From a virus (taxonomy: Duplodnaviria; Caudoviricetes): a DNA stretch of 64,000 nucleotides. The notes beneath the pieces are model-generated. The model ran no database searches. It had not been told where the DNA came from and saw nothing but the letters and a program-made list of their open reading frames with translations. Below are positions 1-64,000 of this stretch, piece after piece (position 1 is the first letter of the stretch; every line of letters begins with the position of its first letter). Made by a program: the position numbers and the translations under genes. The stretch lies in IMG/VR virus record IMGVR_UViG_3300011717_000032, positions 14,336 through 78,335 of that record; one strand, 5' to 3'.

Positions 1-79
1 CTCGCACGCGCACCAAAGAGAGTCATTCAGTCGTGAGTCACTTGCTGTTGCTGGTGGCTTTTTTATTGGAGCCAACAAT

Positions 80-430
80 ATGCCAGCAGCTATCCCTCGC
101 GCCTGCCGTAAGCGTGGATGTTCCGGCACCACCACAGACCGTTCCGGCTACTGCGAGGCGCACCGTAATGAAGGATGGCAGCAGCATCAGCGCGGCCTGA
201 GCCGCCACCGGCGTGGCTACGGCAGTAAGTGGGACATCATCCGCGTACGCATCCTTAAGCGTGATCGACACATCTGCCAGCAGTGTCTGCGCAACGGCAG
301 GCCACGCCCTGCGGAAACGGTCGACCACATTATTCCGAAAGCTCACGGCGGCACCGATGAAGACAGCAATCTCGAATCGCTGTGCTGGCCATGCCATAAA
401 CGCAAGACCGCGACGGAGAGAACCCGATGA
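80..430 (+). CDS. HNH endonuclease (terminase-associated, HK97 gp74-like)
   Basis: CQQC...VDHIIPKAHGGTDEDSNLESLCWPCHKRKT; position just before cos/terS; paralog at 42175. Confidence 0.92.
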   Translation: MPAAIPRACRKRGCSGTTTDRSGYCEAHRNEGWQQHQRGLSRHRRGYGSKWDIIRVRILKRDRHICQQCLRNGRPRPAETVDHIIPKAHGGTDEDSNLESLCWPCHKRKTATERTR

Positions 431-627
431 GCTATACGCGCTGCACTTACTGCGGCTCGACGCTGCACACCGTAGCGAATTGCCCAAAGACGTGGGGAGG
501 TTCAGCCCGCCGTGCGAACCTGCGCTGCGGTTACTGCGGTCAGTCAGGCCATAACTCCAGCGCCTGCCCGCACAATGCCAGCAGCGCGCGGCGCCGCAAC
601 CTCAGTGATGACTTCCATCTCGACTGA
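427..627 (+). CDS. Small protein with two CCHC zinc knuckles
   Basis: CTYCGSTLHTVANC and CGYCGQSGHNSSAC both fit C-X2-C-X4-H-X4-C; ATGA overlap with HNH stop. Confidence 0.75.
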   Translation: MSYTRCTYCGSTLHTVANCPKTWGGSARRANLRCGYCGQSGHNSSACPHNASSARRRNLSDDFHLD

Positions 628-659
628 TGAAATGCGGAATGATTCCAAATGCAATCATT

Positions 660-745
660 TCGATATGAATGATATCGATTCTCACTACCGGGGGAGGGCG
701 GGTCAAAAGTTCAGGCCCATGCCTGCTAAGTACCGCCGCCTCAGT
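660..745 (+). other. Putative cos/packaging site region of P1
   Basis: Non-coding gap before terS; motifs TGATATC-ATTCTCAC, GGGGAGGGCGGGT-AAAGTTCAGG and ACCGCCGCCT recur at the same position in P2 (42522-42603). Confidence 0.65.
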
Positions 746-789
746 CAGATTTTTACACCCGCGAAATATAAAATTTAACTGGAGCGTCT

Positions 790-1260
790 ATGGCTGGAGC
801 GACGGGCCGATCCGGACGCCGCGCCAAGCCGACTGCCCGGAAGTTGCTGGCAGGCAATCCGGGTAAGCGCGCCCTCAATAAAGAAGAACCCTCCTTCACA
901 CCCATAACCGGCGTTGACCCGCCCGAGTGGCTCAGCGAATCCGCTGCGACAATGTGGAGAATGGTCTCTAATGAGCTGTGCGCGCAGGAGGTTTTGTGCG
1001 CCACGGATTTACACAACCTCGAAATGTTTTGTGTGGCCTATGCCAACGCCCGCGCTGCGCAGGTGGACGTTGCTAAAAACGGAATCACCGTAACCGGCGC
1101 AATGGGCGGTGTGATCAAAAACCCGGCGCTGACCGTGCTGAATGAAGCAATGCGGCAGATGGCCTCCTTCGGAGGCATGCTCGGGCTGGACCCCAGCAGC
1201 AGGCAGCGTCTGATTGGTGGGAACAAAAAACAGTCGGACAACCCCTTTAAAAACCTATGA
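790..1260 (+). CDS. terS: Terminase small subunit (P27 family)
   Basis: [20 protein letters not shown]-terminus, KNPAL and LGLDPSSR motifs; directly upstream of terL. Confidence 0.9.
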
Positions 1261-2987
1261 CGCGCAAAGCCTACCCTAACGTGAACGCCGCAAATCAGTA
1301 TGCCCGTGACATCGTCCGGGGGAAAACTGTGGCGTGCCGCTACGTCATCGATGCGTGCCAGCGGCACCTTGATGATCTGGCGAAAGAGAAAACGAAAAAG
1401 TTTCTTTACCGGTTCGATAAAGATCTGGCGGAAAAGGCGGCAAAGTTTATCCAGCTTCTGCCGCATACGAAAGGCGAGTGGGCCTTCAAACGCATGCCCA
1501 TCACCCTTGAGCCCTGGCAGCTGTTTATCGTCTGCTCGGCGTTCGGCTGGGTACGCAAGGGCTCGAAGCTGCGGCGTTTCCGCGAGGTTTATACCGAGAT
1601 CCCGCGTAAGAATGGTAAGTCGGCGATCTCTGCCGGTGTGGCATTGTTCTGCTTCACCTGTGACGACGAGTTTGGCGCGGAGGTTTACTCCGGCGCCACG
1701 ACGGAAAAGCAGGCGTGGGAAGTGTTCCGCCCGGCGCGCCTGATGTGTAAACGCACCCCGGCGCTTTGTGACGCGTTTGGCGTGGAGGTTAATGCCTCCA
1801 ACATGAACCGGCCGGAAGATGGTGCCCGTCTTGAGCCGCTGATCGGCAACCCTGGCGATGGTGCTTCTCCGAGCTGCGCCATTGTGGACGAATATCACGA
1901 ACACGAGACCGACGCGCTCTACACCACCATGCTGACAGGTATGGGCGCCCGGCGTCAGCCGTTGATGTGGGCCATCACCACTGCGGGCTACAACATTGAG
2001 GGGCCGTGCTACGACAAGCGCCGGGAAGTTATTGAAATGCTGAACGGCACGGTACCTAACGATGAGCTGTTCGGTGTGATTTACACCGTTGATGAGGGTG
2101 ACGACTGGACCGATCCGGCGGTGCTGCGCAAGGCGAATCCCAATATGGGTATTTCTGTCTACAGCGATTTCCTGCTGAGCCAGCAGAAGCGGGCCATGAA
2201 CAACGCCCGCCAGGCCAACGTTTTCAAAACCAAGCATCTGAACATCTGGGTATCAGCCAGGGCGGCTTACTTCAACCTCGTCAGCTGGCGCAACTGCGAG
2301 GATGAAACGCTGACGATCGAGCAGTTCGAGGGTCAGCCTTGCTACCTTTCGTTCGACCTGGCGCGAAAGCTCGATATGAACAGCATGGTGCGCATCTTCA
2401 GTCGTGATATTGATGGCAGGCGGCACTATTACTGCATAGCGCCTAAGTTCTGGGTGCCTTATGACACGGTATACAGCACGGACACCGATCATCAGCGTAC
2501 TGCTGAACGCTTCCAGAAGTGGGTGAACTCCGGCCACCTGGAGGTAACCGAAGGTGCAGAGATCGACTACCGCGTCATCCTGGAGGAAGCGAAGGCGGTC
2601 AACCGGCAGAACCCGGTAGAGGAATCGGCCATCGATCCCCACGGCGCCACGAACCTGTCCCACCATCTGGCCGATGAGGGTCTCAGCCCGATAACCATCG
2701 TCCAGAACTACACCAACATGTCGGACCCGATGAAGGAGCTTGAGGCGGCGATAGAGGCCGGACGCTTCCACCATGACGGCCATCCCATACTGACATGGTG
2801 TATCTCTAACGTAGTGGGCAAGCACCTCCCCGGTAACGATGACGTTGTGCGGCCCATTAAGGAGCACAGCGAGAACAAAATCGACGGGGCCACTGCCCTG
2901 ATCATGGATATAGGCCGGGCCATGCTGCCGGAGACCCGACAGGATCTTAACGGCTTCTTTGAAAATCCCATCATGGTAGGTTTCTGA
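1257..2987 (+). CDS. terL: Terminase large subunit
   Basis: Walker [10 protein letters not shown], Walker [10 protein letters not shown]-terminal nuclease KIDG motif. Confidence 0.95.
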
Positions 2988-4291
2988 TGAAGAAAAATAA
3001 GCAGCCGGGCAAGGTAAAAAGCGCCTTGCTCAACTGGCTGGGCGTGCCCATCAGCCTGACTACCGGAACGTTCTGGCAGGAGTGGTATGGCACGAGCAGC
3101 AGCGGCAAGGTGGTGACTGCAGATCGGGCGATCCAGCTTTCTGCGGTCTGGGCCTGCGTCCGGCTTCTGAGCGAGTCGGTATCCACACTGCCGGTTAAGA
3201 TTTACACCCGGCAGGCTGATGGCTCGCGCAAGCTGGCGCAGAATCATCCGGTTTACCAGGTACTTTGTCGCCGTCCCAATCTGGAAATGACGCCGTCGCG
3301 CTTTATGCTGATGGTGGTGGCCAGCATCTGCCTGCGCGGTAATGCCTTTGTCGAGAAGCTGTTTATCGGCAATAAGCTGGTATCGCTGGTGCCACTGCTG
3401 CCCCAGAACATGGTAGTAAAGCGGCTGGACACCGGTCGTCTTGAGTACACCTACACCGAAGACGGCAGGAAACGCGTTATCCTGGAGAAGAACCTGATGC
3501 ACATCCGGGGCTTTGGCCTCGATGGTGTGTGCGGCATGATGCCAATGATGACGGGCCGGGACGTGATCGGCGCGGCGATGGCCGTCGAAGAGTCAGCCGC
3601 CAAGATCTTCGAAAATGGCCTGCAAAGCTCGGGGTTTCTTTCAGCTGACGCGGCGCTTGATAAGGATCAAAGAGAGCGACTTCGGGGATATATGCAGGCC
3701 TTCACCGGCTCTAAAAACGCCGGGAAAATTATGGTTCTTGAGGGCGGGCTGAAATACCAGAATGTCACCATGAACCCCGAGGCGGCGCAGATGCTTGAGT
3801 CGCGCTCCTTCAGTATTGAGGAGATCTGCCGCTGGTTCCGCGTACCGCCGTTTATGGTGGGCCACACCTCGAAACAGAGCAGTTGGGCATCGAGCCTCGA
3901 GGGGATGAATCTCCAGTTCCTGACCCATACGCTGCGTCCGCTGCTGGTGAACATTGAGCAGGAGATCTCCCGCTGCCTGCTGAACGGTGAAGAGGACCTC
4001 TTCGCCGAGTTCTCAGTTGAGGGCCTGCTGCGCGCCGACAGCGCTGGCCGTGCGGCGTACTACACCAGTGCGCTGCAGAATGGCTGGATGTCCCGCAACG
4101 ATGTGCGCCGCCTGGAGAATATGCCTCCTATCGAAGGCGGCGATATTTACACGGTGCAGCTCAACCTGACGCCGCTTGAAGATCTTAAACAGAACAGCCA
4201 GGCCGCGCAGGCATTCGCGCTGCGGCAGGTTCATAACCACGTATTCCCTGATATTCCCTTCGAACAGTCACCGCTGAAAAAAGCGGCTTAG
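2987..4291 (+). CDS. Portal protein (HK97 family)
   Basis: AVWACVRLLSES, LRGNAF, EICRWFRVPP, MSRNDVRRLENMPP motifs; position after terL. Confidence 0.95.
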   Translation: MKKNKQPGKVKSALLNWLGVPISLTTGTFWQEWYGTSSSGKVVTADRAIQLSAVWACVRLLSESVSTLPVKIYTRQADGSRKLAQNHPVYQVLCRRPNLEMTPSRFMLMVVASICLRGNAFVEKLFIGNKLVSLVPLLPQNMVVKRLDTGRLEYTYTEDGRKRVILEKNLMHIRGFGLDGVCGMMPMMTGRDVIGAAMAVEESAAKIFENGLQSSGFLSADAALDKDQRERLRGYMQAFTGSKNAGKIMVLEGGLKYQNVTMNPEAAQMLESRSFSIEEICRWFRVPPFMVGHTSKQSSWASSLEGMNLQFLTHTLRPLLVNIEQEISRCLLNGEEDLFAEFSVEGLLRADSAGRAAYYTSALQNGWMSRNDVRRLENMPPIEGGDIYTVQLNLTPLEDLKQNSQAAQAFALRQVHNHVFPDIPFEQSPLKKAA

Positions 4292-4299
4292 GAGCATCC

Positions 4300-5145
4300 A
4301 TGACGATTAAAAGCCTTCCGGCTGCGCCGGAGGGGCGACCTTTTGCGCGCGAAAAACCTGATCTGCCGGCTGCGGCAATGGAGCGCTGGAACGGCGGCAT
4401 CCGCGCCGCCCGGGACGGTGACAACAGCATTTCCATCTTCGACGTGATTGGTGCTGATTACTGGGGAGAGGGTGTGACGGCCAGCCGCATTGCGGGTGCG
4501 CTGCGCTCGCTCGGCGGTGCTGACGTGACGGTTAACATCAACAGCCCGGGCGGCGACATGTTCGAAGGCCTGGCGATCTACAACCTGCTGCGTGAGTACG
4601 ACGGCAAAGTCACTGTGAAGGTTTTGGGTCTGGCGGCGTCCGCCGCGTCGGTTATCGCGATGGCCGGTGATGATGTACAGATCGGACGCGGCGCCTTCCT
4701 GATGATCCACAACTGCTGGGTCTATGCGATGGGTAACCGTCACGACCTGGCGCAGATCGCCGCTGACATGGAGCCGTTTGATAAAGCGATGAGCGATATC
4801 TACCAGGCACGCAGCGGTCTTGATGCCGCCACCGTCGAAAAGATGATGGACGGCGAAACCTATATTGGCGGCAGTGACGCGGTGGCGAAAGGCTTTGCTG
4901 ACAGCCTCCTCTCCGCTGATGAAATTGCTGACGACGACGACAGCCCGGCGGCGGCGCTGCGCAAGCTTGATGCGCTGCTGGCCAAAACCGATACGCCGCG
5001 CTCTGAGCGTCGAAAACTTCTTAAAGCCTTATCCGGCAGCAAGCCAGGCGCTGCTGCCATCCCTGAAGGTACGCCGGGCGCTACCGAAGAAATCAACCCT
5101 GACAATCTCAAACAACTTGAAGACGCGCTGGCCGCGTTCGGCTAA
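4300..5145 (+). CDS. ClpP-like prohead maturation protease
   Basis: INSPGGD, GLAASAASVI, LMIHN motifs. Confidence 0.93.
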   Translation: MTIKSLPAAPEGRPFAREKPDLPAAAMERWNGGIRAARDGDNSISIFDVIGADYWGEGVTASRIAGALRSLGGADVTVNINSPGGDMFEGLAIYNLLREYDGKVTVKVLGLAASAASVIAMAGDDVQIGRGAFLMIHNCWVYAMGNRHDLAQIAADMEPFDKAMSDIYQARSGLDAATVEKMMDGETYIGGSDAVAKGFADSLLSADEIADDDDSPAAALRKLDALLAKTDTPRSERRKLLKALSGSKPGAAAIPEGTPGATEEINPDNLKQLEDALAAFG

Positions 5146-5157
5146 TAAGGAAAGACC

Positions 5158-6378
5158 ATGTCTGAAGTTAACGAATTACTGAAAAAAGTCTCCGCGAAGC
5201 TGGAAGAAGTTTCCGGCACTTTCAGCCAGAAGGCCGAGGACGCGCTGAAGGAGGCTAAAAGCTCAGGTCAGCTGTCTGCGCAGACCAAAGAGGCGGTGGA
5301 TAAAATTGCCACTGAACACAATGCGCTGAACGATGCGCTTAAGTCGCTAAAATCTTCAGTAGGTGAAATTGAGCAGCAGGTAGCTCAGATGCCGCTGGCC
5401 AGCGCTACAAAAATTATCGAGACCGTCGGCCAGACCGTTATCAGCAGCGAAGCGCTAAAAGCTTTCGCGGCAAGCGTTGAAGGCGGCAAGCGCGTCAGCG
5501 TTCCGGTTAATGCTGCGCTGATCTCCACTGACGTGGCAACCGGCGTGGTCGAGCCGCAGCGCCTGCCGGGTATTGATACCGCGCCGAAGCAGCGCCTCTT
5601 CATCCGGGATCTGATTGCTCCGGGTCGCACCTCGGCACCGGCCATCTTCTGGGTGCAGCAGACCGGATTCACCAATGCGGCGAAAGTCGTGCCGGAAGGC
5701 ACCGCCAAGCCGTACAGCGATATCCAGTTCGCCACGCAGATCACCCCGGTGACCACCATCGCGCACATGTTCAAGGCGTCCAAGCAGATCCTGGATGACT
5801 TCGCGCAACTGCAGTCCACTATCGACGCCGAGATGCGTTACGGCCTGAAATATGTCGAAGAGCAGGAAATTCTCTTCGGCGATGGTACCGGCGCGCACCT
5901 GAAAGGCATCGTCCCGCAGGCGTCTGCTTATGACGCTGCCTTTACTGTTGAGCAGCAGAACGGCATCGACGATCTGCGCCTCGCAATGCTGCAGGCGCAG
6001 CTGGCGCGCTTCCCGGCTTCCGGCCACGTCCTGCACTTCATCGACTGGGCGAAGATTGAACTCACCAAAGACACGCTGGGCCGCTATATCCTGGCGAACC
6101 CGGCGGCCCTGACCGGTCCGACCCTGTGGGGGCTGCCGGTGGTTGCGACCGAAGCTGCAGCCTTCCAGGGTAAATTCCTGACTGGTGCATTTAACGCCGC
6201 GGCGCAGCTGTTCGACCGTGAAGATGCCAACGTGGTGATCTCCACTGAGAACGCCGACGACTTCGAGAAAAACATGATCTCGATTCGCTGCGAAGAGCGC
6301 CTGGCGCTGGCGGTGAAACGCCCGGAAGCATTCATCTACGGAGCCTTCACTGCGCCTGCTGCAGGTGGCGGTGCGTAA
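5158..6378 (+). CDS. Major capsid protein (HK97 fold); C-terminus APAAGGGA
   Basis: Coiled-coil delta-like N-terminus; LFIRDLI, ILFGDG, LWGLPV, EERLALAVKRPEAF motifs. Confidence 0.95.
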   Translation: MSEVNELLKKVSAKLEEVSGTFSQKAEDALKEAKSSGQLSAQTKEAVDKIATEHNALNDALKSLKSSVGEIEQQVAQMPLASATKIIETVGQTVISSEALKAFAASVEGGKRVSVPVNAALISTDVATGVVEPQRLPGIDTAPKQRLFIRDLIAPGRTSAPAIFWVQQTGFTNAAKVVPEGTAKPYSDIQFATQITPVTTIAHMFKASKQILDDFAQLQSTIDAEMRYGLKYVEEQEILFGDGTGAHLKGIVPQASAYDAAFTVEQQNGIDDLRLAMLQAQLARFPASGHVLHFIDWAKIELTKDTLGRYILANPAALTGPTLWGLPVVATEAAAFQGKFLTGAFNAAAQLFDREDANVVISTENADDFEKNMISIRCEERLALAVKRPEAFIYGAFTAPAAGGGA

Positions 6379-6431
6379 TCCTTAACGGCGGCCTGCGGGC
6401 CGCTTTTCTTTTTTCCTTTAAGGAGACAGCC

Positions 6432-6617
6432 ATGAAGCTGATCGCTATCAAGCCTATCTACTTTGAAGGCAGTGTGCTTACTGAAGGCACCGAGTTTGAG
6501 ACGCTCGAGCAACACGGCCGCGACCTTCTGGCCAGCGGTTACGCTCAGGAGCCTGGCGAGAAAAAGCCGAATCCTGATAAAGACCAAAAGCCGAAAGGGA
6601 ATGGCAAGGCCAAATAA
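6432..6617 (+). CDS. Small head-region protein
   Basis: AAGGAG RBS; paralog at 48321 in the same position. Confidence 0.7.
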   Translation: MKLIAIKPIYFEGSVLTEGTEFETLEQHGRDLLASGYAQEPGEKKPNPDKDQKPKGNGKAK

Positions 6618-6626
6618 GGAGTGAGC

Positions 6627-6953
6627 ATGCTGACTAAAGAGCAGGTGAAGCATCACTGCAATATCGAACAGGATTTCACGGAAGACGACGCCTGGATCGA
6701 TACGGGCATAAAAGCCGCGGAGCGCTATGTTGAAAAATGGACCCGCCGTCGGCTTTATGAAAAGGCTGATGATCCGCTTTATATGGCCGATCCAGACGCG
6801 CTGCTTTATGGCGAGGATGTCGAAATGGCTATGTTGATGCTGATTGCCCACTGGTACACCAACCGTGAAACGGTCAGCACCGGCAGTACGACATCTGCGC
6901 TGGCTTTCTCTACTGAAGCACTCCTTCAACCCTACCGGATTTATGGCCTATGA
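6627..6953 (+). CDS. Head-tail connector (gp6-like)
   Basis: EQVKHHCNI, AMLMLIAHWYTNRE, LLQPYR; ATG 6627 follows AAGGAG. Confidence 0.88.
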   Translation: MLTKEQVKHHCNIEQDFTEDDAWIDTGIKAAERYVEKWTRRRLYEKADDPLYMADPDALLYGEDVEMAMLMLIAHWYTNRETVSTGSTTSALAFSTEALLQPYRIYGL

Positions 6954-7291
6954 AAGCGGGACGTCTGCGGCACAGGGTAACCCTTCAGAAACCGGCAACC
7001 GGGCGATTACCGTCCGGACAGCCTGCAACCGGCTGGGTGGATGTTGCTTCGGTTCGGGCAGAAGTCGCGGATGTATCGGGCCGGGAGATGATGGACGGCG
7101 GCGCAGAGTTGAGCAGCACCACAACCCGGATCTGGATGCGTCGTTATCCCGGCATTCCCGTAACCACGGGATGGCGAGCCGTTCATCTTCCGCCTACCGG
7201 AGGCGGTGAGATATATGACATCAAGTCGGCTATCTCAGCAGAGAACGGCACCAGGCTCGAATTGCTTTGCGAGAAGGGGGTGAAACAGTGA
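6950..7291 (+). CDS. Head closure protein
   Basis: MKAGRLRHRVTLQ N-terminus; position. Confidence 0.88.
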   Translation: MKAGRLRHRVTLQKPATGRLPSGQPATGWVDVASVRAEVADVSGREMMDGGAELSSTTTRIWMRRYPGIPVTTGWRAVHLPPTGGGEIYDIKSAISAENGTRLELLCEKGVKQ

Positions 7292-7737
7292 TTTCAACGA
7301 GTCTTGATTTTTCCGGTCTGGCCGATATCGCGAAGGATCTGGAGACGCTCAGCAGGGCTGAAAATAATAAGGTTTTGCGTGATGCCACGCGTGCTGGTGC
7401 AGAAGTTCTGCGACAGGAGGTAGAAGATCGTGCGCCCGTCCTTACCGGGAAACTGAAAAAAAACGTGGTGGTGGTGACCCAGAAGGGTCGCCGTCGCGGC
7501 GAAATCGCTTCCGGCGTGCATATCCGGGGCGTTAATCCGGTCACCGGCAACAGCGACAACAAAATGAAGGCCAGCAATCCGCGCAACGCTTTTTACTGGC
7601 GCTTCGTTGAACTCGGTACATCGAATATGCCTGCGCATCCCTTCGTCCGTCCGGCATTCGATACCCGGCAGGAAGAGGCTACACAGGCAGCACTGGCCCG
7701 CATGAATCAGGCCATTGATGAGGTGCTGGCGAAATGA
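7288..7737 (+). CDS. HK97 gp10-family neck/tail protein
   Basis: FYWRFVELGTSNMPAHPFVRPAFD; GTG start overlapping upstream stop. Confidence 0.88.
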   Translation: MISTSLDFSGLADIAKDLETLSRAENNKVLRDATRAGAEVLRQEVEDRAPVLTGKLKKNVVVVTQKGRRRGEIASGVHIRGVNPVTGNSDNKMKASNPRNAFYWRFVELGTSNMPAHPFVRPAFDTRQEEATQAALARMNQAIDEVLAK

Positions 7738-8063
7738 CAGAGGCTGACATCTATCAGCGGCTCAGTGCGCTGGCAGAGGGTAACGTTTTTCCTTACGTGG
7801 CGCCGCTGGGTACCGTTGCACCGTGGGTGATTTATCTGCTCCCGGGTTCAGTCAGCGAGGATGTTTTCTGCGGACCGGCAGAAACAGCAAGCACCGTTCA
7901 GGTTGATGCCTGGGCCTCGTCGATTGATGACGCCCGGGCGCTTCGTAATCAGGTTAAAGCTGCTCTGGCCGATCTGCATCCTGTCGGACTGAACGAGATC
8001 AACGGCTACGAGCCGGACACAGGACTTTACCGGGCCACGCTTGAAGTTCAGATCTGGCAATAA
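7734..8063 (+). CDS. Tail terminator/completion protein (DUF3168-like)
   Basis: Position before tail tube; VQVDAWA motif; paralog at 49607. Confidence 0.8.
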   Translation: MTEADIYQRLSALAEGNVFPYVAPLGTVAPWVIYLLPGSVSEDVFCGPAETASTVQVDAWASSIDDARALRNQVKAALADLHPVGLNEINGYEPDTGLYRATLEVQIWQ

Positions 8064-8123
8064 AGCCACCCTTCATATTAACTCTGCCGCCTCGGGGCGG
8101 CTTTTTTATATCCGGAGATCACT

Positions 8124-8828
8124 ATGTCCTCGAATTATGAAAAATCGCAGCTGACGAAAATCCTTATTTCGTCACTGCCAACGACCAGAGACGCAATGGA
8201 AACTGCCGTCTATCTCGATCTGAGCTGCACTCTCAAAGAGGCGCAGTTCACAGGCGGGCAAAAACAGGATATTGACGTCACCACGCTATGCTCCACTGAG
8301 CAGGAGAACGTCAATGGCCTCCCGGCCCCTTCGGAGATATCACTGTCAGGTAACTTTTACCGTAATGCTGCGCAGGATGCGTTGCGTGATGCGTATGACA
8401 ACGACACGGTTTATGGCTTCCAGATCATCTTCCCGTCTGGCAATGGCTTTAAGTTCCTTGCCGAAGTCCGTCAGCACACCTGGTCTTCCGGTACTAACGG
8501 CGTAGTGGCGGCAACGTTCTCCCTGCGTCTGAAAGGGAAGCCGGTACCGATTGACCCGGCACTTAAACTGACCACTGATTTGCCCGCCGCACAATCTGTA
8601 GCGGTTGGGGCGGCGATCAGTATGGCGGTCGCCGCCGCTGGCGGTAAACTTCCCTACAGCTTTGCCTGGAAGAAAGGTGGTGTCACCATCAGTGGGCAAA
8701 CATCTGATACATTCAATAAATCCAGCGCTGTTTCGGGTGATGCGGGAGATTACACCTGCGTGGTCACTGATTCTTCTGCCCCGATTAAGACAATTACATC
8801 ATCAACTTGTACCCTTACCGTCAATTAA
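8124..8828 (+). CDS. Major tail tube protein with C-terminal Ig-like domain
   Basis: First ~140 aa match the 147-aa P2 tube; extension YSFAWKKGG...DAGDYTCVVTD is I-set Ig-like. Confidence 0.9.
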   Translation: MSSNYEKSQLTKILISSLPTTRDAMETAVYLDLSCTLKEAQFTGGQKQDIDVTTLCSTEQENVNGLPAPSEISLSGNFYRNAAQDALRDAYDNDTVYGFQIIFPSGNGFKFLAEVRQHTWSSGTNGVVAATFSLRLKGKPVPIDPALKLTTDLPAAQSVAVGAAISMAVAAAGGKLPYSFAWKKGGVTISGQTSDTFNKSSAVSGDAGDYTCVVTDSSAPIKTITSSTCTLTVN

Positions 8829-8862
8829 TGGAGATGCCGGGTTGGCCCGGCATGCATAGCAG

Positions 8863-9249
8863 ATGTCGCAAAATCTGAAAAAATTAGCCATGGCGAAGAT
8901 GTCAGGCTTTCGTCATAAGACGGTGGGGGTTCCTGAGTGGGAAGGCGTCGAAGTTGTTCTTCGTGAGCCGTCTGGCGAAGCCTGGCTGCGCTGGCAGGAA
9001 GTAGTGAAAGTCGGTGCTGACGATGAAAATGTGTCGGTATCTGAAAAGGCCCACCGTAATCTTTGCGCTGACGTGGTTCTCTTCATTGACGTCCTGTGCG
9101 ACACCGATAAGCAACCGGTATTCAGCGTCGATGAAGAAGGGCAGGTGCGTGAAATTTACGGACCCGTGCATTCACGCCTGCTGAAACAGGCGCTGGACCT
9201 TATTAATAACGCGGAAGAAGCGCGGGAAAAGTCGCAACCCCCGGCGTAA
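8863..9249 (+). CDS. Tail assembly chaperone (gpG-like)
   Basis: Between tube and tape measure; GGGAAAAG slippery sequence at 9224-9231. Confidence 0.88.
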   Translation: MSQNLKKLAMAKMSGFRHKTVGVPEWEGVEVVLREPSGEAWLRWQEVVKVGADDENVSVSEKAHRNLCADVVLFIDVLCDTDKQPVFSVDEEGQVREIYGPVHSRLLKQALDLINNAEEAREKSQPPA

Positions 9250-9257
9250 AGTTCCTG

Positions 9258-9536
9258 ATGTCGCTTGCGCTCCGCATGGGGCGCACGCTTTCAGAGCTTC
9301 GGCAGAACATGACGGCGAGCGAGCTTCTGATGTGGATTGAGTTCGACAGGCAAAGTCCCGTTGGCGATATTCGCGGTGACATTCAGGCCGCCCAGATAGT
9401 CTCTGCCGTTTATGGTTCTCAGGGGGTCAAAGTGCCGCTGGAAGATGCGATCCTGCGCTGGGATGATGACAAGAAATCAGCACCTGAAGATCCCTTTGCT
9501 GGTCTTGAGGCTGCACTTACTGCCGCAACGCAGTGA
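9258..9536 (+). CDS. Tail assembly chaperone C-terminal part (gpT-like; probably made as a G-T frameshift fusion)
   Basis: Lies in the -1 frame relative to gpG, open from the slippery site (KVATPGVKFLMSLALRMG). Confidence 0.8.
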   Translation: MSLALRMGRTLSELRQNMTASELLMWIEFDRQSPVGDIRGDIQAAQIVSAVYGSQGVKVPLEDAILRWDDDKKSAPEDPFAGLEAALTAATQ

Positions 9537-9590
9537 CTTTTGACCCAGATAATATTAGGATTCTTAGACTTATAATACTGGGGAACCTAA

Positions 9591-9923
9591 ATGGAAGTTT
9601 TACTAGTTTCAATTGTTATAGGCTTAATTCCAGCCTTAATTGCTCAAAGCAAAGGGCGATCTTTCTTTGCATGGTGGGTGTATGGTGCTCTGCTGTTTAT
9701 AATCGCTTTTGTGCATTCTCTGGTAATAAAGAAGGATGTTGCGGCAGAAGAAAAAGACTTAATTGAAAACGATGGCATGAAGAAGTGCCCATTCTGTGCA
9801 GAGTTAATCAAAAACGAAGCTATTAAATGTAAACACTGTGGTAGTGATTTAGCAGTCGATTCCCCACCGGTTAAGACTGATGAAGAATACCTCGAAGAAG
9901 CCAGGCAAAAGGTCTGGAAATAA
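9591..9923 (+). CDS. Moron: membrane protein with C-terminal zinc ribbon
   Basis: Two hydrophobic segments, KKCPFCAELI..KCKHCGS; AT-rich; hairpin terminator AAAACCGCTTCGGCGGTTTTTT follows; paralog at 51192. Confidence 0.85.
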   Translation: MEVLLVSIVIGLIPALIAQSKGRSFFAWWVYGALLFIIAFVHSLVIKKDVAAEEKDLIENDGMKKCPFCAELIKNEAIKCKHCGSDLAVDSPPVKTDEEYLEEARQKVWK

Positions 9924-9973
9924 TAAAAAATAAAACCGCTTCGGCGGTTTTTTTACGTCTGGAGTTAGAATAA

Positions 9974-12900
9974 ATGGCAACTTTACGTGAGTTAATAATC
10001 AAAATTTCCGCTAACTCGCAATCATTCCAGACGGAAATTTCCCGCGCCTCGCGCATGGGGCAGGACTATTACCGCACCATGCAAAATGGCGGTCGGCAGG
10101 CCGCAGCAGCATCGCGTGAAAGCGAAAGAGCATTATCCGATCTTACTGATGGTTTTGCATCGGCAGGAAGGGCTGCTGCCGCCGCTACGGCAGCTTTTGC
10201 GACTGGCAAACTTGTGCAGATTGCAGATGAGTGGAATTCTGTAAATTCGCGCCTTAAGCAGGCATCTTCTTCTGCTGATGATTTTGCAGTCTCTCAGCGC
10301 CAGTTAATGGAAATCAGCCAGCGAACCGGAACGGCATTTTCCGATAACGCAAACCTTTTTTCACGCGCAGCAGCTTCCATGCGCGAATACGGGTATAGCT
10401 CTGATGAAGTCCTGAAAATTACCGAGGCTGTTTCAACCGGCCTCAAACTTTCAGGAGCAAATACCCAGGAAGCAAGTTCTGTTATCACACAATTCAGCCA
10501 GGCGCTTGCACAGGGAGTTCTTCGCGGCGAAGAATTCAACGCCGTTAACGAAGCAGGTGATCGTGTCATCCGTGCACTTGCCGCCGGAATGGGCGTGGCC
10601 CGCAAAGACCTGAAGAGCATGGCTGACCAGGGGCAACTTACGATCGATAAGGTTGTTCCTGCATTAATGAGCCAGTTGGGCTCATTGCAGGGTGAGTTTG
10701 CCAGCATGCCGCAAACAGTCTCCGGATCCCTGCAAAAAGTCACCAACTCGTTCATGGCATGGGTTGGAGGTGTCAACCAGGCTACTGGTGCTACCGATGC
10801 GCTCTCTGGTGGCCTCGACGGAGTTGCCCGGACGCTTGATTCATTTACCTCATCGGCAGTAAGTGGTGCATTGAGTGATGTTGCCGACAATATGTCTACG
10901 ATAACAACAGTGGCGGGGGCGCTTGTTGGTGTCGGGCTAGCAAGATATCTGAGCGGCGTTGCAACCAGCGCCACGAGTGCAACAGGTGCGCTAATTTCTG
11001 CGGCTAAGTCAGAGGTTGCTCTTGCAGTTGCACAGGATAAGGCTGCACAGTCTGCCGTTGCAGCCTCAAGGGCAGAAGTTTATAGGGCTCAGCAAGCTGT
11101 ACAGAGATCGCGTGGCGCAGATGTTCAGGCTGCTCAGCAAGAGAAGATTGCTGCGGCAGAAGCAAAAGTCACTGCAGCCCAGGCCAGGCTGACGACCGCT
11201 TTAACCAGCGGTTCTGCCACAGAAAAAGTCAGAGCCAGAACAGCGCTTGAGCGTGCGCAGGCAGGGCTGGTGGCAGCTAAAAACGCCGATGCGCAGGCTA
11301 TCGCTGAAATGCGCTTAGCTGCAGCAGAGGCCGCCAGAGATCGGAACCTTGCTAATCGTGTTTCCACACAAAGCAATCTCAATAGCGTAACATCTGTTGG
11401 CACCCGCCTTATGAGCGGTGCGCTTGGGATTATTGGCGGCGTGCCGGGTTTGGTAATGCTTGGGGCTGGCGCCTGGTATGCAATGTATCAAAATCAGGAG
11501 CAGGCCAGGCGTTCCGCCCAGGAATATGCCAGTCAGATTGACGAAATTAGAGAAAAGACTTCCCGAATGTCTTTATCGGAAACAGACGACAACAGGGGAA
11601 GAACTGTAAGTGCGCTGGTTGAGCAAAATCGTCTGGTTGATGAGCAAGCTAAAAAGGTTGGTGAGCTAAAATATCAAATTGACGATTTGAATGCTTCTCG
11701 CGGCAAGCCCGGAATTACCAGCGAGAACGATGCAAACATTCTGAGAGCCATAGCTATTGTGACTGATCAGCTCGCCGTTGAGGAAGGGAAATTAAATGAT
11801 ATGCGGGAGAAATCTCGCAATATTCAGCAAACCCTTGAGGGCATTGAAAGGCAGCGAAACGATCTAATCAAGGAACATGCCTGGCGTCAGAATGCATTGT
11901 ACCAGTCGCAGTTGATGATGAATGGGCAACATGAAAAGTTTAATAACCTTCTCGGATTAGGCAATAAGCTTCTCATGGCCCGTCAGGGGCTGGCTAACGT
12001 TCCACTCAGACTTCCTCAGGCCGATCTCGACAAAAAGCAAACCGATGCCCTTGAAAAGAGCCGCCGGGATCTGGAGTTGTCACGACTTAAAGGTGAGGCC
12101 AAAGAACGTTTACGGCTGAGTTATGCAGCTGACGATCTGGGATTAACCAGTGACCCTCAATTCCAGACAGGCCGTCAGGAGTTGATTAATAACGGCCTTG
12201 CGGAATGGCGAAATAATGAGGCCAATAAACCTAAGGCGAAAGGGGGAAAAACCGAAGGTGAGAAAACAGAGGATGTGTATAAACGCCTCATCACCCAGCA
12301 GCAGGAGCAGATCGCGCTTTCCGGTCAAAACACCGAACTCGCCAAAACCAAATATCAGGTAACCCAGGGTGAACTGGGTATTCTTTCTGAAGCTCAGAAG
12401 ACAGAACTTCTTCGAAATTCTGCGGCGCTTGATCATCTTAACGCTGTAGAGCGGCTTAAATCCCTGAATAAGGAACTGCTGGAGCCAGAGGAGGCGCTGC
12501 TAAATACCACTCGTGAACGCATTAAACTGCTGCGAGAGGCTGCACCTGCGACTGAAGAATACCGCAAGACAATGGAGCGGATATCAAAAGCATCGGTTCA
12601 GGAAGCTCCGAAGTTCGGTGGTATTGATTCATCTGTCGGCGGTGCCAGCGGCGAACTTATTCGTGTGGCTGATGCGCAAAAAGAACTGGAAAAATGGCAT
12701 GAAACTCAGCTTGAGATGCAGAAAGAGTTGCTCGACCAGAAGGAGATTAATGAGCAAACCTACGCTGATCGTGTCGCTGAAATTAACAAGACTAATGCTT
12801 CGCAATTACAGGATATACAGGCTGGATACACATCTGCCAGCCTTTCCATGTTCTCAGACCTCGCTGGCCAGTCGGCGCAGCTGCTACAGGGAATCGGACA

Positions 12901-13429
12901 GGAGGGGAGCCTTGCCTATAAGACCCTTTTTATTGCCAGCAAGGCGGCGGCAATGGCGCAGGCCGTGATCAACACCGAACTGGCAGCGACCAAGGCTATG
13001 GCGGAAGGCGGCCTGATTATGGGGATCCCGGCGGCCACAGCAATCCGCGCCGTTGGTTACGCGTCAGTGGCTTTGATAGCCGGACAGTCGCTTGCCGGTA
13101 TGGCTCATGATGGCATTGACCGGGTACCGGAAACAGGGACCTGGTTGTTGCAGAAAGGAGAGCGTGTGGTAACAGCCAGCACCTCTGCCAAGCTCGATGC
13201 GACCCTGGAGAGGGTGCAGCAGGCCAGGCAGGCCTCGGCTGGTGGAACCGTTCATATCCAAAATTCATTCACCGGAAAACCCGATGACGCAACGCTGATG
13301 GCTATCGACCAGCGAAACCGCCAACTGGTGATATCGATCCGTAAGGAAATGGCGGCTCAGGTGGTAAAGCCAACTAATGAGTTTGGCAGGGCCTTAAATG
13401 GATTCTATGGCCGGACCAGGAAGGAGTGA
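9974..13429 (+). CDS. Tape measure protein
   Basis: 1151 aa, Ala-rich helical; QFSQALAQGVLRGEEFNAV; C-terminal GMAHDGI. Confidence 0.95.
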   Translation: MATLRELIIKISANSQSFQTEISRASRMGQDYYRTMQNGGRQAAAASRESERALSDLTDGFASAGRAAAAATAAFATGKLVQIADEWNSVNSRLKQASSSADDFAVSQRQLMEISQRTGTAFSDNANLFSRAAASMREYGYSSDEVLKITEAVSTGLKLSGANTQEASSVITQFSQALAQGVLRGEEFNAVNEAGDRVIRALAAGMGVARKDLKSMADQGQLTIDKVVPALMSQLGSLQGEFASMPQTVSGSLQKVTNSFMAWVGGVNQATGATDALSGGLDGVARTLDSFTSSAVSGALSDVADNMSTITTVAGALVGVGLARYLSGVATSATSATGALISAAKSEVALAVAQDKAAQSAVAASRAEVYRAQQAVQRSRGADVQAAQQEKIAAAEAKVTAAQARLTTALTSGSATEKVRARTALERAQAGLVAAKNADAQAIAEMRLAAAEAARDRNLANRVSTQSNLNSVTSVGTRLMSGALGIIGGVPGLVMLGAGAWYAMYQNQEQARRSAQEYASQIDEIREKTSRMSLSETDDNRGRTVSALVEQNRLVDEQAKKVGELKYQIDDLNASRGKPGITSENDANILRAIAIVTDQLAVEEGKLNDMREKSRNIQQTLEGIERQRNDLIKEHAWRQNALYQSQLMMNGQHEKFNNLLGLGNKLLMARQGLANVPLRLPQADLDKKQTDALEKSRRDLELSRLKGEAKERLRLSYAADDLGLTSDPQFQTGRQELINNGLAEWRNNEANKPKAKGGKTEGEKTEDVYKRLITQQQEQIALSGQNTELAKTKYQVTQGELGILSEAQKTELLRNSAALDHLNAVERLKSLNKELLEPEEALLNTTRERIKLLREAAPATEEYRKTMERISKASVQEAPKFGGIDSSVGGASGELIRVADAQKELEKWHETQLEMQKELLDQKEINEQTYADRVAEINKTNASQLQDIQAGYTSASLSMFSDLAGQSAQLLQGIGQEGSLAYKTLFIASKAAAMAQAVINTELAATKAMAEGGLIMGIPAATAIRAVGYASVALIAGQSLAGMAHDGIDRVPETGTWLLQKGERVVTASTSAKLDATLERVQQARQASAGGTVHIQNSFTGKPDDATLMAIDQRNRQLVISIRKEMAAQVVKPTNEFGRALNGFYGRTRKE

Positions 13430-13433
13430 TCAC

Positions 13434-13901
13434 GTGCCCGACATTTTTTATCCACACGATTACCTGCCGATGCCATTGCAGGATGGTTATGGTTTCAAGC
13501 CTGTAAGCCCGCGGCAGCGCACCGAAACGACATCCGGCCGGGCCCGACAGCGCCGAAAGTATACATCAACACCAACTATCGCCACCGTTAACTGGATTTT
13601 TACAAAGCATAATCAGGCCCAGCTTTTTGAGGCATGGTTCCGCGATGCACTTACGGATGGTGCCGCATGGTTTTTGATGAAGCTGCAAACACCGCTGGGC
13701 TGCCAGCAAGCCTATAAATGCCGGTTCACCGACATTTATGAGGGACCGACGCTGGTTTCACCAAAATACTGGCGTTACAGCGCGCAACTGGAGTTATGGG
13801 AGCGTCCGTTGCTACCACCGGGGTGGGGCAATTTCCCGGAACTGGTGGCCGGCAGCGATATTATCGATCTGGCACTGAACAGGGAGTGGCCTGAAGCATG
13901 A
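13434..13901 (+). CDS. Distal tail protein (lambda gpM-like position)
   Basis: GTG at 13434 after AAGGAG; paralog at 55068. Confidence 0.8.
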   Translation: MPDIFYPHDYLPMPLQDGYGFKPVSPRQRTETTSGRARQRRKYTSTPTIATVNWIFTKHNQAQLFEAWFRDALTDGAAWFLMKLQTPLGCQQAYKCRFTDIYEGPTLVSPKYWRYSAQLELWERPLLPPGWGNFPELVAGSDIIDLALNREWPEA

Positions 13902-14386
13902 CCAGTCCAGTTCTGAACAGGCTTTATGCCAGCGGCGGTGATGAAGTTATTATCGACACGCTGCAGATCACCGTTGGCGGCCAGAACTACTGGCTTACCC
14001 GCGGCTGGGATGACATTACCGTCACGCTGGAGAATGGCGCTCAGGCAACATTCATTGGCTCCGCCGTTGATGTGGCGTTGCCGGCGCGAAATTCTGACGG
14101 CACCCAGGATCTGAAATTCGCCATCAGCAATATCGACGGCGTGGTTTCAACAGCGATCCGCAACGCGCTGGATAACCTCAGCGATGCTACCATGACTTTC
14201 CGCCGGTATGTCTCGACCGACCTTTCCGCACCCGCAACGCCGCCATTTACACTGGCAATTAAAGAGGGGTACTGGACGGCGACGGAGGTGCAGATCACCG
14301 CTGGCTACATGAATATTCTCGATACCGCATGGCCGCGCTACCGTTACACGCTGCCTGACTTCCCGGGCCTTCGTTATCTCCAGTAG
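13898..14386 (+). CDS. Tail tip protein (DUF1833-like)
   Basis: LNRLYASGG N-terminus, FPGLRY C-terminus; paralog at 55535. Confidence 0.8.
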   Translation: MTSPVLNRLYASGGDEVIIDTLQITVGGQNYWLTRGWDDITVTLENGAQATFIGSAVDVALPARNSDGTQDLKFAISNIDGVVSTAIRNALDNLSDATMTFRRYVSTDLSAPATPPFTLAIKEGYWTATEVQITAGYMNILDTAWPRYRYTLPDFPGLRYLQ

Positions 14387-14395
14387 GAAATTACC

Positions 14396-14776
14396 ATGTT
14401 CAATCCTGATAAATACCGTTCAGTTAACTGGCTGAAGGGCGGTCGCACTTACCCTGATCTTGACTGTTTTGGCATCGTAAATGAAATCAGGCGCGATCTT
14501 GGCCTGACACCGTGGCCTGACTTTGCGGGGGTCACGAAGGATGATAACGGCCTCGATCGGGAGGCGCGCGGGCTGATGGCTGACCTGCAGCGTTGCGACC
14601 CCGCACCGGGCGCGGGCATTGCCTGTTATTCGGGATCTGTAGTGACGCACGTTGCCATCGTCGTGGAGATTGACGGCGTGCTGCATGCCGCCGAGTGTAA
14701 TCCCCGCACTAACGTAACCTTTCTGCCGCTGGCGCGTTTTGCGCGCCGCTTTGTTCGCGTGGAGTATTACCAGTGA
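14396..14776 (+). CDS. NlpC/P60-like tail assembly protein (gpK-like)
   Basis: LDCFGIV and HVAIV motifs. Confidence 0.8.
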   Translation: MFNPDKYRSVNWLKGGRTYPDLDCFGIVNEIRRDLGLTPWPDFAGVTKDDNGLDREARGLMADLQRCDPAPGAGIACYSGSVVTHVAIVVEIDGVLHAAECNPRTNVTFLPLARFARRFVRVEYYQ

Positions 14777-17700
14777 CGATTCGCATCTACCCCTCCCGGT
14801 TGCCCGGCGAGCCGCTGGAAACGCACCATCATGAAACGATGACCCTCAACGCCTGGTTCACCCAAAACGTGCAGGGCTGGACGCCGGAACAACGGCACCC
14901 GGTCGCGGTTGAAATCGCCGGCGTTCCGGTGCCCCCGTCAGAATGGGCGCTGTGCGTCATTCACCCTAACAGCGACGTCAGGCTGTATCCGGTGCCCTAC
15001 GGTACCGGCGCGGAGATCGCTCTGTGGGTGGCTGTCAGCGTGGCCGTCGCCTCGGCGGCGTACTCAATCTACATGATGAGTACCATGCAGACCGGCGGCA
15101 GCGGTGCCCAGGCTGCGAGCGGTGATCAGATTGACCTCAACCCGGCCAAAGCGAACGCAGCGAAACTGGGTGACCCCATCCGTGAAATCTTCGGGAAATA
15201 CCGGGTGTGGCCTGATTACGTGATGCAGCCGGTGAGCCGTTTCATCAACGAGACCAGCATGGAAACCAGCATGTTCCTGTGCGTGGGCGTCGGCGACATG
15301 GTGATTAATCAGTCTGACATCAAGATAGGCAATACGCCGATTTCGGCGTTCGGTACCGACGTGCGTTACACCCTCTATCCGCCTGGCGCCACGGTATCCG
15401 GCGACGCGCGCACCGAAAACTGGTTCAACTCACCAGAAGTGGGGAATACGGGGTCCGGTACCGCTGGTCTGGATCTGGGTTCAAGTGGCCCGGAAACAGT
15501 GAGTATCATCGCGGATGCGCTGGTCGTTTCCGGCAACACCATCACCCTGGTTGACGTATCGGCATCCGGCGGGGATGAGGAAATCCCACCGTCGTGGATG
15601 GTCGGAACGGTGATCACCGTGCTGGCTCCCAACTCTTATACGGTCGTGTCGTCCGGCGGTTACAGCGTGATTTATGGCGGGATAGAGGAGCTGGCCCCGG
15701 CTGTCGACCTGCCGGTGACGCTGAACTATAACGGCAACGACTATGACCTGGTGATCGCCAGCTATGCCCCCGGCGTTCCGGCGGTACCGGGAGTAGGGGG
15801 CAGTGCCGCGACCTTAACCGCCAGCGCAGCGCCGACTACTTACGATTTCAGCACCGCGCCGGTGACGTTCAGCATTAGCTGGCAGGGCACGACATATCCT
15901 GTTTCGCTGGTTACCAACTACGTCACCATGTCTGGTCTGGTTTCGTCGATCACCTCGCAGCTCTCAGGCTCCGGCCTGGTCGCGCGCGATAACAGTGGGC
16001 GTCTCGAAATCGGTGAAGCCAGCAGCCCGTTCGCAGGCGGATCCATCACGAACAGCCCGTTACCCGCGTCTGCGTTTGGGGATGCCCCGGTTAATACGAC
16101 AGGCGTGAAGTCAGCTGGCGGCACGGCGGAAGTCAGGGCGCACATCACTCTGGCCTACAACAGCGCCGCTGGCACGCCGTTCACCGGACTGCCGGAGGGC
16201 ATTCAGCGTTTCTCTCTGGGCCTGGCCGGAAATCAGTTCCGCATAACGGCTATCGACAGCCAGACGGTCACGATTGAGCGTATAACGGTCACCACAGGCC
16301 CGGCAGGTGAGACGATCACTACGCCTGACCCATCCTGGCCTGGATTCACCGAGCGCACTCTTCTTGATGCCACCGTGACGGGTGTCAGTGACGACTATGA
16401 GTGGGTAGGACCTTTCCTGGCCTGCCCGGATGGCGAAACGCTGGACGCATTCGAGGTGAATATCAACTTCCAGAGCGGTTTGGTTCGTTACACCGACCAG
16501 GGAAACAAACGCTCAATGCCGGTACGCCTAGTTATCCAGTATCGCAAGGTTGGCACCACCACCTGGTCGCAGCAGTCCCCGTTCTATTCGCGCAGCACCG
16601 AAAACCAGATCGGGTTTACGCACCGCTACAACGTGTCGCCGGGGCAGTATGAGATCCGCATGCGCCGCACCGAACCGGTTAAGGGTGGCAGCACGCGTGA
16701 TCAGGTGTTCTGGCAGGCGCTGCGCTCACGGCTGAGTAAGCGCCCCACGAAGTACGACGGCGTCACCACCATGGCGCTGACTGTGCGCACAGGTAACCGC
16801 CTGGCGGCCATGTCCGATCGCCGGATAAGCGTCACGCCAACACGGATTTACAGCGGCGGCAGAGCGGCACGGAGCATCAGCGGCGCGCTGTACCACGTCC
16901 TGGAGTCGCTGGGGTTCACGGCCAGCCAGATTGACACGGCGGCGATTAACGCGCTGGAGCAAACTTACTGGACCCCCCGCGGCGAAAAGTTCGACTGGGC
17001 CAGCGGTGAGAGTAAGTCAGCGCTCGAGGTGCTGCAGAAAATCACCAACGCCGGGATGGGATACTTCCTGTTGTCTGACGGCCTGGCCTCTGCCGGCAGG
17101 GAAGGGATTAAATCCTGGGTAGGCATGATCACCCCGCAGGAAACCACCGAGGAACTGCAGACAGCGTTTAAAGCCCCGTCGCAGGACGATTACGACGGCG
17201 TGGACGTGACCTACATCAATGGCACCACCTGGGCAGAGGAAACCGTGCAGTGCCGCCAGCCTGGCAACCCTACGCCGGTGAAAATCGAGAGCTACACGCT
17301 GGACGGCGTTCTGGATGAGGACCGTGCTTATCGCATCGGCATGCGCCGGTTGCTGGGCTACCAGCTTCAGCGCCTGCAGCACACCACCTCAACCGAGATG
17401 GATGCGCTCTGCTACGAGTTCATGGATCGTATTGTTATGGCAGACGATATCCCAGGCGGTCAGCAGCTGAGCTGCCTGATTACGGATATGACGTATGACA
17501 GCAGCAAAATTACCCTGACGCTCAGCGAGCCGCCGGACTGGTCGTTTGAAAACCCGCGCGTGATTATCCGCCATCAGGACGGACGGGCATCGGCAATGGT
17601 GGTGCCGACACGTATTGACGATTACACGCTCTCGGTGCCGTACAGCGCAGCGCTGGAGCCGGAACTGTGGGCGATGAACGACGCGTACATCGAGCCGCCG

Positions 17701-17856
17701 CGGCTGCTGTTCTGTTCGTCTGTCCGTGTCCCGTATGACGCACTGGTTGGGGAAATTACGCCGGGTAACGACGGGATCAGCCAGGTCACCGCCATTCAGT
17801 ACCACCCGGGCAAGTATGCCTATGACGACGCCACTTACCCCGGCGATGTCGCTTAA
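14773..17856 (+). CDS. Tail tip/central fibre hub protein (gpJ-like)
   Basis: 1027 aa; near-identical paralog at 56410; position before tail spike. Confidence 0.85.
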   Translation: MTIRIYPSRLPGEPLETHHHETMTLNAWFTQNVQGWTPEQRHPVAVEIAGVPVPPSEWALCVIHPNSDVRLYPVPYGTGAEIALWVAVSVAVASAAYSIYMMSTMQTGGSGAQAASGDQIDLNPAKANAAKLGDPIREIFGKYRVWPDYVMQPVSRFINETSMETSMFLCVGVGDMVINQSDIKIGNTPISAFGTDVRYTLYPPGATVSGDARTENWFNSPEVGNTGSGTAGLDLGSSGPETVSIIADALVVSGNTITLVDVSASGGDEEIPPSWMVGTVITVLAPNSYTVVSSGGYSVIYGGIEELAPAVDLPVTLNYNGNDYDLVIASYAPGVPAVPGVGGSAATLTASAAPTTYDFSTAPVTFSISWQGTTYPVSLVTNYVTMSGLVSSITSQLSGSGLVARDNSGRLEIGEASSPFAGGSITNSPLPASAFGDAPVNTTGVKSAGGTAEVRAHITLAYNSAAGTPFTGLPEGIQRFSLGLAGNQFRITAIDSQTVTIERITVTTGPAGETITTPDPSWPGFTERTLLDATVTGVSDDYEWVGPFLACPDGETLDAFEVNINFQSGLVRYTDQGNKRSMPVRLVIQYRKVGTTTWSQQSPFYSRSTENQIGFTHRYNVSPGQYEIRMRRTEPVKGGSTRDQVFWQALRSRLSKRPTKYDGVTTMALTVRTGNRLAAMSDRRISVTPTRIYSGGRAARSISGALYHVLESLGFTASQIDTAAINALEQTYWTPRGEKFDWASGESKSALEVLQKITNAGMGYFLLSDGLASAGREGIKSWVGMITPQETTEELQTAFKAPSQDDYDGVDVTYINGTTWAEETVQCRQPGNPTPVKIESYTLDGVLDEDRAYRIGMRRLLGYQLQRLQHTTSTEMDALCYEFMDRIVMADDIPGGQQLSCLITDMTYDSSKITLTLSEPPDWSFENPRVIIRHQDGRASAMVVPTRIDDYTLSVPYSAALEPELWAMNDAYIEPPRLLFCSSVRVPYDALVGEITPGNDGISQVTAIQYHPGKYAYDDATYPGDVA

Positions 17857-17913
17857 CAGCACTTCAATATTTTCTGACCCGCTACGGCGGGTTTTTTTAT
17901 GCCTGGAGCGAGC

Positions 17914-20397
17914 ATGACTACCTATTTCACGAAAGAACCGCTGGGATCGACGAGTCCATATGTTTTATACGATAACTCACAGAACTTTGACTACGCGCTG
18001 AATGATATTACCCAGGCCATCTGGAAAGACCGCTTTGGCAGAGATCGTCGCAGCTGGTATGGCATCGAGAAGCTGGCAGAAAACGCGATAACCTCATTAG
18101 GTTATATCACGCTTGATTCTTTCCAGGCAGGAGCCACGTTAACGCGTCCGAATCAGGTGCTGCGAAATCTGCCAACCATGGAGTACTTCCGCTGGGATGG
18201 TGCATTTCCTGTTGGAGGCAAAGTTGTGCCTCCGGGATCCACGCCGACACCTCAGGGGCCAGGGGGATGGGTCAGCGTTGGTGATGGTGCGCTGCGGAAT
18301 AACTTAGCAAGTCCAGGCGGGGCTGCTCTGGTGGGTGTGGGGCCTGGCAAAACACAGGCTCAACTCAACGCAGAGTTGTCCAGCCAGATTGCACAGGCTT
18401 CCGGCAATGGTGTGGTAACTGATTTCGGTTACTGGGGATTATCCGCTAACAATACTACGCCCGCGGCGGGAGAGTTCTCGTGCCCTACAGGATACCTGGC
18501 AACATCGACTTCCATAACTTTCCATCAGACGGATAAAAATGGCCGCGATCTGGATGGCATCATTGCGCTGCTGCAGCCCGGAAGTGTTCTTCTGGCCTAT
18601 GGGAAAATAAACAGCGCAAAGCGCACTGTAATGAAGGTGGTATCGGTCACCACAACATCGACCAGCGTGACAGTAACTTACTCCATTAATTCTCACGCAG
18701 GCGCCAACGTATCTGTTGGAGAGGAATACAAATTCATCTTTGCGATCCCTTCCTCGGCGGTTGGCTATGTCCCGCAGGCGCCAGCCACCGGTGGTCCCTA
18801 TGCGCAGAACGGTGGGTTGTGGGAGAAAATTAAGAGCTATGAACTCGGCCGCGCGATGTTCACCGTAACCGGGTCATCATTCTCCTATAAAAAGAACCCG
18901 GATAACTCACTGCTCGTGTCCTGGTCACAATTGCGGCTTTATAGCGGACTTCCCGGGGTAACGGGCGTCCAGGATGCGACGAACTTATCTGTTCCTGTGG
19001 GGCAGGCTCTGTATATCGACCTGGACAGCGCCCTTCCTTACGCCGTTCAGTCAGCGGCGATTGATTCTGTCGTGGTCAATGCGGTGTATGGCCGTATTAT
19101 TATTCTCGTGGGTAATTACCAGGCTGGTTTCGCCTTTGGTGTGCTGGCTCAGCGGCTTCTCACGGCCAGCAATAATAAAAATACCCGGCGCATTGTGTCA
19201 GGGACTATCACCTCCTCTACATTGTCCGGCGCAAACTACACAATCACTACCGGTATTGGCCGTTCGTTTATAGAGCAAAACAACGGCTCTCATGAGTATG
19301 AGATTGCCCCCGTGACTGACGTGGAGGTTGCGCCAGGGCAGGGTCTTGTTGTTGACTTCACCAATGGCAGCAAGAACAGCAGCAATCAGTACATCCCTGT
19401 GGTTGAGGCCATCGCATCCAACTCGACAGCGGGGTGGATGTCTGCGGATAAATACATCCTGTTTGGCACGACCGGAAAGAGTGGAGCCACCTTCGGTGCT
19501 TACCGGTTCGCATCCGCTGGCGGGGCGGTTGCAGATGATACCAAAATCGTCATTCAGCGTTCCTCGCCAACCTTCATGAACATCATCATGAAAACAACGC
19601 AGAACGGCTCAGATAAATACATCCGCTACCATATGGATCGCCGTGAAAATTCTGATACCCGCTCAGATGTCTGGCGTATCAATACGGTCCACGAAGTTAT
19701 CAGGGTTTTTGGCGAGTTTGGTTTCGCAACCGGCACTGAAATCTGCTCTTCGGGTGAGTTTGAGTGCGCCATCATGGAGACAGGGAAAACCGACTACATG
19801 GGTGGCTGGCGGCATGGTGATGACCAGGCTGTACTCGTCACCATGTTTGCTGACGGCAAGGTTCTCGACCCCGCTTATGTTGGTAATTTTAAATGCAGCC
19901 GGTTTGAGGTTATTCAGAAGTCTGAACTGCTTGAAGTCGATAATCCGGTCAGAAATGTTCGCGCTACGGCTTACCGGCGCTGGGTGTTTGAAGACGGCAA
20001 GATGGAACTGTTCAGCCATGTTGTTTTCGCTGCGGCGATCAACCTGAAGATCGCTTTCTTTAACATGTTCCCGATTCACCGCCTTGCCCCGGACAATACC
20101 ACGCTCGTGACGGGCACAGCATATCGTAGCCCGTTGTATGAACCTGAGGATGTAAGCACGGTTGGCTTCCCAATCACCTATACCAAATCCAACATCATTA
20201 AATACAGCGGACCGAACGGCTGGGGGGCTGAGGTTGAGGTGGTTGATGGATGGGATAAGCCAAACAGGAATACATGGATCCAGAACGCCGAAGAATACAA
20301 TAAGGGATACTTCGACTACACGGGTGACAATTACCCGGTTGTAGCAGGGGATACTTTGACTGGTCGGGCGGTGTACCGAATTTTCGACACCAATTAA
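17914..20397 (+). CDS. Tail spike / receptor-binding protein 1
   Basis: N-terminal anchor (LYDNSQNFD, YFRWDGAFP, KVVPPGSTP) shared with 59551; unrelated beta-rich C-terminus. Confidence 0.85.
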   Translation: MTTYFTKEPLGSTSPYVLYDNSQNFDYALNDITQAIWKDRFGRDRRSWYGIEKLAENAITSLGYITLDSFQAGATLTRPNQVLRNLPTMEYFRWDGAFPVGGKVVPPGSTPTPQGPGGWVSVGDGALRNNLASPGGAALVGVGPGKTQAQLNAELSSQIAQASGNGVVTDFGYWGLSANNTTPAAGEFSCPTGYLATSTSITFHQTDKNGRDLDGIIALLQPGSVLLAYGKINSAKRTVMKVVSVTTTSTSVTVTYSINSHAGANVSVGEEYKFIFAIPSSAVGYVPQAPATGGPYAQNGGLWEKIKSYELGRAMFTVTGSSFSYKKNPDNSLLVSWSQLRLYSGLPGVTGVQDATNLSVPVGQALYIDLDSALPYAVQSAAIDSVVVNAVYGRIIILVGNYQAGFAFGVLAQRLLTASNNKNTRRIVSGTITSSTLSGANYTITTGIGRSFIEQNNGSHEYEIAPVTDVEVAPGQGLVVDFTNGSKNSSNQYIPVVEAIASNSTAGWMSADKYILFGTTGKSGATFGAYRFASAGGAVADDTKIVIQRSSPTFMNIIMKTTQNGSDKYIRYHMDRRENSDTRSDVWRINTVHEVIRVFGEFGFATGTEICSSGEFECAIMETGKTDYMGGWRHGDDQAVLVTMFADGKVLDPAYVGNFKCSRFEVIQKSELLEVDNPVRNVRATAYRRWVFEDGKMELFSHVVFAAAINLKIAFFNMFPIHRLAPDNTTLVTGTAYRSPLYEPEDVSTVGFPITYTKSNIIKYSGPNGWGAEVEVVDGWDKPNRNTWIQNAEEYNKGYFDYTGDNYPVVAGDTLTGRAVYRIFDTN

Positions 20398-20446
20398 AAA
20401 AACTAAGGATTAATAATTTTGCTGATGATATCTTAACAAAAAGTAA

Positions 20447-20470
20447 AGGCGGGATTCCCCGCCTTTCTTG
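20447..20470. terminator. Bidirectional hairpin between convergent tail spike and glycosyltransferase
   Basis: AAAGGCGGG-ATTC-CCCGCCTTT. Confidence 0.7.
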
Positions 20471-21649
20471 CTAGAAGTAGGATTCAGTTTTCTTCCTATT
20501 GAGTTTTGACCCTGTTCCTTTATGCCCAGCCGTAACATGAAATTCCCATTCGTTACGCTGCAATGCACCAGTAGTTAAACCGTAAAATCGCACTGTAAAT
20601 CCACACTCAAGATTGTAATCCGGGAATTTCGCTACAACATCTGAACGCTGAATCTTTCCCTCAAGAAAGCCAGGGAGGATTTCCTGGCCAATTCTAAGGT
20701 TAAAGAACTCCTGTCCCATGCTCTCACTTGGAACGCACCATCCTGTGAAAACACAAGATCCATCATCTTCCCTTATCTTGTCGACATAGCCATGCCATGT
20801 TATTTTGCTTTCATCATGATCGACGGTTAAATCCTGTTCCAGATTCAGTCCCATTCCTTTCAGATATTCATAAACACCTTCCATGACAAAGAATTTGAAC
20901 GGACTTGAAGCTTTCGACGCGGCGTGCATATCGTAATATTCAGTTTGAGTCATTAAAAGCTTTTTGACCAGGTGATGACCTGCGCCCTTGAATGCTTTCA
21001 ATGCCTCAATATCATTAACGTCAACAAGGCCCTCTAACTTATTGCGTGCACTTGCGATATAGTCATCATAGTTCTTATGATGGAAATGAAGATAAATAAT
21101 ATCTGTGTCAGTCTGCAATCCTGATTCCACCTCTCCACGATGGAACCCATTTCCCAGGGCAGTTATTCTTGATTTAGGGAAAAAAACCTTTTCAGGTTTA
21201 TGGCTCAATGCGAATTCTTTAGCATTGAGTGGATGGTTGCCATATGTATATTTGATTTTAAGAGTTGAGTCTATTTCTTTGTATTTTAATAACTCATTTT
21301 TTACATCATCACTTGATAGAGAAACCTTACCCTTTGAAAACTCAACCCCAACAAATTCATCACAATCCAATGGCATCATGAAATCATAATCATGAGCACA
21401 CTTTAATTCTTCGTATTTATCTACAAAATATATATGTCTGGTATTGAAATCCTCAAAGGTGTTCCTGTCATAAACTACATTCATCCCTTTTTGCGAATAT
21501 TCCTTCAGGACGTCAAGGCATCGCTCATCGACTGACCCATTATCGTAGACGTATAAATTGCCCAGTCCAAAAAGCTCAGCATGATGCAGTATCCATGGTT
21601 CAAGAAGCCGGTACTCATCCTTCTGCATCATCAAAACAGCAACTTTCAT
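20471..21649 (-). CDS. GT-A (family 2-like) glycosyltransferase moron with C-terminal beta domain
   Basis: MMQKDE..LEPWILHH, YVYDNGS, PLDCDEF (DxD), YLHFHHK; AT-rich; opposite strand to late operon. Confidence 0.8.
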   Translation of the reverse strand: MKVAVLMMQKDEYRLLEPWILHHAELFGLGNLYVYDNGSVDERCLDVLKEYSQKGMNVVYDRNTFEDFNTRHIYFVDKYEELKCAHDYDFMMPLDCDEFVGVEFSKGKVSLSSDDVKNELLKYKEIDSTLKIKYTYGNHPLNAKEFALSHKPEKVFFPKSRITALGNGFHRGEVESGLQTDTDIIYLHFHHKNYDDYIASARNKLEGLVDVNDIEALKAFKGAGHHLVKKLLMTQTEYYDMHAASKASSPFKFFVMEGVYEYLKGMGLNLEQDLTVDHDESKITWHGYVDKIREDDGSCVFTGWCVPSESMGQEFFNLRIGQEILPGFLEGKIQRSDVVAKFPDYNLECGFTVRFYGLTTGALQRNEWEFHVTAGHKGTGSKLNRKKTESYF

Positions 21650-21791
21650 TTCAAGATCCTTTTAGTGTATGTGGCATAAATATATCACGGCGCTTTCGCT
21701 TGAGGGAGGCGTGTCGGCCGCAAACCGCTAAATCTCATGGTTGCGTCATTGATAGGCCGCGCCATCTTGATCTGCGCGCCCTTTAAAACTA

Positions 21792-21807
21792 CTGTATATA
21801 AAAACAG
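21792..21807 (+). promoter_or_regulatory. LexA (SOS) box
   Basis: CTGTATATAAAAACAG fits CTGT-N8-ACAG; identical copy at 61988. Confidence 0.9.
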
Positions 21808-21825
21808 TAAAAAGGAGTGCAGATC

Positions 21826-22065
21826 ATGCCCCGCAAATCAGACATTCACAGCGCATTTGTCGCTGCAGTACAGCAAAACCCCAAGGGCTATCAGTGGTTA
21901 CGCACTGATGACTTCATCCGGGAGTTGCGCGCCAGGAACTGGCATTTCACGCCGGACGACGCCAATGAATGGATAGAGCGTTATCAGGAGTTCTTCGTCG
22001 ACAAGACGCCGGAAGACAGCCAGAACCGTCTCTGGATGATGAGAAACATGGGGAGGGTCCTGTAA
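21826..22065 (+). CDS. SOS-boxed small hypothetical protein
   Basis: AAGGAG RBS, ATG 21826; paralog at 62021; TAATG coupling to next gene. Confidence 0.8.
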   Translation: MPRKSDIHSAFVAAVQQNPKGYQWLRTDDFIRELRARNWHFTPDDANEWIERYQEFFVDKTPEDSQNRLWMMRNMGRVL

Positions 22066-22382
22066 TGGGATTTCCCTCTCCAGCGGCGGATTACGTAGCC
22101 CCTCGTTTATCACCGGAAATTATCTGTGGCATAGGTATGGACAGTCGCATCCTGGAAACGTCATCCGGGTTTGCGGTGATCGAGCCGGTCACCCGACTGG
22201 TGCAGGGTCAGGTTCTGCTGATCCTCAGTGGCGGGCAGACCCAATTTGCTCGGTTTCTGGGAAAAGCATTAATCACAGAGGACGGCGAGGCGATAGAAGG
22301 CGACGCAGCGGAAGAGGTCGAAATCCTGGGCAGGGTGACTTTCTTTATCAATAGCACAGGCGCGGATGATAGGCCGGTGTAA
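22065..22382 (+). CDS. UmuD'-like (HumD-like) protein
   Basis: Starts M-GFPSPAADY like processed UmuD'; ends EILGRVTFFI; no GDSM serine motif. Confidence 0.7.
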   Translation: MGFPSPAADYVAPRLSPEIICGIGMDSRILETSSGFAVIEPVTRLVQGQVLLILSGGQTQFARFLGKALITEDGEAIEGDAAEEVEILGRVTFFINSTGADDRPV

Positions 22383-22388
22383 AAATCC

Positions 22389-22418
22389 CATAAAAAAGCC
22401 CGCATCAGCGGGCTTCTT
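22389..22418. terminator. Hairpin terminator
   Basis: AAAAAAGCCCGC-ATCA-GCGGGCTTCTT. Confidence 0.75.
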
Positions 22419-22543
22419 ATCACTCGGGAGCCGCGGCTCCTTTGCGTATCCTTTTTTGTCCTCTCACCGTCTGGTCGGTGTCCTGCTGAGACTGCTAACT
22501 TCCTGTTATTGCTGGTGATGTCCTATCACCGTCCAATCATGAT

Positions 22544-22571
22544 TGGTGGAGCTGGCGGGAGTTGAACCCGC
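22544..22571 (-). pseudogene. ssrA: 28-nt remnant of the tmRNA 3' end (vestigial ssrA att site)
   Basis: Minus strand reads GCGGGTTCAACTCCCGCCAGCTCCACCA, the enterobacterial tmRNA T-arm/acceptor end; rest of gene absent. Confidence 0.8.
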
Positions 22572-22596
22572 CGCCACTGTGTAGATCCTGAAATGA

Positions 22597-22800
22597 CTAC
22601 TGGAAGTAACCTTCCCATTCGTCAACCCAACCTTGAACCACTTGGTGCATGCTGGCGCGACCGTATGTGAAAGAAGCAAAGTCTGGTTGCTGACGCATGT
22701 AGGCCTGGAAAAGAAGGCCTTTGGCTGGGTTGTTTTCGTGCCGCCCATCCCATTGGAGGTATAGGTCCCTACATCTGATTTTGGTTTCTTCTTTAGTCAT
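22597..22800 (-). CDS. 67-aa hypothetical protein next to P1 right att
   Basis: AAGGA RBS 8 nt before ATG 22800 (MTKEETKIRC...); no recognised domain. Confidence 0.55.
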   Translation of the reverse strand: MTKEETKIRCRDLYLQWDGRHENNPAKGLLFQAYMRQQPDFASFTYGRASMHQVVQGWVDEWEGYFQ

Positions 22801-22969
22801 GTTGAAAATCCTTGCTACGCCTGGAAAGTGCCGAAAATCGGTTATCAAAACTGAGAAAAGGTTACGACAAAACAGGACGTTAGGAAATCGTTGAAAGCAT
22901 GAGAATTATTTGAGTTTTATAAAGAATTTCTTTTGATATCAATGAGCAATCCGCTTTCCCGGAAACTAC

Positions 22970-23133
22970 TGCTGCGTCACATGGAGTGGTTCGAAGCCGC
23001 AGACCTGATCGTTAAAGGTATGGAAGGCGCGATTAACGCCAAAACCGTAACTTACGATTTCGAACGTCTGATGGAAGGCGCTAAGCTGCTGAAATGTTCA
23101 GAGTTTGGTGACGCGATCATCGAAAACATGTAA
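22970..23133 (+). pseudogene. icd: Displaced icd 3' end (54 codons); att junction between P1 and P2
   Basis: [53 protein letters not shown] is the Icd C-terminus; second copy at 62976. Confidence 0.93.
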
Positions 23134-23153
23134 TCCGGATTTCGGGTTATATG

Positions 23154-23181
23154 AAAACGGGAGCCTGATGGCTCCCGTTTT
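23154..23181. terminator. icd/int terminator
   Basis: AAAACGGGAGCC-TGAT-GGCTCCCGTTTT; homologous hairpin at 63093. Confidence 0.85.
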
Positions 23182-23200
23182 ATTTACCCCTTCAGAATTC

Positions 23201-23235
23201 TTCCCCAAAATATTCCCCAAAACGCTTCCCCAAAA
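23201..23235 (+). repeat. Three TTCCCCAAAA direct repeats; putative integrase arm sites
   Basis: Copies at 23201, 23213, 23226; another at 62847 near the right att. Confidence 0.7.
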
Positions 23236-23246
23236 CTCTCCAGTGT

Positions 23247-24389
23247 TCACCCAGTTTTTGAATCGATAACTACCCAATCTTTACCTCTGTCATCATTATA
23301 TTGATCAGTTTGTTTACGAGATTTATGACCCAATAATTTCTGCGTGTCTATGCCCTGATCCCTGTATAAACGCTCAGACAGAGAACGTTGTTCATGGAAG
23401 GTTGGGGCGGTTCCTTTTTCCCATTCAATTCCGCAGTTGTTTCTGGCCTTTTTAAAGGTTGTGGTCAAGCTGCTCGATGAGACGCAATCACCTCTTGTGG
23501 ACTGCGAGGTAGAGTGCCGGAAATGAACAAGATATTTGCTCACTACAGCATCACGACATTTAGAAACAACATCTCTTAAGGATATCCCCAATACATCACA
23601 TCTCAGAGTCAAAGGGATGGCTAAGCGAGATCCTGTTTTTTCTTGTTCTACATGAAGCATGTCGTCCCAAATATCGGAGAATTTCATTTTACAGATATCC
23701 CCCAACCGTTGACCCGTAACTAAAGCCAACAGCATGCCAGTTTGTAAATACGGTTGCTGATGCTCCGCAGCCTCATAAATTTTCATCCATTCATCAAATG
23801 ATAATCGATGTCGGGTAACTTTATGTCTTGGTTGCCTGGTCGCCATCGCCGGGTTGTAGCCTGGCGGAACGTGCCCGGAATGTTGAGCCTCTTTGAAAAC
23901 GTCAATTAATACCATGCGAACAACTTGAGCCATTCTGTTGTGACCTTCGCTCTTTATTGCATCAGTAATTTCAGAAATATCAAGAGTTGAAATATCTTTA
24001 AGGTGCTGCATTCCGCAATGCTCTCTAAACAAGCGCAATGGCTTATTTTTTTGCAGAAAAGAGTTTGGCCTTAATTCATTATTCTTTACTCTTTCCTCCT
24101 GAATTACAGTGTATTTATCAATCCATTCAGTAACGGTGATGTCTGTTCTTTTCCCCTTCATTCTAGCCAGTCGGTCATTAACACTGAGTATTTGCCGGGT
24201 ACGCTGTTCGGCAATGATTGTGTTTGCCTCAGTTGCAACTTGTTTAGCTTCGGCCTCATCAGTACCCAGGCTATGGAATCGACCAGATACAGGATGTTTA
24301 TACTGCCAGTAAACCTTTCCTGTCCGCTTATCAAGCTTGCAGTAAAGATTTGGTATTGAGATTTTATGAGTCCGCGGTCTAGCAGCCAT
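23247..24389 (-). CDS. int: Tyrosine integrase (lambda family)
   Basis: N-terminal arm-binding domain; TGQRLGD, QEKTG, FHEQRSL, LLGH, DQY catalytic motifs. Confidence 0.96.
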   Translation of the reverse strand: MAARPRTHKISIPNLYCKLDKRTGKVYWQYKHPVSGRFHSLGTDEAEAKQVATEANTIIAEQRTRQILSVNDRLARMKGKRTDITVTEWIDKYTVIQEERVKNNELRPNSFLQKNKPLRLFREHCGMQHLKDISTLDISEITDAIKSEGHNRMAQVVRMVLIDVFKEAQHSGHVPPGYNPAMATRQPRHKVTRHRLSFDEWMKIYEAAEHQQPYLQTGMLLALVTGQRLGDICKMKFSDIWDDMLHVEQEKTGSRLAIPLTLRCDVLGISLRDVVSKCRDAVVSKYLVHFRHSTSQSTRGDCVSSSSLTTTFKKARNNCGIEWEKGTAPTFHEQRSLSERLYRDQGIDTQKLLGHKSRKQTDQYNDDRGKDWVVIDSKTG

Positions 24390-24627
24390 CAGAAATTATC
24401 CGTTTTAATCTGGGATTAGAATTCACAGGAATAGCAGGTTCCGCCATCATGCCAACGTAACGGGCCTCGCGGTCTACCATCCAGCATCGACCAACCTTAA
24501 CAGCTGGTGGAGCGATCATTTTCCCTTTGGCATACTTTTTAAGTACACGTTCGCTGGGAGCCTGCTCACCAAATTCTTCTTTTGCCCAGTCGATTAAAGA
24601 CATCATGCGCGACATAGTTATCTCCAC
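24379..24627 (-). CDS. xis: Excisionase
   Basis: SLIDWAKEEF..PSERVLKKYAK..PPAVKVGRCWMV; overlaps int start. Confidence 0.85.
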   Translation of the reverse strand: MEITMSRMMSLIDWAKEEFGEQAPSERVLKKYAKGKMIAPPAVKVGRCWMVDREARYVGMMAEPAIPVNSNPRLKRIISDGC

Positions 24628-24648
24628 TAAACCGGCTGCACCCGGTTA

Positions 24649-24915
24649 CTATTTAAAAAATGTGCATGATGAGCATCCGCCTCGGAGCCCATCATTGCAG
24701 GTACGGCATCGTTTTGTTTCAGTTCTATATAGCTGGTGGATCATCTCTTTAGGAACCATCATCGGCATCGGCACCCTGATCACCTGACGGCGGAGTTCGG
24801 CTATCTCGTCGGCCTGCTCCATGACGCGGGCGTGTAGGTCGCTGGCTTCTGCTCGCCACCATGCGACATCGGCTTTAAGGCGGCGCGTACGCCGCTGTTT
24901 GAGTTTACTGGGCAT
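24649..24915 (-). CDS. Early-left hypothetical protein with C-terminal Cys pairs
   Basis: Coiled coil then CRTC..CSSC; co-oriented in operon. Confidence 0.7.
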   Translation of the reverse strand: MPSKLKQRRTRRLKADVAWWRAEASDLHARVMEQADEIAELRRQVIRVPMPMMVPKEMIHQLYRTETKRCRTCNDGLRGGCSSCTFFK

Positions 24916-25045
24916 GGCTGAACACTCCCTGTATCGCGCTCCAAGCGATGTCCAGTAGTGATGTCCAGGCTACGTACAGATGAATCCCTGCAGCCACGCC
25001 AAATCCAATTACAATGGCATACTTCAACGCTTCTGACTTGCTCAC
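24905..25045 (-). CDS. 46-aa putative membrane peptide (not in ORF track)
   Basis: Manual translation MSKSEALKYAIVIGFGVAAGIHLYVAWTSLLDIAWSAIQGVFSHAQ; overlaps both neighbours. Confidence 0.5.
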   Translation of the reverse strand: MSKSEALKYAIVIGFGVAAGIHLYVAWTSLLDIAWSAIQGVFSHAQ

Positions 25046-25215
25046 GGATTAACCCCCTTAGGTGGCGCATCCATCATGACGCGCCGCATGCGGCGACCAC
25101 ACGACAGCCGCACTTTACGCGCAGCTTTCTCGATCGCTTTAGCGGGCTTCCCGAGCGCGGAGCAGAAAATCAGGTTAGGCAGCATCACCGTGTAGACGTA
25201 TCGGCCGTAGCTCAT
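25042..25215 (-). CDS. 57-aa basic hypothetical protein (not in ORF track)
   Basis: Manual translation MSYGRYVYTVMLPNLIFCSALGKPAKAIEKAARKVRLSCGRR...; 4-nt overlaps with both neighbours. Confidence 0.5.
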   Translation of the reverse strand: MSYGRYVYTVMLPNLIFCSALGKPAKAIEKAARKVRLSCGRRMRRVMMDAPPKGVNP

Positions 25216-26036
25216 TCGGCCCCCTGCTGCGGTGCTGCTGCGAAGTGGTCAATGGCCTTAGCCCAGATATCTTTGATGGTTGCCCAGTCAATTGGTACAG
25301 TGTTAGTCCACGACCCCTCGCCGCTACAATCTTCACAACCCTCACCAAAACACTCATGGCATGTCATCGAGTATTCCAAATTGAACTCCCCGATAAGCGC
25401 TGCTTTCGCACCGTTCTCAGCGCTTAACCTCTTCGGAACAGCAACCCACCCATCGCGCAACTTGTAAGGCTGGCTTACAGGTTCGGCACCCTGAAGCATG
25501 GCGGCGCGGCAGTGGTTCCAGCCCTCATCAAACCATGCCTCAACATCGTCACCGCTCGATGAATCCGCAGGGCGTTCAGGCGGCACTTCCAGCACTGAAT
25601 TTCCACACAACGTGGCGCGAGCCTGCCATGCTAACCAGGCGGCATTTTTCGCACCAACCCCAGCAATGGGGAGGTTGTCTTCGTTATTCCATGCGTTAAA
25701 TGCTGCTCGCTCATCTACCACCGCTGGCTGCGGTAACTGTGGTGCAGCGTAGAGCGGCCCCGGCGTAAGGTCATGGCGACGCAAGCGGATATCGCAAGTG
25801 CGTTCTTCAGTTGGATGATGCCAGGCGACAACATCAGCCACCGGATCCTGCCCCGCCTTCCGCAGCGCCAGCAACTCCTCGATAGCCTTCGCTGCGTCAG
25901 CCATCATGTAGCCGAGGTTGCCGCCGTCAGAACGTTTTGCTGCAGCTGCCAGTTCGTCGCGAACGCGGATCAGGCGCTCTTCTGTCAGCGGGCCGTTGGC
26001 CGGGTGGGTGGATGGGTCTTTGGTGAATTTGGTCAT
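25212..26036 (-). CDS. Eaa/Ead-like mosaic early protein
   Basis: PLYAAPQ, GWNHCRAAML, AAAPQ segments typical of lambdoid ea-region proteins. Confidence 0.65.
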   Translation of the reverse strand: MTKFTKDPSTHPANGPLTEERLIRVRDELAAAAKRSDGGNLGYMMADAAKAIEELLALRKAGQDPVADVVAWHHPTEERTCDIRLRRHDLTPGPLYAAPQLPQPAVVDERAAFNAWNNEDNLPIAGVGAKNAAWLAWQARATLCGNSVLEVPPERPADSSSGDDVEAWFDEGWNHCRAAMLQGAEPVSQPYKLRDGWVAVPKRLSAENGAKAALIGEFNLEYSMTCHECFGEGCEDCSGEGSWTNTVPIDWATIKDIWAKAIDHFAAAPQQGAE

Positions 26037-26038
26037 GG

Positions 26039-26227
26039 CTAACCCCTTAACGCTACAATTCTAACTTCCGGATCAAACGACCCGGAAAGCTCATCAGTTG
26101 CATCCACAACGATGCTCACATGGTCGTTGTATTCATCTTCGCTCTGGTCGTGGTCTTGCCAAACTACCATCGCCTCTGGCGGCATTTTGCGGAGCTTGCT
26201 TATCAGCTGCCTTACTGTCAGAGCCAT
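26039..26227 (-). CDS. Hypothetical protein
   Basis: LTVRQLISKLRKMPPEA; tight operon packing. Confidence 0.65.
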   Translation of the reverse strand: MALTVRQLISKLRKMPPEAMVVWQDHDQSEDEYNDHVSIVVDATDELSGSFDPEVRIVALRG

Positions 26228-26231
26228 ATCT

Positions 26232-26840
26232 CTACTCCCCCACCTTAGTGATGATGCCAGCTGCTACCAGTTCTGCAGTGTTGGCATCCTGGATATCAGC
26301 GAGAACTAAGCGACCATCACACAGCGCCGCGATGATTTCCTGATACTCCCAGCCGTAGCACATACTTTCTACATAGACGCGAAGTGGTGGGTAGTCATGC
26401 TGCTTTCGGCGAATGAAAGCCTCAGCAGCCTCTCTGGTGAAGTGTGCGTTGATGTTCTGCCACTCCTTGCGAATCCCGCTTACGGTGTGTTCGTCGAGGT
26501 CAGCAAGAATCATCAGCTGCTCATCCTCTTCGCATTCCAGAAAATCGTTTTCCCACATATCCTGCGCGAGGCTATTCAACTCATCGCGCTCATCTTCGTC
26601 GGCGTCGTCCCAGTACTCCTGAGGGGATCCCCATTCGCCGCCATCGCAATGAATAATCCGGGACTCGCAGTATTCTTCAGCCAGTCCGTAAATCGTCGCC
26701 TGCTTCTGCACCATAAAAATCGGATCGGCAGTGATGTGGCGGTTAACGCCTTCACCGCGATGGTGATACTTCAAACGCTCGATGAAATCTGCGAATGTTT
26801 CCGGAGTCAATTTTGCGCCGTCTGCGATTGACTTGCTCAT
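26232..26840 (-). CDS. Ead/Ea22-like early protein
   Basis: TADPIFMVQ, acidic centre, NAHFTREAAEAFI..KQHDY. Confidence 0.6.
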   Translation of the reverse strand: MSKSIADGAKLTPETFADFIERLKYHHRGEGVNRHITADPIFMVQKQATIYGLAEEYCESRIIHCDGGEWGSPQEYWDDADEDERDELNSLAQDMWENDFLECEEDEQLMILADLDEHTVSGIRKEWQNINAHFTREAAEAFIRRKQHDYPPLRVYVESMCYGWEYQEIIAALCDGRLVLADIQDANTAELVAAGIITKVGE

Positions 26841-27031
26841 TGGGCTGCCTCCTGGCGAAGTTGGGTAACGTATTTAGCCAGTTCACCTTTTTTGTTCAGC
26901 GCCTGCATCTCCATCATGTCCGAGATAGCGAGTCCTGCGGCAGGCGAGATAACGACGAAATTGCCGTTAACTTCCAGAGTGCGGTCTTGTTCTTCCATTC
27001 GCTTAACGAATGAGACGATTTTATTGTTCAC
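26837..27031 (-). CDS. Hypothetical protein
   Basis: 4-nt overlaps on both sides. Confidence 0.6.
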   Translation of the reverse strand: MNNKIVSFVKRMEEQDRTLEVNGNFVVISPAAGLAISDMMEMQALNKKGELAKYVTQLRQEAAQ

Positions 27032-27522
27032 TTGGATGCCTCCTGGCGAAGTTGGGCGGCACGGTTACTGGCCTGCTGGTGAACCATTTTCCAGCCAACA
27101 ACCTCATGCATATCGGATGAGCACTGCTGGTTGCTGAATTCAACCAGCATGGTCTCTGCCACGCCTGCGAGGCTATCAAGCTCACTGGCCCGAACCGCAG
27201 CTAGGAAGGAGTCGGTGGCCGGGGGTTCGCTGTGGTGCAGGGCATCATTGATAATCATCGCAGCACATCCTGCCTGACCTGTATCCATAACCGATACATG
27301 CTCAAGGGTTACGGCCATTGCGTGTTTCAGCGCTGCATTCTCAGCAGCCAGCGCCGCGGCGATGTCACGAGTACGACGAAGCTCAAGAACAGCCACCTGA
27401 ACTGCATAAGCAAAGTTTGCAGAAGGGAAGTTACGATCAATTTCTGCATCGCGCTGCATACGAACCGCAACGGCCATCAATTCATCCAGCTGCTCGCCGG
27501 TCATTGGTTTATTGGTTGTCAT
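27028..27522 (-). CDS. Early-left coiled-coil protein (likely start MTTNKPM)
   Basis: LAAENAALK, PATDSFLAAVRA; overlaps ParB-like stop. Confidence 0.6.
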   Translation of the reverse strand: MTTNKPMTGEQLDELMAVAVRMQRDAEIDRNFPSANFAYAVQVAVLELRRTRDIAAALAAENAALKHAMAVTLEHVSVMDTGQAGCAAMIINDALHHSEPPATDSFLAAVRASELDSLAGVAETMLVEFSNQQCSSDMHEVVGWKMVHQQASNRAAQLRQEASK

Positions 27523-28534
27523 GATTCGCTTCCTGCTGAAGTTTGTGCTGCTTAACGAAGTGGGCCACTGCCTTTGACTGGCTGGTAACGACACCATTGA
27601 GGCTCACGTTCTTGCCGCGATAGATAGGGGCCGACCCGATCTCTTCTCCATCGAGTGAGACGTAAAGGATTTTCCCGCGTACCTCAGCGGAAGGGATTGG
27701 CTGAGACAGGCGATAGGTTTCACGGGCTTCAGCAATCGCTTTGTGTTCGTCGATAATGGACAGTGCTTCCGCCACCGCAGCACCCTGGATGGTGAATACA
27801 CCTTCGTCACTGATCTCCGCCTGGGCCATCAGTTCCACGAAACGACGCGCATTCTTGATGCTGAGTTCTGGAGCGATAGCGCTGCGGGTAACTTTCGTTT
27901 TACCCTGGGCGGCCGCAACAGCTTTATCGTGCTGCAGCACCTCGCCAGCCTTTTCGCCGTACTCTCTTACGCGATCAACAGCAACATCGACGGAGACGGC
28001 CCCGGATTTAACTTCCTGCTGAACGTCATAATTCGCGGTGCTGAGCGTCAGTAACTTTTCAACGGTCCCGACTGACTTATTGACCAGCTTCGCAATCTCG
28101 CTGGTGGTCTGGTTGAAGGCGTTGTGTAGCTCCTGAATAACCGCAGCCTGCTCAATATCGGAAAGGGGCAACTGGTTATTGCTGGTCATGATCCTCGCCA
28201 GGCGCTGCACATCGCTGCCGTTGAACGGCATGATATGAATGCGGTCTACCGGCTTACCGGCTGCACGGCAGCGCTCATAGCAGCGGCGACGGCGGTGGCC
28301 TTCAACGACCCAGACACCACCTTCATCACGTGCGATAACTTCAAGCGGAGGAACAGAACCACCGTTCATCAGGTAGGTGAACAGTTCGTCGTCTGCCTGG
28401 ATGGTGCGTTCATCGTCGTCATGACGCTTGTTGAAACCTGCGCGAACGTGGATGTCGTCGAGACTGATGAACATCCCGGTATCAGTGCGCTTGATAGTCC
28501 CGTCTCGGGACATCTGCTTGAATGAGTTAGCCAT
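27509..28534 (-). CDS. ParB/Srx-fold DNA-binding protein with HTH
   Basis: VPPLEV..VVEGHRRRRC (ParB GxRR-like box) then TTSEIAKLVNKSVGTVEKLL HTH. Confidence 0.75.
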   Translation of the reverse strand: MANSFKQMSRDGTIKRTDTGMFISLDDIHVRAGFNKRHDDDERTIQADDELFTYLMNGGSVPPLEVIARDEGGVWVVEGHRRRRCYERCRAAGKPVDRIHIMPFNGSDVQRLARIMTSNNQLPLSDIEQAAVIQELHNAFNQTTSEIAKLVNKSVGTVEKLLTLSTANYDVQQEVKSGAVSVDVAVDRVREYGEKAGEVLQHDKAVAAAQGKTKVTRSAIAPELSIKNARRFVELMAQAEISDEGVFTIQGAAVAEALSIIDEHKAIAEARETYRLSQPIPSAEVRGKILYVSLDGEEIGSAPIYRGKNVSLNGVVTSQSKAVAHFVKQHKLQQEANHDNQ

Positions 28535-28893
28535 CAGAGCGCCACCTCGTTATTGAGGAAAATGACCACAGCAGGCAGTTCACGTAATTCACGCTGCGCT
28601 TCCAGTAAGTGCATATTGGTGGGCGTTTTGGTGTAACGTTCTTCGATGCGGTCACACTCTTTGGCCCAGCTGGTTACGTCTTCACGAAGAGTAGCGTTCT
28701 GCGTGGCCAGCTCTTTGCGCTGTGACATGGCTTCACAAAGAGCAACGCTGGTATAGTCCAGACGGTTAGCCAGTTCGGTCATGATCCCGCGATAAGCCGG
28801 GGGAAGGAGAGGGGCCGCTTTACGGGCAGCGTCGATCAACTGCTCTCTGGTCATGCGTGGTTGTAACTCGGTGACGGTCTGTGCGTTCGTCAT
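28534..28893 (-). CDS. First early-left protein, hypothetical (likely start MTNAQTV)
   Basis: GGAGA RBS before ATG 28893; the longer ORF-track start runs through the structured leader. Confidence 0.65.
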   Translation of the reverse strand: MTNAQTVTELQPRMTREQLIDAARKAAPLLPPAYRGIMTELANRLDYTSVALCEAMSQRKELATQNATLREDVTSWAKECDRIEERYTKTPTNMHLLEAQRELRELPAVVIFLNNEVAL

Positions 28894-28899
28894 GGTTAG

Positions 28900-37634: not shown

Positions 37635-38033
37635 ATGCATGACCCACTGACCATTGCTGGCGGAGTAACATCCGCAACAATCGGAGTGACGTTCGCATCT
37701 ATGTTCCCGGAGGCTACGCCAGGCGTAATGCTCGGTGCGCTGTCCGGTGCTGCAATGTACGTGCTGACATCCGATCCACATCAATTCTGGAAGCAGTTCC
37801 TGTTCGCCGTCATCAGCTTTGTTGGTGGGGTGTTCTTCTCAGTACCGATGGCGAAGATACTGGCCGGAGTGATTAATGCTGGTCTTGGCTTACTTAAGCC
37901 ACCGGTAGTGATCGAAGTATCCCCGAATATCGGCGCGCTGGTTTCCGCTTCCATCTCTGTCGCAGTCCTGCTTCGTATCCTCGCCAAATCAAAACGGGGG
38001 AAGATGCCGGGACTGGAGGAGGAAGGCCAATGA
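37635..38033 (+). CDS. Putative holin/antiholin
   Basis: Several hydrophobic segments, charged C-terminus; first lysis gene. Confidence 0.75.
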   Translation: MHDPLTIAGGVTSATIGVTFASMFPEATPGVMLGALSGAAMYVLTSDPHQFWKQFLFAVISFVGGVFFSVPMAKILAGVINAGLGLLKPPVVIEVSPNIGALVSASISVAVLLRILAKSKRGKMPGLEEEGQ

Positions 38034-38311
38034 CATGGCAAACCATCGTTCTGGATGCAAACGCCATTATCTGCGCACTAATCGTTGTCAGGCTGATGTT
38101 CTTCAGTAAGAGCGGTAAACGGCATCGGCCAGGAGTGGCCTGGATGGCATATCTGATGATCCTTGCCTCCGGCTTCACTGCGTTCCGAATCCTCTATGGG
38201 AAATACCTGCAGGTGGATCCGGGAGAGTTAATGCTAAACCTCGCAATATGCGTCGCCGTGTGGCGTTCACGCGGTAACCTCGCAAAGGTATTCCAGAAGG
38301 CTGACCAATGA
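38030..38311 (+). CDS. Holin
   Basis: Three hydrophobic segments, RSRGNLAK C-terminus; precedes endolysin. Confidence 0.75.
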   Translation: MTWQTIVLDANAIICALIVVRLMFFSKSGKRHRPGVAWMAYLMILASGFTAFRILYGKYLQVDPGELMLNLAICVAVWRSRGNLAKVFQKADQ

Positions 38312-38850
38312 CCAAAGACGATATTTTCAATGGCATCCTCGGAAAAGAGGGAGGCTACGTGAATCATCCTGATGACAAAGGCGGCCCGACGAATTGGGGA
38401 ATTACCCAGGCGACCGCTCGCGCCCACGGTTTTAAAGGTGATATGCGTGACCTGACCCGTGAACAGGCCCTCATGATTCTGGAGAATGATTACTGGTATG
38501 GGCCACGCTTCGACCAGGTAGCGGTTGTCTCCCCGACCATTGCAGCTGAGCTCTGCGACACAGGTGTGAATATGGGGCCCTCGGTTCAGGTGAAGTGGTT
38601 ACAGCGCTGGCTTAACGCATTCAATGACCAGCAGAAACTTTATCCAGACCTGAGCGCCGACGGTCAGATTGGGCCACGCAGCATTAGCGCACTAAAGTCA
38701 TTTCTGGGTAAACGAGGCAAAGAAGGCGAGTCCGTATTGCTTCGCGCTCTAAATTGCAGCCAGGGTCAGCGTTACCTCGAACTGGCAGAGCAGCGACCTG
38801 CAAATGAGTCATTCATCTACGGATGGATGCGGGAGCGCGTGAGCCTATGA
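38308..38850 (+). CDS. Endolysin, glycoside hydrolase family 108
   Basis: KEGGYVNHPDDKGGPTNWGIT; FIYGWMRER. Confidence 0.93.
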   Translation: MTKDDIFNGILGKEGGYVNHPDDKGGPTNWGITQATARAHGFKGDMRDLTREQALMILENDYWYGPRFDQVAVVSPTIAAELCDTGVNMGPSVQVKWLQRWLNAFNDQQKLYPDLSADGQIGPRSISALKSFLGKRGKEGESVLLRALNCSQGQRYLELAEQRPANESFIYGWMRERVSL

Positions 38851-39119
38851 CGAATCTGAAAGCTATCTTTGCGTTTATCGCCGCCGCCGCGCTGGTGGTG
38901 CTTGGAGCTTTTGGTATTGGCAGTATGCGCGGCCGGGAGAAGGCAGAAGCCAAAGTTGATAAGCAGCGAACCGATGAGAATGCCGCGGCCACCAAAGCAG
39001 CCGCAGAACGCCGCGTTGAAGTAACCAAGGAGACCAGCAATGTTCAGCAGACTGTTAACCATATGCCTGATGACGATGTTGATCGTGAGCTGCGCGCAAA
39101 CTGGACCCGCAAAGGTTGA
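38847..39119 (+). CDS. Inner-membrane spanin (Rz-like)
   Basis: N-terminal TM then coiled coil; after endolysin. Confidence 0.75.
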   Translation: MTNLKAIFAFIAAAALVVLGAFGIGSMRGREKAEAKVDKQRTDENAAATKAAAERRVEVTKETSNVQQTVNHMPDDDVDRELRANWTRKG

Positions 39120-39258
39120 AGTTATCGACACCGGATGTGACTGGGTCAACGTCATTCGCCTCAGTGAGCACGACATTGAAGTAATGGATCGGCAGACGAA
39201 GAAAGACGTACTGGCGCATAACAAATCAGTGCAGGCGAACTGCCGCAAACAGGAGTAG
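39040..39258 (+). CDS. Outer-membrane spanin lipoprotein (Rz1-like)
   Basis: Lipobox LIVSC; overlaps i-spanin 3' end in another frame. Confidence 0.75.
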   Translation: MFSRLLTICLMTMLIVSCAQTGPAKVEVIDTGCDWVNVIRLSEHDIEVMDRQTKKDVLAHNKSVQANCRKQE

Positions 39259-39324
39259 CGCATGCTTCTGAGTTCACATTCCATAGCGGGTCTTTTCCCG
39301 TATCCGAAAAAGCGAGAGCAACTG

Positions 39325-39609
39325 ATGAGTGAAGCAAAACCGCAGGATGGCAGCACAGTAAAGGGTTATCGAACCCTTACCGACGACGACATCGCACAAA
39401 TGAATGAGCTGAAAGATATTAGCCGTGACTTTTGCGAAAAGCTCGATATCGAGCGCCATCACATTCACCTTGAGATTGAGGAAGGTGACGCACCGGATAA
39501 AGACCAGTGCAATGACGCTCTGCGCTGCCTGTCCATTGCCCGTACCAAAATGCAGGAAGCCTGTATGTGGGCCTGTCGTGCTGTAGCGCGTCCTGCCTCT
39601 GATTGTTAA
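39325..39609 (+). CDS. Acb2-like cyclic-oligonucleotide sponge
   Basis: KGYRTL..I..MNELK and R.L.IARTKMQ...M...RAVARP match the Acb2 family pattern as recalled. Confidence 0.75.
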   Translation: MSEAKPQDGSTVKGYRTLTDDDIAQMNELKDISRDFCEKLDIERHHIHLEIEEGDAPDKDQCNDALRCLSIARTKMQEACMWACRAVARPASDC

Positions 39610-39724
39610 GCCATTACAAAGCTCATCTGCTGGTGGGCTTGATAATGGTATCCCCCAGAGAGGATAAATTAAAAATATCCTCTGTAGCGGCTAAAGAAGT
39701 CAATCATTTATAAGAGGATAATCA

Positions 39725-39970
39725 ATGTCCGAAGTTACCGTCACACCTGCACAACAGATACGTTTGAATTTATTGGCATCTCTTGGTTATGACACTGCGG
39801 CAGCCGCAGAGGCCATTAAGTTCGTTGGTGATGATCCGCTGAAGTATCAGATTTTCGTAAACCAGTTAAGCCGGGTTACAACTGAAAATGGGTTGGTGGC
39901 CAGAACGACCAAAGCCATTAAAGAGTCGGAAGAAGCGCTCCTGCTTTTTGACACTGAATCTGGCAGTTGA
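39725..39970 (+). CDS. DUF2560-like small protein ending in ESGS
   Basis: AGAGGA RBS; AAAEAIKFVG..RTTKAIKESEEALLLF; terminator GCCTCGC-TTAT-GCGGGGCTTTTTT at 39991. Confidence 0.65.
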   Translation: MSEVTVTPAQQIRLNLLASLGYDTAAAAEAIKFVGDDPLKYQIFVNQLSRVTTENGLVARTTKAIKESEEALLLFDTESGS

Positions 39971-40020
39971 GCATTACCGTTATCTGGCTGGCCTCGCTTA
40001 TGCGGGGCTTTTTTATGCGC

Positions 40021-40121
40021 TTCGCACGCGCACCATGAAGAGAGTCTTTCAGTAGTGAGCCTGGGTGATGCCGTTAGGTTGCGTTTACCTCTCGGGCGGT
40101 ATTGCCGTGTGGCAGGCTCAC
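40021..40121 (+). ncRNA. Conserved non-coding motif plus long hairpin ahead of the glycosyltransferase cassette
   Basis: CGCACGCGCACCA..AAGAGAGTC.TTCAGT.GTGAG also at 3-37 in P1; GTGAGCCTG (40055) / CAGGCTCAC (40113) inverted repeat. Confidence 0.45.
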
Positions 40122-40139
40122 GCCTAAAAGGAAACGCAC

Positions 40140-41597
40140 ATGCAGGTCACAATAGACGGTGTCCCGTATGCACCTGTCAATAATTCACGCGCTGTAATTG
40201 GAATCGCCATAACCACCCATAACAGAGCTGAAGTTCTTAAACGTGCTATTGAGCAGCACATGAAGCATCTGCCTACTGGAACATTGCTGGTGGTGATCGA
40301 TGATGGCTCCAAACCTGCTGCAGTAGCGCCTGACGGTGTGCAACTGCTTCGTCATGAATCATCGCTCGGCATTGTCGCCTCGAAGAACGCCAGCCTGACC
40401 GCGCTGATTGATGCCGGATGTGAACACCTTTTTCTGTGGGATGATGACGCCTGGCCTATCTCCGATAACTGGCATCTGCCTTACATAGAATCACCAGAAC
40501 CGCACCTGGCTTACCAGTTCCTCGATTTGGCTGGCCGCAATAAGCTGAACGATATTGCTGTGCTGTACCGGGATGATAAGCACATCGCTTACACCGGTCA
40601 GCGCGGTGTGATGCTCTACTTCCACCGTAGCGCCATTGATAAGGTTGGCGGATTCGATCCGATATATTGCCGCGGTATGTATGAGCATCCAGATCTGGCC
40701 CTTCGCATTCACAACGCCGGGTTATCGACCTGGGCGTTCGCTGATGTGGCTGGCTCTGAAAAACTGATTCATTCGATGGATGAGCATGAAGAGGGCTCTC
40801 GCTCAATACCCCGGCCAGAACGCGAGAGTCTCGCAAAGGCAAATGCAATAATCTACAGCGCCCGTCGGGATAGTGGCTATACAGCATATGTACCTTACCG
40901 ACAGCAGCATGATGTTGTTATCACGTCTCTCCTGACAAACCAGCCCGATCCGCAACGCAAGGTTAAGATGCCAGCCGATGCAGCCTTATTGCAGGCGTGG
41001 GCCCGTTCCATTCGTGGTGCTAAGGCTGTGGTGCTGGCAGACGAACTTGCTACTGCGCCGGAAGGTGTAACCCTGCAGTCTGTTCCTACATTGAACATGA
41101 GCCCGTACTTTGCGCGCTGGCTGCATATCTATCAACACCTGAGAGAGCATCCAGAATATCGCTTCGTGTGGTGTACCGACGGTACAGACGTTGAGATGCT
41201 TCGGGAACCTTGGGCAGCAATGCAACCCGGTAAAATTTACGTCGGCTCTGAGCATAAGACGTATGCAGAAGAGTGGATGAAGGCTAATCACCACGGCAAA
41301 GCCTATAGCGAGTTCCTCGAAAGATATCGTGACGATCAGCTGCTGAATGCTGGCCTGATTGGTGGCAGCCGTGAAGATGTAATTGAGTTTGCCCACCGGA
41401 TCATCCGTCAGCACTACCTGATTGAAAGCCATCGCTTCTGGAAGATGGAGTCAGCACCCGCAACGCAGGTGGACATGGGCGCTTTCGGGATGGCTGCAAA
41501 GTCATTCGGTGATCGAATCGTTACCGGTCCTCTGGTTCACACCATCTTTAAAACTGAGGGTTTCGGTAAGGAGGCTGCCTGGTGGAAGCACAAATAA
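40140..41597 (+). CDS. Two-domain glycosyltransferase (GT2 + second GT-A domain)
   Basis: IAITTHNR, VVIDDGS, FLWDDD; second domain WCTDGTD..YVGSE..LLNAGLIGG. Confidence 0.88.
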   Translation: MQVTIDGVPYAPVNNSRAVIGIAITTHNRAEVLKRAIEQHMKHLPTGTLLVVIDDGSKPAAVAPDGVQLLRHESSLGIVASKNASLTALIDAGCEHLFLWDDDAWPISDNWHLPYIESPEPHLAYQFLDLAGRNKLNDIAVLYRDDKHIAYTGQRGVMLYFHRSAIDKVGGFDPIYCRGMYEHPDLALRIHNAGLSTWAFADVAGSEKLIHSMDEHEEGSRSIPRPERESLAKANAIIYSARRDSGYTAYVPYRQQHDVVITSLLTNQPDPQRKVKMPADAALLQAWARSIRGAKAVVLADELATAPEGVTLQSVPTLNMSPYFARWLHIYQHLREHPEYRFVWCTDGTDVEMLREPWAAMQPGKIYVGSEHKTYAEEWMKANHHGKAYSEFLERYRDDQLLNAGLIGGSREDVIEFAHRIIRQHYLIESHRFWKMESAPATQVDMGAFGMAAKSFGDRIVTGPLVHTIFKTEGFGKEAAWWKHK

Positions 41598-42175
41598 AGT
41601 TTATTGTGGTCGGTCATCATAAGCGCTTTGAGCAGGCAAGCTCACTGGCTGCAGCTATAGGGCCAGCTTGTACGATGCTGATTGATGAGCAATACAGCGG
41701 AGCAAATGCCGGACATCGCCGCGCGCTTGAGTGGGCATTATGGCAGGATTGCCGTGTAGTAATTCTGGAAGATGATGCGCTGCCCGTCGCTGGCTTTACT
41801 GAGCTGGTGGGTGAATGGCTGAACCGCTTCCCTGATTCGCTTGTGAGCTTTTACCTGGGCACTGGCCGCCCACCTCAGTATCAGATGCAGGTAGCCGAAC
41901 GGCTGATTGTTGCTGATAAGACTCGGGCTGACTTCATCACGCTATCCCGCCTGATTCATGGTGTCTGTTACAGCGTACCTCCTCAGAAGATTCACAGCGT
42001 GCTCTCCCGATGGGATAGCAGTAAGCCTGCTGATTATGCAGTAGGTGACGCATATGGTGGTGCGGTGGTCTACCCATGCTGGTCTCTGGTGGACCATGCC
42101 GACGGCGAACCGGTTGAGCGACACCCTGACGCAGCCCCACGAACAGAGCGCCGTCGTGCGTGGAGGTTAGCCTGA
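41582..42175 (+). CDS. Second glycosyltransferase-like protein (GT25-like EDD motif)
   Basis: GHRRALEW, VVILEDDALP, SFYLGTGRP, SLVDHAD; GGAGG RBS; TGATG-coupled to HNH. Confidence 0.75.
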   Translation: MEAQIKFIVVGHHKRFEQASSLAAAIGPACTMLIDEQYSGANAGHRRALEWALWQDCRVVILEDDALPVAGFTELVGEWLNRFPDSLVSFYLGTGRPPQYQMQVAERLIVADKTRADFITLSRLIHGVCYSVPPQKIHSVLSRWDSSKPADYAVGDAYGGAVVYPCWSLVDHADGEPVERHPDAAPRTERRRAWRLA

Positions 42176-42525
42176 TGCCTGCGTTAATACCCAGAGCATG
42201 CCGCAAGCGTGGCTGTTCAGGCACAACTACAGACCGCTCAGGCTACTGCCCTACGCACCTTAATGAAGGCTGGCAACAGCATCAGCGAGGACAAAGCAGA
42301 CATCAGCGCGGCTATGGCAGCAAATGGGACAGGCTGCGTCCTCTCGTTCTCAACAGAGATAAACATCTTTGTCGGGAGTGCCTGAGGAATGGACGGTACA
42401 CACCTGCTGAGACGGTCGATCACATTACCGCTAAAGCGAATGGGGGTACCGATGACCTGTCCAATCTCGAAAGCCTCTGCAAGCCTTGCCACAGGGCGAA
42501 GACAGCGGTCGAAAGGCTCAAATGA
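42175..42525 (+). CDS. HNH endonuclease (terminase-associated)
   Basis: CRECL..VDHITAKANGGTDDLSNLESLCKPCH; paralog of 80-430. Confidence 0.92.
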   Translation: MPALIPRACRKRGCSGTTTDRSGYCPTHLNEGWQQHQRGQSRHQRGYGSKWDRLRPLVLNRDKHLCRECLRNGRYTPAETVDHITAKANGGTDDLSNLESLCKPCHRAKTAVERLK

Positions 42526-42610
42526 TATCAATTCTCACTTGCATCGACCGAGGGGGAGGGCGGGTTGAAAGTTCAGGAACGACGCGCCAAAGGACCGCCG
42601 CCTAACCTCT
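42522..42610 (+). other. Putative cos region of P2
   Basis: Same motif set as 660-745, including ACCGCCGCCT at 42594. Confidence 0.65.
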
Positions 42611-42682
42611 TTTCACATCGCCGCAGGTTAGAAAACTTTTTTATGGGGTCCCCCATTCGATGATTAATAGGAGTTTTCGATT

Positions 42683-43156
42683 ATGTCAGGACCACCGAAA
42701 ACCCCGACCCATCTACGTTTGGTGAGGGGTAACCCATCAAAACGCCCGATCAACGAAAACGAACCAAAACCAGCTGCTGGGGTACCCCCAACACCGAAGC
42801 ATTTCGACAAGCAGGGGAAATACTGGTTTAAGCGAATGGCCGAGGAGCTTGATGCTATCGGCGTGATGTCGCAGCTGGATGCCAGAGCCCTGGAATTGCT
42901 GGTGGAGGCATATACCGAGTATCGGCACCACTGCGAAACGCTCGAAGTTGAGGGCTATACCTACCGGACCGAAACACAGACAGGTGATGTGATGATCAAG
43001 GCTCACCCGGCCGCGATCATGAAAGCCGATGCCTGGAAACGTCTTCGCGCCATGCTTGGTGAGTTCGGCATGACCCCAGCCAGTCGCTCTAAGGTGAATG
43101 CAAAAGCGCCGGATGCGGTTGACCCGCTGGCCGAGTTTATGAAAGCGAGGGACTAA
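42683..43156 (+). CDS. terS: Terminase small subunit (P27 family)
   Basis: GPPKTPTHLRLVRGNPSKR, KAHPA, EFGMTPASR. Confidence 0.92.
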   Translation: MSGPPKTPTHLRLVRGNPSKRPINENEPKPAAGVPPTPKHFDKQGKYWFKRMAEELDAIGVMSQLDARALELLVEAYTEYRHHCETLEVEGYTYRTETQTGDVMIKAHPAAIMKADAWKRLRAMLGEFGMTPASRSKVNAKAPDAVDPLAEFMKARD

Positions 43157-44892
43157 TGGCTAAGGTTGCAGATGGCATCCGCTACGCCGAGAAGGTAGTG
43201 GCAGGGGAAATTATTGCCTGCGAGTATGTGCGCCTTGCCTGTCAGCGTTTTATTGACGATCTGGCGAACGGTGAAGAGCGTGGAATCTTTTTCAGCGAGC
43301 CCCGCGCGCAGCACATATTAAATTTTTATAAGTTTGTTCCACATGTTAAGGGCGCACTGGCAGGACAGCCCATTGAACTGATGGACTGGCATGTATTCAT
43401 CCTGATTAATATTTATGGCTTCGTGATCCCGTTGGTTAACGAAGAAACGGGAGAACCGGTCCTGCGTAACGATGGGAGCGGGCGACCGGTAATGGTCAGG
43501 CGGTTCCGTACAGCAGATGTCGAAGTGGCCCGTAAAAACGCCAAATCAACTCTTTGCTCTGGCGTTGGGCTGTATATGGCTGGTGCTGATGGCGAGGGCG
43601 GCGCGGAGGTCTATTCTGCTGCTACCACTCGTGACCAGGCGCGAATTGTTTTTGAAGATGCGAAGAACATGGTCAAGAAGGCGAAAGCCACCCTTGGGCG
43701 ACTCTTCGAATTCAACAAACTTGCCATCTATCAGGAGCAGACGGCTTCTAAATTCGAGCCGTTATCATCAGACGCAAACAACCTCGACGGCCTGAACATC
43801 CACTGCGCCATCGTAGACGAACTGCATGCTCACAAAACCCGTGACGTCTGGGACGTGCTAGAGACCGCAACAGGCGCGCGCCTTCAGTCGTTATTGTTCG
43901 GCATCACTACCGCAGGGTTCAACAAAGAGGGCATCTGTTACGAGCTGCGCGATTACGCCATTAAGGTGCTACGTGGCCTTGTAAAAGACGACACGTTTTT
44001 CGCAATCATCTACACCCTGGATGATGGTGACGATCCCTTTGATGAAAAAGTCTGGCAAAAGGCGAATCCGGGGCTGGGTATATGCAAGCGCTGGGATGAT
44101 CTGCGCCGTCTGGCGAAAAAGGCGAAAGAGCAGGTTTCGGCCAGGGTTAACTTTTTCACAAAGCACATGAATATCTGGGTTACCGCTGAATCTGCCTGGA
44201 TGGACATGATGAAGTGGGAAAAATGCGAAGTTATTGCCCCGCAGCATGAGCTTAAAACCTATCCCTCATGGGTTGGTGTGGATCTTTCAAACAAGATAGA
44301 TATTTGTGCTGCAGTCAAAGTCTGGCGAGCGCCTGACGGCCACGTACATGCTGATTTTAAATTCTGGTTACCAGAAGGTCGCCTGGAGAAGTGTTCCCGC
44401 CAGATGGCCGAGCTTTATCGAAAGTGGGCAGAACTGGACAGGCTAATCCTTACTGACGGGGATGTAATCGACCATGCCCAGATCAAAGAGGAGCTTCAGC
44501 AATGGGTTGCAGGTGAGAGCCTGAAAGAAATCGGCTTCGACCCTTGGAGCGCAACCCAGTTTAGTCTGGCGCTGGCAGAAGAAGGGCTTCCGCTGGTGGA
44601 AGTACCGCAGACGGTTCGCAACTACTCAGAAGCGATGAAAGAAGTAGAAGCCCTGGTTTATGGTGGGCGCTTCCATCACAGCGATCACCCGGTCATGAAC
44701 TGGATGATGTCGAACGTAACCGTCAAGCCTGACCGGAACGAGAACATTTTCCCGAACAAGTCCACACCAGAGGCCAAAATTGACGGCCCAGCTGCGTTGT
44801 TTACGGCAATGAGCCGCGTTCTGGTTAATGGGGGCAACGACCAGCAGGATCTTTCCGGATTCTTCAACAATCCCATCATGGTAGGTTTCTGA
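43156..44892 (+). CDS. terL: Terminase large subunit
   Basis: VARKNAKS, IVDELHAH, KIDG motifs. Confidence 0.95.
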   Translation: MAKVADGIRYAEKVVAGEIIACEYVRLACQRFIDDLANGEERGIFFSEPRAQHILNFYKFVPHVKGALAGQPIELMDWHVFILINIYGFVIPLVNEETGEPVLRNDGSGRPVMVRRFRTADVEVARKNAKSTLCSGVGLYMAGADGEGGAEVYSAATTRDQARIVFEDAKNMVKKAKATLGRLFEFNKLAIYQEQTASKFEPLSSDANNLDGLNIHCAIVDELHAHKTRDVWDVLETATGARLQSLLFGITTAGFNKEGICYELRDYAIKVLRGLVKDDTFFAIIYTLDDGDDPFDEKVWQKANPGLGICKRWDDLRRLAKKAKEQVSARVNFFTKHMNIWVTAESAWMDMMKWEKCEVIAPQHELKTYPSWVGVDLSNKIDICAAVKVWRAPDGHVHADFKFWLPEGRLEKCSRQMAELYRKWAELDRLILTDGDVIDHAQIKEELQQWVAGESLKEIGFDPWSATQFSLALAEEGLPLVEVPQTVRNYSEAMKEVEALVYGGRFHHSDHPVMNWMMSNVTVKPDRNENIFPNKSTPEAKIDGPAALFTAMSRVLVNGGNDQQDLSGFFNNPIMVGF

Positions 44893-46196
44893 TGAAAAAA
44901 AACAAACAGCCAGGCAAGGTGAAAAGCGCCTTGCTTAACTGGCTTGGGGTTCCTATCAGCCTGACTACCGGTACATTCTGGGAGGAGTGGTTTGGTACCA
45001 GTAGCAGCGGGAAGGTGGTAACGGCCGATAAAGCTATCCAGCTTTCAGCTGTCTGGGCATGTGTAAGGCTTTTAAGTGAGTCCATTTCGACTCTACCGCT
45101 GAAAATATACGTGCGTCAGCCTGACGGCTCGCGTAAGCCTGCGGCAGATCATCCGGCCTATTCTGTGCTATGCCGTCGACCCAATTCAGAAATGACGCCA
45201 TCACGATTTATGTTGATGGTTGTTGCCAGTATCTGCCTGCGCGGGAATGCCTTTATTGAAAAGAAGTTCATCGCAAACCGGCTGGTTTCACTGGTTCCAT
45301 TGCTACCACAGAACATGGTAGTGAAGCGCCTCGATAGTGGGGCGCTTGAATATACCTATACCGAGAAAGGCAAGGAGCGTGTCATTCCGGTAAAAAACAT
45401 CATGCATATTCGCGGATTCGGCCTTGATGGTGTTTGCGGCATGATGCCGATGAAAACTGGTCGTGATGTCATCGGCTCAGCCATGGCGGTTGAAGAGTCA
45501 GCAGCAAAAATTTTCGAGCAAGGATTACAGAGTTCTGGCTTCCTAACAGCAGAGCAAGCATTGAGCGATGAGCAAAGGGAAAGACTTCGCGGCTACATGG
45601 CATCATTCACCGGCTCTAAAAACGCCGGAAAAATTATGGTTCTTGAGGGCGGGCTGAAATATCAGGGTGTAACTATGAATCCTGAAGATGCCCAGATGCT
45701 CGAAAGCCGATCCTTCAGCATTGAGGAAATCTGCCGCTGGTTTCGGGTACCGCCTTTCATGGTAGGTCACACCACCAAACAAAGCAGTTGGGCCTCCAGC
45801 CTTGAAGGCATGAACCTGCAATTCCTGACTCACACACTTCGACCGCTGCTGGTGAATATTGAGCAGGAAATTGGTCGGTGCTTGCTCGATAGCGATGATG
45901 AAGTATTCGCCGAGTTCTCCGTTGAAGGACTTCTACGCGCAGATAGCGCGGGCCGTGCAGCTTACTATACCAGTGCGCTGCAGAATGGCTGGATGTCCCG
46001 CAATGACGTTCGCCGTCTTGAGAACATGCCGCCTATTGAAGGAGGCGATATCTATACAGTTCAGCTTAATTTGACCCAGCTGAAAAACCTCGAAAACAGC
46101 AATCCTGCAGTTCAGGCACTCGCCCTGAGAGAACTGCATAACCATGTATTCCCCGATATTTCCTTTGAACAATCTCCGCTGAAACAGGCCGCTTAG
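44892..46196 (+). CDS. Portal protein
   Basis: Close paralog of 2987-4291. Confidence 0.95.
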   Translation: MKKNKQPGKVKSALLNWLGVPISLTTGTFWEEWFGTSSSGKVVTADKAIQLSAVWACVRLLSESISTLPLKIYVRQPDGSRKPAADHPAYSVLCRRPNSEMTPSRFMLMVVASICLRGNAFIEKKFIANRLVSLVPLLPQNMVVKRLDSGALEYTYTEKGKERVIPVKNIMHIRGFGLDGVCGMMPMKTGRDVIGSAMAVEESAAKIFEQGLQSSGFLTAEQALSDEQRERLRGYMASFTGSKNAGKIMVLEGGLKYQGVTMNPEDAQMLESRSFSIEEICRWFRVPPFMVGHTTKQSSWASSLEGMNLQFLTHTLRPLLVNIEQEIGRCLLDSDDEVFAEFSVEGLLRADSAGRAAYYTSALQNGWMSRNDVRRLENMPPIEGGDIYTVQLNLTQLKNLENSNPAVQALALRELHNHVFPDISFEQSPLKQAA

Positions 46197-46209
46197 GAGC
46201 AATTTCCTG

Positions 46210-47058
46210 ATGAGCAAAAAACAACTTCCGGCTGCACCGGCGGGTCGCCCCTGCGCGCGTGTTACCTGTGAAACGTTACCCTCTGCAATGGACCGCTGGG
46301 ACGGTGGAATAAAAGCCGCGGCCACCGACGATAACAGCATTTCTGTTTTTGATGTTATCGGACAGGACTACTGGGGCGAAGGGGTGACAGCTAAACGTAT
46401 TGCTGGTGCACTTCGGGCGATGAACGGCGCCGACGTTACGGTGAATATCAACTCACCGGGCGGCGACATGTTCGAAGGTCTGGCAATTTATAACCTTCTC
46501 CGCGAATACGAAGGCCGTGTAACGGTGAAGGTGCTGGGCATTGCCGCCAGTGCCGCCTCGATAATTGCGATGGCCGGGGATGATATTAAGATTGGCCGTG
46601 GTGCCTTCCTGATGATCCACAACTGCTGGGTATACGCGATGGGCAACCGCCATGACTTTGCTGAACTGGCACAGTCTCTGGAGCCCTTCGATACCGCAAT
46701 GGCTGATATCTACGCTGCGCGCTCCGGTCTTGATATGGCCGCCGTACAGAAGCTGATGGATGCAGAAAGTTATATCGGTGGAAGTGACGCCGTGGTGAAA
46801 GGCCTGGCAGACAGCCTGCTTTCGGCTGATGCGGTCAGCGATGGTGATGATTCACCGTCTGCAGCATTGCGCAAACTCGATGCGCTGCTGGCTAAAACCA
46901 ATACCCCGCGCTCTGAGCGCCGAAAACTGATTAAAGCCTTATCCGGTGGCATGCCTGGCGCTGTCACCACCAATGACGGTACGCCGGGCGCTACCGCAGA
47001 AATCAAACCTGAAACTATCAATTCACTTGAAAGCGCCCTGGCGGCGTTAGTCAATTAA
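46210..47058 (+). CDS. ClpP-like prohead protease
   Basis: INSPGGD, AASAAS, LMIHN. Confidence 0.93.
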   Translation: MSKKQLPAAPAGRPCARVTCETLPSAMDRWDGGIKAAATDDNSISVFDVIGQDYWGEGVTAKRIAGALRAMNGADVTVNINSPGGDMFEGLAIYNLLREYEGRVTVKVLGIAASAASIIAMAGDDIKIGRGAFLMIHNCWVYAMGNRHDFAELAQSLEPFDTAMADIYAARSGLDMAAVQKLMDAESYIGGSDAVVKGLADSLLSADAVSDGDDSPSAALRKLDALLAKTNTPRSERRKLIKALSGGMPGAVTTNDGTPGATAEIKPETINSLESALAALVN

Positions 47059-47067
47059 GGACCATTT

Positions 47068-48279
47068 ATGTCTGAAGTAAACGATATTCTGAAAAAAGTT
47101 ACTGCCAGCATTGAAGAGGCAACCGGCAAGTTCAACGCCAAAGCAGAAGACGCACTTAAAGAGGCGAAGAAATCCGGCAAGCTGTCAGAAGAAACAAAGG
47201 CAGCCGTTGATAAAATGGCTTCTGAGTTCAACGCCCTGCGCGAAGCAGAAAAAACGCTGAAGGCGGCGATGGGCGAGCTTGAGCAGCACGTTGCACAGAT
47301 GCCGCTGGCAAATGCAAAACAGGTTGTCGAATCAATCGGTCATCAACTGATCTCTGCTGAAGCGCTGAAAAACTTTGCCGCAAGCGTGGATGGTGGTAAG
47401 CGCATCAGTATCCCTGTTAAAGCAGCACTGACCTCAGCGGATGTACCTGATGGTGTCGTCGAACCTCAGCGCATTCCAGGTATCGATACGGCACCAAAAC
47501 AGCGCCTGTTCATCCGTGATCTGATTGCGCCAGGCCGCACTTCCTCTCCGGCAATTTTTTGGGTGCAGCAGACAGGCTTCACCAATAACGCGAAAGTGGT
47601 TCCTGAGAATACCCAGAAACCATATAGCGAGATTGAGTTCACACCAAAAATCACGGGCGTCAGCACCATTGCTCACCTGTTTAAAGCTTCCAAACAGATC
47701 CTTGATGATTTCGCACAACTGCAGTCAACCGTTGATGCCGAAATGCGCTACGGTCTGAAATATGCAGAAGAGCAGGAAATCCTCTTCGGTGACGGCACTG
47801 GTGTTCACCTACACGGCATCGTTCCTCAGGCTTCAGCGTTCGACCCGGCGTTTACCGTTGAACAGCAGAGCGGTATTGACGATCTGCGCCTGGCAATGTT
47901 GCAGGCGCAGCTGGCGCGCTTCCCGGCTTCCGGCCACGTGCTTCACTTCATCGACTGGGCGCGGATCGAACTGACCAAAGACAGCCTGGGTCGTTATATC
48001 CTGGCTAACCCGGCTGCGCTGACTGGACCGACTCTTTGGGGCCTGCCAGTTGTTGCTACGGAAGCGGCAGCCTTCCAGGGTAAATTCCTGACCGGTGCAT
48101 TCAACGCAGGCGCACAAATCTTCGACCGCGAAGATGCCAACGTTGTGATCTCTACTGAGAACGCCGATGACTTCGAGAAAAACATGATCACCATCCGTTG
48201 CGAAGAACGCCTGGCGCTGGCCGTCAAACGTCCAGAAGCATTCGTGTATGGTGCATTCCGTACCGGTTCCGGCAGCTAA
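47068..48279 (+). CDS. Major capsid protein; C-terminus RTGSGS
   Basis: Paralog of 5158-6378. Confidence 0.95.
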   Translation: MSEVNDILKKVTASIEEATGKFNAKAEDALKEAKKSGKLSEETKAAVDKMASEFNALREAEKTLKAAMGELEQHVAQMPLANAKQVVESIGHQLISAEALKNFAASVDGGKRISIPVKAALTSADVPDGVVEPQRIPGIDTAPKQRLFIRDLIAPGRTSSPAIFWVQQTGFTNNAKVVPENTQKPYSEIEFTPKITGVSTIAHLFKASKQILDDFAQLQSTVDAEMRYGLKYAEEQEILFGDGTGVHLHGIVPQASAFDPAFTVEQQSGIDDLRLAMLQAQLARFPASGHVLHFIDWARIELTKDSLGRYILANPAALTGPTLWGLPVVATEAAAFQGKFLTGAFNAGAQIFDREDANVVISTENADDFEKNMITIRCEERLALAVKRPEAFVYGAFRTGSGS

Positions 48280-48320
48280 TAAACATTGCGGCCTTCGGGC
48301 CGCTCATACAGGTGGAAGTG

Positions 48321-48491
48321 ATGAAACTGATCGCACTTAAACCGATTTATTTCGGTGGCGTTGTCGTGTCTGAAGGACATCCGCTGGAGACGCTGGAACA
48401 ACACGGTCGTGAGCTAATTAAAAAAGGCTACGCGAAGACCGACGAAACCGAGAAGCCTGAACCCAAAGCAGATAAGAAGGCGAAAAAGTAA
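48321..48491 (+). CDS. Small head-region protein
   Basis: MKLIALKPIYF, paralog of 6432-6617. Confidence 0.7.
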   Translation: MKLIALKPIYFGGVVVSEGHPLETLEQHGRELIKKGYAKTDETEKPEPKADKKAKK

Positions 48492-48817
48492 TGATCGATC
48501 TTGATGTGGTGAAACAGCACTGCCGCATTGATACCGACTTTACCGGTGATGATGCCCTACTGGAGATATATACGGGGGCAGCGGCGCGGTACGTCCAGAA
48601 ATGGACAAGACGAACGCTTTATGAGACGGAGAGCAGTGCCGGATATAGCGAAGATCCTGATTCGATTCTCCTGACGGAGGATGTAAAAGCCGCCATGCTC
48701 TTGCTGATTGGTCACTGGTATGCAAATCGTGAGGCGGTGAATATCGGCAACATAACCACAGCTGTCCCCTTCGCTGTAGAAGCTCTGTTACAGCCTTATC
48801 GTATTTATGGAGTCTAG
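48491..48817 (+). CDS. Head-tail connector
   Basis: VVKQHCRID, LLLIGHWYANRE, LLQPYR. Confidence 0.88.
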   Translation: MIDLDVVKQHCRIDTDFTGDDALLEIYTGAAARYVQKWTRRTLYETESSAGYSEDPDSILLTEDVKAAMLLLIGHWYANREAVNIGNITTAVPFAVEALLQPYRIYGV

Positions 48818-48825
48818 GAGGATTT

Positions 48826-49164
48826 ATGCAGGCCGGAAGACTCAGGGATATGGTTACTGTTCAGAAGTTTACGACTACGCGAGACACGTCAGGTCAGATG
48901 GTTGAGGCATGGACTAACGGTGCAACGATATGGGCAGAAGTAAAGGGAATCAGTGGTCGCGAGTTAGTTGCTGCTGGGGCTGAAACCTCCCAGGCAACTA
49001 TCAGAGTATGGACCAGATTCCGTCGAGATATAACAGCCGCATCAAGGTTAATAGTTGTTACTGGCCCCTTAAAAGGTGCTGTGCTGAACATTATCGGCCC
49101 ACCCATACCAGACGCCAAAGGCGTACAACTCGAAATTCTCTGCAAGCAGGGATCTGAGAAATGA
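48826..49164 (+). CDS. Head closure protein
   Basis: MQAGRLRDMVTVQ; position. Confidence 0.88.
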   Translation: MQAGRLRDMVTVQKFTTTRDTSGQMVEAWTNGATIWAEVKGISGRELVAAGAETSQATIRVWTRFRRDITAASRLIVVTGPLKGAVLNIIGPPIPDAKGVQLEILCKQGSEK

Positions 49165-49610
49165 TCGGAACGAGCCTTGATTTTTCCGGACTGGCCGACA
49201 TCGCAAAAGACCTTGAGGCGCTCAGTCGCGCTGAAAATAACAAAGTTCTGCGCGATGCCACGCGCGCCGGGGCCGAAGTGCTTAAAGATGAGGTGATCTC
49301 CCGCGCGCCGGTACGCACCGGAAAACTGAAAAAAAATGTGGTTGTGGTGACACAGAAAAGCCGCCGCCGCGGCGAAATTTCTTCTGGTGTGCATATCCGT
49401 GGCATTAACCCTCATACCGGCAACAGCGATAACTCGATGAAGGCGGATAACCCGAGAAATGCCTTTTACTGGCGCTTTGTAGAGCTGGGAACCGCGAATA
49501 TGCCAGCGCATCCATTTGTGCGGCCAGCTTACGATACTCGCGAAGAAGAGGCTGCAAGTGCTGCTATTGCCAGGATGAATCAGGCTATTGATGAGGTGCT
49601 TAGCAAGTGA
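49161..49610 (+). CDS. HK97 gp10-family protein
   Basis: Paralog of 7288-7737. Confidence 0.88.
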   Translation: MIGTSLDFSGLADIAKDLEALSRAENNKVLRDATRAGAEVLKDEVISRAPVRTGKLKKNVVVVTQKSRRRGEISSGVHIRGINPHTGNSDNSMKADNPRNAFYWRFVELGTANMPAHPFVRPAYDTREEEAASAAIARMNQAIDEVLSK

Positions 49611-49954
49611 ATGAAGATGATATCTACGCCTTGCTTTCTCCCCTGGCAGAAGGCCGGGTGTATCCTTACGTCGCGCCATTAAGTAATGACGGTAAACCAT
49701 CTGTCTCCCCACCCTGGATAATCTATTCCATCGTCTCAGATGTTTCTGCAGACGTGCTGTGTGGTCAGGCAGAGAACAGGGTTTCCGTTCAGGTAGATGT
49801 TTATTCCACAACAATCACAGAATCGCGAGATCTTAGAGATTTGGCGCTTGCCTCGCTTAAGCCGCTGAACCCTACAGAGGTGGTAAAAATCCCCGGATAC
49901 GAACCAGATTATCGGCTCTACCGTGCCACCCTGGATTTTAAAGTTACCCCCTGA
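49607..49954 (+). CDS. Tail terminator protein
   Basis: VQVDVYS; paralog of 7734-8063. Confidence 0.8.
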   Translation: MNEDDIYALLSPLAEGRVYPYVAPLSNDGKPSVSPPWIIYSIVSDVSADVLCGQAENRVSVQVDVYSTTITESRDLRDLALASLKPLNPTEVVKIPGYEPDYRLYRATLDFKVTP

Positions 49955-50013
49955 TAAATCATTAACCCAACGAACCCGCTTAATGGCAGGTTTTCTTTTT
50001 CCAGGAGACAGCT

Positions 50014-50457
50014 ATGTCTGCACTTTATGAAAAATCGCAGCTGACGAAGATCCTTATTTCCTCTGCGCCAGCCACCAAAGAAACGATGGACTCCGCAACC
50101 TTCCTCGATTTGAGTTGCACCATCAAAGAGATTCAGTTCACCGGCGGTCAGAAGCAGGATATCGACGTTACAACGCTTTGCTCAACCGAGCAGGAGAACA
50201 TTAACGGACTCCCTTCTCCGTCAGAAATTTCTCTTTCCGGTAATTTCTACAAAAATCCGGCGCAGGACGCATTGCGCGATGCGTATGACAACGATACGAC
50301 CTACGCTTTCCAGGTCATTTTCCCATCCGGCAAAGGATTTAATTTCCTGGCTGAAATCCGCCAGCACACCTGGTCTTCCGGTACCAACGGTGTAGTGGCG
50401 GCAACGTTCTCCCTGCGCCTGAAGGGTAAGCCTGAAAACATCGAATCTGGTTCCTGA
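50014..50457 (+). CDS. Major tail tube protein without Ig domain; C-terminus NIESGS
   Basis: Paralog of the N-terminal part of 8124-8828. Confidence 0.9.
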   Translation: MSALYEKSQLTKILISSAPATKETMDSATFLDLSCTIKEIQFTGGQKQDIDVTTLCSTEQENINGLPSPSEISLSGNFYKNPAQDALRDAYDNDTTYAFQVIFPSGKGFNFLAEIRQHTWSSGTNGVVAATFSLRLKGKPENIESGS

Positions 50458-50465
50458 GAGGTTGC

Positions 50466-50849
50466 ATGAAAAATATTAAAAACCTCGCCCTGGCAAAGAT
50501 GTCGGGCTTTCGTCATAAGACGGTCGCCGTTCCTGAGTGGGAAGGCGTCAAAGTGGTTCTCCGTGAGCCGTCTGGTGAAGCCTGGCTGCGCTGGCAGGAA
50601 GTGGTGAAAGCAGGTGCTGACGATGAAAATGTGTCGGTATCTGAAAAAGCGCATCGCAACCTTTGCGCTGACGTGGTTCTTTTCATTGACGTTCTGTGCG
50701 ACACCGATAAGCAACCGGTATTCAGCGTCGACGAAGAAGAGCGGGTCCGTGAAATTTACGGCCCCGTGCATTCACGCCTGCTTAAACAGGCGCTTGACCT
50801 GATCAATAACGCGGAAGAAGCGCGGGAAAAGTCTCAACCCCCGGCGTAA
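50466..50849 (+). CDS. Tail assembly chaperone (gpG-like)
   Basis: Near-identical to 8863-9249; GGGAAAAG at 50824-50831. Confidence 0.88.
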   Translation: MKNIKNLALAKMSGFRHKTVAVPEWEGVKVVLREPSGEAWLRWQEVVKAGADDENVSVSEKAHRNLCADVVLFIDVLCDTDKQPVFSVDEEERVREIYGPVHSRLLKQALDLINNAEEAREKSQPPA

Positions 50850-50857
50850 AGTTTCTG

Positions 50858-51136
50858 ATGTCGCTTGCGCTCCGCATGGGGCGCACGCTCTCAGAGCTTC
50901 GGCAGAGCATGGCAGCAAGCGAACTTCTGATGTGGATTGAGTTCGACAGGCAGAGCCCTGTTGGCGATATTCGTGGTGATATTCAGGCCGCACAGATAGT
51001 CTCTGCCGTTTACGCTTCTCAGGGGGTAAAGGTGCCTCTGGAAGATGCAATCCTGCGCTGGGATGGTGGCGAGCAATCAGCACCTGAAGACCCCTTTGCT
51101 GGTCTTGAAGAGGCGCTTACTGCTGCGACTCAGTGA
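50858..51136 (+). CDS. Tail assembly chaperone gpT-like part
   Basis: -1 frame relative to gpG. Confidence 0.8.
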   Translation: MSLALRMGRTLSELRQSMAASELLMWIEFDRQSPVGDIRGDIQAAQIVSAVYASQGVKVPLEDAILRWDGGEQSAPEDPFAGLEEALTAATQ

Positions 51137-51191
51137 CTTTTAACCCAGAAAATATTAGGATTCTTCAACTAAAAATTCTGGGGTACAAAAA

Positions 51192-51527
51192 ATGGAAATA
51201 TTGCTAGTTTCGATTGTTATTGGATTAATTCCAGCCTTAATTGCGCAAAGTAAAGGCCGTTCTTTCTTCGCTTGGTGGGTGTATGGAGCGCTCCTTTTTA
51301 TTATTGCGTTTGTGCATTCTCTGGTTATAAAAAAGGATGTTGTTGCAGAAGAAAAAGATCTTATTGAAAACGAGGGTATGAAGAAATGTCCATTCTGCGC
51401 AGAGTTAATCAAAAGCGAAGCCATTAAATGTAAACACTGTGGTAGTGATTTGGCTGCCTCTTCACCACCGGCTAAGACAGATGAAGAATACCTCGAAGAG
51501 GCCAGGCAGAAGGTCTGGAAAAAATAA
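51192..51527 (+). CDS. Moron: membrane protein with zinc ribbon
   Basis: Near-identical to 9591-9923. Confidence 0.85.
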   Translation: MEILLVSIVIGLIPALIAQSKGRSFFAWWVYGALLFIIAFVHSLVIKKDVVAEEKDLIENEGMKKCPFCAELIKSEAIKCKHCGSDLAASSPPAKTDEEYLEEARQKVWKK

Positions 51528-51573
51528 CAACAAAACCGCTTCGGCGGTTTTTTTACGTCTGGAGTTAGACTAA

Positions 51574-54500
51574 ATGGCAACTTTACGTGAGTTAATAATC
51601 AAAATTTCCGCTAACTCGCAATCATTCCAGACGGAAATTTCTCGCGCCTCGCGCATGGGGCAGGACTATTACCGCACCATGGAAAATGGCGGTCGACAAT
51701 CCGCAGCCGCAGCGCGCGAAAGCGAAAGAGCATTATCCGACCTAACTGATGGATTTGCATCGGCAGGAAGGGCCGCCGCCGCCGCTACGGCAGCTTTTGC
51801 AACTGGTAAGCTTGTGCAGATTGCCGACGAATGGAATTCTGTAAATGCGCGCCTTAAACAGGCATCATCTTCTGCTGATGATTTTGCAGTCTCTCAGCGT
51901 CAGTTAATGGAAATTAGCCAGCGAACCGGCACGGCATTTTCCGATAACGCAAACCTTTTTTCACGTGCAGCAGCTTCAATGCGCGAATACGGGTATAGCT
52001 CTGATGAAGTTCTGAAAATTACCGAGGCTGTTTCAACCGGACTCAAACTTTCAGGAGCAAACACCCAGGAAGCAAGTTCTGTTATCACACAATTCAGCCA
52101 GTCGCTTGCGCAAGGCGTTCTTCGCGGAGAAGAATTTAACGCCGTTAACGAAGCAGGTGATCGCGTGATACGCGCACTTGCCGCAGGAATGGGCGTGGCT
52201 CGCAAAGACCTGAAAAGTATGGCTGATCAGGGTCAGCTAACTATTGATAAGGTTGTTCCTGCACTTATGAGCCAGTTGGGCTCATTGCAGGGTGAGTTTG
52301 CAAACATGCCGCAAACCGTGTCCGGTTCACTGCAAAAAGTTACCAACTCATTCATGGCCTGGGTTGGTGGTGTCAACCAGGCCACTGGTGCTACCGATGC
52401 GCTGTCTGGCGGATTGGATAGCGTCGCACAGACGCTAGACTCTTTTACTTCCTCAGCGGTAAGTGGTGCTTTGAGTGACGTCGCTGACAATATGTCAACA
52501 ATCACAACAGTTGCTGGTGCGCTTGTTGGTGTTGGTCTGGCAAGATATCTCAGTGGAGTGGCAACCAGTGCTACGAGTGCAACAGGCGCACTGATTTCTG
52601 CTGCCAAATCAGAAGTTGCTCTTGCTGTTGCACAGGATAAAGCGGCTCAGTCTGCTGTTGCCGCCTCAAGAGCTGAAGTTTATCGGGCCCAGCAAGCTGT
52701 TCAGCGTTCCCGCAGTTCAGAGGTTCAGGCTGCTCAACAAGAGAAAATCGCCGCAGCGGAAGCAAAAGTCACTGCAACCCAGACTAGGCTGACTACCGCG
52801 CTTGCCAGTGGTACTGCCGCAGAAAAAGTCAGAGCCAGAACGGCTCTTGAGCGTGCGCAGGCAGGCCTGGTAGCAGCCAAAAATTCCGATGCTCAGACTA
52901 TCGCCGAAAGACGTTTGGCTGCTGCTGAGGCTGCAAGAGACCGGAATCTTGCAAATCGTGTCACCACCCAAAGCAATCTCAACAGTGTCACATCTGTGGG
53001 TACCCGCCTTTTAAACGGTGCTCTTGGACTCATTGGCGGCGTTCCGGGATTGGTGATGCTTGGAGCCGGCGCATGGTATGCGGTGTATCAAAATCAGGAG
53101 CAGGCTCGGCGCTCTGCTCAGGAATATGCCAGCACGATAGATGAAGTTAGTAAAAAGACGAGGGCAATGACCCTTCCTGAAGCTTCAGATAATGCAGAGA
53201 AAACCCGTGCCGCTCTGAATGAACAGAACAGGCTAATTGATGAACAAAAGAGCAAGGTTGAAAGCCTTAAAGAGCAGATAGCTGGTTATCAGTCAGTTAT
53301 CAGTAACCCTGGTCCGACTACCAGCGGTGGTTTCATGATTAACCACCTGACATCTTTGGACACTGTGACTCGTGGGCTGGCTACGGCTACAGAGCAGTTA
53401 TCTGTTGAGCAAGAAAGACTTGCTCAGATGCAGCAAGAATCCGCTTCTATTCAACAGGTTCTGGAAGGGCTTGAACATCGCCGGGTTGCACTCATTCGAG
53501 AAGAGGCTGCTAATCAAAACCGGGCTTATCAATCTCTCCTGTTGATGAATGGGCAGCATGACGAATTTAACCGTTTGCTGGGGCTGGGCAACCAACTTCT
53601 CATGGCCCGTCAGGGGCTGGCTAACGTTCCGCTAAGGCTGCCTCAGGCCGATCTCGATAAAAAGCAAACCGATGCACTTGAAAAGAGCCGTAGGGATTTG
53701 GAGTTATCACGCCTTAAGGGTGAAGAAAAGGAGCGCTTACGGCTCAGTTATGCCGCCGACGATCTGGGATTAACCAGTGACCCACAATTCCAGACAGGCC
53801 GTCAGGAGTTGATTAATAACGGTCTGCTGGAATGGCGAAATAATGAGGCCAACAAACCCCAGAAAAAGACGCCAAAATCTGATGAGCAAAAGACATCGGA
53901 GAAACTTGAAGAGTCTTACAAGCGCCTCATCAGCCAGCAGCAGGAACAGCTCGCGCTTGCTGGCCAGAGTACGGAGCTCGCTAAAACCAAATATCAGGTA
54001 ATCCAGGGTGAACTGGGGGCTTTGTCTGAAACTCAGAAGACAGAGCTTCTGCGCAACTCCGCCGCGCTTGATCATCTTAATGCTGTCGAACGCCTTAAAT
54101 CCCTGAATCAAGAACTGCTGAAACCCGAGGAGGCGCTTCTAAAGACCACTCGCGAGCGCATTAAATTGTTACGCGAAGCAGCACCTGCGACAGAACAATA
54201 TCGCGAAACGATGGAGCGCATATCGAAAGCTTCGGTTCAGGACGCCCCGAAATTTGGCGGTATCGATTCATCCGTCGGCGGTGCCAGCGGCGAACTTGTT
54301 CGAGTCGCTGATGCGCAAAAAGAACTGGAAAAGTGGTACGAAACACAGCTTGAAATGCAGAAGGAGTTGCTCGATCAGAAGGAGATTAACGAGCAAACCT
54401 ATGCGGATCGTGTTGCTGAAATCAATAAGACGAATGCTTCGCAATTAGAGGACATTCAGGCGGGATATACATCTGCCAGTCTGGCCATGTTCTCTGATCT

Positions 54501-55068
54501 TGCAGGGCAGTCGGCGCAGCTGCTGCAGGGTATCGGACAGGAAGGTAGTCTTGCCTATAAGACACTGTTTATTGCCAGTAAGGCGGCAGCAATGGCGCAG
54601 GCAGTGATCAACACTGAACTTGCAGCAACCAAGGCTATGGCGGAAGGTGGGCTCATTATGGGGATCCCTGCGGCGACAGCAATCCGCGCCGTTGGTTATG
54701 CATCAGTGGCATTGATAGCCGGTCAGTCACTCGCTGGGATGGCGCACGATGGAATTGACCGGGTTCCAGAAACAGGAACCTGGCTGCTGCAAAAAGGAGA
54801 GCGAGTGGTTACAGCCAGCACTTCGGCCAAGCTAGATGCAACCCTTGAGAGGGTGCAACAGTCACGGCAGGCCAACGCCGGTGGCACTTTCAACATTCAG
54901 AACTCATTTACCGGAAAACCTGATGATGCAACGCTTGAGGCAATCGACCAGCGAAACCGTCAACTGGTGGTTTCGATTCGCAAAGAAATGGCCGCTCAGG
55001 TTGTTAAACCCGACAATGATTTCGGCAGGGCCCTGCGGTCCGTTTACCCGAACCGGAGAGGAGGATAA
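51574..55068 (+). CDS. Tape measure protein
   Basis: 1164 aa; paralog of 9974-13429. Confidence 0.95.
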   Translation: MATLRELIIKISANSQSFQTEISRASRMGQDYYRTMENGGRQSAAAARESERALSDLTDGFASAGRAAAAATAAFATGKLVQIADEWNSVNARLKQASSSADDFAVSQRQLMEISQRTGTAFSDNANLFSRAAASMREYGYSSDEVLKITEAVSTGLKLSGANTQEASSVITQFSQSLAQGVLRGEEFNAVNEAGDRVIRALAAGMGVARKDLKSMADQGQLTIDKVVPALMSQLGSLQGEFANMPQTVSGSLQKVTNSFMAWVGGVNQATGATDALSGGLDSVAQTLDSFTSSAVSGALSDVADNMSTITTVAGALVGVGLARYLSGVATSATSATGALISAAKSEVALAVAQDKAAQSAVAASRAEVYRAQQAVQRSRSSEVQAAQQEKIAAAEAKVTATQTRLTTALASGTAAEKVRARTALERAQAGLVAAKNSDAQTIAERRLAAAEAARDRNLANRVTTQSNLNSVTSVGTRLLNGALGLIGGVPGLVMLGAGAWYAVYQNQEQARRSAQEYASTIDEVSKKTRAMTLPEASDNAEKTRAALNEQNRLIDEQKSKVESLKEQIAGYQSVISNPGPTTSGGFMINHLTSLDTVTRGLATATEQLSVEQERLAQMQQESASIQQVLEGLEHRRVALIREEAANQNRAYQSLLLMNGQHDEFNRLLGLGNQLLMARQGLANVPLRLPQADLDKKQTDALEKSRRDLELSRLKGEEKERLRLSYAADDLGLTSDPQFQTGRQELINNGLLEWRNNEANKPQKKTPKSDEQKTSEKLEESYKRLISQQQEQLALAGQSTELAKTKYQVIQGELGALSETQKTELLRNSAALDHLNAVERLKSLNQELLKPEEALLKTTRERIKLLREAAPATEQYRETMERISKASVQDAPKFGGIDSSVGGASGELVRVADAQKELEKWYETQLEMQKELLDQKEINEQTYADRVAEINKTNASQLEDIQAGYTSASLAMFSDLAGQSAQLLQGIGQEGSLAYKTLFIASKAAAMAQAVINTELAATKAMAEGGLIMGIPAATAIRAVGYASVALIAGQSLAGMAHDGIDRVPETGTWLLQKGERVVTASTSAKLDATLERVQQSRQANAGGTFNIQNSFTGKPDDATLEAIDQRNRQLVVSIRKEMAAQVVKPDNDFGRALRSVYPNRRGG

Positions 55069-55538
55069 TGGCTGATTTAGCGACTTACCCACATGGTTAT
55101 CTTCCGATGCCACTCCAGGACGGATATGGATTTAAGCCTGTCAGTCCACTCCAGAGAACGGCAACAACATCAGGTCGTGCGCGGCAGCGTAGGAAATATA
55201 CGTCAACGCCGACGATTGCTACTGTGAACTGGATTTTTCCAAAGCATAACCAGGCTCAGCTATTTGAATCATGGTACCGGGATGTGCTCACCGATGGTGC
55301 TGCGTGGTTTTTGATGAAGTTGCAAACACCACTCGGTTGCCAGCAAACCTATAAATGCCGGTTCACTGATATCTATGAAGGCCCAACGTTAGTTTCACCG
55401 AAATACTGGCGCTACAGCGCTCAACTTGAATTATGGGAACGACCGCTGCTGCCGCCTGGCTGGGGGGTCTTCCCTGAGTTGGTGTCCGGGTCTGACATAA
55501 TCGATATTGCACTGAATAAGGAGTGGCCTGAAGCATGA
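55068..55538 (+). CDS. Distal tail protein
   Basis: Paralog of 13434-13901. Confidence 0.8.
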   Translation: MADLATYPHGYLPMPLQDGYGFKPVSPLQRTATTSGRARQRRKYTSTPTIATVNWIFPKHNQAQLFESWYRDVLTDGAAWFLMKLQTPLGCQQTYKCRFTDIYEGPTLVSPKYWRYSAQLELWERPLLPPGWGVFPELVSGSDIIDIALNKEWPEA

Positions 55539-56023
55539 CCAGCCAAGCACTGAACCGGCTTTATGCGTCTGGTGGTGATGAAGTTATTTTGGACACGCTA
55601 CAGATTAACGTTGGTGGCCAGAGCTACTGGCTGACCCGCGGCTGGGACGATATTACTGTTACGCTTGAATCAGGGGTTAAGGCAACTTTCACTGGTTCGG
55701 CAATTGACGTGGCGCTGCCGGCGAGAAACGCGGACGGAACGCAGGATTTAAAATTCGCCATCAGTAATATTGATGGTGTTGTGTCCACAGCGATCCGTGA
55801 TGCGCTCGATAACCTCAGCAATGCATCTCTGACCTTTCGACGTTATGTTTCCTCAGATTTGTCAGCTCCAGCTTCACCCCCATTCACCCTGACGATCAAA
55901 GAAGGTTCGTGGACCGCAACGGAGGTGCAAATTACAGCCGGCTACATGAACATTCTCGACACACTGTGGCCACGCTATCGTTACACGCTGCCACTGTTCC
56001 CCGGATTACGTTATTTGCAGTAG
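55535..56023 (+). CDS. Tail tip protein (DUF1833-like)
   Basis: Paralog of 13898-14386. Confidence 0.8.
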   Translation: MTSQALNRLYASGGDEVILDTLQINVGGQSYWLTRGWDDITVTLESGVKATFTGSAIDVALPARNADGTQDLKFAISNIDGVVSTAIRDALDNLSNASLTFRRYVSSDLSAPASPPFTLTIKEGSWTATEVQITAGYMNILDTLWPRYRYTLPLFPGLRYLQ

Positions 56024-56032
56024 GAAATCATC

Positions 56033-56413
56033 ATGTTCAATCCTGATAAATACCGTTCTGTCGAGTGGCAGAAGGGCGGACGCGCTTACCCCGCGTTGGA
56101 CTGCTTTGGCATCGTCAACGAAATCAGGCGCGATCTTGGCCTGGCACCGTGGCCTGATTTCGCTGGAGTCACGAAGGATGATAACGGCCTCGACCGGGAG
56201 GCGCGGGGGCTGATGGCTGGCCTGACGCGATGTGAACCGGCCCCGGGCGCGGGTATCGCCTGTTATTCAGGCTCTGTGGTGACACACGTTGCCATCGTGG
56301 TCGAGATTGACGGCCAGCTGCGCGCCGCAGAGTGCAATCCCCGCACTAACGTAACCTTTCTGCCGCTGGCGCGGTTTGTGCGCCGCTTTGTCCGCGTGGA
56401 GTATTACCAGTGA
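56033..56413 (+). CDS. NlpC/P60-like tail assembly protein
   Basis: LDCFGIV, HVAIV. Confidence 0.8.
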   Translation: MFNPDKYRSVEWQKGGRAYPALDCFGIVNEIRRDLGLAPWPDFAGVTKDDNGLDREARGLMAGLTRCEPAPGAGIACYSGSVVTHVAIVVEIDGQLRAAECNPRTNVTFLPLARFVRRFVRVEYYQ

Positions 56414-59400
56414 CGATCCGAATCTATCCCTCCCGGCTGCCGGGCGAACCGCTGGAAAAGCACGAACATGAAACGATGACCCTCAGCGCCTGGTTTGCGC
56501 AGAACGTGAAGGACTGGACACCAGATCAGCAGCACCCTATCGCGGTCGAAATCGACGGCGTTACCGTCCCGGCGTCAGAGTGGTCACTGTGCGTTATCAA
56601 GCGCGAAACCGACGTTCGTATGTATCCGGTACCGTACGGTACGGGAGCAGAAATCGCGCTGTGGGTTGCTGTCAGCGTAGCGGTTGCCTCTGCTGCGTAC
56701 AGCATCTACATGATGAGCACAATGTCACAGGCTGGCGGCGGCGGAGCCCAGGCGGGAAGCGGCGACCAGATTGACCTCAACCCGGCCAAAGCGAACGCTG
56801 CGAAACTTGGTGATCCCATCCGGGAAATCTTCGGCAAATATCGCGTCTGGCCTGATTACGTCGTGCAGCCGGTTAGCCGGTTCGTCAACGAGACCAGCAT
56901 GGAAACCAGCATGTTTCTGTGCGTGGGTGTCGGCGACATGGTGATTAACCAGTCCGATATCCGGATCGGTAATACGCCAATCTCCGCGTTCGGTACCGAC
57001 GTTCGCTACACCCTCTATCCACCTGGGGCCACTATATCCGGCGACACACGTACCGAAAACTGGTTCAACTCACCAGAGGTCGGGAATACCGGCTCCGGTA
57101 CCGCCGGGCTGGATCTGGGCTCAAGCGGCCCGGAGACGGTCAGCATCATCGCTGATGCGCTGGTCGTGTCCGGAAACTCCATCACGCTGGTTGACGTATC
57201 GGCATCCGGAGGCGATGAGGAAATCCCGCCGTCGTGGACCGTCGGAACGGTGATAACCGTGCTGGCCCCAAACTCTTACACGGTCTTGTCCTCCGGCGGT
57301 TACAGCGTGATTTATGGCGGGGTGGAGGAACTGGCCCCCTCGGTAGGGCTGCCGGTATCCCTGAACTATAACGGCAACGATTACGACCTGTTTATCGCGA
57401 GCTACGCCCCTGGGGTTCCGGCGGTGCCGGGGGTGGGCGGCAGCGCCGCCAGTATCACGGCCAGCGCAGCGCCAACAACTTACGATTTCAGCAGCACGCC
57501 AGTGACGTTCAGCATCAGTTGGCAGGGTACGACTTACCCGGTATCACTGGTCACCAACTACGTCACCATGTCAGGCTTGGTTTCCTCGATCACCTCCCAG
57601 CTCGCAGGCTCCGGCCTGGTAGCGCGCGATAGCAGTGGACGGTTGGCCATTGTCGAGTCCAGTAGTCCATTCGCTGGCGGGTCAATCACCAACAGCCCGT
57701 TGCCCGTTGCTGTGTTCGGTGATGCCCCGGTAAATACGGCTGGCGTGAAATCAACGGGCGGCACGGCGGAGGTAAGGGCGCATATCACCCTGGCCTACAA
57801 TAGCGCCACCGGCACGTCGTTTACCGGACTGCCGGAGGGCATTCAGCGCTTTTCGCTGGGTTTAGCTGGCAATCAGTTCCGGATCACCGATGTGGACAGC
57901 CAGACGGTCACGGTTGAGCGGCTTACTGTCACCACCGGCCCGAGCGGTGAGACTATCACAACACCCGATCCATCCTGGCCTGGCTTCACTGAGCGCACGC
58001 TGCTGGATGCCACCGTGACAGGAGTCAGTGACGATTATGAGTGGGTCGGCCCGTTCCTTGCGTGTCCTGATGGCGAAACCCTGGATGCATTCGAGGTGAA
58101 CATCAACTTCCAGAGCGGTTTAGTGCGCTACACCGACAAAGGGAATAAACGCGACATGCCGGTACGTCTGGTGATCCAGTATCGGAAGGTCGGGACGACT
58201 ACGTGGCAGCAGCAGTCACCGTTCTATTCACGCAGCACTGAAAACCAGATTGGGTTTACGCATCGCTATAACGTGTCACCCGGACAGTATGAGATTCGGA
58301 TGCGACGTACCGAACCGGTTAAAGGTGGCAGTACGCGTGACCAGGTTTTCTGGCAAGCGCTGCGCTCCCGGCTGAGCAAACGACCCACTAAGTACGATGG
58401 CGTCACCACCATGGCGCTAACGGTGCGCACAGGGAACCGACTTGCGGCTATGTCTGATCGCCGGATAAGCGTCACGCCAACGCGGATTTACAGCGGCGGA
58501 AGAACGGCGCGGAGCGTTAGCGGTGCGCTTTACCACGTTCTGGAATCGCTGGGGTTCACGGGCAGCCAGATTGACACTGCGGCGATTGATGCGCTGGAGA
58601 AAACCTACTGGACACCCCGCGGTGAGAAGTTCGACTGGGCGAGCGGCGAGAGCAAGTCGGCGCTCGAGATAATGCAGAAAATCACCAACGCAGGGATGGG
58701 GTATTTCCTGCTGTCAGACGGACTGGCTTCTGCTGGCCGGGAAGGACTTAAAACCTGGGTCGGCATGATCACCCCGCAGGAAACTACCGAGGAACTACAG
58801 ACCGCCTTCAAAGCCCCGTCGCAGGACGACTACGACGGCGTCGACGTGACCTATATCAATGGCACAACCTGGGCAGAGGAAACTGTTCAGTGCCGCCTGA
58901 CTGGCAACCCTACGCCGCTTAAAATCGAAAGCTACACGCTGGATGGTGTGCTTGATGAGGACCGCGCTTACCGCATCGGCATGCGCCGGTTGCTGGGCTA
59001 CCAGCTGCAGCGCCTTCAGCACACCACCTCAACCGAGATGGATGCGCTCTGCTACGAGTTCATGGATAGGATTGTAATGGCCGACGATATCCCAGGCAGT
59101 CAGCAGTTGAGTTGCCTCATTACCGATATGACGTATGACAGCAGCAAAATCACCATGACGCTCAGCGAGGAGCCTGACTGGTCTTTTGAAAACCCGCGCG
59201 TTATTATGCGTCTCCAGGATGGTCGCGCATCCGAAATGCTTACCCCGACACGTATTGATGACTTCACCATATCGGTACCGTACAGCGCATCGCTGGAGCC
59301 GGATTTGTGGATAATGAACGACCCGTGCATTGAGCAACCGCGCCTGCTGTTCTGCTCCTCTGTCCGTGTGCCGTATGACGCGCTGATTGGAGAGATAACT

Positions 59401-59496
59401 CCGGGTAATGACGGGATCAGTCAGGTAACAGCCATTCAGTATCACCCCGGCAAATATGCTTACGACGACGCCACATATCCTGGCGACGCCGCTTAA
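56410..59496 (+). CDS. Tail tip/central fibre hub protein (gpJ-like)
   Basis: Paralog of 14773-17856. Confidence 0.85.
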   Translation: MTIRIYPSRLPGEPLEKHEHETMTLSAWFAQNVKDWTPDQQHPIAVEIDGVTVPASEWSLCVIKRETDVRMYPVPYGTGAEIALWVAVSVAVASAAYSIYMMSTMSQAGGGGAQAGSGDQIDLNPAKANAAKLGDPIREIFGKYRVWPDYVVQPVSRFVNETSMETSMFLCVGVGDMVINQSDIRIGNTPISAFGTDVRYTLYPPGATISGDTRTENWFNSPEVGNTGSGTAGLDLGSSGPETVSIIADALVVSGNSITLVDVSASGGDEEIPPSWTVGTVITVLAPNSYTVLSSGGYSVIYGGVEELAPSVGLPVSLNYNGNDYDLFIASYAPGVPAVPGVGGSAASITASAAPTTYDFSSTPVTFSISWQGTTYPVSLVTNYVTMSGLVSSITSQLAGSGLVARDSSGRLAIVESSSPFAGGSITNSPLPVAVFGDAPVNTAGVKSTGGTAEVRAHITLAYNSATGTSFTGLPEGIQRFSLGLAGNQFRITDVDSQTVTVERLTVTTGPSGETITTPDPSWPGFTERTLLDATVTGVSDDYEWVGPFLACPDGETLDAFEVNINFQSGLVRYTDKGNKRDMPVRLVIQYRKVGTTTWQQQSPFYSRSTENQIGFTHRYNVSPGQYEIRMRRTEPVKGGSTRDQVFWQALRSRLSKRPTKYDGVTTMALTVRTGNRLAAMSDRRISVTPTRIYSGGRTARSVSGALYHVLESLGFTGSQIDTAAIDALEKTYWTPRGEKFDWASGESKSALEIMQKITNAGMGYFLLSDGLASAGREGLKTWVGMITPQETTEELQTAFKAPSQDDYDGVDVTYINGTTWAEETVQCRLTGNPTPLKIESYTLDGVLDEDRAYRIGMRRLLGYQLQRLQHTTSTEMDALCYEFMDRIVMADDIPGSQQLSCLITDMTYDSSKITMTLSEEPDWSFENPRVIMRLQDGRASEMLTPTRIDDFTISVPYSASLEPDLWIMNDPCIEQPRLLFCSSVRVPYDALIGEITPGNDGISQVTAIQYHPGKYAYDDATYPGDAA

Positions 59497-59550
59497 CAGC
59501 GATTCAAAATTATCTGACCCGTTTCGGCGGGCTTTATGCGCGGAGCAAGC

Positions 59551-61896
59551 ATGAATATATATGGAACAAATAATCAGTTGGGCTCTACTGACCCCAGGGA
59601 CCTTTACGATAACTCCCAGAATTTTGATACAGCCATCAACAGCATTACTGAGGCTATCTGGCACGATCGCTTTGGTCGAGCCCGGCGTACCTGGTACGGT
59701 CTTGAGGGGATAGCATCGGCGGCAATTAAAAAATTTATTGAAGATGGGAAGAAAGCCATTGCCGGTGTGGGTTACATCACCATGGACTCCTTCCAGGATG
59801 GTAAAACGCTGACCCTAACTAATCAGGCACTGCGCTGGAAGTTGCCAGACGGCGATGGTGATTATTACCGCTGGGATGGTGCATTCCCTAAAGTGGTCCC
59901 TCCTGGTTCTACGCCGATTACTTCTGGCGGAGTAGATAAAGGGAAATGGGTCAATGTGAGTGACGGGACTGCACGCAGCGATCTGGCAAAGCCAACCGGT
60001 GCCACTATGGTCGGTACGCCATTTGACATGACTTTGGGTGAGATTCTGGCATCAGATCCTGCTCCAATGTCATTTGGGTATGCTACTGAGGCAGCCAAAA
60101 GCAGGATCTGCCGTCATGGCGCAAAAGTGGTTCTGGTCGGAGATAGCCTCAGCAGCTTCTATAATATCGACACGGCTAATATCACATCGCTGTTTGAGTC
60201 ATATCTTCGCCGTAAGGTGCAGGAGATTAACCCAACTGCGGAATTCATTAACCATGCTATCGGTGGGCGACGATATTACGATCTTGGAAGGGATGAGCCA
60301 GCAATTGATTCTAATGATGGCTATCCTTGGTATACAGATATATCAAAACGCTGGATGTATTATATTGACGCGATTAAGCCTGACGTGGTGATTCTGGCTT
60401 TTGGGATGAATGATGGTGAAGGTTGGCTCGCAGGTAATTTCCAACAGTCAAACTTTTATAAAATGATGGATGAGCTGAGGACAATAGGCAGCGAGCCTGA
60501 AATTATTTTCTGTACCAATATTCTTCCGTCAAAAGAGAACCCAGCGACTTCAGACTTTGATCAGCAATCCGGCCGTGACGCGATGGCCGGCTGGACTAGG
60601 TCCTATGCGAAATTTATCGGCGCTAGCTTTATCGATTTGCACCGTCGATTTAAATCTATGCGGGACGGCGTCGATCCATGCGCTTTCAGTTATGCGAGAA
60701 AAACGATATCAACGTTGGTAAACCTGCCATATTCCTACACTGATATGGTGCCATGTTATTCGGCGCGACTGGTGCTGATGGATCCGGCAGTGATGTCTTC
60801 TGGTATCCAATTTTCTTTATCGCAGTTGGTGAATAATTTTGTAACGCTTTCATACGATGCGGCGGTATCTAAATGGCACGTCCAGATATACACCGGAACA
60901 TCAGTCGGGATTACGATTAATCAGCTTGCTGATGGAACCGCGCCATCCGTGGGTATGGAAATATTATTCTCGTTGAACGGTGATTCTCTGACGATTTTCA
61001 TTGGAGATAATACCACCCCGGTGTTCTCCGGTAACATCATACGCTTCGGTGGCCTTTTCACGCCTAAAATAAGTGGGACTGGGCAGATTAGGGTTGATTT
61101 GATTGCAGGAACTGAAATTCCTATGGCTCCTGTATTAACCGACCATGACGTCTATAACACTGAGGGCGATGGCGGTAATGGGCTTAACCACCCAACAGCG
61201 AAAGCCAGCTCCCGGATTTATGCAGCTCCGGTTGATTACTGGTTCGGCAGTGCTGGCGGGAAAGAAAAAAGCTATGACATTGTGGCTGACTTTGTCAGTG
61301 GAAAATTAAACGTCTCCAACCACCTGAGCCCAAAATCAGCAGCAGTTTCAAACTTGTTTGGAAAGCTGACGTTTATCAATGGTGCGATCGAGTACGTTCG
61401 TGATGCTAAGAACAATGTCATTGGGGCAAAGTTTGGGGCAACCAACCGGGCCTATATCGACACGGCTGATTTCATGGAGTCTGGGCTCTCATTCGAAAGG
61501 ATCTCCGTAGAAATTGATTTCATCGGCCCGTCAGGGCAGTGCTATGTCGTAACGCTCGGTGAAGCAACAACCGGGGACAGGGCTTTGTATCAGGTGACCG
61601 CCAGCCTGCAGACCAGGGGAACTGTTTCAAGCGGGGGCGTGGCGTCAGACCTTACATCTAGCGCCACATACCCGCTCGTCGCCGGTAATGTCTGTAAGTT
61701 CAGGCACTCCCTCGATATTCCAAGTAAGGTCGCGAGACTGCGGACGGAGGACGGCTATAAGGTCGGGAATATTAATACCCACACGATCACCGGCATGTCC
61801 TCTTCGATGATCACCAAGATTAAGTTCGGCTACGCATCACCAAACACGTTCGGTGTAGATGTAATCATCAAACGCGTACGTATCTCGTTCAGGTAA
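59551..61896 (+). CDS. Tail spike with SGNH/GDSL hydrolase domain
   Basis: Shared N-terminal anchor; VLVGDSLS, HAIGGR, AFGMND, GLNHPT blocks. Confidence 0.85.
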   Translation: MNIYGTNNQLGSTDPRDLYDNSQNFDTAINSITEAIWHDRFGRARRTWYGLEGIASAAIKKFIEDGKKAIAGVGYITMDSFQDGKTLTLTNQALRWKLPDGDGDYYRWDGAFPKVVPPGSTPITSGGVDKGKWVNVSDGTARSDLAKPTGATMVGTPFDMTLGEILASDPAPMSFGYATEAAKSRICRHGAKVVLVGDSLSSFYNIDTANITSLFESYLRRKVQEINPTAEFINHAIGGRRYYDLGRDEPAIDSNDGYPWYTDISKRWMYYIDAIKPDVVILAFGMNDGEGWLAGNFQQSNFYKMMDELRTIGSEPEIIFCTNILPSKENPATSDFDQQSGRDAMAGWTRSYAKFIGASFIDLHRRFKSMRDGVDPCAFSYARKTISTLVNLPYSYTDMVPCYSARLVLMDPAVMSSGIQFSLSQLVNNFVTLSYDAAVSKWHVQIYTGTSVGITINQLADGTAPSVGMEILFSLNGDSLTIFIGDNTTPVFSGNIIRFGGLFTPKISGTGQIRVDLIAGTEIPMAPVLTDHDVYNTEGDGGNGLNHPTAKASSRIYAAPVDYWFGSAGGKEKSYDIVADFVSGKLNVSNHLSPKSAAVSNLFGKLTFINGAIEYVRDAKNNVIGAKFGATNRAYIDTADFMESGLSFERISVEIDFIGPSGQCYVVTLGEATTGDRALYQVTASLQTRGTVSSGGVASDLTSSATYPLVAGNVCKFRHSLDIPSKVARLRTEDGYKVGNINTHTITGMSSSMITKIKFGYASPNTFGVDVIIKRVRISFR

Positions 61897-61987
61897 CCGC
61901 CTGGAGCGATGTGAGTGGGGCAAGGACGCCTGACGCAAAATGAACAAACAAACCCTCACCACTTGATCTGCACCCACTTTAAAACTA

Positions 61988-62003
61988 CTGTATATAAAAA
62001 CAG
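61988..62003 (+). promoter_or_regulatory. LexA (SOS) box
   Basis: CTGTATATAAAAACAG. Confidence 0.9.
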
Positions 62004-62020
62004 TAAAAGGAGTGCAGATC

Positions 62021-62260
62021 ATGCCCCGCAAATCAGACATTCACAGCGCATTTGTCGCTGCAATACAGCTAAACCCGAAAGGGTATCGATGCCTGAGGTC
62101 TTCTGACTTCATTCGTGAACTGGCAAAGGTCCACCATCACTTCACCTTGGCCGACGCCAATGAGTGGATAGAATTCTACCAAACTGGGTTCGTTGACAAG
62201 ACACCGGACAATAGCGAAAACCGATTCTGGATCCTGCGCAATATGGGGCAGGTTTTCTGA
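62021..62260 (+). CDS. SOS-boxed small hypothetical protein
   Basis: Paralog of 21826-22065. Confidence 0.8.
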   Translation: MPRKSDIHSAFVAAIQLNPKGYRCLRSSDFIRELAKVHHHFTLADANEWIEFYQTGFVDKTPDNSENRFWILRNMGQVF

Positions 62261-62577
62261 TGGGCTTCGTATCTCCAGCAACTGATTATGTCGAGCAGCG
62301 CTTGTCCCCGGCGAGTATCTGCACCACGAACGACAGCCGCATCATGGACACTTCAACGGGATTTGCGGTGATCGAGCCCGTCAGCCAACTCGTAAATGGG
62401 CAGGTATTGTTGGTGCTGTCTGGTGGTCGCACGCAGTTCGCCCGGGTAATGGGCAAGTCGCTTATTTTCAATGACGGTGAGACGATGGAAGGTGGTGCTG
62501 CGGAGGAGGTGAAGTTACTCGGCAGGGTGACGTACTTCATCAACAGCACGAACACTGACGATGACTGTCCGGTGTAA
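62260..62577 (+). CDS. UmuD'-like protein
   Basis: M-GFVSPATDYVEQRL; paralog of 22065-22382. Confidence 0.7.
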   Translation: MGFVSPATDYVEQRLSPASICTTNDSRIMDTSTGFAVIEPVSQLVNGQVLLVLSGGRTQFARVMGKSLIFNDGETMEGGAAEEVKLLGRVTYFINSTNTDDDCPV

Positions 62578-62975
62578 AAAGCGGTGCGCACCATAAATCT
62601 TACAACGGATCGGTAGCGATTGTGCCAGGGTGGGCGGAGTCGGTAAATCCGCGGGTGTAGTTTCTGGAAGGAGCTACGCAAATTTTTAGCTCCTAAAAGC
62701 TTCGCCATTGTGACTTTTTGATAATCGTAACTTGTTGATTATTCATTTTAAAAAAATACAGATTAATGGCGAAAAAATGACTTATGTCTTTGATAAATTT
62801 AAATAACACGCATGATTTAAAAACCCTTGTTATCGGGTGATTTTCTTTCCCCAAAACTAAAATCATGCTTTCGATAATCAGTGAGTTACGAACGGTAATG
62901 ATTGGTTATTTTTTGATTCTAAAAAGGCGGTTTTGTTAATAAATTCATATGATTAATGCTTTTTTTGTGATGTAA

Positions 62976-63070
62976 TGCTGCGTCACATGGAGTGGTTCGA
63001 ACGTCTGATGGAAGGCGCTAAACTGCTGAAATGTTCAGAGTTTGGTGACGCGATCATCGCGAACATGTAA
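62976..63070 (+). pseudogene. icd: icd 3' remnant at attR with a 69-bp in-frame deletion
   Basis: LRHMEWFE|[22 protein letters not shown]; deletion between two TTCGAA repeats relative to 22970-23133. Confidence 0.93.
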
Positions 63071-63092
63071 TCCGCTGTTCGGGTTATCTAAG

Positions 63093-63120
63093 AACGGGAG
63101 CCTGTAGGCTCCCGTTTTTT
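63093..63120 (+). terminator. icd terminator
   Basis: AACGGGAGCC-TGTA-GGCTCCCGTTTTTT. Confidence 0.85.
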
Positions 63121-63128
63121 ATTATTAA

Positions 63129-63158
63129 CTGACCCGCTGACCCGCTGACCCGCTGACC
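63129..63158 (+). repeat. 8-bp tandem repeat (CTGACCCG x3.75)
   Basis: Read directly. Confidence 0.9.
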
Positions 63159-63312
63159 AACGCAGGTCTTTATTGTTAGCCGTGAAAAATAAAAGATAAC
63201 ATTCGCTTTATTGAAGGAAGGGGATTAGGCTTCCCCTGTGGTGAATCCCCCTAAGCGGTGGGGCGACTAGTCAGAGCAGGTGAATGACGCGGCTCTGTGG
63301 TCTGGCGCAGAG

Positions 63313-63745
63313 TCACCGGGAGGCACCCGGCACCATGATTTCATCCAACCCGCTATTTTCATGAGAACGATACAGGCCACCGTGACCGGAGCGGGCACGG
63401 GGCCAGATTTCGTCATCTGACAATGTCGTTTCGATGAGTTCAATGGGCACTCCCGCGTCATTGATCACCGCGACCCGGTAACTATCAATTGGCTCGTAAG
63501 GGCCAGAATAATCTCTTCCCCTTCAATGGCCGCAGACAGGCTGTTTACCTTAAAAGCGACGTGCGGTACGGTTTTCAAAAGAGGGTGAAGGGGAGAGTCA
63601 TGCGTGAAGCGATGCCACTGAACCCTGAATTTACCCGGGTTGTCAGCGGTATACATTCTGCTTTTTCACTGAATGAACCTTCAGGGATTCCATCCTGTAG
63701 CGGGATGCCGAAATGATGAAATTCGTAGTGAATGCCTGCTTTCAT
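63313..63745 (-). pseudogene. VOC/glyoxalase-like gene broken by two 1-nt deletions
   Basis: MKAGIHYEFHHFGIP..EKA / GMYTADNP..PHVAFKV..EIIL / GPYEPIDSYRVAVINDAGVPIELIE; a G restored at about 63658 and 63503 gives one frame. Confidence 0.6.
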
Positions 63746-63799
63746 AAGCAATGATGTTTAAATGAATGCCGGGCAGCTGTCACCACCCGGCTTGGGTTA

Positions 63800-64000
63800 C
63801 TACTGCAATTCCTTATCTTTTAGGTGTTCAACGTAAAAGTCATAACGGTCAAGGAACCACAGCCGGCAATCCTCATCCATGTTGCCGGTTATTGCATCCG
63901 TGCACAGATGTCGGCCGTGCAAATGCATCCGGGCAAAGCTACTGGCTAGAAAATCTAAATCCCGGGAAGACACGACACCCTTCTCACTGCCTAACTGCAT
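63800..64000 (-). CDS. Hypothetical protein, probably cut by window edge
   Basis: Open frame to the window end; no recognised motif. Confidence 0.5.
   Translation of the reverse strand: MQLGSEKGVVSSRDLDFLASSFARMHLHGRHLCTDAITGNMDEDCRLWFLDRYDFYVEHLKDKELQ

Follow-up and report, generated by a model that had tools for sequence, protein, structure and literature searches.

A glycosyltransferase gene pair in the late operon of an enterobacterial prophage, predicted to glycosylate the virion

Glycosylation of the virion has reportedly been demonstrated for mycobacteriophages only and is believed to be rare elsewhere; the glycans of mycobacteriophage Che8 are said to be carried on C-termini. The system comprises Che8 gp108-110 and their cluster F relatives and is covered here through two citing papers (PMC12363180, PMC11256854), the first of which describes gp110 as essential to capsid glycosylation. 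Outside the actinophages, enterobacterial phages included, no report of virion glycosylation was found among the searchable papers. In one study, ten unrelated phages gave no glycostain signal (PMC12894461).

The window, by which we mean the whole stretch of 64,000 nucleotides that was analysed, harbours two sister prophages, P1 and P2. A first-pass annotation had proposed that P2 glycosylates its own virion by means of two co-oriented, overlapping glycosyltransferase (GT) genes, here called GT1 and GT2, which were said to be coupled through a TGATG sequence to the gene of the packaging HNH endonuclease (Table 1). Both genes are indeed open reading frames (ORFs) on the + strand, overlapping by 16 nt. 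The stop codon of GT1 (TAA) is located at 41595-41597, and GT2 starts with GTG at 41582, its Shine-Dalgarno sequence (AAGGAGG) lying 7 nt before. The A of the GT2 stop codon (TGA, 42173-42175) is at the same time the A of the HNH start codon (ATG at 42175), which has GGAGG 8 nt upstream.

Table 1. Features of the GT locus of prophage P2 and of the P1 control regions (window coordinates).
Feature	Coordinates	Strand	Remarks
GT1	40140..41597	+	485 aa; two GT-A domains, residues ~14-250 and ~250-485
GT2	41582..42175	+	197 aa; GT of the Che8 gp110 family
Packaging-associated HNH endonuclease	42175..42525	+	PF01844, E 7e-15; translationally coupled to GT2
Q-type late antiterminator, prophage P2	36867..37445	+	PF06576, E 3e-91; PF06530, E 1e-11; start of late operon
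Terminator-like hairpin and T-run (39990-40009), then conserved motif (~45-60 nt) common to P1	39990..40058	+
P1 HNH endonuclease	80..430	+	shared motif directly 5′; empty-slot control
P2 major capsid protein	47068..48279	+	phrog_10, E 5e-88; ends RTGSGS; predicted acceptor
P2 tail tube protein	50014..50457	+	147 aa; phrog_158, E 1e-59; ends NIESGS; predicted acceptor
DUF2560 protein	39725..39970	+	81 aa; PF10834, E 3e-17; ends TESGS; possible third acceptor
P1 major capsid protein	5158..6378	+	ends APAAGGGA; control without GT cassette
P1 tail tube protein	8124..8828	+	234 aa; long C-terminal extension instead of Ser tail; control

The cassette is situated in the late operon of P2, downstream of Q, before terS/TerL and far from int. 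Terminator-like hairpins are present at 37495-37550, 3′ of the Q gene, and the terminator that had been claimed at 39991, ahead of the cassette, was recovered as a hairpin with a T-run. Between this hairpin and GT1, no match to the sigma-70 consensus was found on the + strand. The GC content of the cassette (0.52-0.57, with flanks of 0.47-0.57) bears out the statement that it is not AT-skewed. In P1, the terminator and the motif that follows are nearly identical to the P2 copies, and the HNH start codon comes ~40 nt after them without any GT cassette, so that the slot is empty, as had been noted. Since the P1 motif leads directly to HNH, the cassette represents an insertion of ~2 kb that is missing from the sister prophage. 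As for RNA, contigs of a relative (<90% identical) were present in only two RNA runs, and contig depths cannot rank genes.

The comparison with actinobacteriophage GTs revealed homologues of both proteins. GT2 matches phrog_854 (E 7e-68) and is 35% identical to Che8 gp110 (BLASTP, E 3e-28); enterobacterial and actinophage members alike keep its E63-D64-D65 motif and other alignment columns unchanged. GT1 matches phrog_1579 (E 7e-226) and shares 43-44% identity over its full length with cluster F mycobacteriophage GTs such as Pacc40 gp98, whereas no significant similarity to Che8 gp108 and gp109 was detected. Judged by alignment, the actinophage kin of GT1 is an alternative cluster F GT, exemplified by Pacc40 gp98. 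The annotated resemblance of both proteins to cluster F GTs can therefore be upheld, except that GT1 is unrelated to the two Che8 proteins. Gene order agrees as well: Pacc40 carries the GT1 homologue (gp98), a small ORF, the GT2 homologue (gp100) and HNH before the genome end, as expected from the earlier remark that cluster F GTs lie just before a terminal HNH, and the P2 HNH is 35% identical to Che8 gp112. No TM-like segments were found in GT1 and GT2 (Kyte-Doolittle, 19-residue maximum 1.1-1.2), and from this hydrophobicity scan both proteins are predicted to be soluble.

Two GT-A domains, as annotated, are present in the AF2 model of GT1 (pLDDT 95.7). The nearest fold to the N-domain is the catalytic domain of ppGalNAc-T2 (Z 18.2, rmsd 3.5, 222 aligned), just ~1 Z unit over other enzymes of the GT2 type. 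PF00535 scores 18.6 bits on GT1 itself, below the cut-off of 23.3 bits, and is matched by 64 of 84 GT1 relatives, PF02709 by 57. For the C-domain (residues 250-485), which the first-pass annotation had likened to the lysyl-hydroxylase/collagen GT fold, GT6 is closest (Z 16.5-16.9 to bovine alpha3GalT, at 16.9, and the ABO transferases), and LH3, another of the related retaining GT-A enzymes, matches less well (Foldseek E about 1e-8 for GT1, with poor global superposition). The GT6 likeness is one of fold only; the C-domain has no Pfam match, including the GT6 family PF03414, GT1 has no direct match to PF25342 (GT_PLOD), and PDB sequence searches with the C-domain gave nothing useful. In the Atlas, GT6, GT8, Nucleotid_trans and GT_PLOD clusters are among the look-alikes of this domain, and in one such cluster PF25342 occurs in 58% of the members.

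The likeness of the N- and C-domains to eukaryotic polypeptide GalNAc-transferases (GT27) and GT6 alpha-1,3-Gal/GalNAc transferases, respectively, remains at the fold level, with only 9-16% sequence identity and no lectin domain in GT1, and sugar and acceptor specificity are not readable from it. Like GT1, Pasteurella heparosan synthase 2, E. coli K4 chondroitin polymerase, human LH3 and COLGALT1 have two GT-A domains per chain (Foldseek E 2e-11 to 7e-8), but the whole-chain rmsd is large (14-24 Å) and GT1 is without a hydroxylase domain. The AF2 model of GT2, built on a shallow alignment, is poor (pLDDT 56); the Foldseek matches of this model were weak and of a generic GT-A kind throughout (mimivirus R655/R699, LH3, PBCV-1 A64R), all with E > 1e-3, and sequence searches of the PDB with GT2 gave nothing useful. 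Each of the three GT-A domains, two in GT1 and one in GT2, has a conserved acidic metal-binding motif; in GT1, D101-D103 and D347/D350 are the conserved residues.

The cassette is also carried by the isolated phages HK542, mEp390, ECP1, Fraca, Cronobacter ENT39118 and ENT47670, Salmonella FSL SP-016 and Aeromonas AsXd-1. GT1 is 73% identical at the protein level to its counterpart in HK542 and 67% in ENT47670, GT2 60% in ENT47670 and 78% in FSL SP-016, and the remaining cassette-bearing isolates show 68-75% DNA identity. HK542 carries the cassette in the position that it has in P2, flanked by the lysis genes and HNH. In these coliphages and relatives, the genes are annotated merely as hypothetical or glycosyltransferase, and no paper on the function of the HK542, mEp390 or ENT phage glycosyltransferases was found among the searchable ones. 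The cassette itself is already known from isolated coliphages; the virion glycosylation predicted here is unreported for enterobacterial phages within the same literature.

In Che8, the capsid protein ends in TGS and the tube protein in DGS, and Pacc40 has the same ends. Among the 361 ORFs of at least 50 aa in the window, Gly-Ser ends are found in three only, all of P2: those of the capsid, the tail tube and the DUF2560 protein (Table 1). The codons of the three tails differ. In the tube, the short P2 tail occupies the place of the long C-terminal extension of P1. The P1 homologue of the DUF2560 protein ends in PSEEA, and 11 of 12 DUF2560 homologues in GT-positive loci are Ser-terminal. HK542 has the C-termini SSGS (capsid), ASGS (tube) and EEGS (adaptor). 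HK97, in which the GTs are absent, has a capsid protein identical to that of HK542, thus with the same SSGS end, and a 234-aa tube that, like the P1 one, is much extended at its C-terminus; gp5 and gp6 are the same in HK97 and HK542. GodonK, whose GT pair sits among the head-tail genes, has an annotated major tail protein ending in TGS and a head-to-tail adaptor ending in AGS, both adjoining the pair.

The survey for co-occurrence of the cassette with Ser-terminal capsid or tube proteins, which had been suggested as a check, gave a strong if not absolute association. Among the IMG/VR relatives with phrog_10 capsids, 77 had both GTs and a GS end, 2 had GTs and another end, 2 had a GS end without GTs and 9 had neither. 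With phrog_247 capsids, the GS end was present in 9/9 GT-positive and 0/44 GT-negative relatives, and the tubes behaved likewise; all 50 phrog_617 capsids were from GT-positive relatives and ended in GS or TS. When loci were anchored on GT2 and had full flanks, 54 of 56 had, on the + strand, an ORF of 300 aa or more with a GS or TS end, a class identified as capsid proteins by PHROG scans of representatives, and 48 of 56 contained a downstream ORF of 130-260 aa ending in GS or SS. In three survey loci of other phage types (L149, L094 and L114), the cassette lies directly 3′ of the capsid gene.

There are exceptions: GS tails occur in the absence of GTs in L005, L016 and HK97, the tube of L069 ends in GS but its capsid not in Ser, and L151 has GTs and a Ser tail on neither protein. 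Fisher tests on the phrog_10 counts ignore relatedness and were not used as probabilities. In a phylogenetically paired test of these capsids, 2 of 5 pairs were concordant and 3 unchanged (p 0.5), which is too few contrasts to have any power; for this reason, the case for association rests on its recurrence across families. In three capsid and several tube families, a Ser-terminal capsid or tube goes along with the presence of the cassette, a few mosaic genomes excepted.

All the sequence-level predictions of virion self-glycosylation that could be tested were met, and biochemical evidence is lacking for any enterobacterial phage. We favour the reading, with a probability of roughly 0.7, that GT1 and GT2 form a virion O-glycosylation module homologous to the mycobacteriophage one, with no glycan shown biochemically. 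Because the GTs are kin to mycobacteriophage virion GTs and capsid and tube share the Gly-Ser tail, P2 virions are probably sugar-coated. From their position, the GTs would be transcribed late, together with the lysis and the packaging and head genes, by RNA polymerase antiterminated by Q and reading through the 39990 hairpin. Sequence and model predict, without demonstrated activity, that the products are a pair of enzymes soluble in the cytoplasm, which together have three catalytic domains of the GT-A type. With nucleotide-sugars from the host, they may start and then lengthen a short glycan on the C-terminal Ser of the major capsid and tail tube proteins, a residue usually found within -Gly-Ser-COOH, and maybe on that of the DUF2560 protein. 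The chain-starting enzyme is unassigned in this inferred scheme: GT2 is the only component common by sequence to Che8, and the N-domain of GT1 is structurally nearest to polypeptide GalNAc-transferases, the starters of protein O-glycosylation. Such glycans would coat the surface of both head and tail, taking on the tube the place of the long C-terminal extension of related phages, and in enteric hosts might shield from antibodies or proteases or change adhesion.

The GTs could instead serve lysogenic conversion, altering LPS, capsule or another host glycan and thereby changing serotype or blocking superinfection. Many prophage-borne GTs act in this way, the PHROGs category of both families is 'moron, auxiliary metabolic gene and host takeover', a terminator-like hairpin stands ahead of the cassette, and P1 has a GT that is placed as is classic for morons, following the tailspike and encoded on the minus strand. 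However, P1 has this hairpin ahead of HNH, in P2 no promoter consensus separates it from GT1, GT2 is translationally coupled to HNH, and in other phages the pair is located within the structural gene block. TM segments are absent from the cassette and GtrA/B/C-like partners from its vicinity, and the Ser-terminal capsid and tube association is left unexplained, which makes this reading unlikely. A Gtr-type seroconversion cassette, with GtrA/GtrB/GtrC membrane proteins beside the attachment site and expression in the lysogen, was considered specifically and does not fit the lack of any TM-like segment and the location in a late operon far from int.

The proximity of HNH and terminase would also suit a glycosylation of modified bases in phage DNA, just before or during packaging, that evades restriction, and PF20691 (TET-associated glycosyltransferase) is weakly matched by 16 of the 84 GT1 relatives (best E 2.5e-5). 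The P2 GT1 itself, however, has no PF20691 match, the scanned early-region ORFs of P2 include an MT-A70 methyltransferase only and no TET/JBP or hydroxymethylase family, and the Ser tails are again not accounted for; we regard DNA glycosylation as very improbable. The known DNA base glycosyltransferases (TAGT, T4 alpha/beta-gt) do not fit either, without a hydroxymethylase partner among the P2 ORFs scanned and without PF20691 in GT1. Finally, the enzymes might act during lytic growth on a host defence factor, another phage protein or a small molecule, with the Ser tails an unrelated trait of the lineage. An Acb2/Tad1-like counter-defence gene in the neighbourhood and the exceptions to the tail association leave some room for such a target, but a PADLOC defence search gave no match, and the tails recur, mostly where GTs are present, in unrelated capsid families (phrog_10, 247, 617 and cluster F) and in the tube families of phrog_158 variants, phrog_584, cluster F and GodonK. 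We therefore give little credence to this possibility.

On the favoured reading of virion O-glycosylation, one may go further and suppose that the -Gly-Ser tag and a gp110-family GT are a portable module that has moved between actinobacterial and proteobacterial phages, in part together with the HNH/terminase block, that many enteric temperate phages are glycan-coated, and that the HK97 capsid is a latent acceptor that is glycosylated in HK542. We put this forward tentatively, at somewhat less than even odds. If the predicted virion glycosylation holds, glycan-coated virions would be common in the temperate phages that infect Enterobacter, Citrobacter, Salmonella, Klebsiella, Cronobacter and E. 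coli, with a bearing on how gut phages meet antibodies, mucus and the surfaces of bacteria. The acceptor tag thus defined would be very short, and HK542 with and HK97 without GTs, having identical capsids, would be a tractable pair for enzymology.

Compared with Che8, P2 differs in its Gram-negative enterobacterial host, in being an HK97-like/lambdoid phage with Q-dependent late transcription, in the absence of gp108 or gp109 homologues and in that no glycan has been demonstrated. What P2 has in common with Che8 and cluster F is a gp110-family GT, a two-domain GT of the Pacc40 gp98 type and a capsid and tail tube ending in -Gly-Ser, and in both the GT genes occupy the same slot, at the end of the gene series that leads up to HNH, cos and terminase.

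The window belongs to a 78,335-base IMG/VR provirus record and holds two related HK97-like prophages, P1 and P2, in tandem. Only P2 carries the cassette formed by the glycosyltransferase (GT) genes GT1 and GT2. Its early region encodes an MT-A70 family adenine methyltransferase (33146-33934), and its tailspike (59536-61896) has a TSP1/Gp66 N-terminal domain followed by a GDSL esterase domain (PF13472), which suggests a deacetylating, receptor-destroying spike. An ORF of P1 (G000 13000-13356) is similar to the Acb2/Tad1-like gene of P2 and has the same relative position, although no domain scan was made. P1 also has a GT (392 aa, PF13704; 20474-21649, minus strand) directly after its tailspike gene, which is the classic moron or lysogenic-conversion site, in contrast to the late-operon pair of P2.

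Positions of prophage features in the window
Feature	Position	Length	Remarks
P1 HNH	80-430		first in the order HNH, terS, TerL, portal, protease, capsid, tube (tail tube protein) ... tailspike
P1 capsid	5158-6378
P1 tube	8124-8828
P2 integrase	23250-24389
P2 Q antiterminator	36867-37445		lysis genes next
P2 Acb2/Tad1-like gene	39262-39609		PF24729 hairpin domain, E 5e-19; between lysis genes and DUF2560 gene
P2 DUF2560 gene	39725-39970		followed by GT pair
Hairpin and T-run	39990-40009		upstream of GT1
GT1	40140-41597	485 aa	co-oriented with GT2
GT2	41582-42175	197 aa	start GTG, AAGGAGG 7 nt before
P2 genes 3′ of GT pair			HNH, terS, TerL, portal, protease, capsid, tube, tailspike
P2 capsid	47068-48279
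P2 tube	50014-50457

GT1 and GT2 overlap by 16 nt, and the TGA stop of GT2 has one base in common with the ATG of the HNH gene (42175). The base composition of the cassette is close to that of its flanks, and no sigma-70 consensus was found between the hairpin and GT1. In P1, the hairpin and the next ~60 nt are almost identical to those of P2 and the HNH start lies at most ~40 nt further on. The cassette thus interrupts a conserved junction as a ~2 kb insert, and the hairpin is not GT-specific. The first-pass annotation, which had described an overlapping pair coupled to HNH, no visible AT skew and an empty P1 slot behind the same non-coding motif, was thus correct on these points. An inserted homing-endonuclease-like ORF (PADLOC HEase, E 3e-7) separates GT1 from GT2 in some contigs (L104 9484-10017, L095 4951-5304).

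Searches of RNA runs returned only contigs of a distant relative. Those from runs X18 and X19 (<90% identical, another organism) cover 39523-40681, the end of Acb2 and the first part of GT1, and their mean word depth was far above that of packaging and head-gene contigs; such depth is no basis for ranking genes. One of these contigs has 554 unrelated letters in place of the sequence between the Acb2 end and GT1.

The match of GT1 to phrog_1579 runs along its entire length (E 7e-226); GT2 matched phrog_854 (E 7e-68). In a search of 50,697 phage records, most matches of both were in mycobacteriophages. Cluster F proteins (Kimberlium, Pacc40 and others) align with the whole of GT1 at 43-44% identity, and the identity of GT2 to proteins from cluster F and Gordonia phages is 32-36%. 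GT2 is also related to gp110 of the cluster F phage Che8 (35% identity, E 3e-28), which is listed among the GTs that capsid glycosylation requires (PMC12363180). GT1 showed no relationship to Che8 gp108 or gp109 beyond a faint profile hint to gp109, so the proposed resemblance to cluster F GTs lying before an HNH gene holds for both proteins, but not for GT1 with these two Che8 enzymes.

The GT1 structure, predicted from an alignment of 84 diverse relatives, had a pLDDT of 95.7 and a pTM of 0.87. The closest superposition for residues 14-250 was with polypeptide GalNAc-transferases (Z 18.2, rmsd 3.5 Å, 222 residues), a lead of just ~1 Z unit over other GT2-type enzymes, while residues 250-485 superposed on GT6 alpha-1,3-galactosyltransferase and ABO transferases (Z 16.5-16.9). 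Foldseek ranked the tandem GT-A enzymes heparosan synthase 2 and K4 chondroitin polymerase highest, followed by LH3 and COLGALT1, and atlas look-alikes of the C-domain included clusters with GT_PLOD, GT8 and GT6. The lysyl-hydroxylase analogy drawn earlier for this domain is therefore reasonable, although other enzymes match more closely. Both GT1 domains (D101-103; D347/D350) and GT2 (E63-D64-D65) have conserved acidic metal-binding motifs.

When the 64 kb window was read in six frames, a Gly-Ser C-terminus occurred in only 3 of 361 ORFs (≥50 aa): the P2 capsid (RTGSGS), tube (NIESGS) and DUF2560 protein (TESGS), each with different codons. The P1 counterparts end in GGGA (capsid), a long C-terminal extension (tube) and PSEEA (DUF2560). 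In 11 of 12 GT-positive IMG/VR loci, the DUF2560 homologue has a terminal Ser (AS, SS or GS), and the protein may be a third acceptor, its role being unknown.

The co-occurrence of cassette and Ser-terminal virion proteins, a check proposed at first pass, was found across three capsid families in a survey of 320 IMG/VR loci. Where the GT slot was covered, phrog_10 capsid relatives had both GTs and a GS tail in 77 cases and neither in nine, against two cases with GTs and no GS tail (one ends ATS) and two with the reverse. The phrog_247 capsids end in GS in 9/9 loci with GTs versus 0/44 without (TP or GG); the tubes of this set end in GS or SS with GTs versus GA, AA or NA without. All 50 phrog_617 loci had GTs, and every capsid ended in GS or TS. 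PHROG scans confirmed the GS-ended ORF clusters as several families of major head and major tail proteins. A large plus-strand ORF ending in GS or TS was present in 54 of the 56 GT2-anchored loci whose flanks were complete, and a tube-sized ORF ending in GS or SS in 48 of them; at L149, L094 and L114 the pair lies directly 3′ of the capsid gene, within the structural block. Counts inside one capsid family are not independent, and the phrog_10 tree offered a paired test only five contrasts (two concordant, none discordant, three unchanged). The strength of this sequence-based evidence is its recurrence over unrelated capsid and tube families and two bacterial phyla. Exceptions (GS tails without GTs in L005 and L016, a GS-ended tube with a non-Ser capsid in L069, GTs without a Ser tail on capsid or tube in L151) fit lambdoid mosaicism. 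They also show tails and enzymes to be separable, so that assembly would not depend on glycosylation.

Isolated phages HK542, mEp390, ECP1, Fraca, ENT39118, ENT47670, FSL SP-016 and AsXd-1 also carry the cassette, annotated as hypothetical or plain glycosyltransferase. HK542 has it in the same slot as P2, between lysis genes and HNH, and its capsid, tube and adaptor end in SSGS, ASGS and EEGS. HK97 (L330) has no cassette but a KilA-N gene in the slot, and a tube of 234 aa; its gp5 (FSSGS) and gp6 (EEGS), at L330 4028-5545, are 100% identical to the HK542 capsid and adaptor, which makes the two a natural control pair. In mEp235, without a cassette, the capsid ends in GGGA and the tube in VVTP. 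Homologues are plentiful in Enterobacter, Citrobacter, Salmonella, Klebsiella, Serratia and E. coli genomes, and rare in complete E. coli genomes (6/5,426, megablast).

Seroconversion by the GT pair is disfavoured, since neither protein has TM-like segments by hydrophobicity scan, the genes lie in the late operon (P2) or structural block (other phages) with GT2 coupled to HNH, and the Ser-terminal tails would be left unexplained. For DNA glycosylation there is one weak lead, a weak match to PF20691 in 16/84 GT1 relatives, whereas no hydroxymethylated-base synthesis family was found among the P2 ORFs scanned. Virion O-glycosylation remains the best explanation. Strong comparative evidence, from homology, tails and survey, supports the original proposal that P2 glycosylates its own virion; the cassette would be a homologous and so far unremarked addition to the known phage virion-glycosylation systems, in a new host group. 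Biochemical proof is still awaited, and the test would be simple.

In the literature searched, virion glycosylation of enterobacterial phages is neither reported nor proposed. The abstract of Freeman et al. reportedly places O-linked glycans on the C-terminal ends of the capsid and tube subunits, and reportedly notes little evidence of virion glycosylation beyond actinophages. Pacc40 has the same order as P2, with a GT1 homologue, a small ORF, a GT2 homologue, HNH and the genome end, and the P2 HNH is 35% identical to Che8 gp112. The capsids of Che8 and Pacc40 end in TGS and their tubes in DGS. Gordonia phage GodonK has its homologous GT pair among head-tail genes, and the adjoining proteins, annotated as major tail protein and head-to-tail adaptor, have the C-termini TGS and AGS, respectively.

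Follow-up and report, generated by a model that had tools for sequence, protein, structure and literature searches.

To our knowledge, virion glycosylation has been proven experimentally in actinobacteriophages only, and no report of it in phages of Gram-negative hosts was found in the literature that we searched. The virion O-glycosylation of the mycobacteriophages Che8 (gp108–gp110) and Corndog (gp36–gp38) is said to have been described by Freeman et al. in 2023 (Cell Host Microbe 31:1216). Three further articles also cover the glycosylation of Che8 and Corndog virions (PMC12363180, PMC12619734, PMC11600133). They name gp110 and gp38 as the two glycosyltransferases (GTs) essential to capsid glycosylation (PMC12363180) and locate the glycans to the C-terminal ends of capsid and tail tube proteins (PMC12619734). 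The capsid and tube proteins end in KTGS and SDGS in Che8 and in LVGS and KGDS in Corndog, respectively, and the two termini in 74 cluster F phages were all as in Che8. Note that our search of IMG/VR with the Che8 capsid retrieved mostly linear isolate genomes, in which the GT region lies at the opposite end, and this set informs on termini only, not on an association with GT genes.

The window analyzed here is a stretch of 64,000 nt (bases 14336–78335 of the 78,335-base provirus record IMGVR_UViG_3300011717_000032) with two prophages, P1 and P2 (Table 1). A preliminary description of this DNA noted that the P2 capsid and tube proteins share a Ser-Gly-Ser end, and that the same two proteins are glycosylated at the same position in mycobacteriophages. 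The latter statement agrees with PMC12619734 and with the GS or DS ends of the Che8 and Corndog proteins. As P2 combines GS-ending capsid and tube proteins, resembling the glycosylated mycobacteriophage targets, with a relative of gp110, its particle is probably sugar-coated.

Table 1. Features of P1 and P2 considered in this study, with their positions.
Feature	Coordinates	Strand	Characteristics
P1 major capsid protein	5158..6378	+	406 aa; untagged paralog; end APAAGGGA
P1 tail tube protein	8124..8828	+	234 aa; untagged paralog; C-terminal Ig domain replaces tag
DUF2560 protein	39725..39970	+	81 aa; end TESGS; Pfam DUF2560 E 2.6e-17
GT1	40140..41597	+	485 aa; predicted soluble; two tandem GT-A domains; phrog_1579 E 7e-226
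GT2	41582..42175	+	197 aa; GT-A enzyme; EDDA motif; phrog_854
HNH endonuclease of packaging module	42160..42525	+	Pfam HNH E 7e-15; overlaps GT2 end
P2 major capsid protein	47068..48279	+	403 aa; HK97 fold; Pfam Phage_capsid E 2.7e-54; phrog_10
P2 major tail (tube) protein	50014..50457	+	147 aa; phrog_158 E 1e-59; Pfam Phage_TTP_11

Tagged proteins and glycosyltransferase genes of P2

The P2 capsid protein ends in GAFRTGSGS, in which the conserved YGAF is followed by the tail RTGSGS (codons ACC GGT TCC GGC AGC TAA for the last five residues and the stop; terminal Ser codon at 48274–48276). The P2 tube protein ends in KPENIESGS, the core reaching LRLKGKP and being followed by the tail ENIESGS (last codons GAA TCT GGT TCC TGA; terminal Ser codon at 50452–50454). 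The translations and the DNA confirmed the C-termini given in the preliminary description for both prophages, as well as its remark on codon usage: TCC GGC AGC in the capsid gene and TCT GGT TCC in the tube gene differ, so the match lies at the protein level and DNA duplication as its source is ruled out. The six-frame translation of the window has 361 ORFs of at least 50 aa. Of these, just three have GS at the terminus, namely the capsid and tube proteins of P2 and the DUF2560 protein. This is more than expected by chance, and all three are located within approximately 10 kb of the GT pair.

The P1 capsid is 82% identical to the P2 capsid and its C-terminus reads GAFTAPAAGGGA up to the stop codon. 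The P1 tube shares 82% identity with the P2 tube across 144 aa, followed by an Ig domain (Pfam Ig_2) and the end CTLTVN. Furthermore, the P1 paralog of the DUF2560 protein ends in PSEEA, as opposed to TESGS in P2. No GT gene was found in the lysis-to-HNH interval of P1, and the entire 78,335-base record carries a single copy of GT2. Altogether, three paralog pairs in one record (capsid, tube, and DUF2560) differ between P1 and P2 as predicted, and P1, having neither tags nor GT genes, can indeed serve as the natural negative control that it was proposed to be.

GT2 showed 35% identity over 193 aa to Che8 gp110 (blastp E 2.5e-27) and similarity to Corndog gp38 (blastp E 3e-12), and phrog_854 was the best match for all three proteins. 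The predicted GT2 structure (pLDDT 91.9) has a GT-A fold, of which the nearest folds were protein-glycosylating GTs, namely Mimivirus R655, POMGNT1, COLGALT1/LH3, and ppGalNAc-T. By sequence, the GT2 profile matched no solved structure, and NCBIfam has no family for either GT2 or the DUF2560 protein. GT2 is the probable initiating transferase that recognizes the C-terminal tag. Cluster F mycobacteriophages encode a 485-aa GT that aligns with GT1 over its full length at 44% identity. The predicted fold of GT1 comprises two GT-A domains with the two-domain synthases PmHS2 and K4CP as the best matches, and the N-terminal domain bears a weak match to phrog_8858, the family of Che8 gp108. GT1 probably extends the glycan.

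The GT1 and GT2 genes share a strand and overlap by 16 bases, and no membrane segment was found in either protein (the maximum Kyte-Doolittle value over 19 residues was 1.1). They lie on the late strand between the lysis cassette and the HNH/terminase genes, behind a terminator-like hairpin at 39990. The HNH gene marks the boundary of the presence or absence of the GT cassette: in GT-negative relatives, the lysis genes lead directly to HNH. Directly upstream of GT1 lies the DUF2560 gene. Five of the 111 GT-positive loci contain a homolog of this gene, in each case immediately before GT1, and the encoded proteins all end in Ser. From its terminus and position, the DUF2560 protein is a candidate for a third substrate.

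Association of the tag with the glycosyltransferase genes

We counted the termini of the IMG/VR relatives in non-duplicate loci, a comparison that the preliminary description had suggested, and GS ends were far commoner in GT-positive loci. The capsids ended in GS in 80 of the 82 GT-positive loci but in 2 of the 56 GT-negative loci, and the tubes in 85/91 and 8/43, respectively. Within the set with HK97-type capsids, the tag was found on the capsid in 61/61 and on the tube in 53/55 of the GT-positive loci. We additionally surveyed GT2-bearing prophages from approximately 45 Enterobacterales species with one genome each, and all of the capsids (39/39) and tubes (37/37) found next to GT2 ended in Ser (76/76 altogether). 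Of the ORFs of at least 100 aa, 7.4% ended in GS in GT-positive loci, and 89% of these were capsid or tube proteins; the corresponding share was 1.1% for GT-negative loci and 0.6% for the opposite strand.

The tagged capsids beside GT2 belong to at least nine families with no detectable mutual similarity (Phage_capsid, Peptidase_S78-capsid fusion, ClpP-Phage_capsid_4 fusion, Gp13-like, DUF6260, SU10_MCP, Phage_cap_E, Che8-type, and Corndog-type), spanning two phyla and three gene arrangements. Five or more tube families were likewise tagged (HK97-type, HK022-type, Phage_tail_3, Phage_TTP_12, and Phage_TTP_17), as were a cement (decoration) protein, Ad1 adaptors, and portals. Judging from these comparisons, the tag appears to have arisen convergently across unrelated capsid and tube families.

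The preliminary description regarded SGS-COOH as the acceptor sequon. Homology and the comparisons above support the idea of a C-terminal tag, but not SGS as the motif: the conserved tag is x-[Gly/Thr]-Ser-COOH, in which the last Ser is the sole invariant residue. Most of the relatives end in AGS, PGS, or QGS and some in TS, the penultimate residue being Gly or Thr. In the alignment of the tube tails, the length and all other positions vary while the last Ser does not. Across the relatives, the terminal Ser is encoded by all six Ser codons. These six codons, together with the fixed end of a tail of variable length, place the tag under protein-level selection. The type of tag, GS or TS, clusters on the GT2 tree, with three changes against 8.3 in shuffles. 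Altogether, the comparison of termini and genes strongly supports the C-terminal tag of the capsid and tube proteins as the putative acceptor for the GTs encoded at 40140–42175.

There are exceptions. The capsid end FSSGS is retained in the GT-negative phages HK97 and HK022 and in four other isolates; thus, the tag alone does not predict the GT genes. The preliminary description had named SGS termini equally common in GT-negative relatives as a point against its proposal; such ends are partly found, albeit on the capsids, as the tubes of these phages are untagged. Furthermore, two loci (L002 and L013) are tagged though GT-negative, one GT-positive locus (L152) bears neither tag, and another (L066) has an untagged capsid. 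The tubes with an Ig domain are mostly untagged, those of GT-positive phages included. In the Klebsiella jumbo phage FBKp24, which possesses the GT pair, no tagged ORF of capsid size was detected in a scan of ORF ends, and a search with Pfam Gp23 gave no match. Finally, once the phylogeny is considered, few events underlie the association within families. The GT state changes eight times and the tag state six times on the capsid tree, on which approximately two independent pairs were as predicted, none was against, and four showed no difference (p 0.5). Similar results came from the tube trees. The pair tests fall short of significance owing to too few state changes on these trees.

Alternative readings and the proposed mechanism

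One can suppose that the Gly-Ser tail is only a docking motif for GT2 and that the sugars are placed on other residues, such as Ser/Thr in the tail or elsewhere on the surface. Many tails do contain further Ser/Thr residues (e.g., RTGSGS, IESGS, and KTGS of Che8), and the Corndog tube ends in GDS, implying that the exact dipeptide is not strict. On the other hand, the terminal Ser is the sole hydroxyl residue (Ser/Thr) among the last eight in 15 of the 44 distinct tube tails and 3 of the 41 distinct capsid tails, and it was the last residue in every species-level case whereas every other position in the tail is variable. We consider the docking reading unlikely, although it survives better than the alternatives below.

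Less probable still is that GS ends are neutral lineage markers hitch-hiking with the GT cassette, whose enzymes would act on envelope sugars, DNA, or other molecules. The small number of independent events in the tree-aware tests and the tagged capsids of the GT-negative HK97 and HK022 are in favor of this reading, as is the fact that the GTs of enterobacterial phages are usually regarded as serotype converters. Nevertheless, the tag stands beside GT2 on unrelated capsid and tube families in different phyla and gene arrangements, and the three HK97-type capsids that are 99% identical but have lost the tag (end TFSAD) are all GT-negative. Neither enzyme has a membrane segment, on which ground Gtr-type serotype conversion by GT1/GT2 was rejected, and no Gtr-type flippase accompanies them. 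Moreover, GT2 is homologous to an enzyme described as essential for capsid glycosylation in PMC12363180.

That C-terminal Gly-Ser is a signal for assembly or processing by a protease or chaperone, unrelated to glycosylation, is highly improbable: short C-terminal tails can influence capsid assembly, but nothing specific speaks for such a role here, close relatives assemble with GGGA, PAGA, or FSAD tails or with Ig domains, and it is the GT pair, not any protease or chaperone gene, that co-varies with the tag.

Thus, we regard it as quite probable that P2 glycosylates its own particle, GT2 acting on Gly-Ser-COOH tails and GT1 extending the glycan, so that head and tail are both coated with sugars. 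The late operon of P2, a temperate HK97-like enterobacterial phage, would yield the two soluble GTs in the cytoplasm late in infection. GT2, the counterpart of Che8 gp110, would recognize the short flexible C-terminal tails of the major capsid and tube subunits, which end in Gly-Ser-COOH or, in certain lineages, in Thr-Ser; the small DUF2560 protein may be recognized likewise. We infer that the first sugar is attached to the terminal serine, after which GT1 with its two GT-A domains would lengthen the glycan. Such a coat may shield the virion against antibodies or serve in adherence, taking the place that Ig domains have in untagged tubes. P1, being without the enzymes and tags, would remain uncoated alongside P2 in one cell.

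More generally, and with somewhat less confidence, the last two residues (Gly-Ser-COOH, in certain lineages Thr-Ser) may form a C-terminal sequon that a small soluble GT-A enzyme reads and that marks virion surface proteins for O-glycosylation in phages of Actinobacteria and many phages of Enterobacterales, including relatives of HK97, with the tag and enzyme co-evolving (GS versus TS) and the glycan being an alternative to Ig-like domains. If this is true, phages of Escherichia coli, Salmonella, Klebsiella, Cronobacter, Pantoea, and Erwinia in a well-known group carry sugar-coated heads and tails, and such virions would be common among Gram-negative phages associated with the gut and plants. 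This would matter for how therapeutic phages are recognized by antibodies and cleared, for adherence to gut mucus, and for the interpretation of cryo-EM densities. In addition, the minimal C-terminal sequon and its soluble enzyme would together amount to a portable system for protein glycosylation in the E. coli cytoplasm, attractive for glyco-engineering. Testing is unusually easy, as the capsid proteins of the GT-positive HK542 and the GT-negative HK97 do not differ in a single residue.

Comparison with known systems

Phage GT-A enzymes are known from the Gtr systems in temperate phages of the same enterobacterial hosts. These systems consist of the membrane proteins GtrA and GtrB and a specific GT, modify the O-antigen, and are expressed from the prophage, with the genes near the attachment site. 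In contrast, the P2 enzymes are predicted to be soluble and belong to the late operon, their presence co-varies with that of the virion protein tags, and no Gtr-like neighbors were found among the ORFs of 38000–43200.

In structure, the GT2 model matched best GT25 and other protein-directed GT-A enzymes, which include Mimivirus R699 besides those named above and likewise have an acidic DxD-type motif. The identities were 9–13% at TM-scores of 0.5–0.65 (TMq 0.58 for COLGALT1). GT2 itself gave no Pfam match at E-values up to 1, and Pfam Glyco_transf_25 matched 3 of the 19 GT2 relatives weakly (best E 8e-5). The likeness of GT2 to GT25 is a resemblance in fold, not family membership.

The model E. 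coli phages HK97 and HK022 have the same type of head and tail and the same genome layout as P2. The HK97 capsid gp5 (end FSSGS) is 100% identical to that of the GT-positive HK542. No GT genes are present in the genomes of HK97 and HK022, their tubes terminate with an Ig domain or with KVVTP, unlike that of P2, and the capsid tag would be unused.

Of the systems compared, Che8 and Corndog share with P2 a phrog_854 GT with an adjoining GT, the targets (predicted in P2) being the C-termini of the capsid and tube with the same type of end, and in Che8 the gene order (GTs, HNH, and terminase) is also as in P2. They differ from P2 in that the host of the latter is a Gram-negative enterobacterium, that their capsid and tube sequences are unrelated to those of P2, and that the P2 system is a predicted one. 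The accessory enzymes are distinct as well: P2 has a single protein with two GT-A domains, while Che8 has gp108 (a GT-methyltransferase fusion) and gp109 (phrog_1721), implying that the glycan of P2 is probably different from that of Che8.

C-terminal ends of the P2 and P1 virion proteins

The source record is an IMG/VR provirus of 78,335 bases, of which the window covers bases 14336-78335, and two related HK97-like prophages, P1 and P2, lie in tandem within the window. We consider it likely that P2 glycosylates its capsid and major tail tube subunits at the C-terminal serine, as Che8-type mycobacteriophages do. GT2, one of the two glycosyltransferases (GTs) of P2, would be the initiating transferase on this serine in both proteins, and GT1 would extend the glycan begun by GT2.

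Both translation and DNA inspection confirmed the ends described earlier for the P2 capsid (RTGSGS) and tube (NIESGS), which are written in different codons (TCC GGC AGC vs TCT GGT TCC). Of the 361 open reading frames (ORFs) of at least 50 aa in the six frames of the window, three ended in Gly-Ser (GS), namely the P2 capsid, the P2 tube, and a DUF2560 protein. We term this end, or Thr-Ser (TS) in some lineages, the tag. The P1 paralogs were similar but untagged, as the preliminary description had it. GT2 occurred once in the whole record and no GT gene was found in P1, of which the interval from the lysis genes to the HNH gene comprised an Acb2-like gene, a DUF2560 paralog (end ...PSEEA), a 137-aa ORF, and the HNH gene itself. 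The use of P1 as a GT-less, untagged counterpart thus stands, and the three P1/P2 paralog pairs (capsid, tube, and DUF2560) differ alike, the P1 copy being untagged in each. Each prophage had a gene resembling Acb2/Tad1 (E 5e-19 to Pfam Acb2_Tad1_hairpin) between the lysis genes and DUF2560.

Features of the window (positions alone) and of related loci (L-numbers)
Feature	Position	Size or match	Remark or C-terminal end
P1 structural genes	~790 to 20400		
P1 capsid	5158-6378	82% identity to P2 capsid	...GAFTAPAAGGGA
P1 tube	8124-8828	core as in P2 tube	runs into Ig domain
Acb2/Tad1-like copies	39262-39609; L384:13000-13356	69% identity to each other	
DUF2560 protein	39725-39970	81 aa	TESGS (translation and DNA)
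GT1	40140-41597	485 aa	overlaps GT2
GT2	41582-42175	197 aa	packaging HNH gene next
P2 structural genes	~42680 to 61900		
P2 capsid	47068-48279	Pfam Phage_capsid, E 2.7e-54	...GAFRTGSGS
P2 tube	50014-50457	phrog_158	...KPENIESGS
gp5 (capsid), HK97	L085:4028-5185		...FSSGS
gp5 (capsid), HK022	L086:4028-5185		...FSSGS
Capsid, HK542	L084:3979-5136		
GT1/GT2 matches	L048:3455-5105		
Ig-like tube	L097:12610-13770		untagged
Tube with Big_2 domain	L277:7160-7918		...VTEQGS
Portal or Ad1 head-tail adaptor	L280:13505-14779; L297:11903-14947; L283:16447-16773; L292:14830-15222		GS
GT1-GT2 pair, vB_KpM_FBKp24	L385, record 139828-141897		
Virion structural protein, vB_KpM_FBKp24	L401:7864-8406	180 aa; weak phrog_2935 match	FSAGS

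The two glycosyltransferases

GT2 is a homologue of gp110 of the mycobacteriophage Che8 (35% identity across 193 aa, E 2.5e-27) and of gp38 of Corndog (E 3e-12), and phrog_854 is the family common to the three. It is predicted to adopt a GT-A fold (pLDDT 91.9) and carries an EDDA motif, and the closest solved structures were protein-directed GT-A enzymes (Mimivirus R655, POMGNT1, LH3/COLGALT1, and ppGalNAc-T). GT1 is predicted to comprise two GT-A domains in tandem, with the two-domain synthases PmHS2 and K4CP as top matches. Full-length GT1 homologues were found at 44% identity in hundreds of mycobacteriophages and at ~67-73% identity in HK542, mEp390, ENT39118, ECP1, FSL SP-016, and others. 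As no membrane segment was found in either protein, GT1 and GT2 are unlike Gtr-type serotype converters.

At one locus (L048), the GT1 match ends at residue 445 and the adjoining GT2 match begins at residue 90, which looks like a deletion fusing or breaking the two genes; its capsid end GAGS is retained and no GS-ending tube was found.

Distribution and form of the tag among relatives

The comparison set comprised 207 non-duplicate IMG/VR loci centred on the P2 capsid, GT2, and the P1 capsid. Capsids ended in GS in 80/82 GT-positive vs 2/56 GT-negative loci, and tubes in 85/91 vs 8/43; the commonest GT-negative capsid ends were GGGA or PAGA. Among the loci with HK97-type capsids, 61 of the 64 that could be judged were GT-positive, with 61/61 capsids and 53/55 tubes tagged. 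Of the ORFs of at least 100 aa in GT-positive loci, 7.4% were GS-ending, and 89% of these were capsid or tube; the corresponding share was 1.1% for GT-negative loci and 0.6% for the opposite strand. With one genome per species, GT2 was found at 61 loci, ~45 in Enterobacterales (including Citrobacter, Kluyvera, Kosakonia, Pantoea, Erwinia, Rahnella, Sodalis, and Leminorella) and ~12 in actinobacterial prophages. All identifiable Enterobacterales capsids (39/39) and tubes (37/37) beside GT2 ended in Ser, being GS in 30 and 29, respectively, and TS, NS, or SS in the remainder. Two loci titled with the names of species outside the enterobacteria, Martelella alba (L245) and Pseudomonas lundensis (L252), were prophages with GT2 71-76% identical to that of the window and with enterobacterial-type capsids; the names may reflect assembly contamination or mislabelling.

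Ser-Gly-Ser, previously suggested as the acceptor sequon, proved too narrow given these Enterobacterales ends, and the putative motif is x-[Gly/Thr]-Ser-COOH. In the tube alignment, the core stops at ...GKP and is followed by 5 to 9 variable residues, of which the last Ser alone is invariant; all six Ser codons, of both codon families, are used for it. In 15 of the 44 distinct tube tails, no Ser or Thr other than the terminal Ser occurs within the final eight positions, which makes the last residue the putative acceptor.

TS replaces GS on capsid and tube in minority lineages (L257, L258, L267, L269, and L274) that fall in a few GT2 clades, and TS tubes tend to accompany TS capsids. On the GT2 tree, the capsid tag type (GS vs TS/NS) required 3 changes vs 8.3 when shuffled, and none of the 500 shuffles was as low. 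This is suggestive of co-adaptation of enzyme and tag; shared ancestry of whole phages may also explain the clustering.

The claim that the tag tracks the GTs among relatives held for the frequencies but not for HK97 and HK022, in which no GT genes were found. The capsid proteins of these two phages, of which HK97 is a model phage, match that of GT-positive HK542 at 100% identity, and the tag is apparently unused. Of the 12 complete isolates with this capsid, three were GT-positive and nine GT-negative; the latter ended in FSSGS (six) or TFSAD (three), and none of the nine had a tagged tube. The HK022 tube ends in ...KVVTP despite 70% identity to tagged tubes. L002 and L013 are tagged although GT-negative, L152 is GT-positive but untagged, and the capsid of GT-positive L066 is untagged. 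The tag outlives the enzymes, and tagged GT-negative phages therefore make the tag alone no predictor of the enzymes. These exceptions fit frequent module exchange at the HNH boundary, with the tag harmless if unused. On the capsid tree of 192 rows, 8 changes in GT state and 6 in tag state suffice, and independent pairs were ~2 as predicted, 0 against, and 4 unchanged (tube trees were similar). The within-family evidence from these sequences is thus thin when relatedness is counted.

The 307-kb Klebsiella jumbo phage vB_KpM_FBKp24 has GT1 and GT2 as an isolated pair, on the strand opposite to that of the neighbouring genes. Only 3 of its 354 ORFs of at least 100 aa end in GS or TS, one being a virion structural protein, and none of those tagged is of capsid size.

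Convergence across families and the mycobacteriophage system

Because the within-family evidence is thin, the main weight of the case is on convergence across families rather than on raw 2x2 tables. All GS-ending ORFs of at least 100 aa in GT2-bearing loci were listed irrespective of function, and identities were assigned afterwards. The tagged proteins beside GT2 comprised major capsids (Phage_capsid, Peptidase_S78-capsid fusion, ClpP-Phage_capsid_4 fusion, Gp13-like, DUF6260 (phrog_771), SU10_MCP, and Phage_cap_E), tail tubes (HK97 type, HK022 type, Phage_tail_3, Phage_TTP_12, and Phage_TTP_17), a cement (decoration) protein, Ad1 adaptors, and two portals. The exposure of the GS-ending portals and adaptors on the particle is not obvious. 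In some tagged phages, the GT pair lies immediately 3' of the capsid gene, not before the terminase.

From the position of the Ig domain in lambda-type tubes, the tube core would be expected to end on the outer face. Most tubes with C-terminal Ig domains lacked the tag, also where the phage was GT-positive, so that tag and Ig domain appear to be alternative ways of decorating one exposed tube end. A Big_2 domain and the tag co-occurred in one tube; untagged Ig-like tubes include those of P1 and L097, and others in GT-positive loci ending in VTVA or TLTVN.

Capsid glycosylation depends on two GTs, gp110 and gp38, according to PMC12363180, and both capsid and tube subunits carry the glycans at their C-termini (PMC12619734), the position named in the preliminary description. 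The capsid and tube end in ...VVFNKTGS (gp6) and ...EQYSDGS (gp11) in Che8 and in ...VPLVGS (gp41) and ...DIKGDS (gp49) in Corndog, and KTGS and SDGS ends were found in 74/74 cluster F genomes. No sequence similarity was detectable between these proteins and those of P2. Our literature search found no publication on Che8-type tag and enzymes in phages of Gram-negative hosts. As in P2, the gene order in Che8 is GTs, HNH, genome end, and terminase. The enzymes and the tag of P2 are homologous to, or identical in form with, those of the mycobacteriophage system, whereas the hosts of P2 are Gram-negative.
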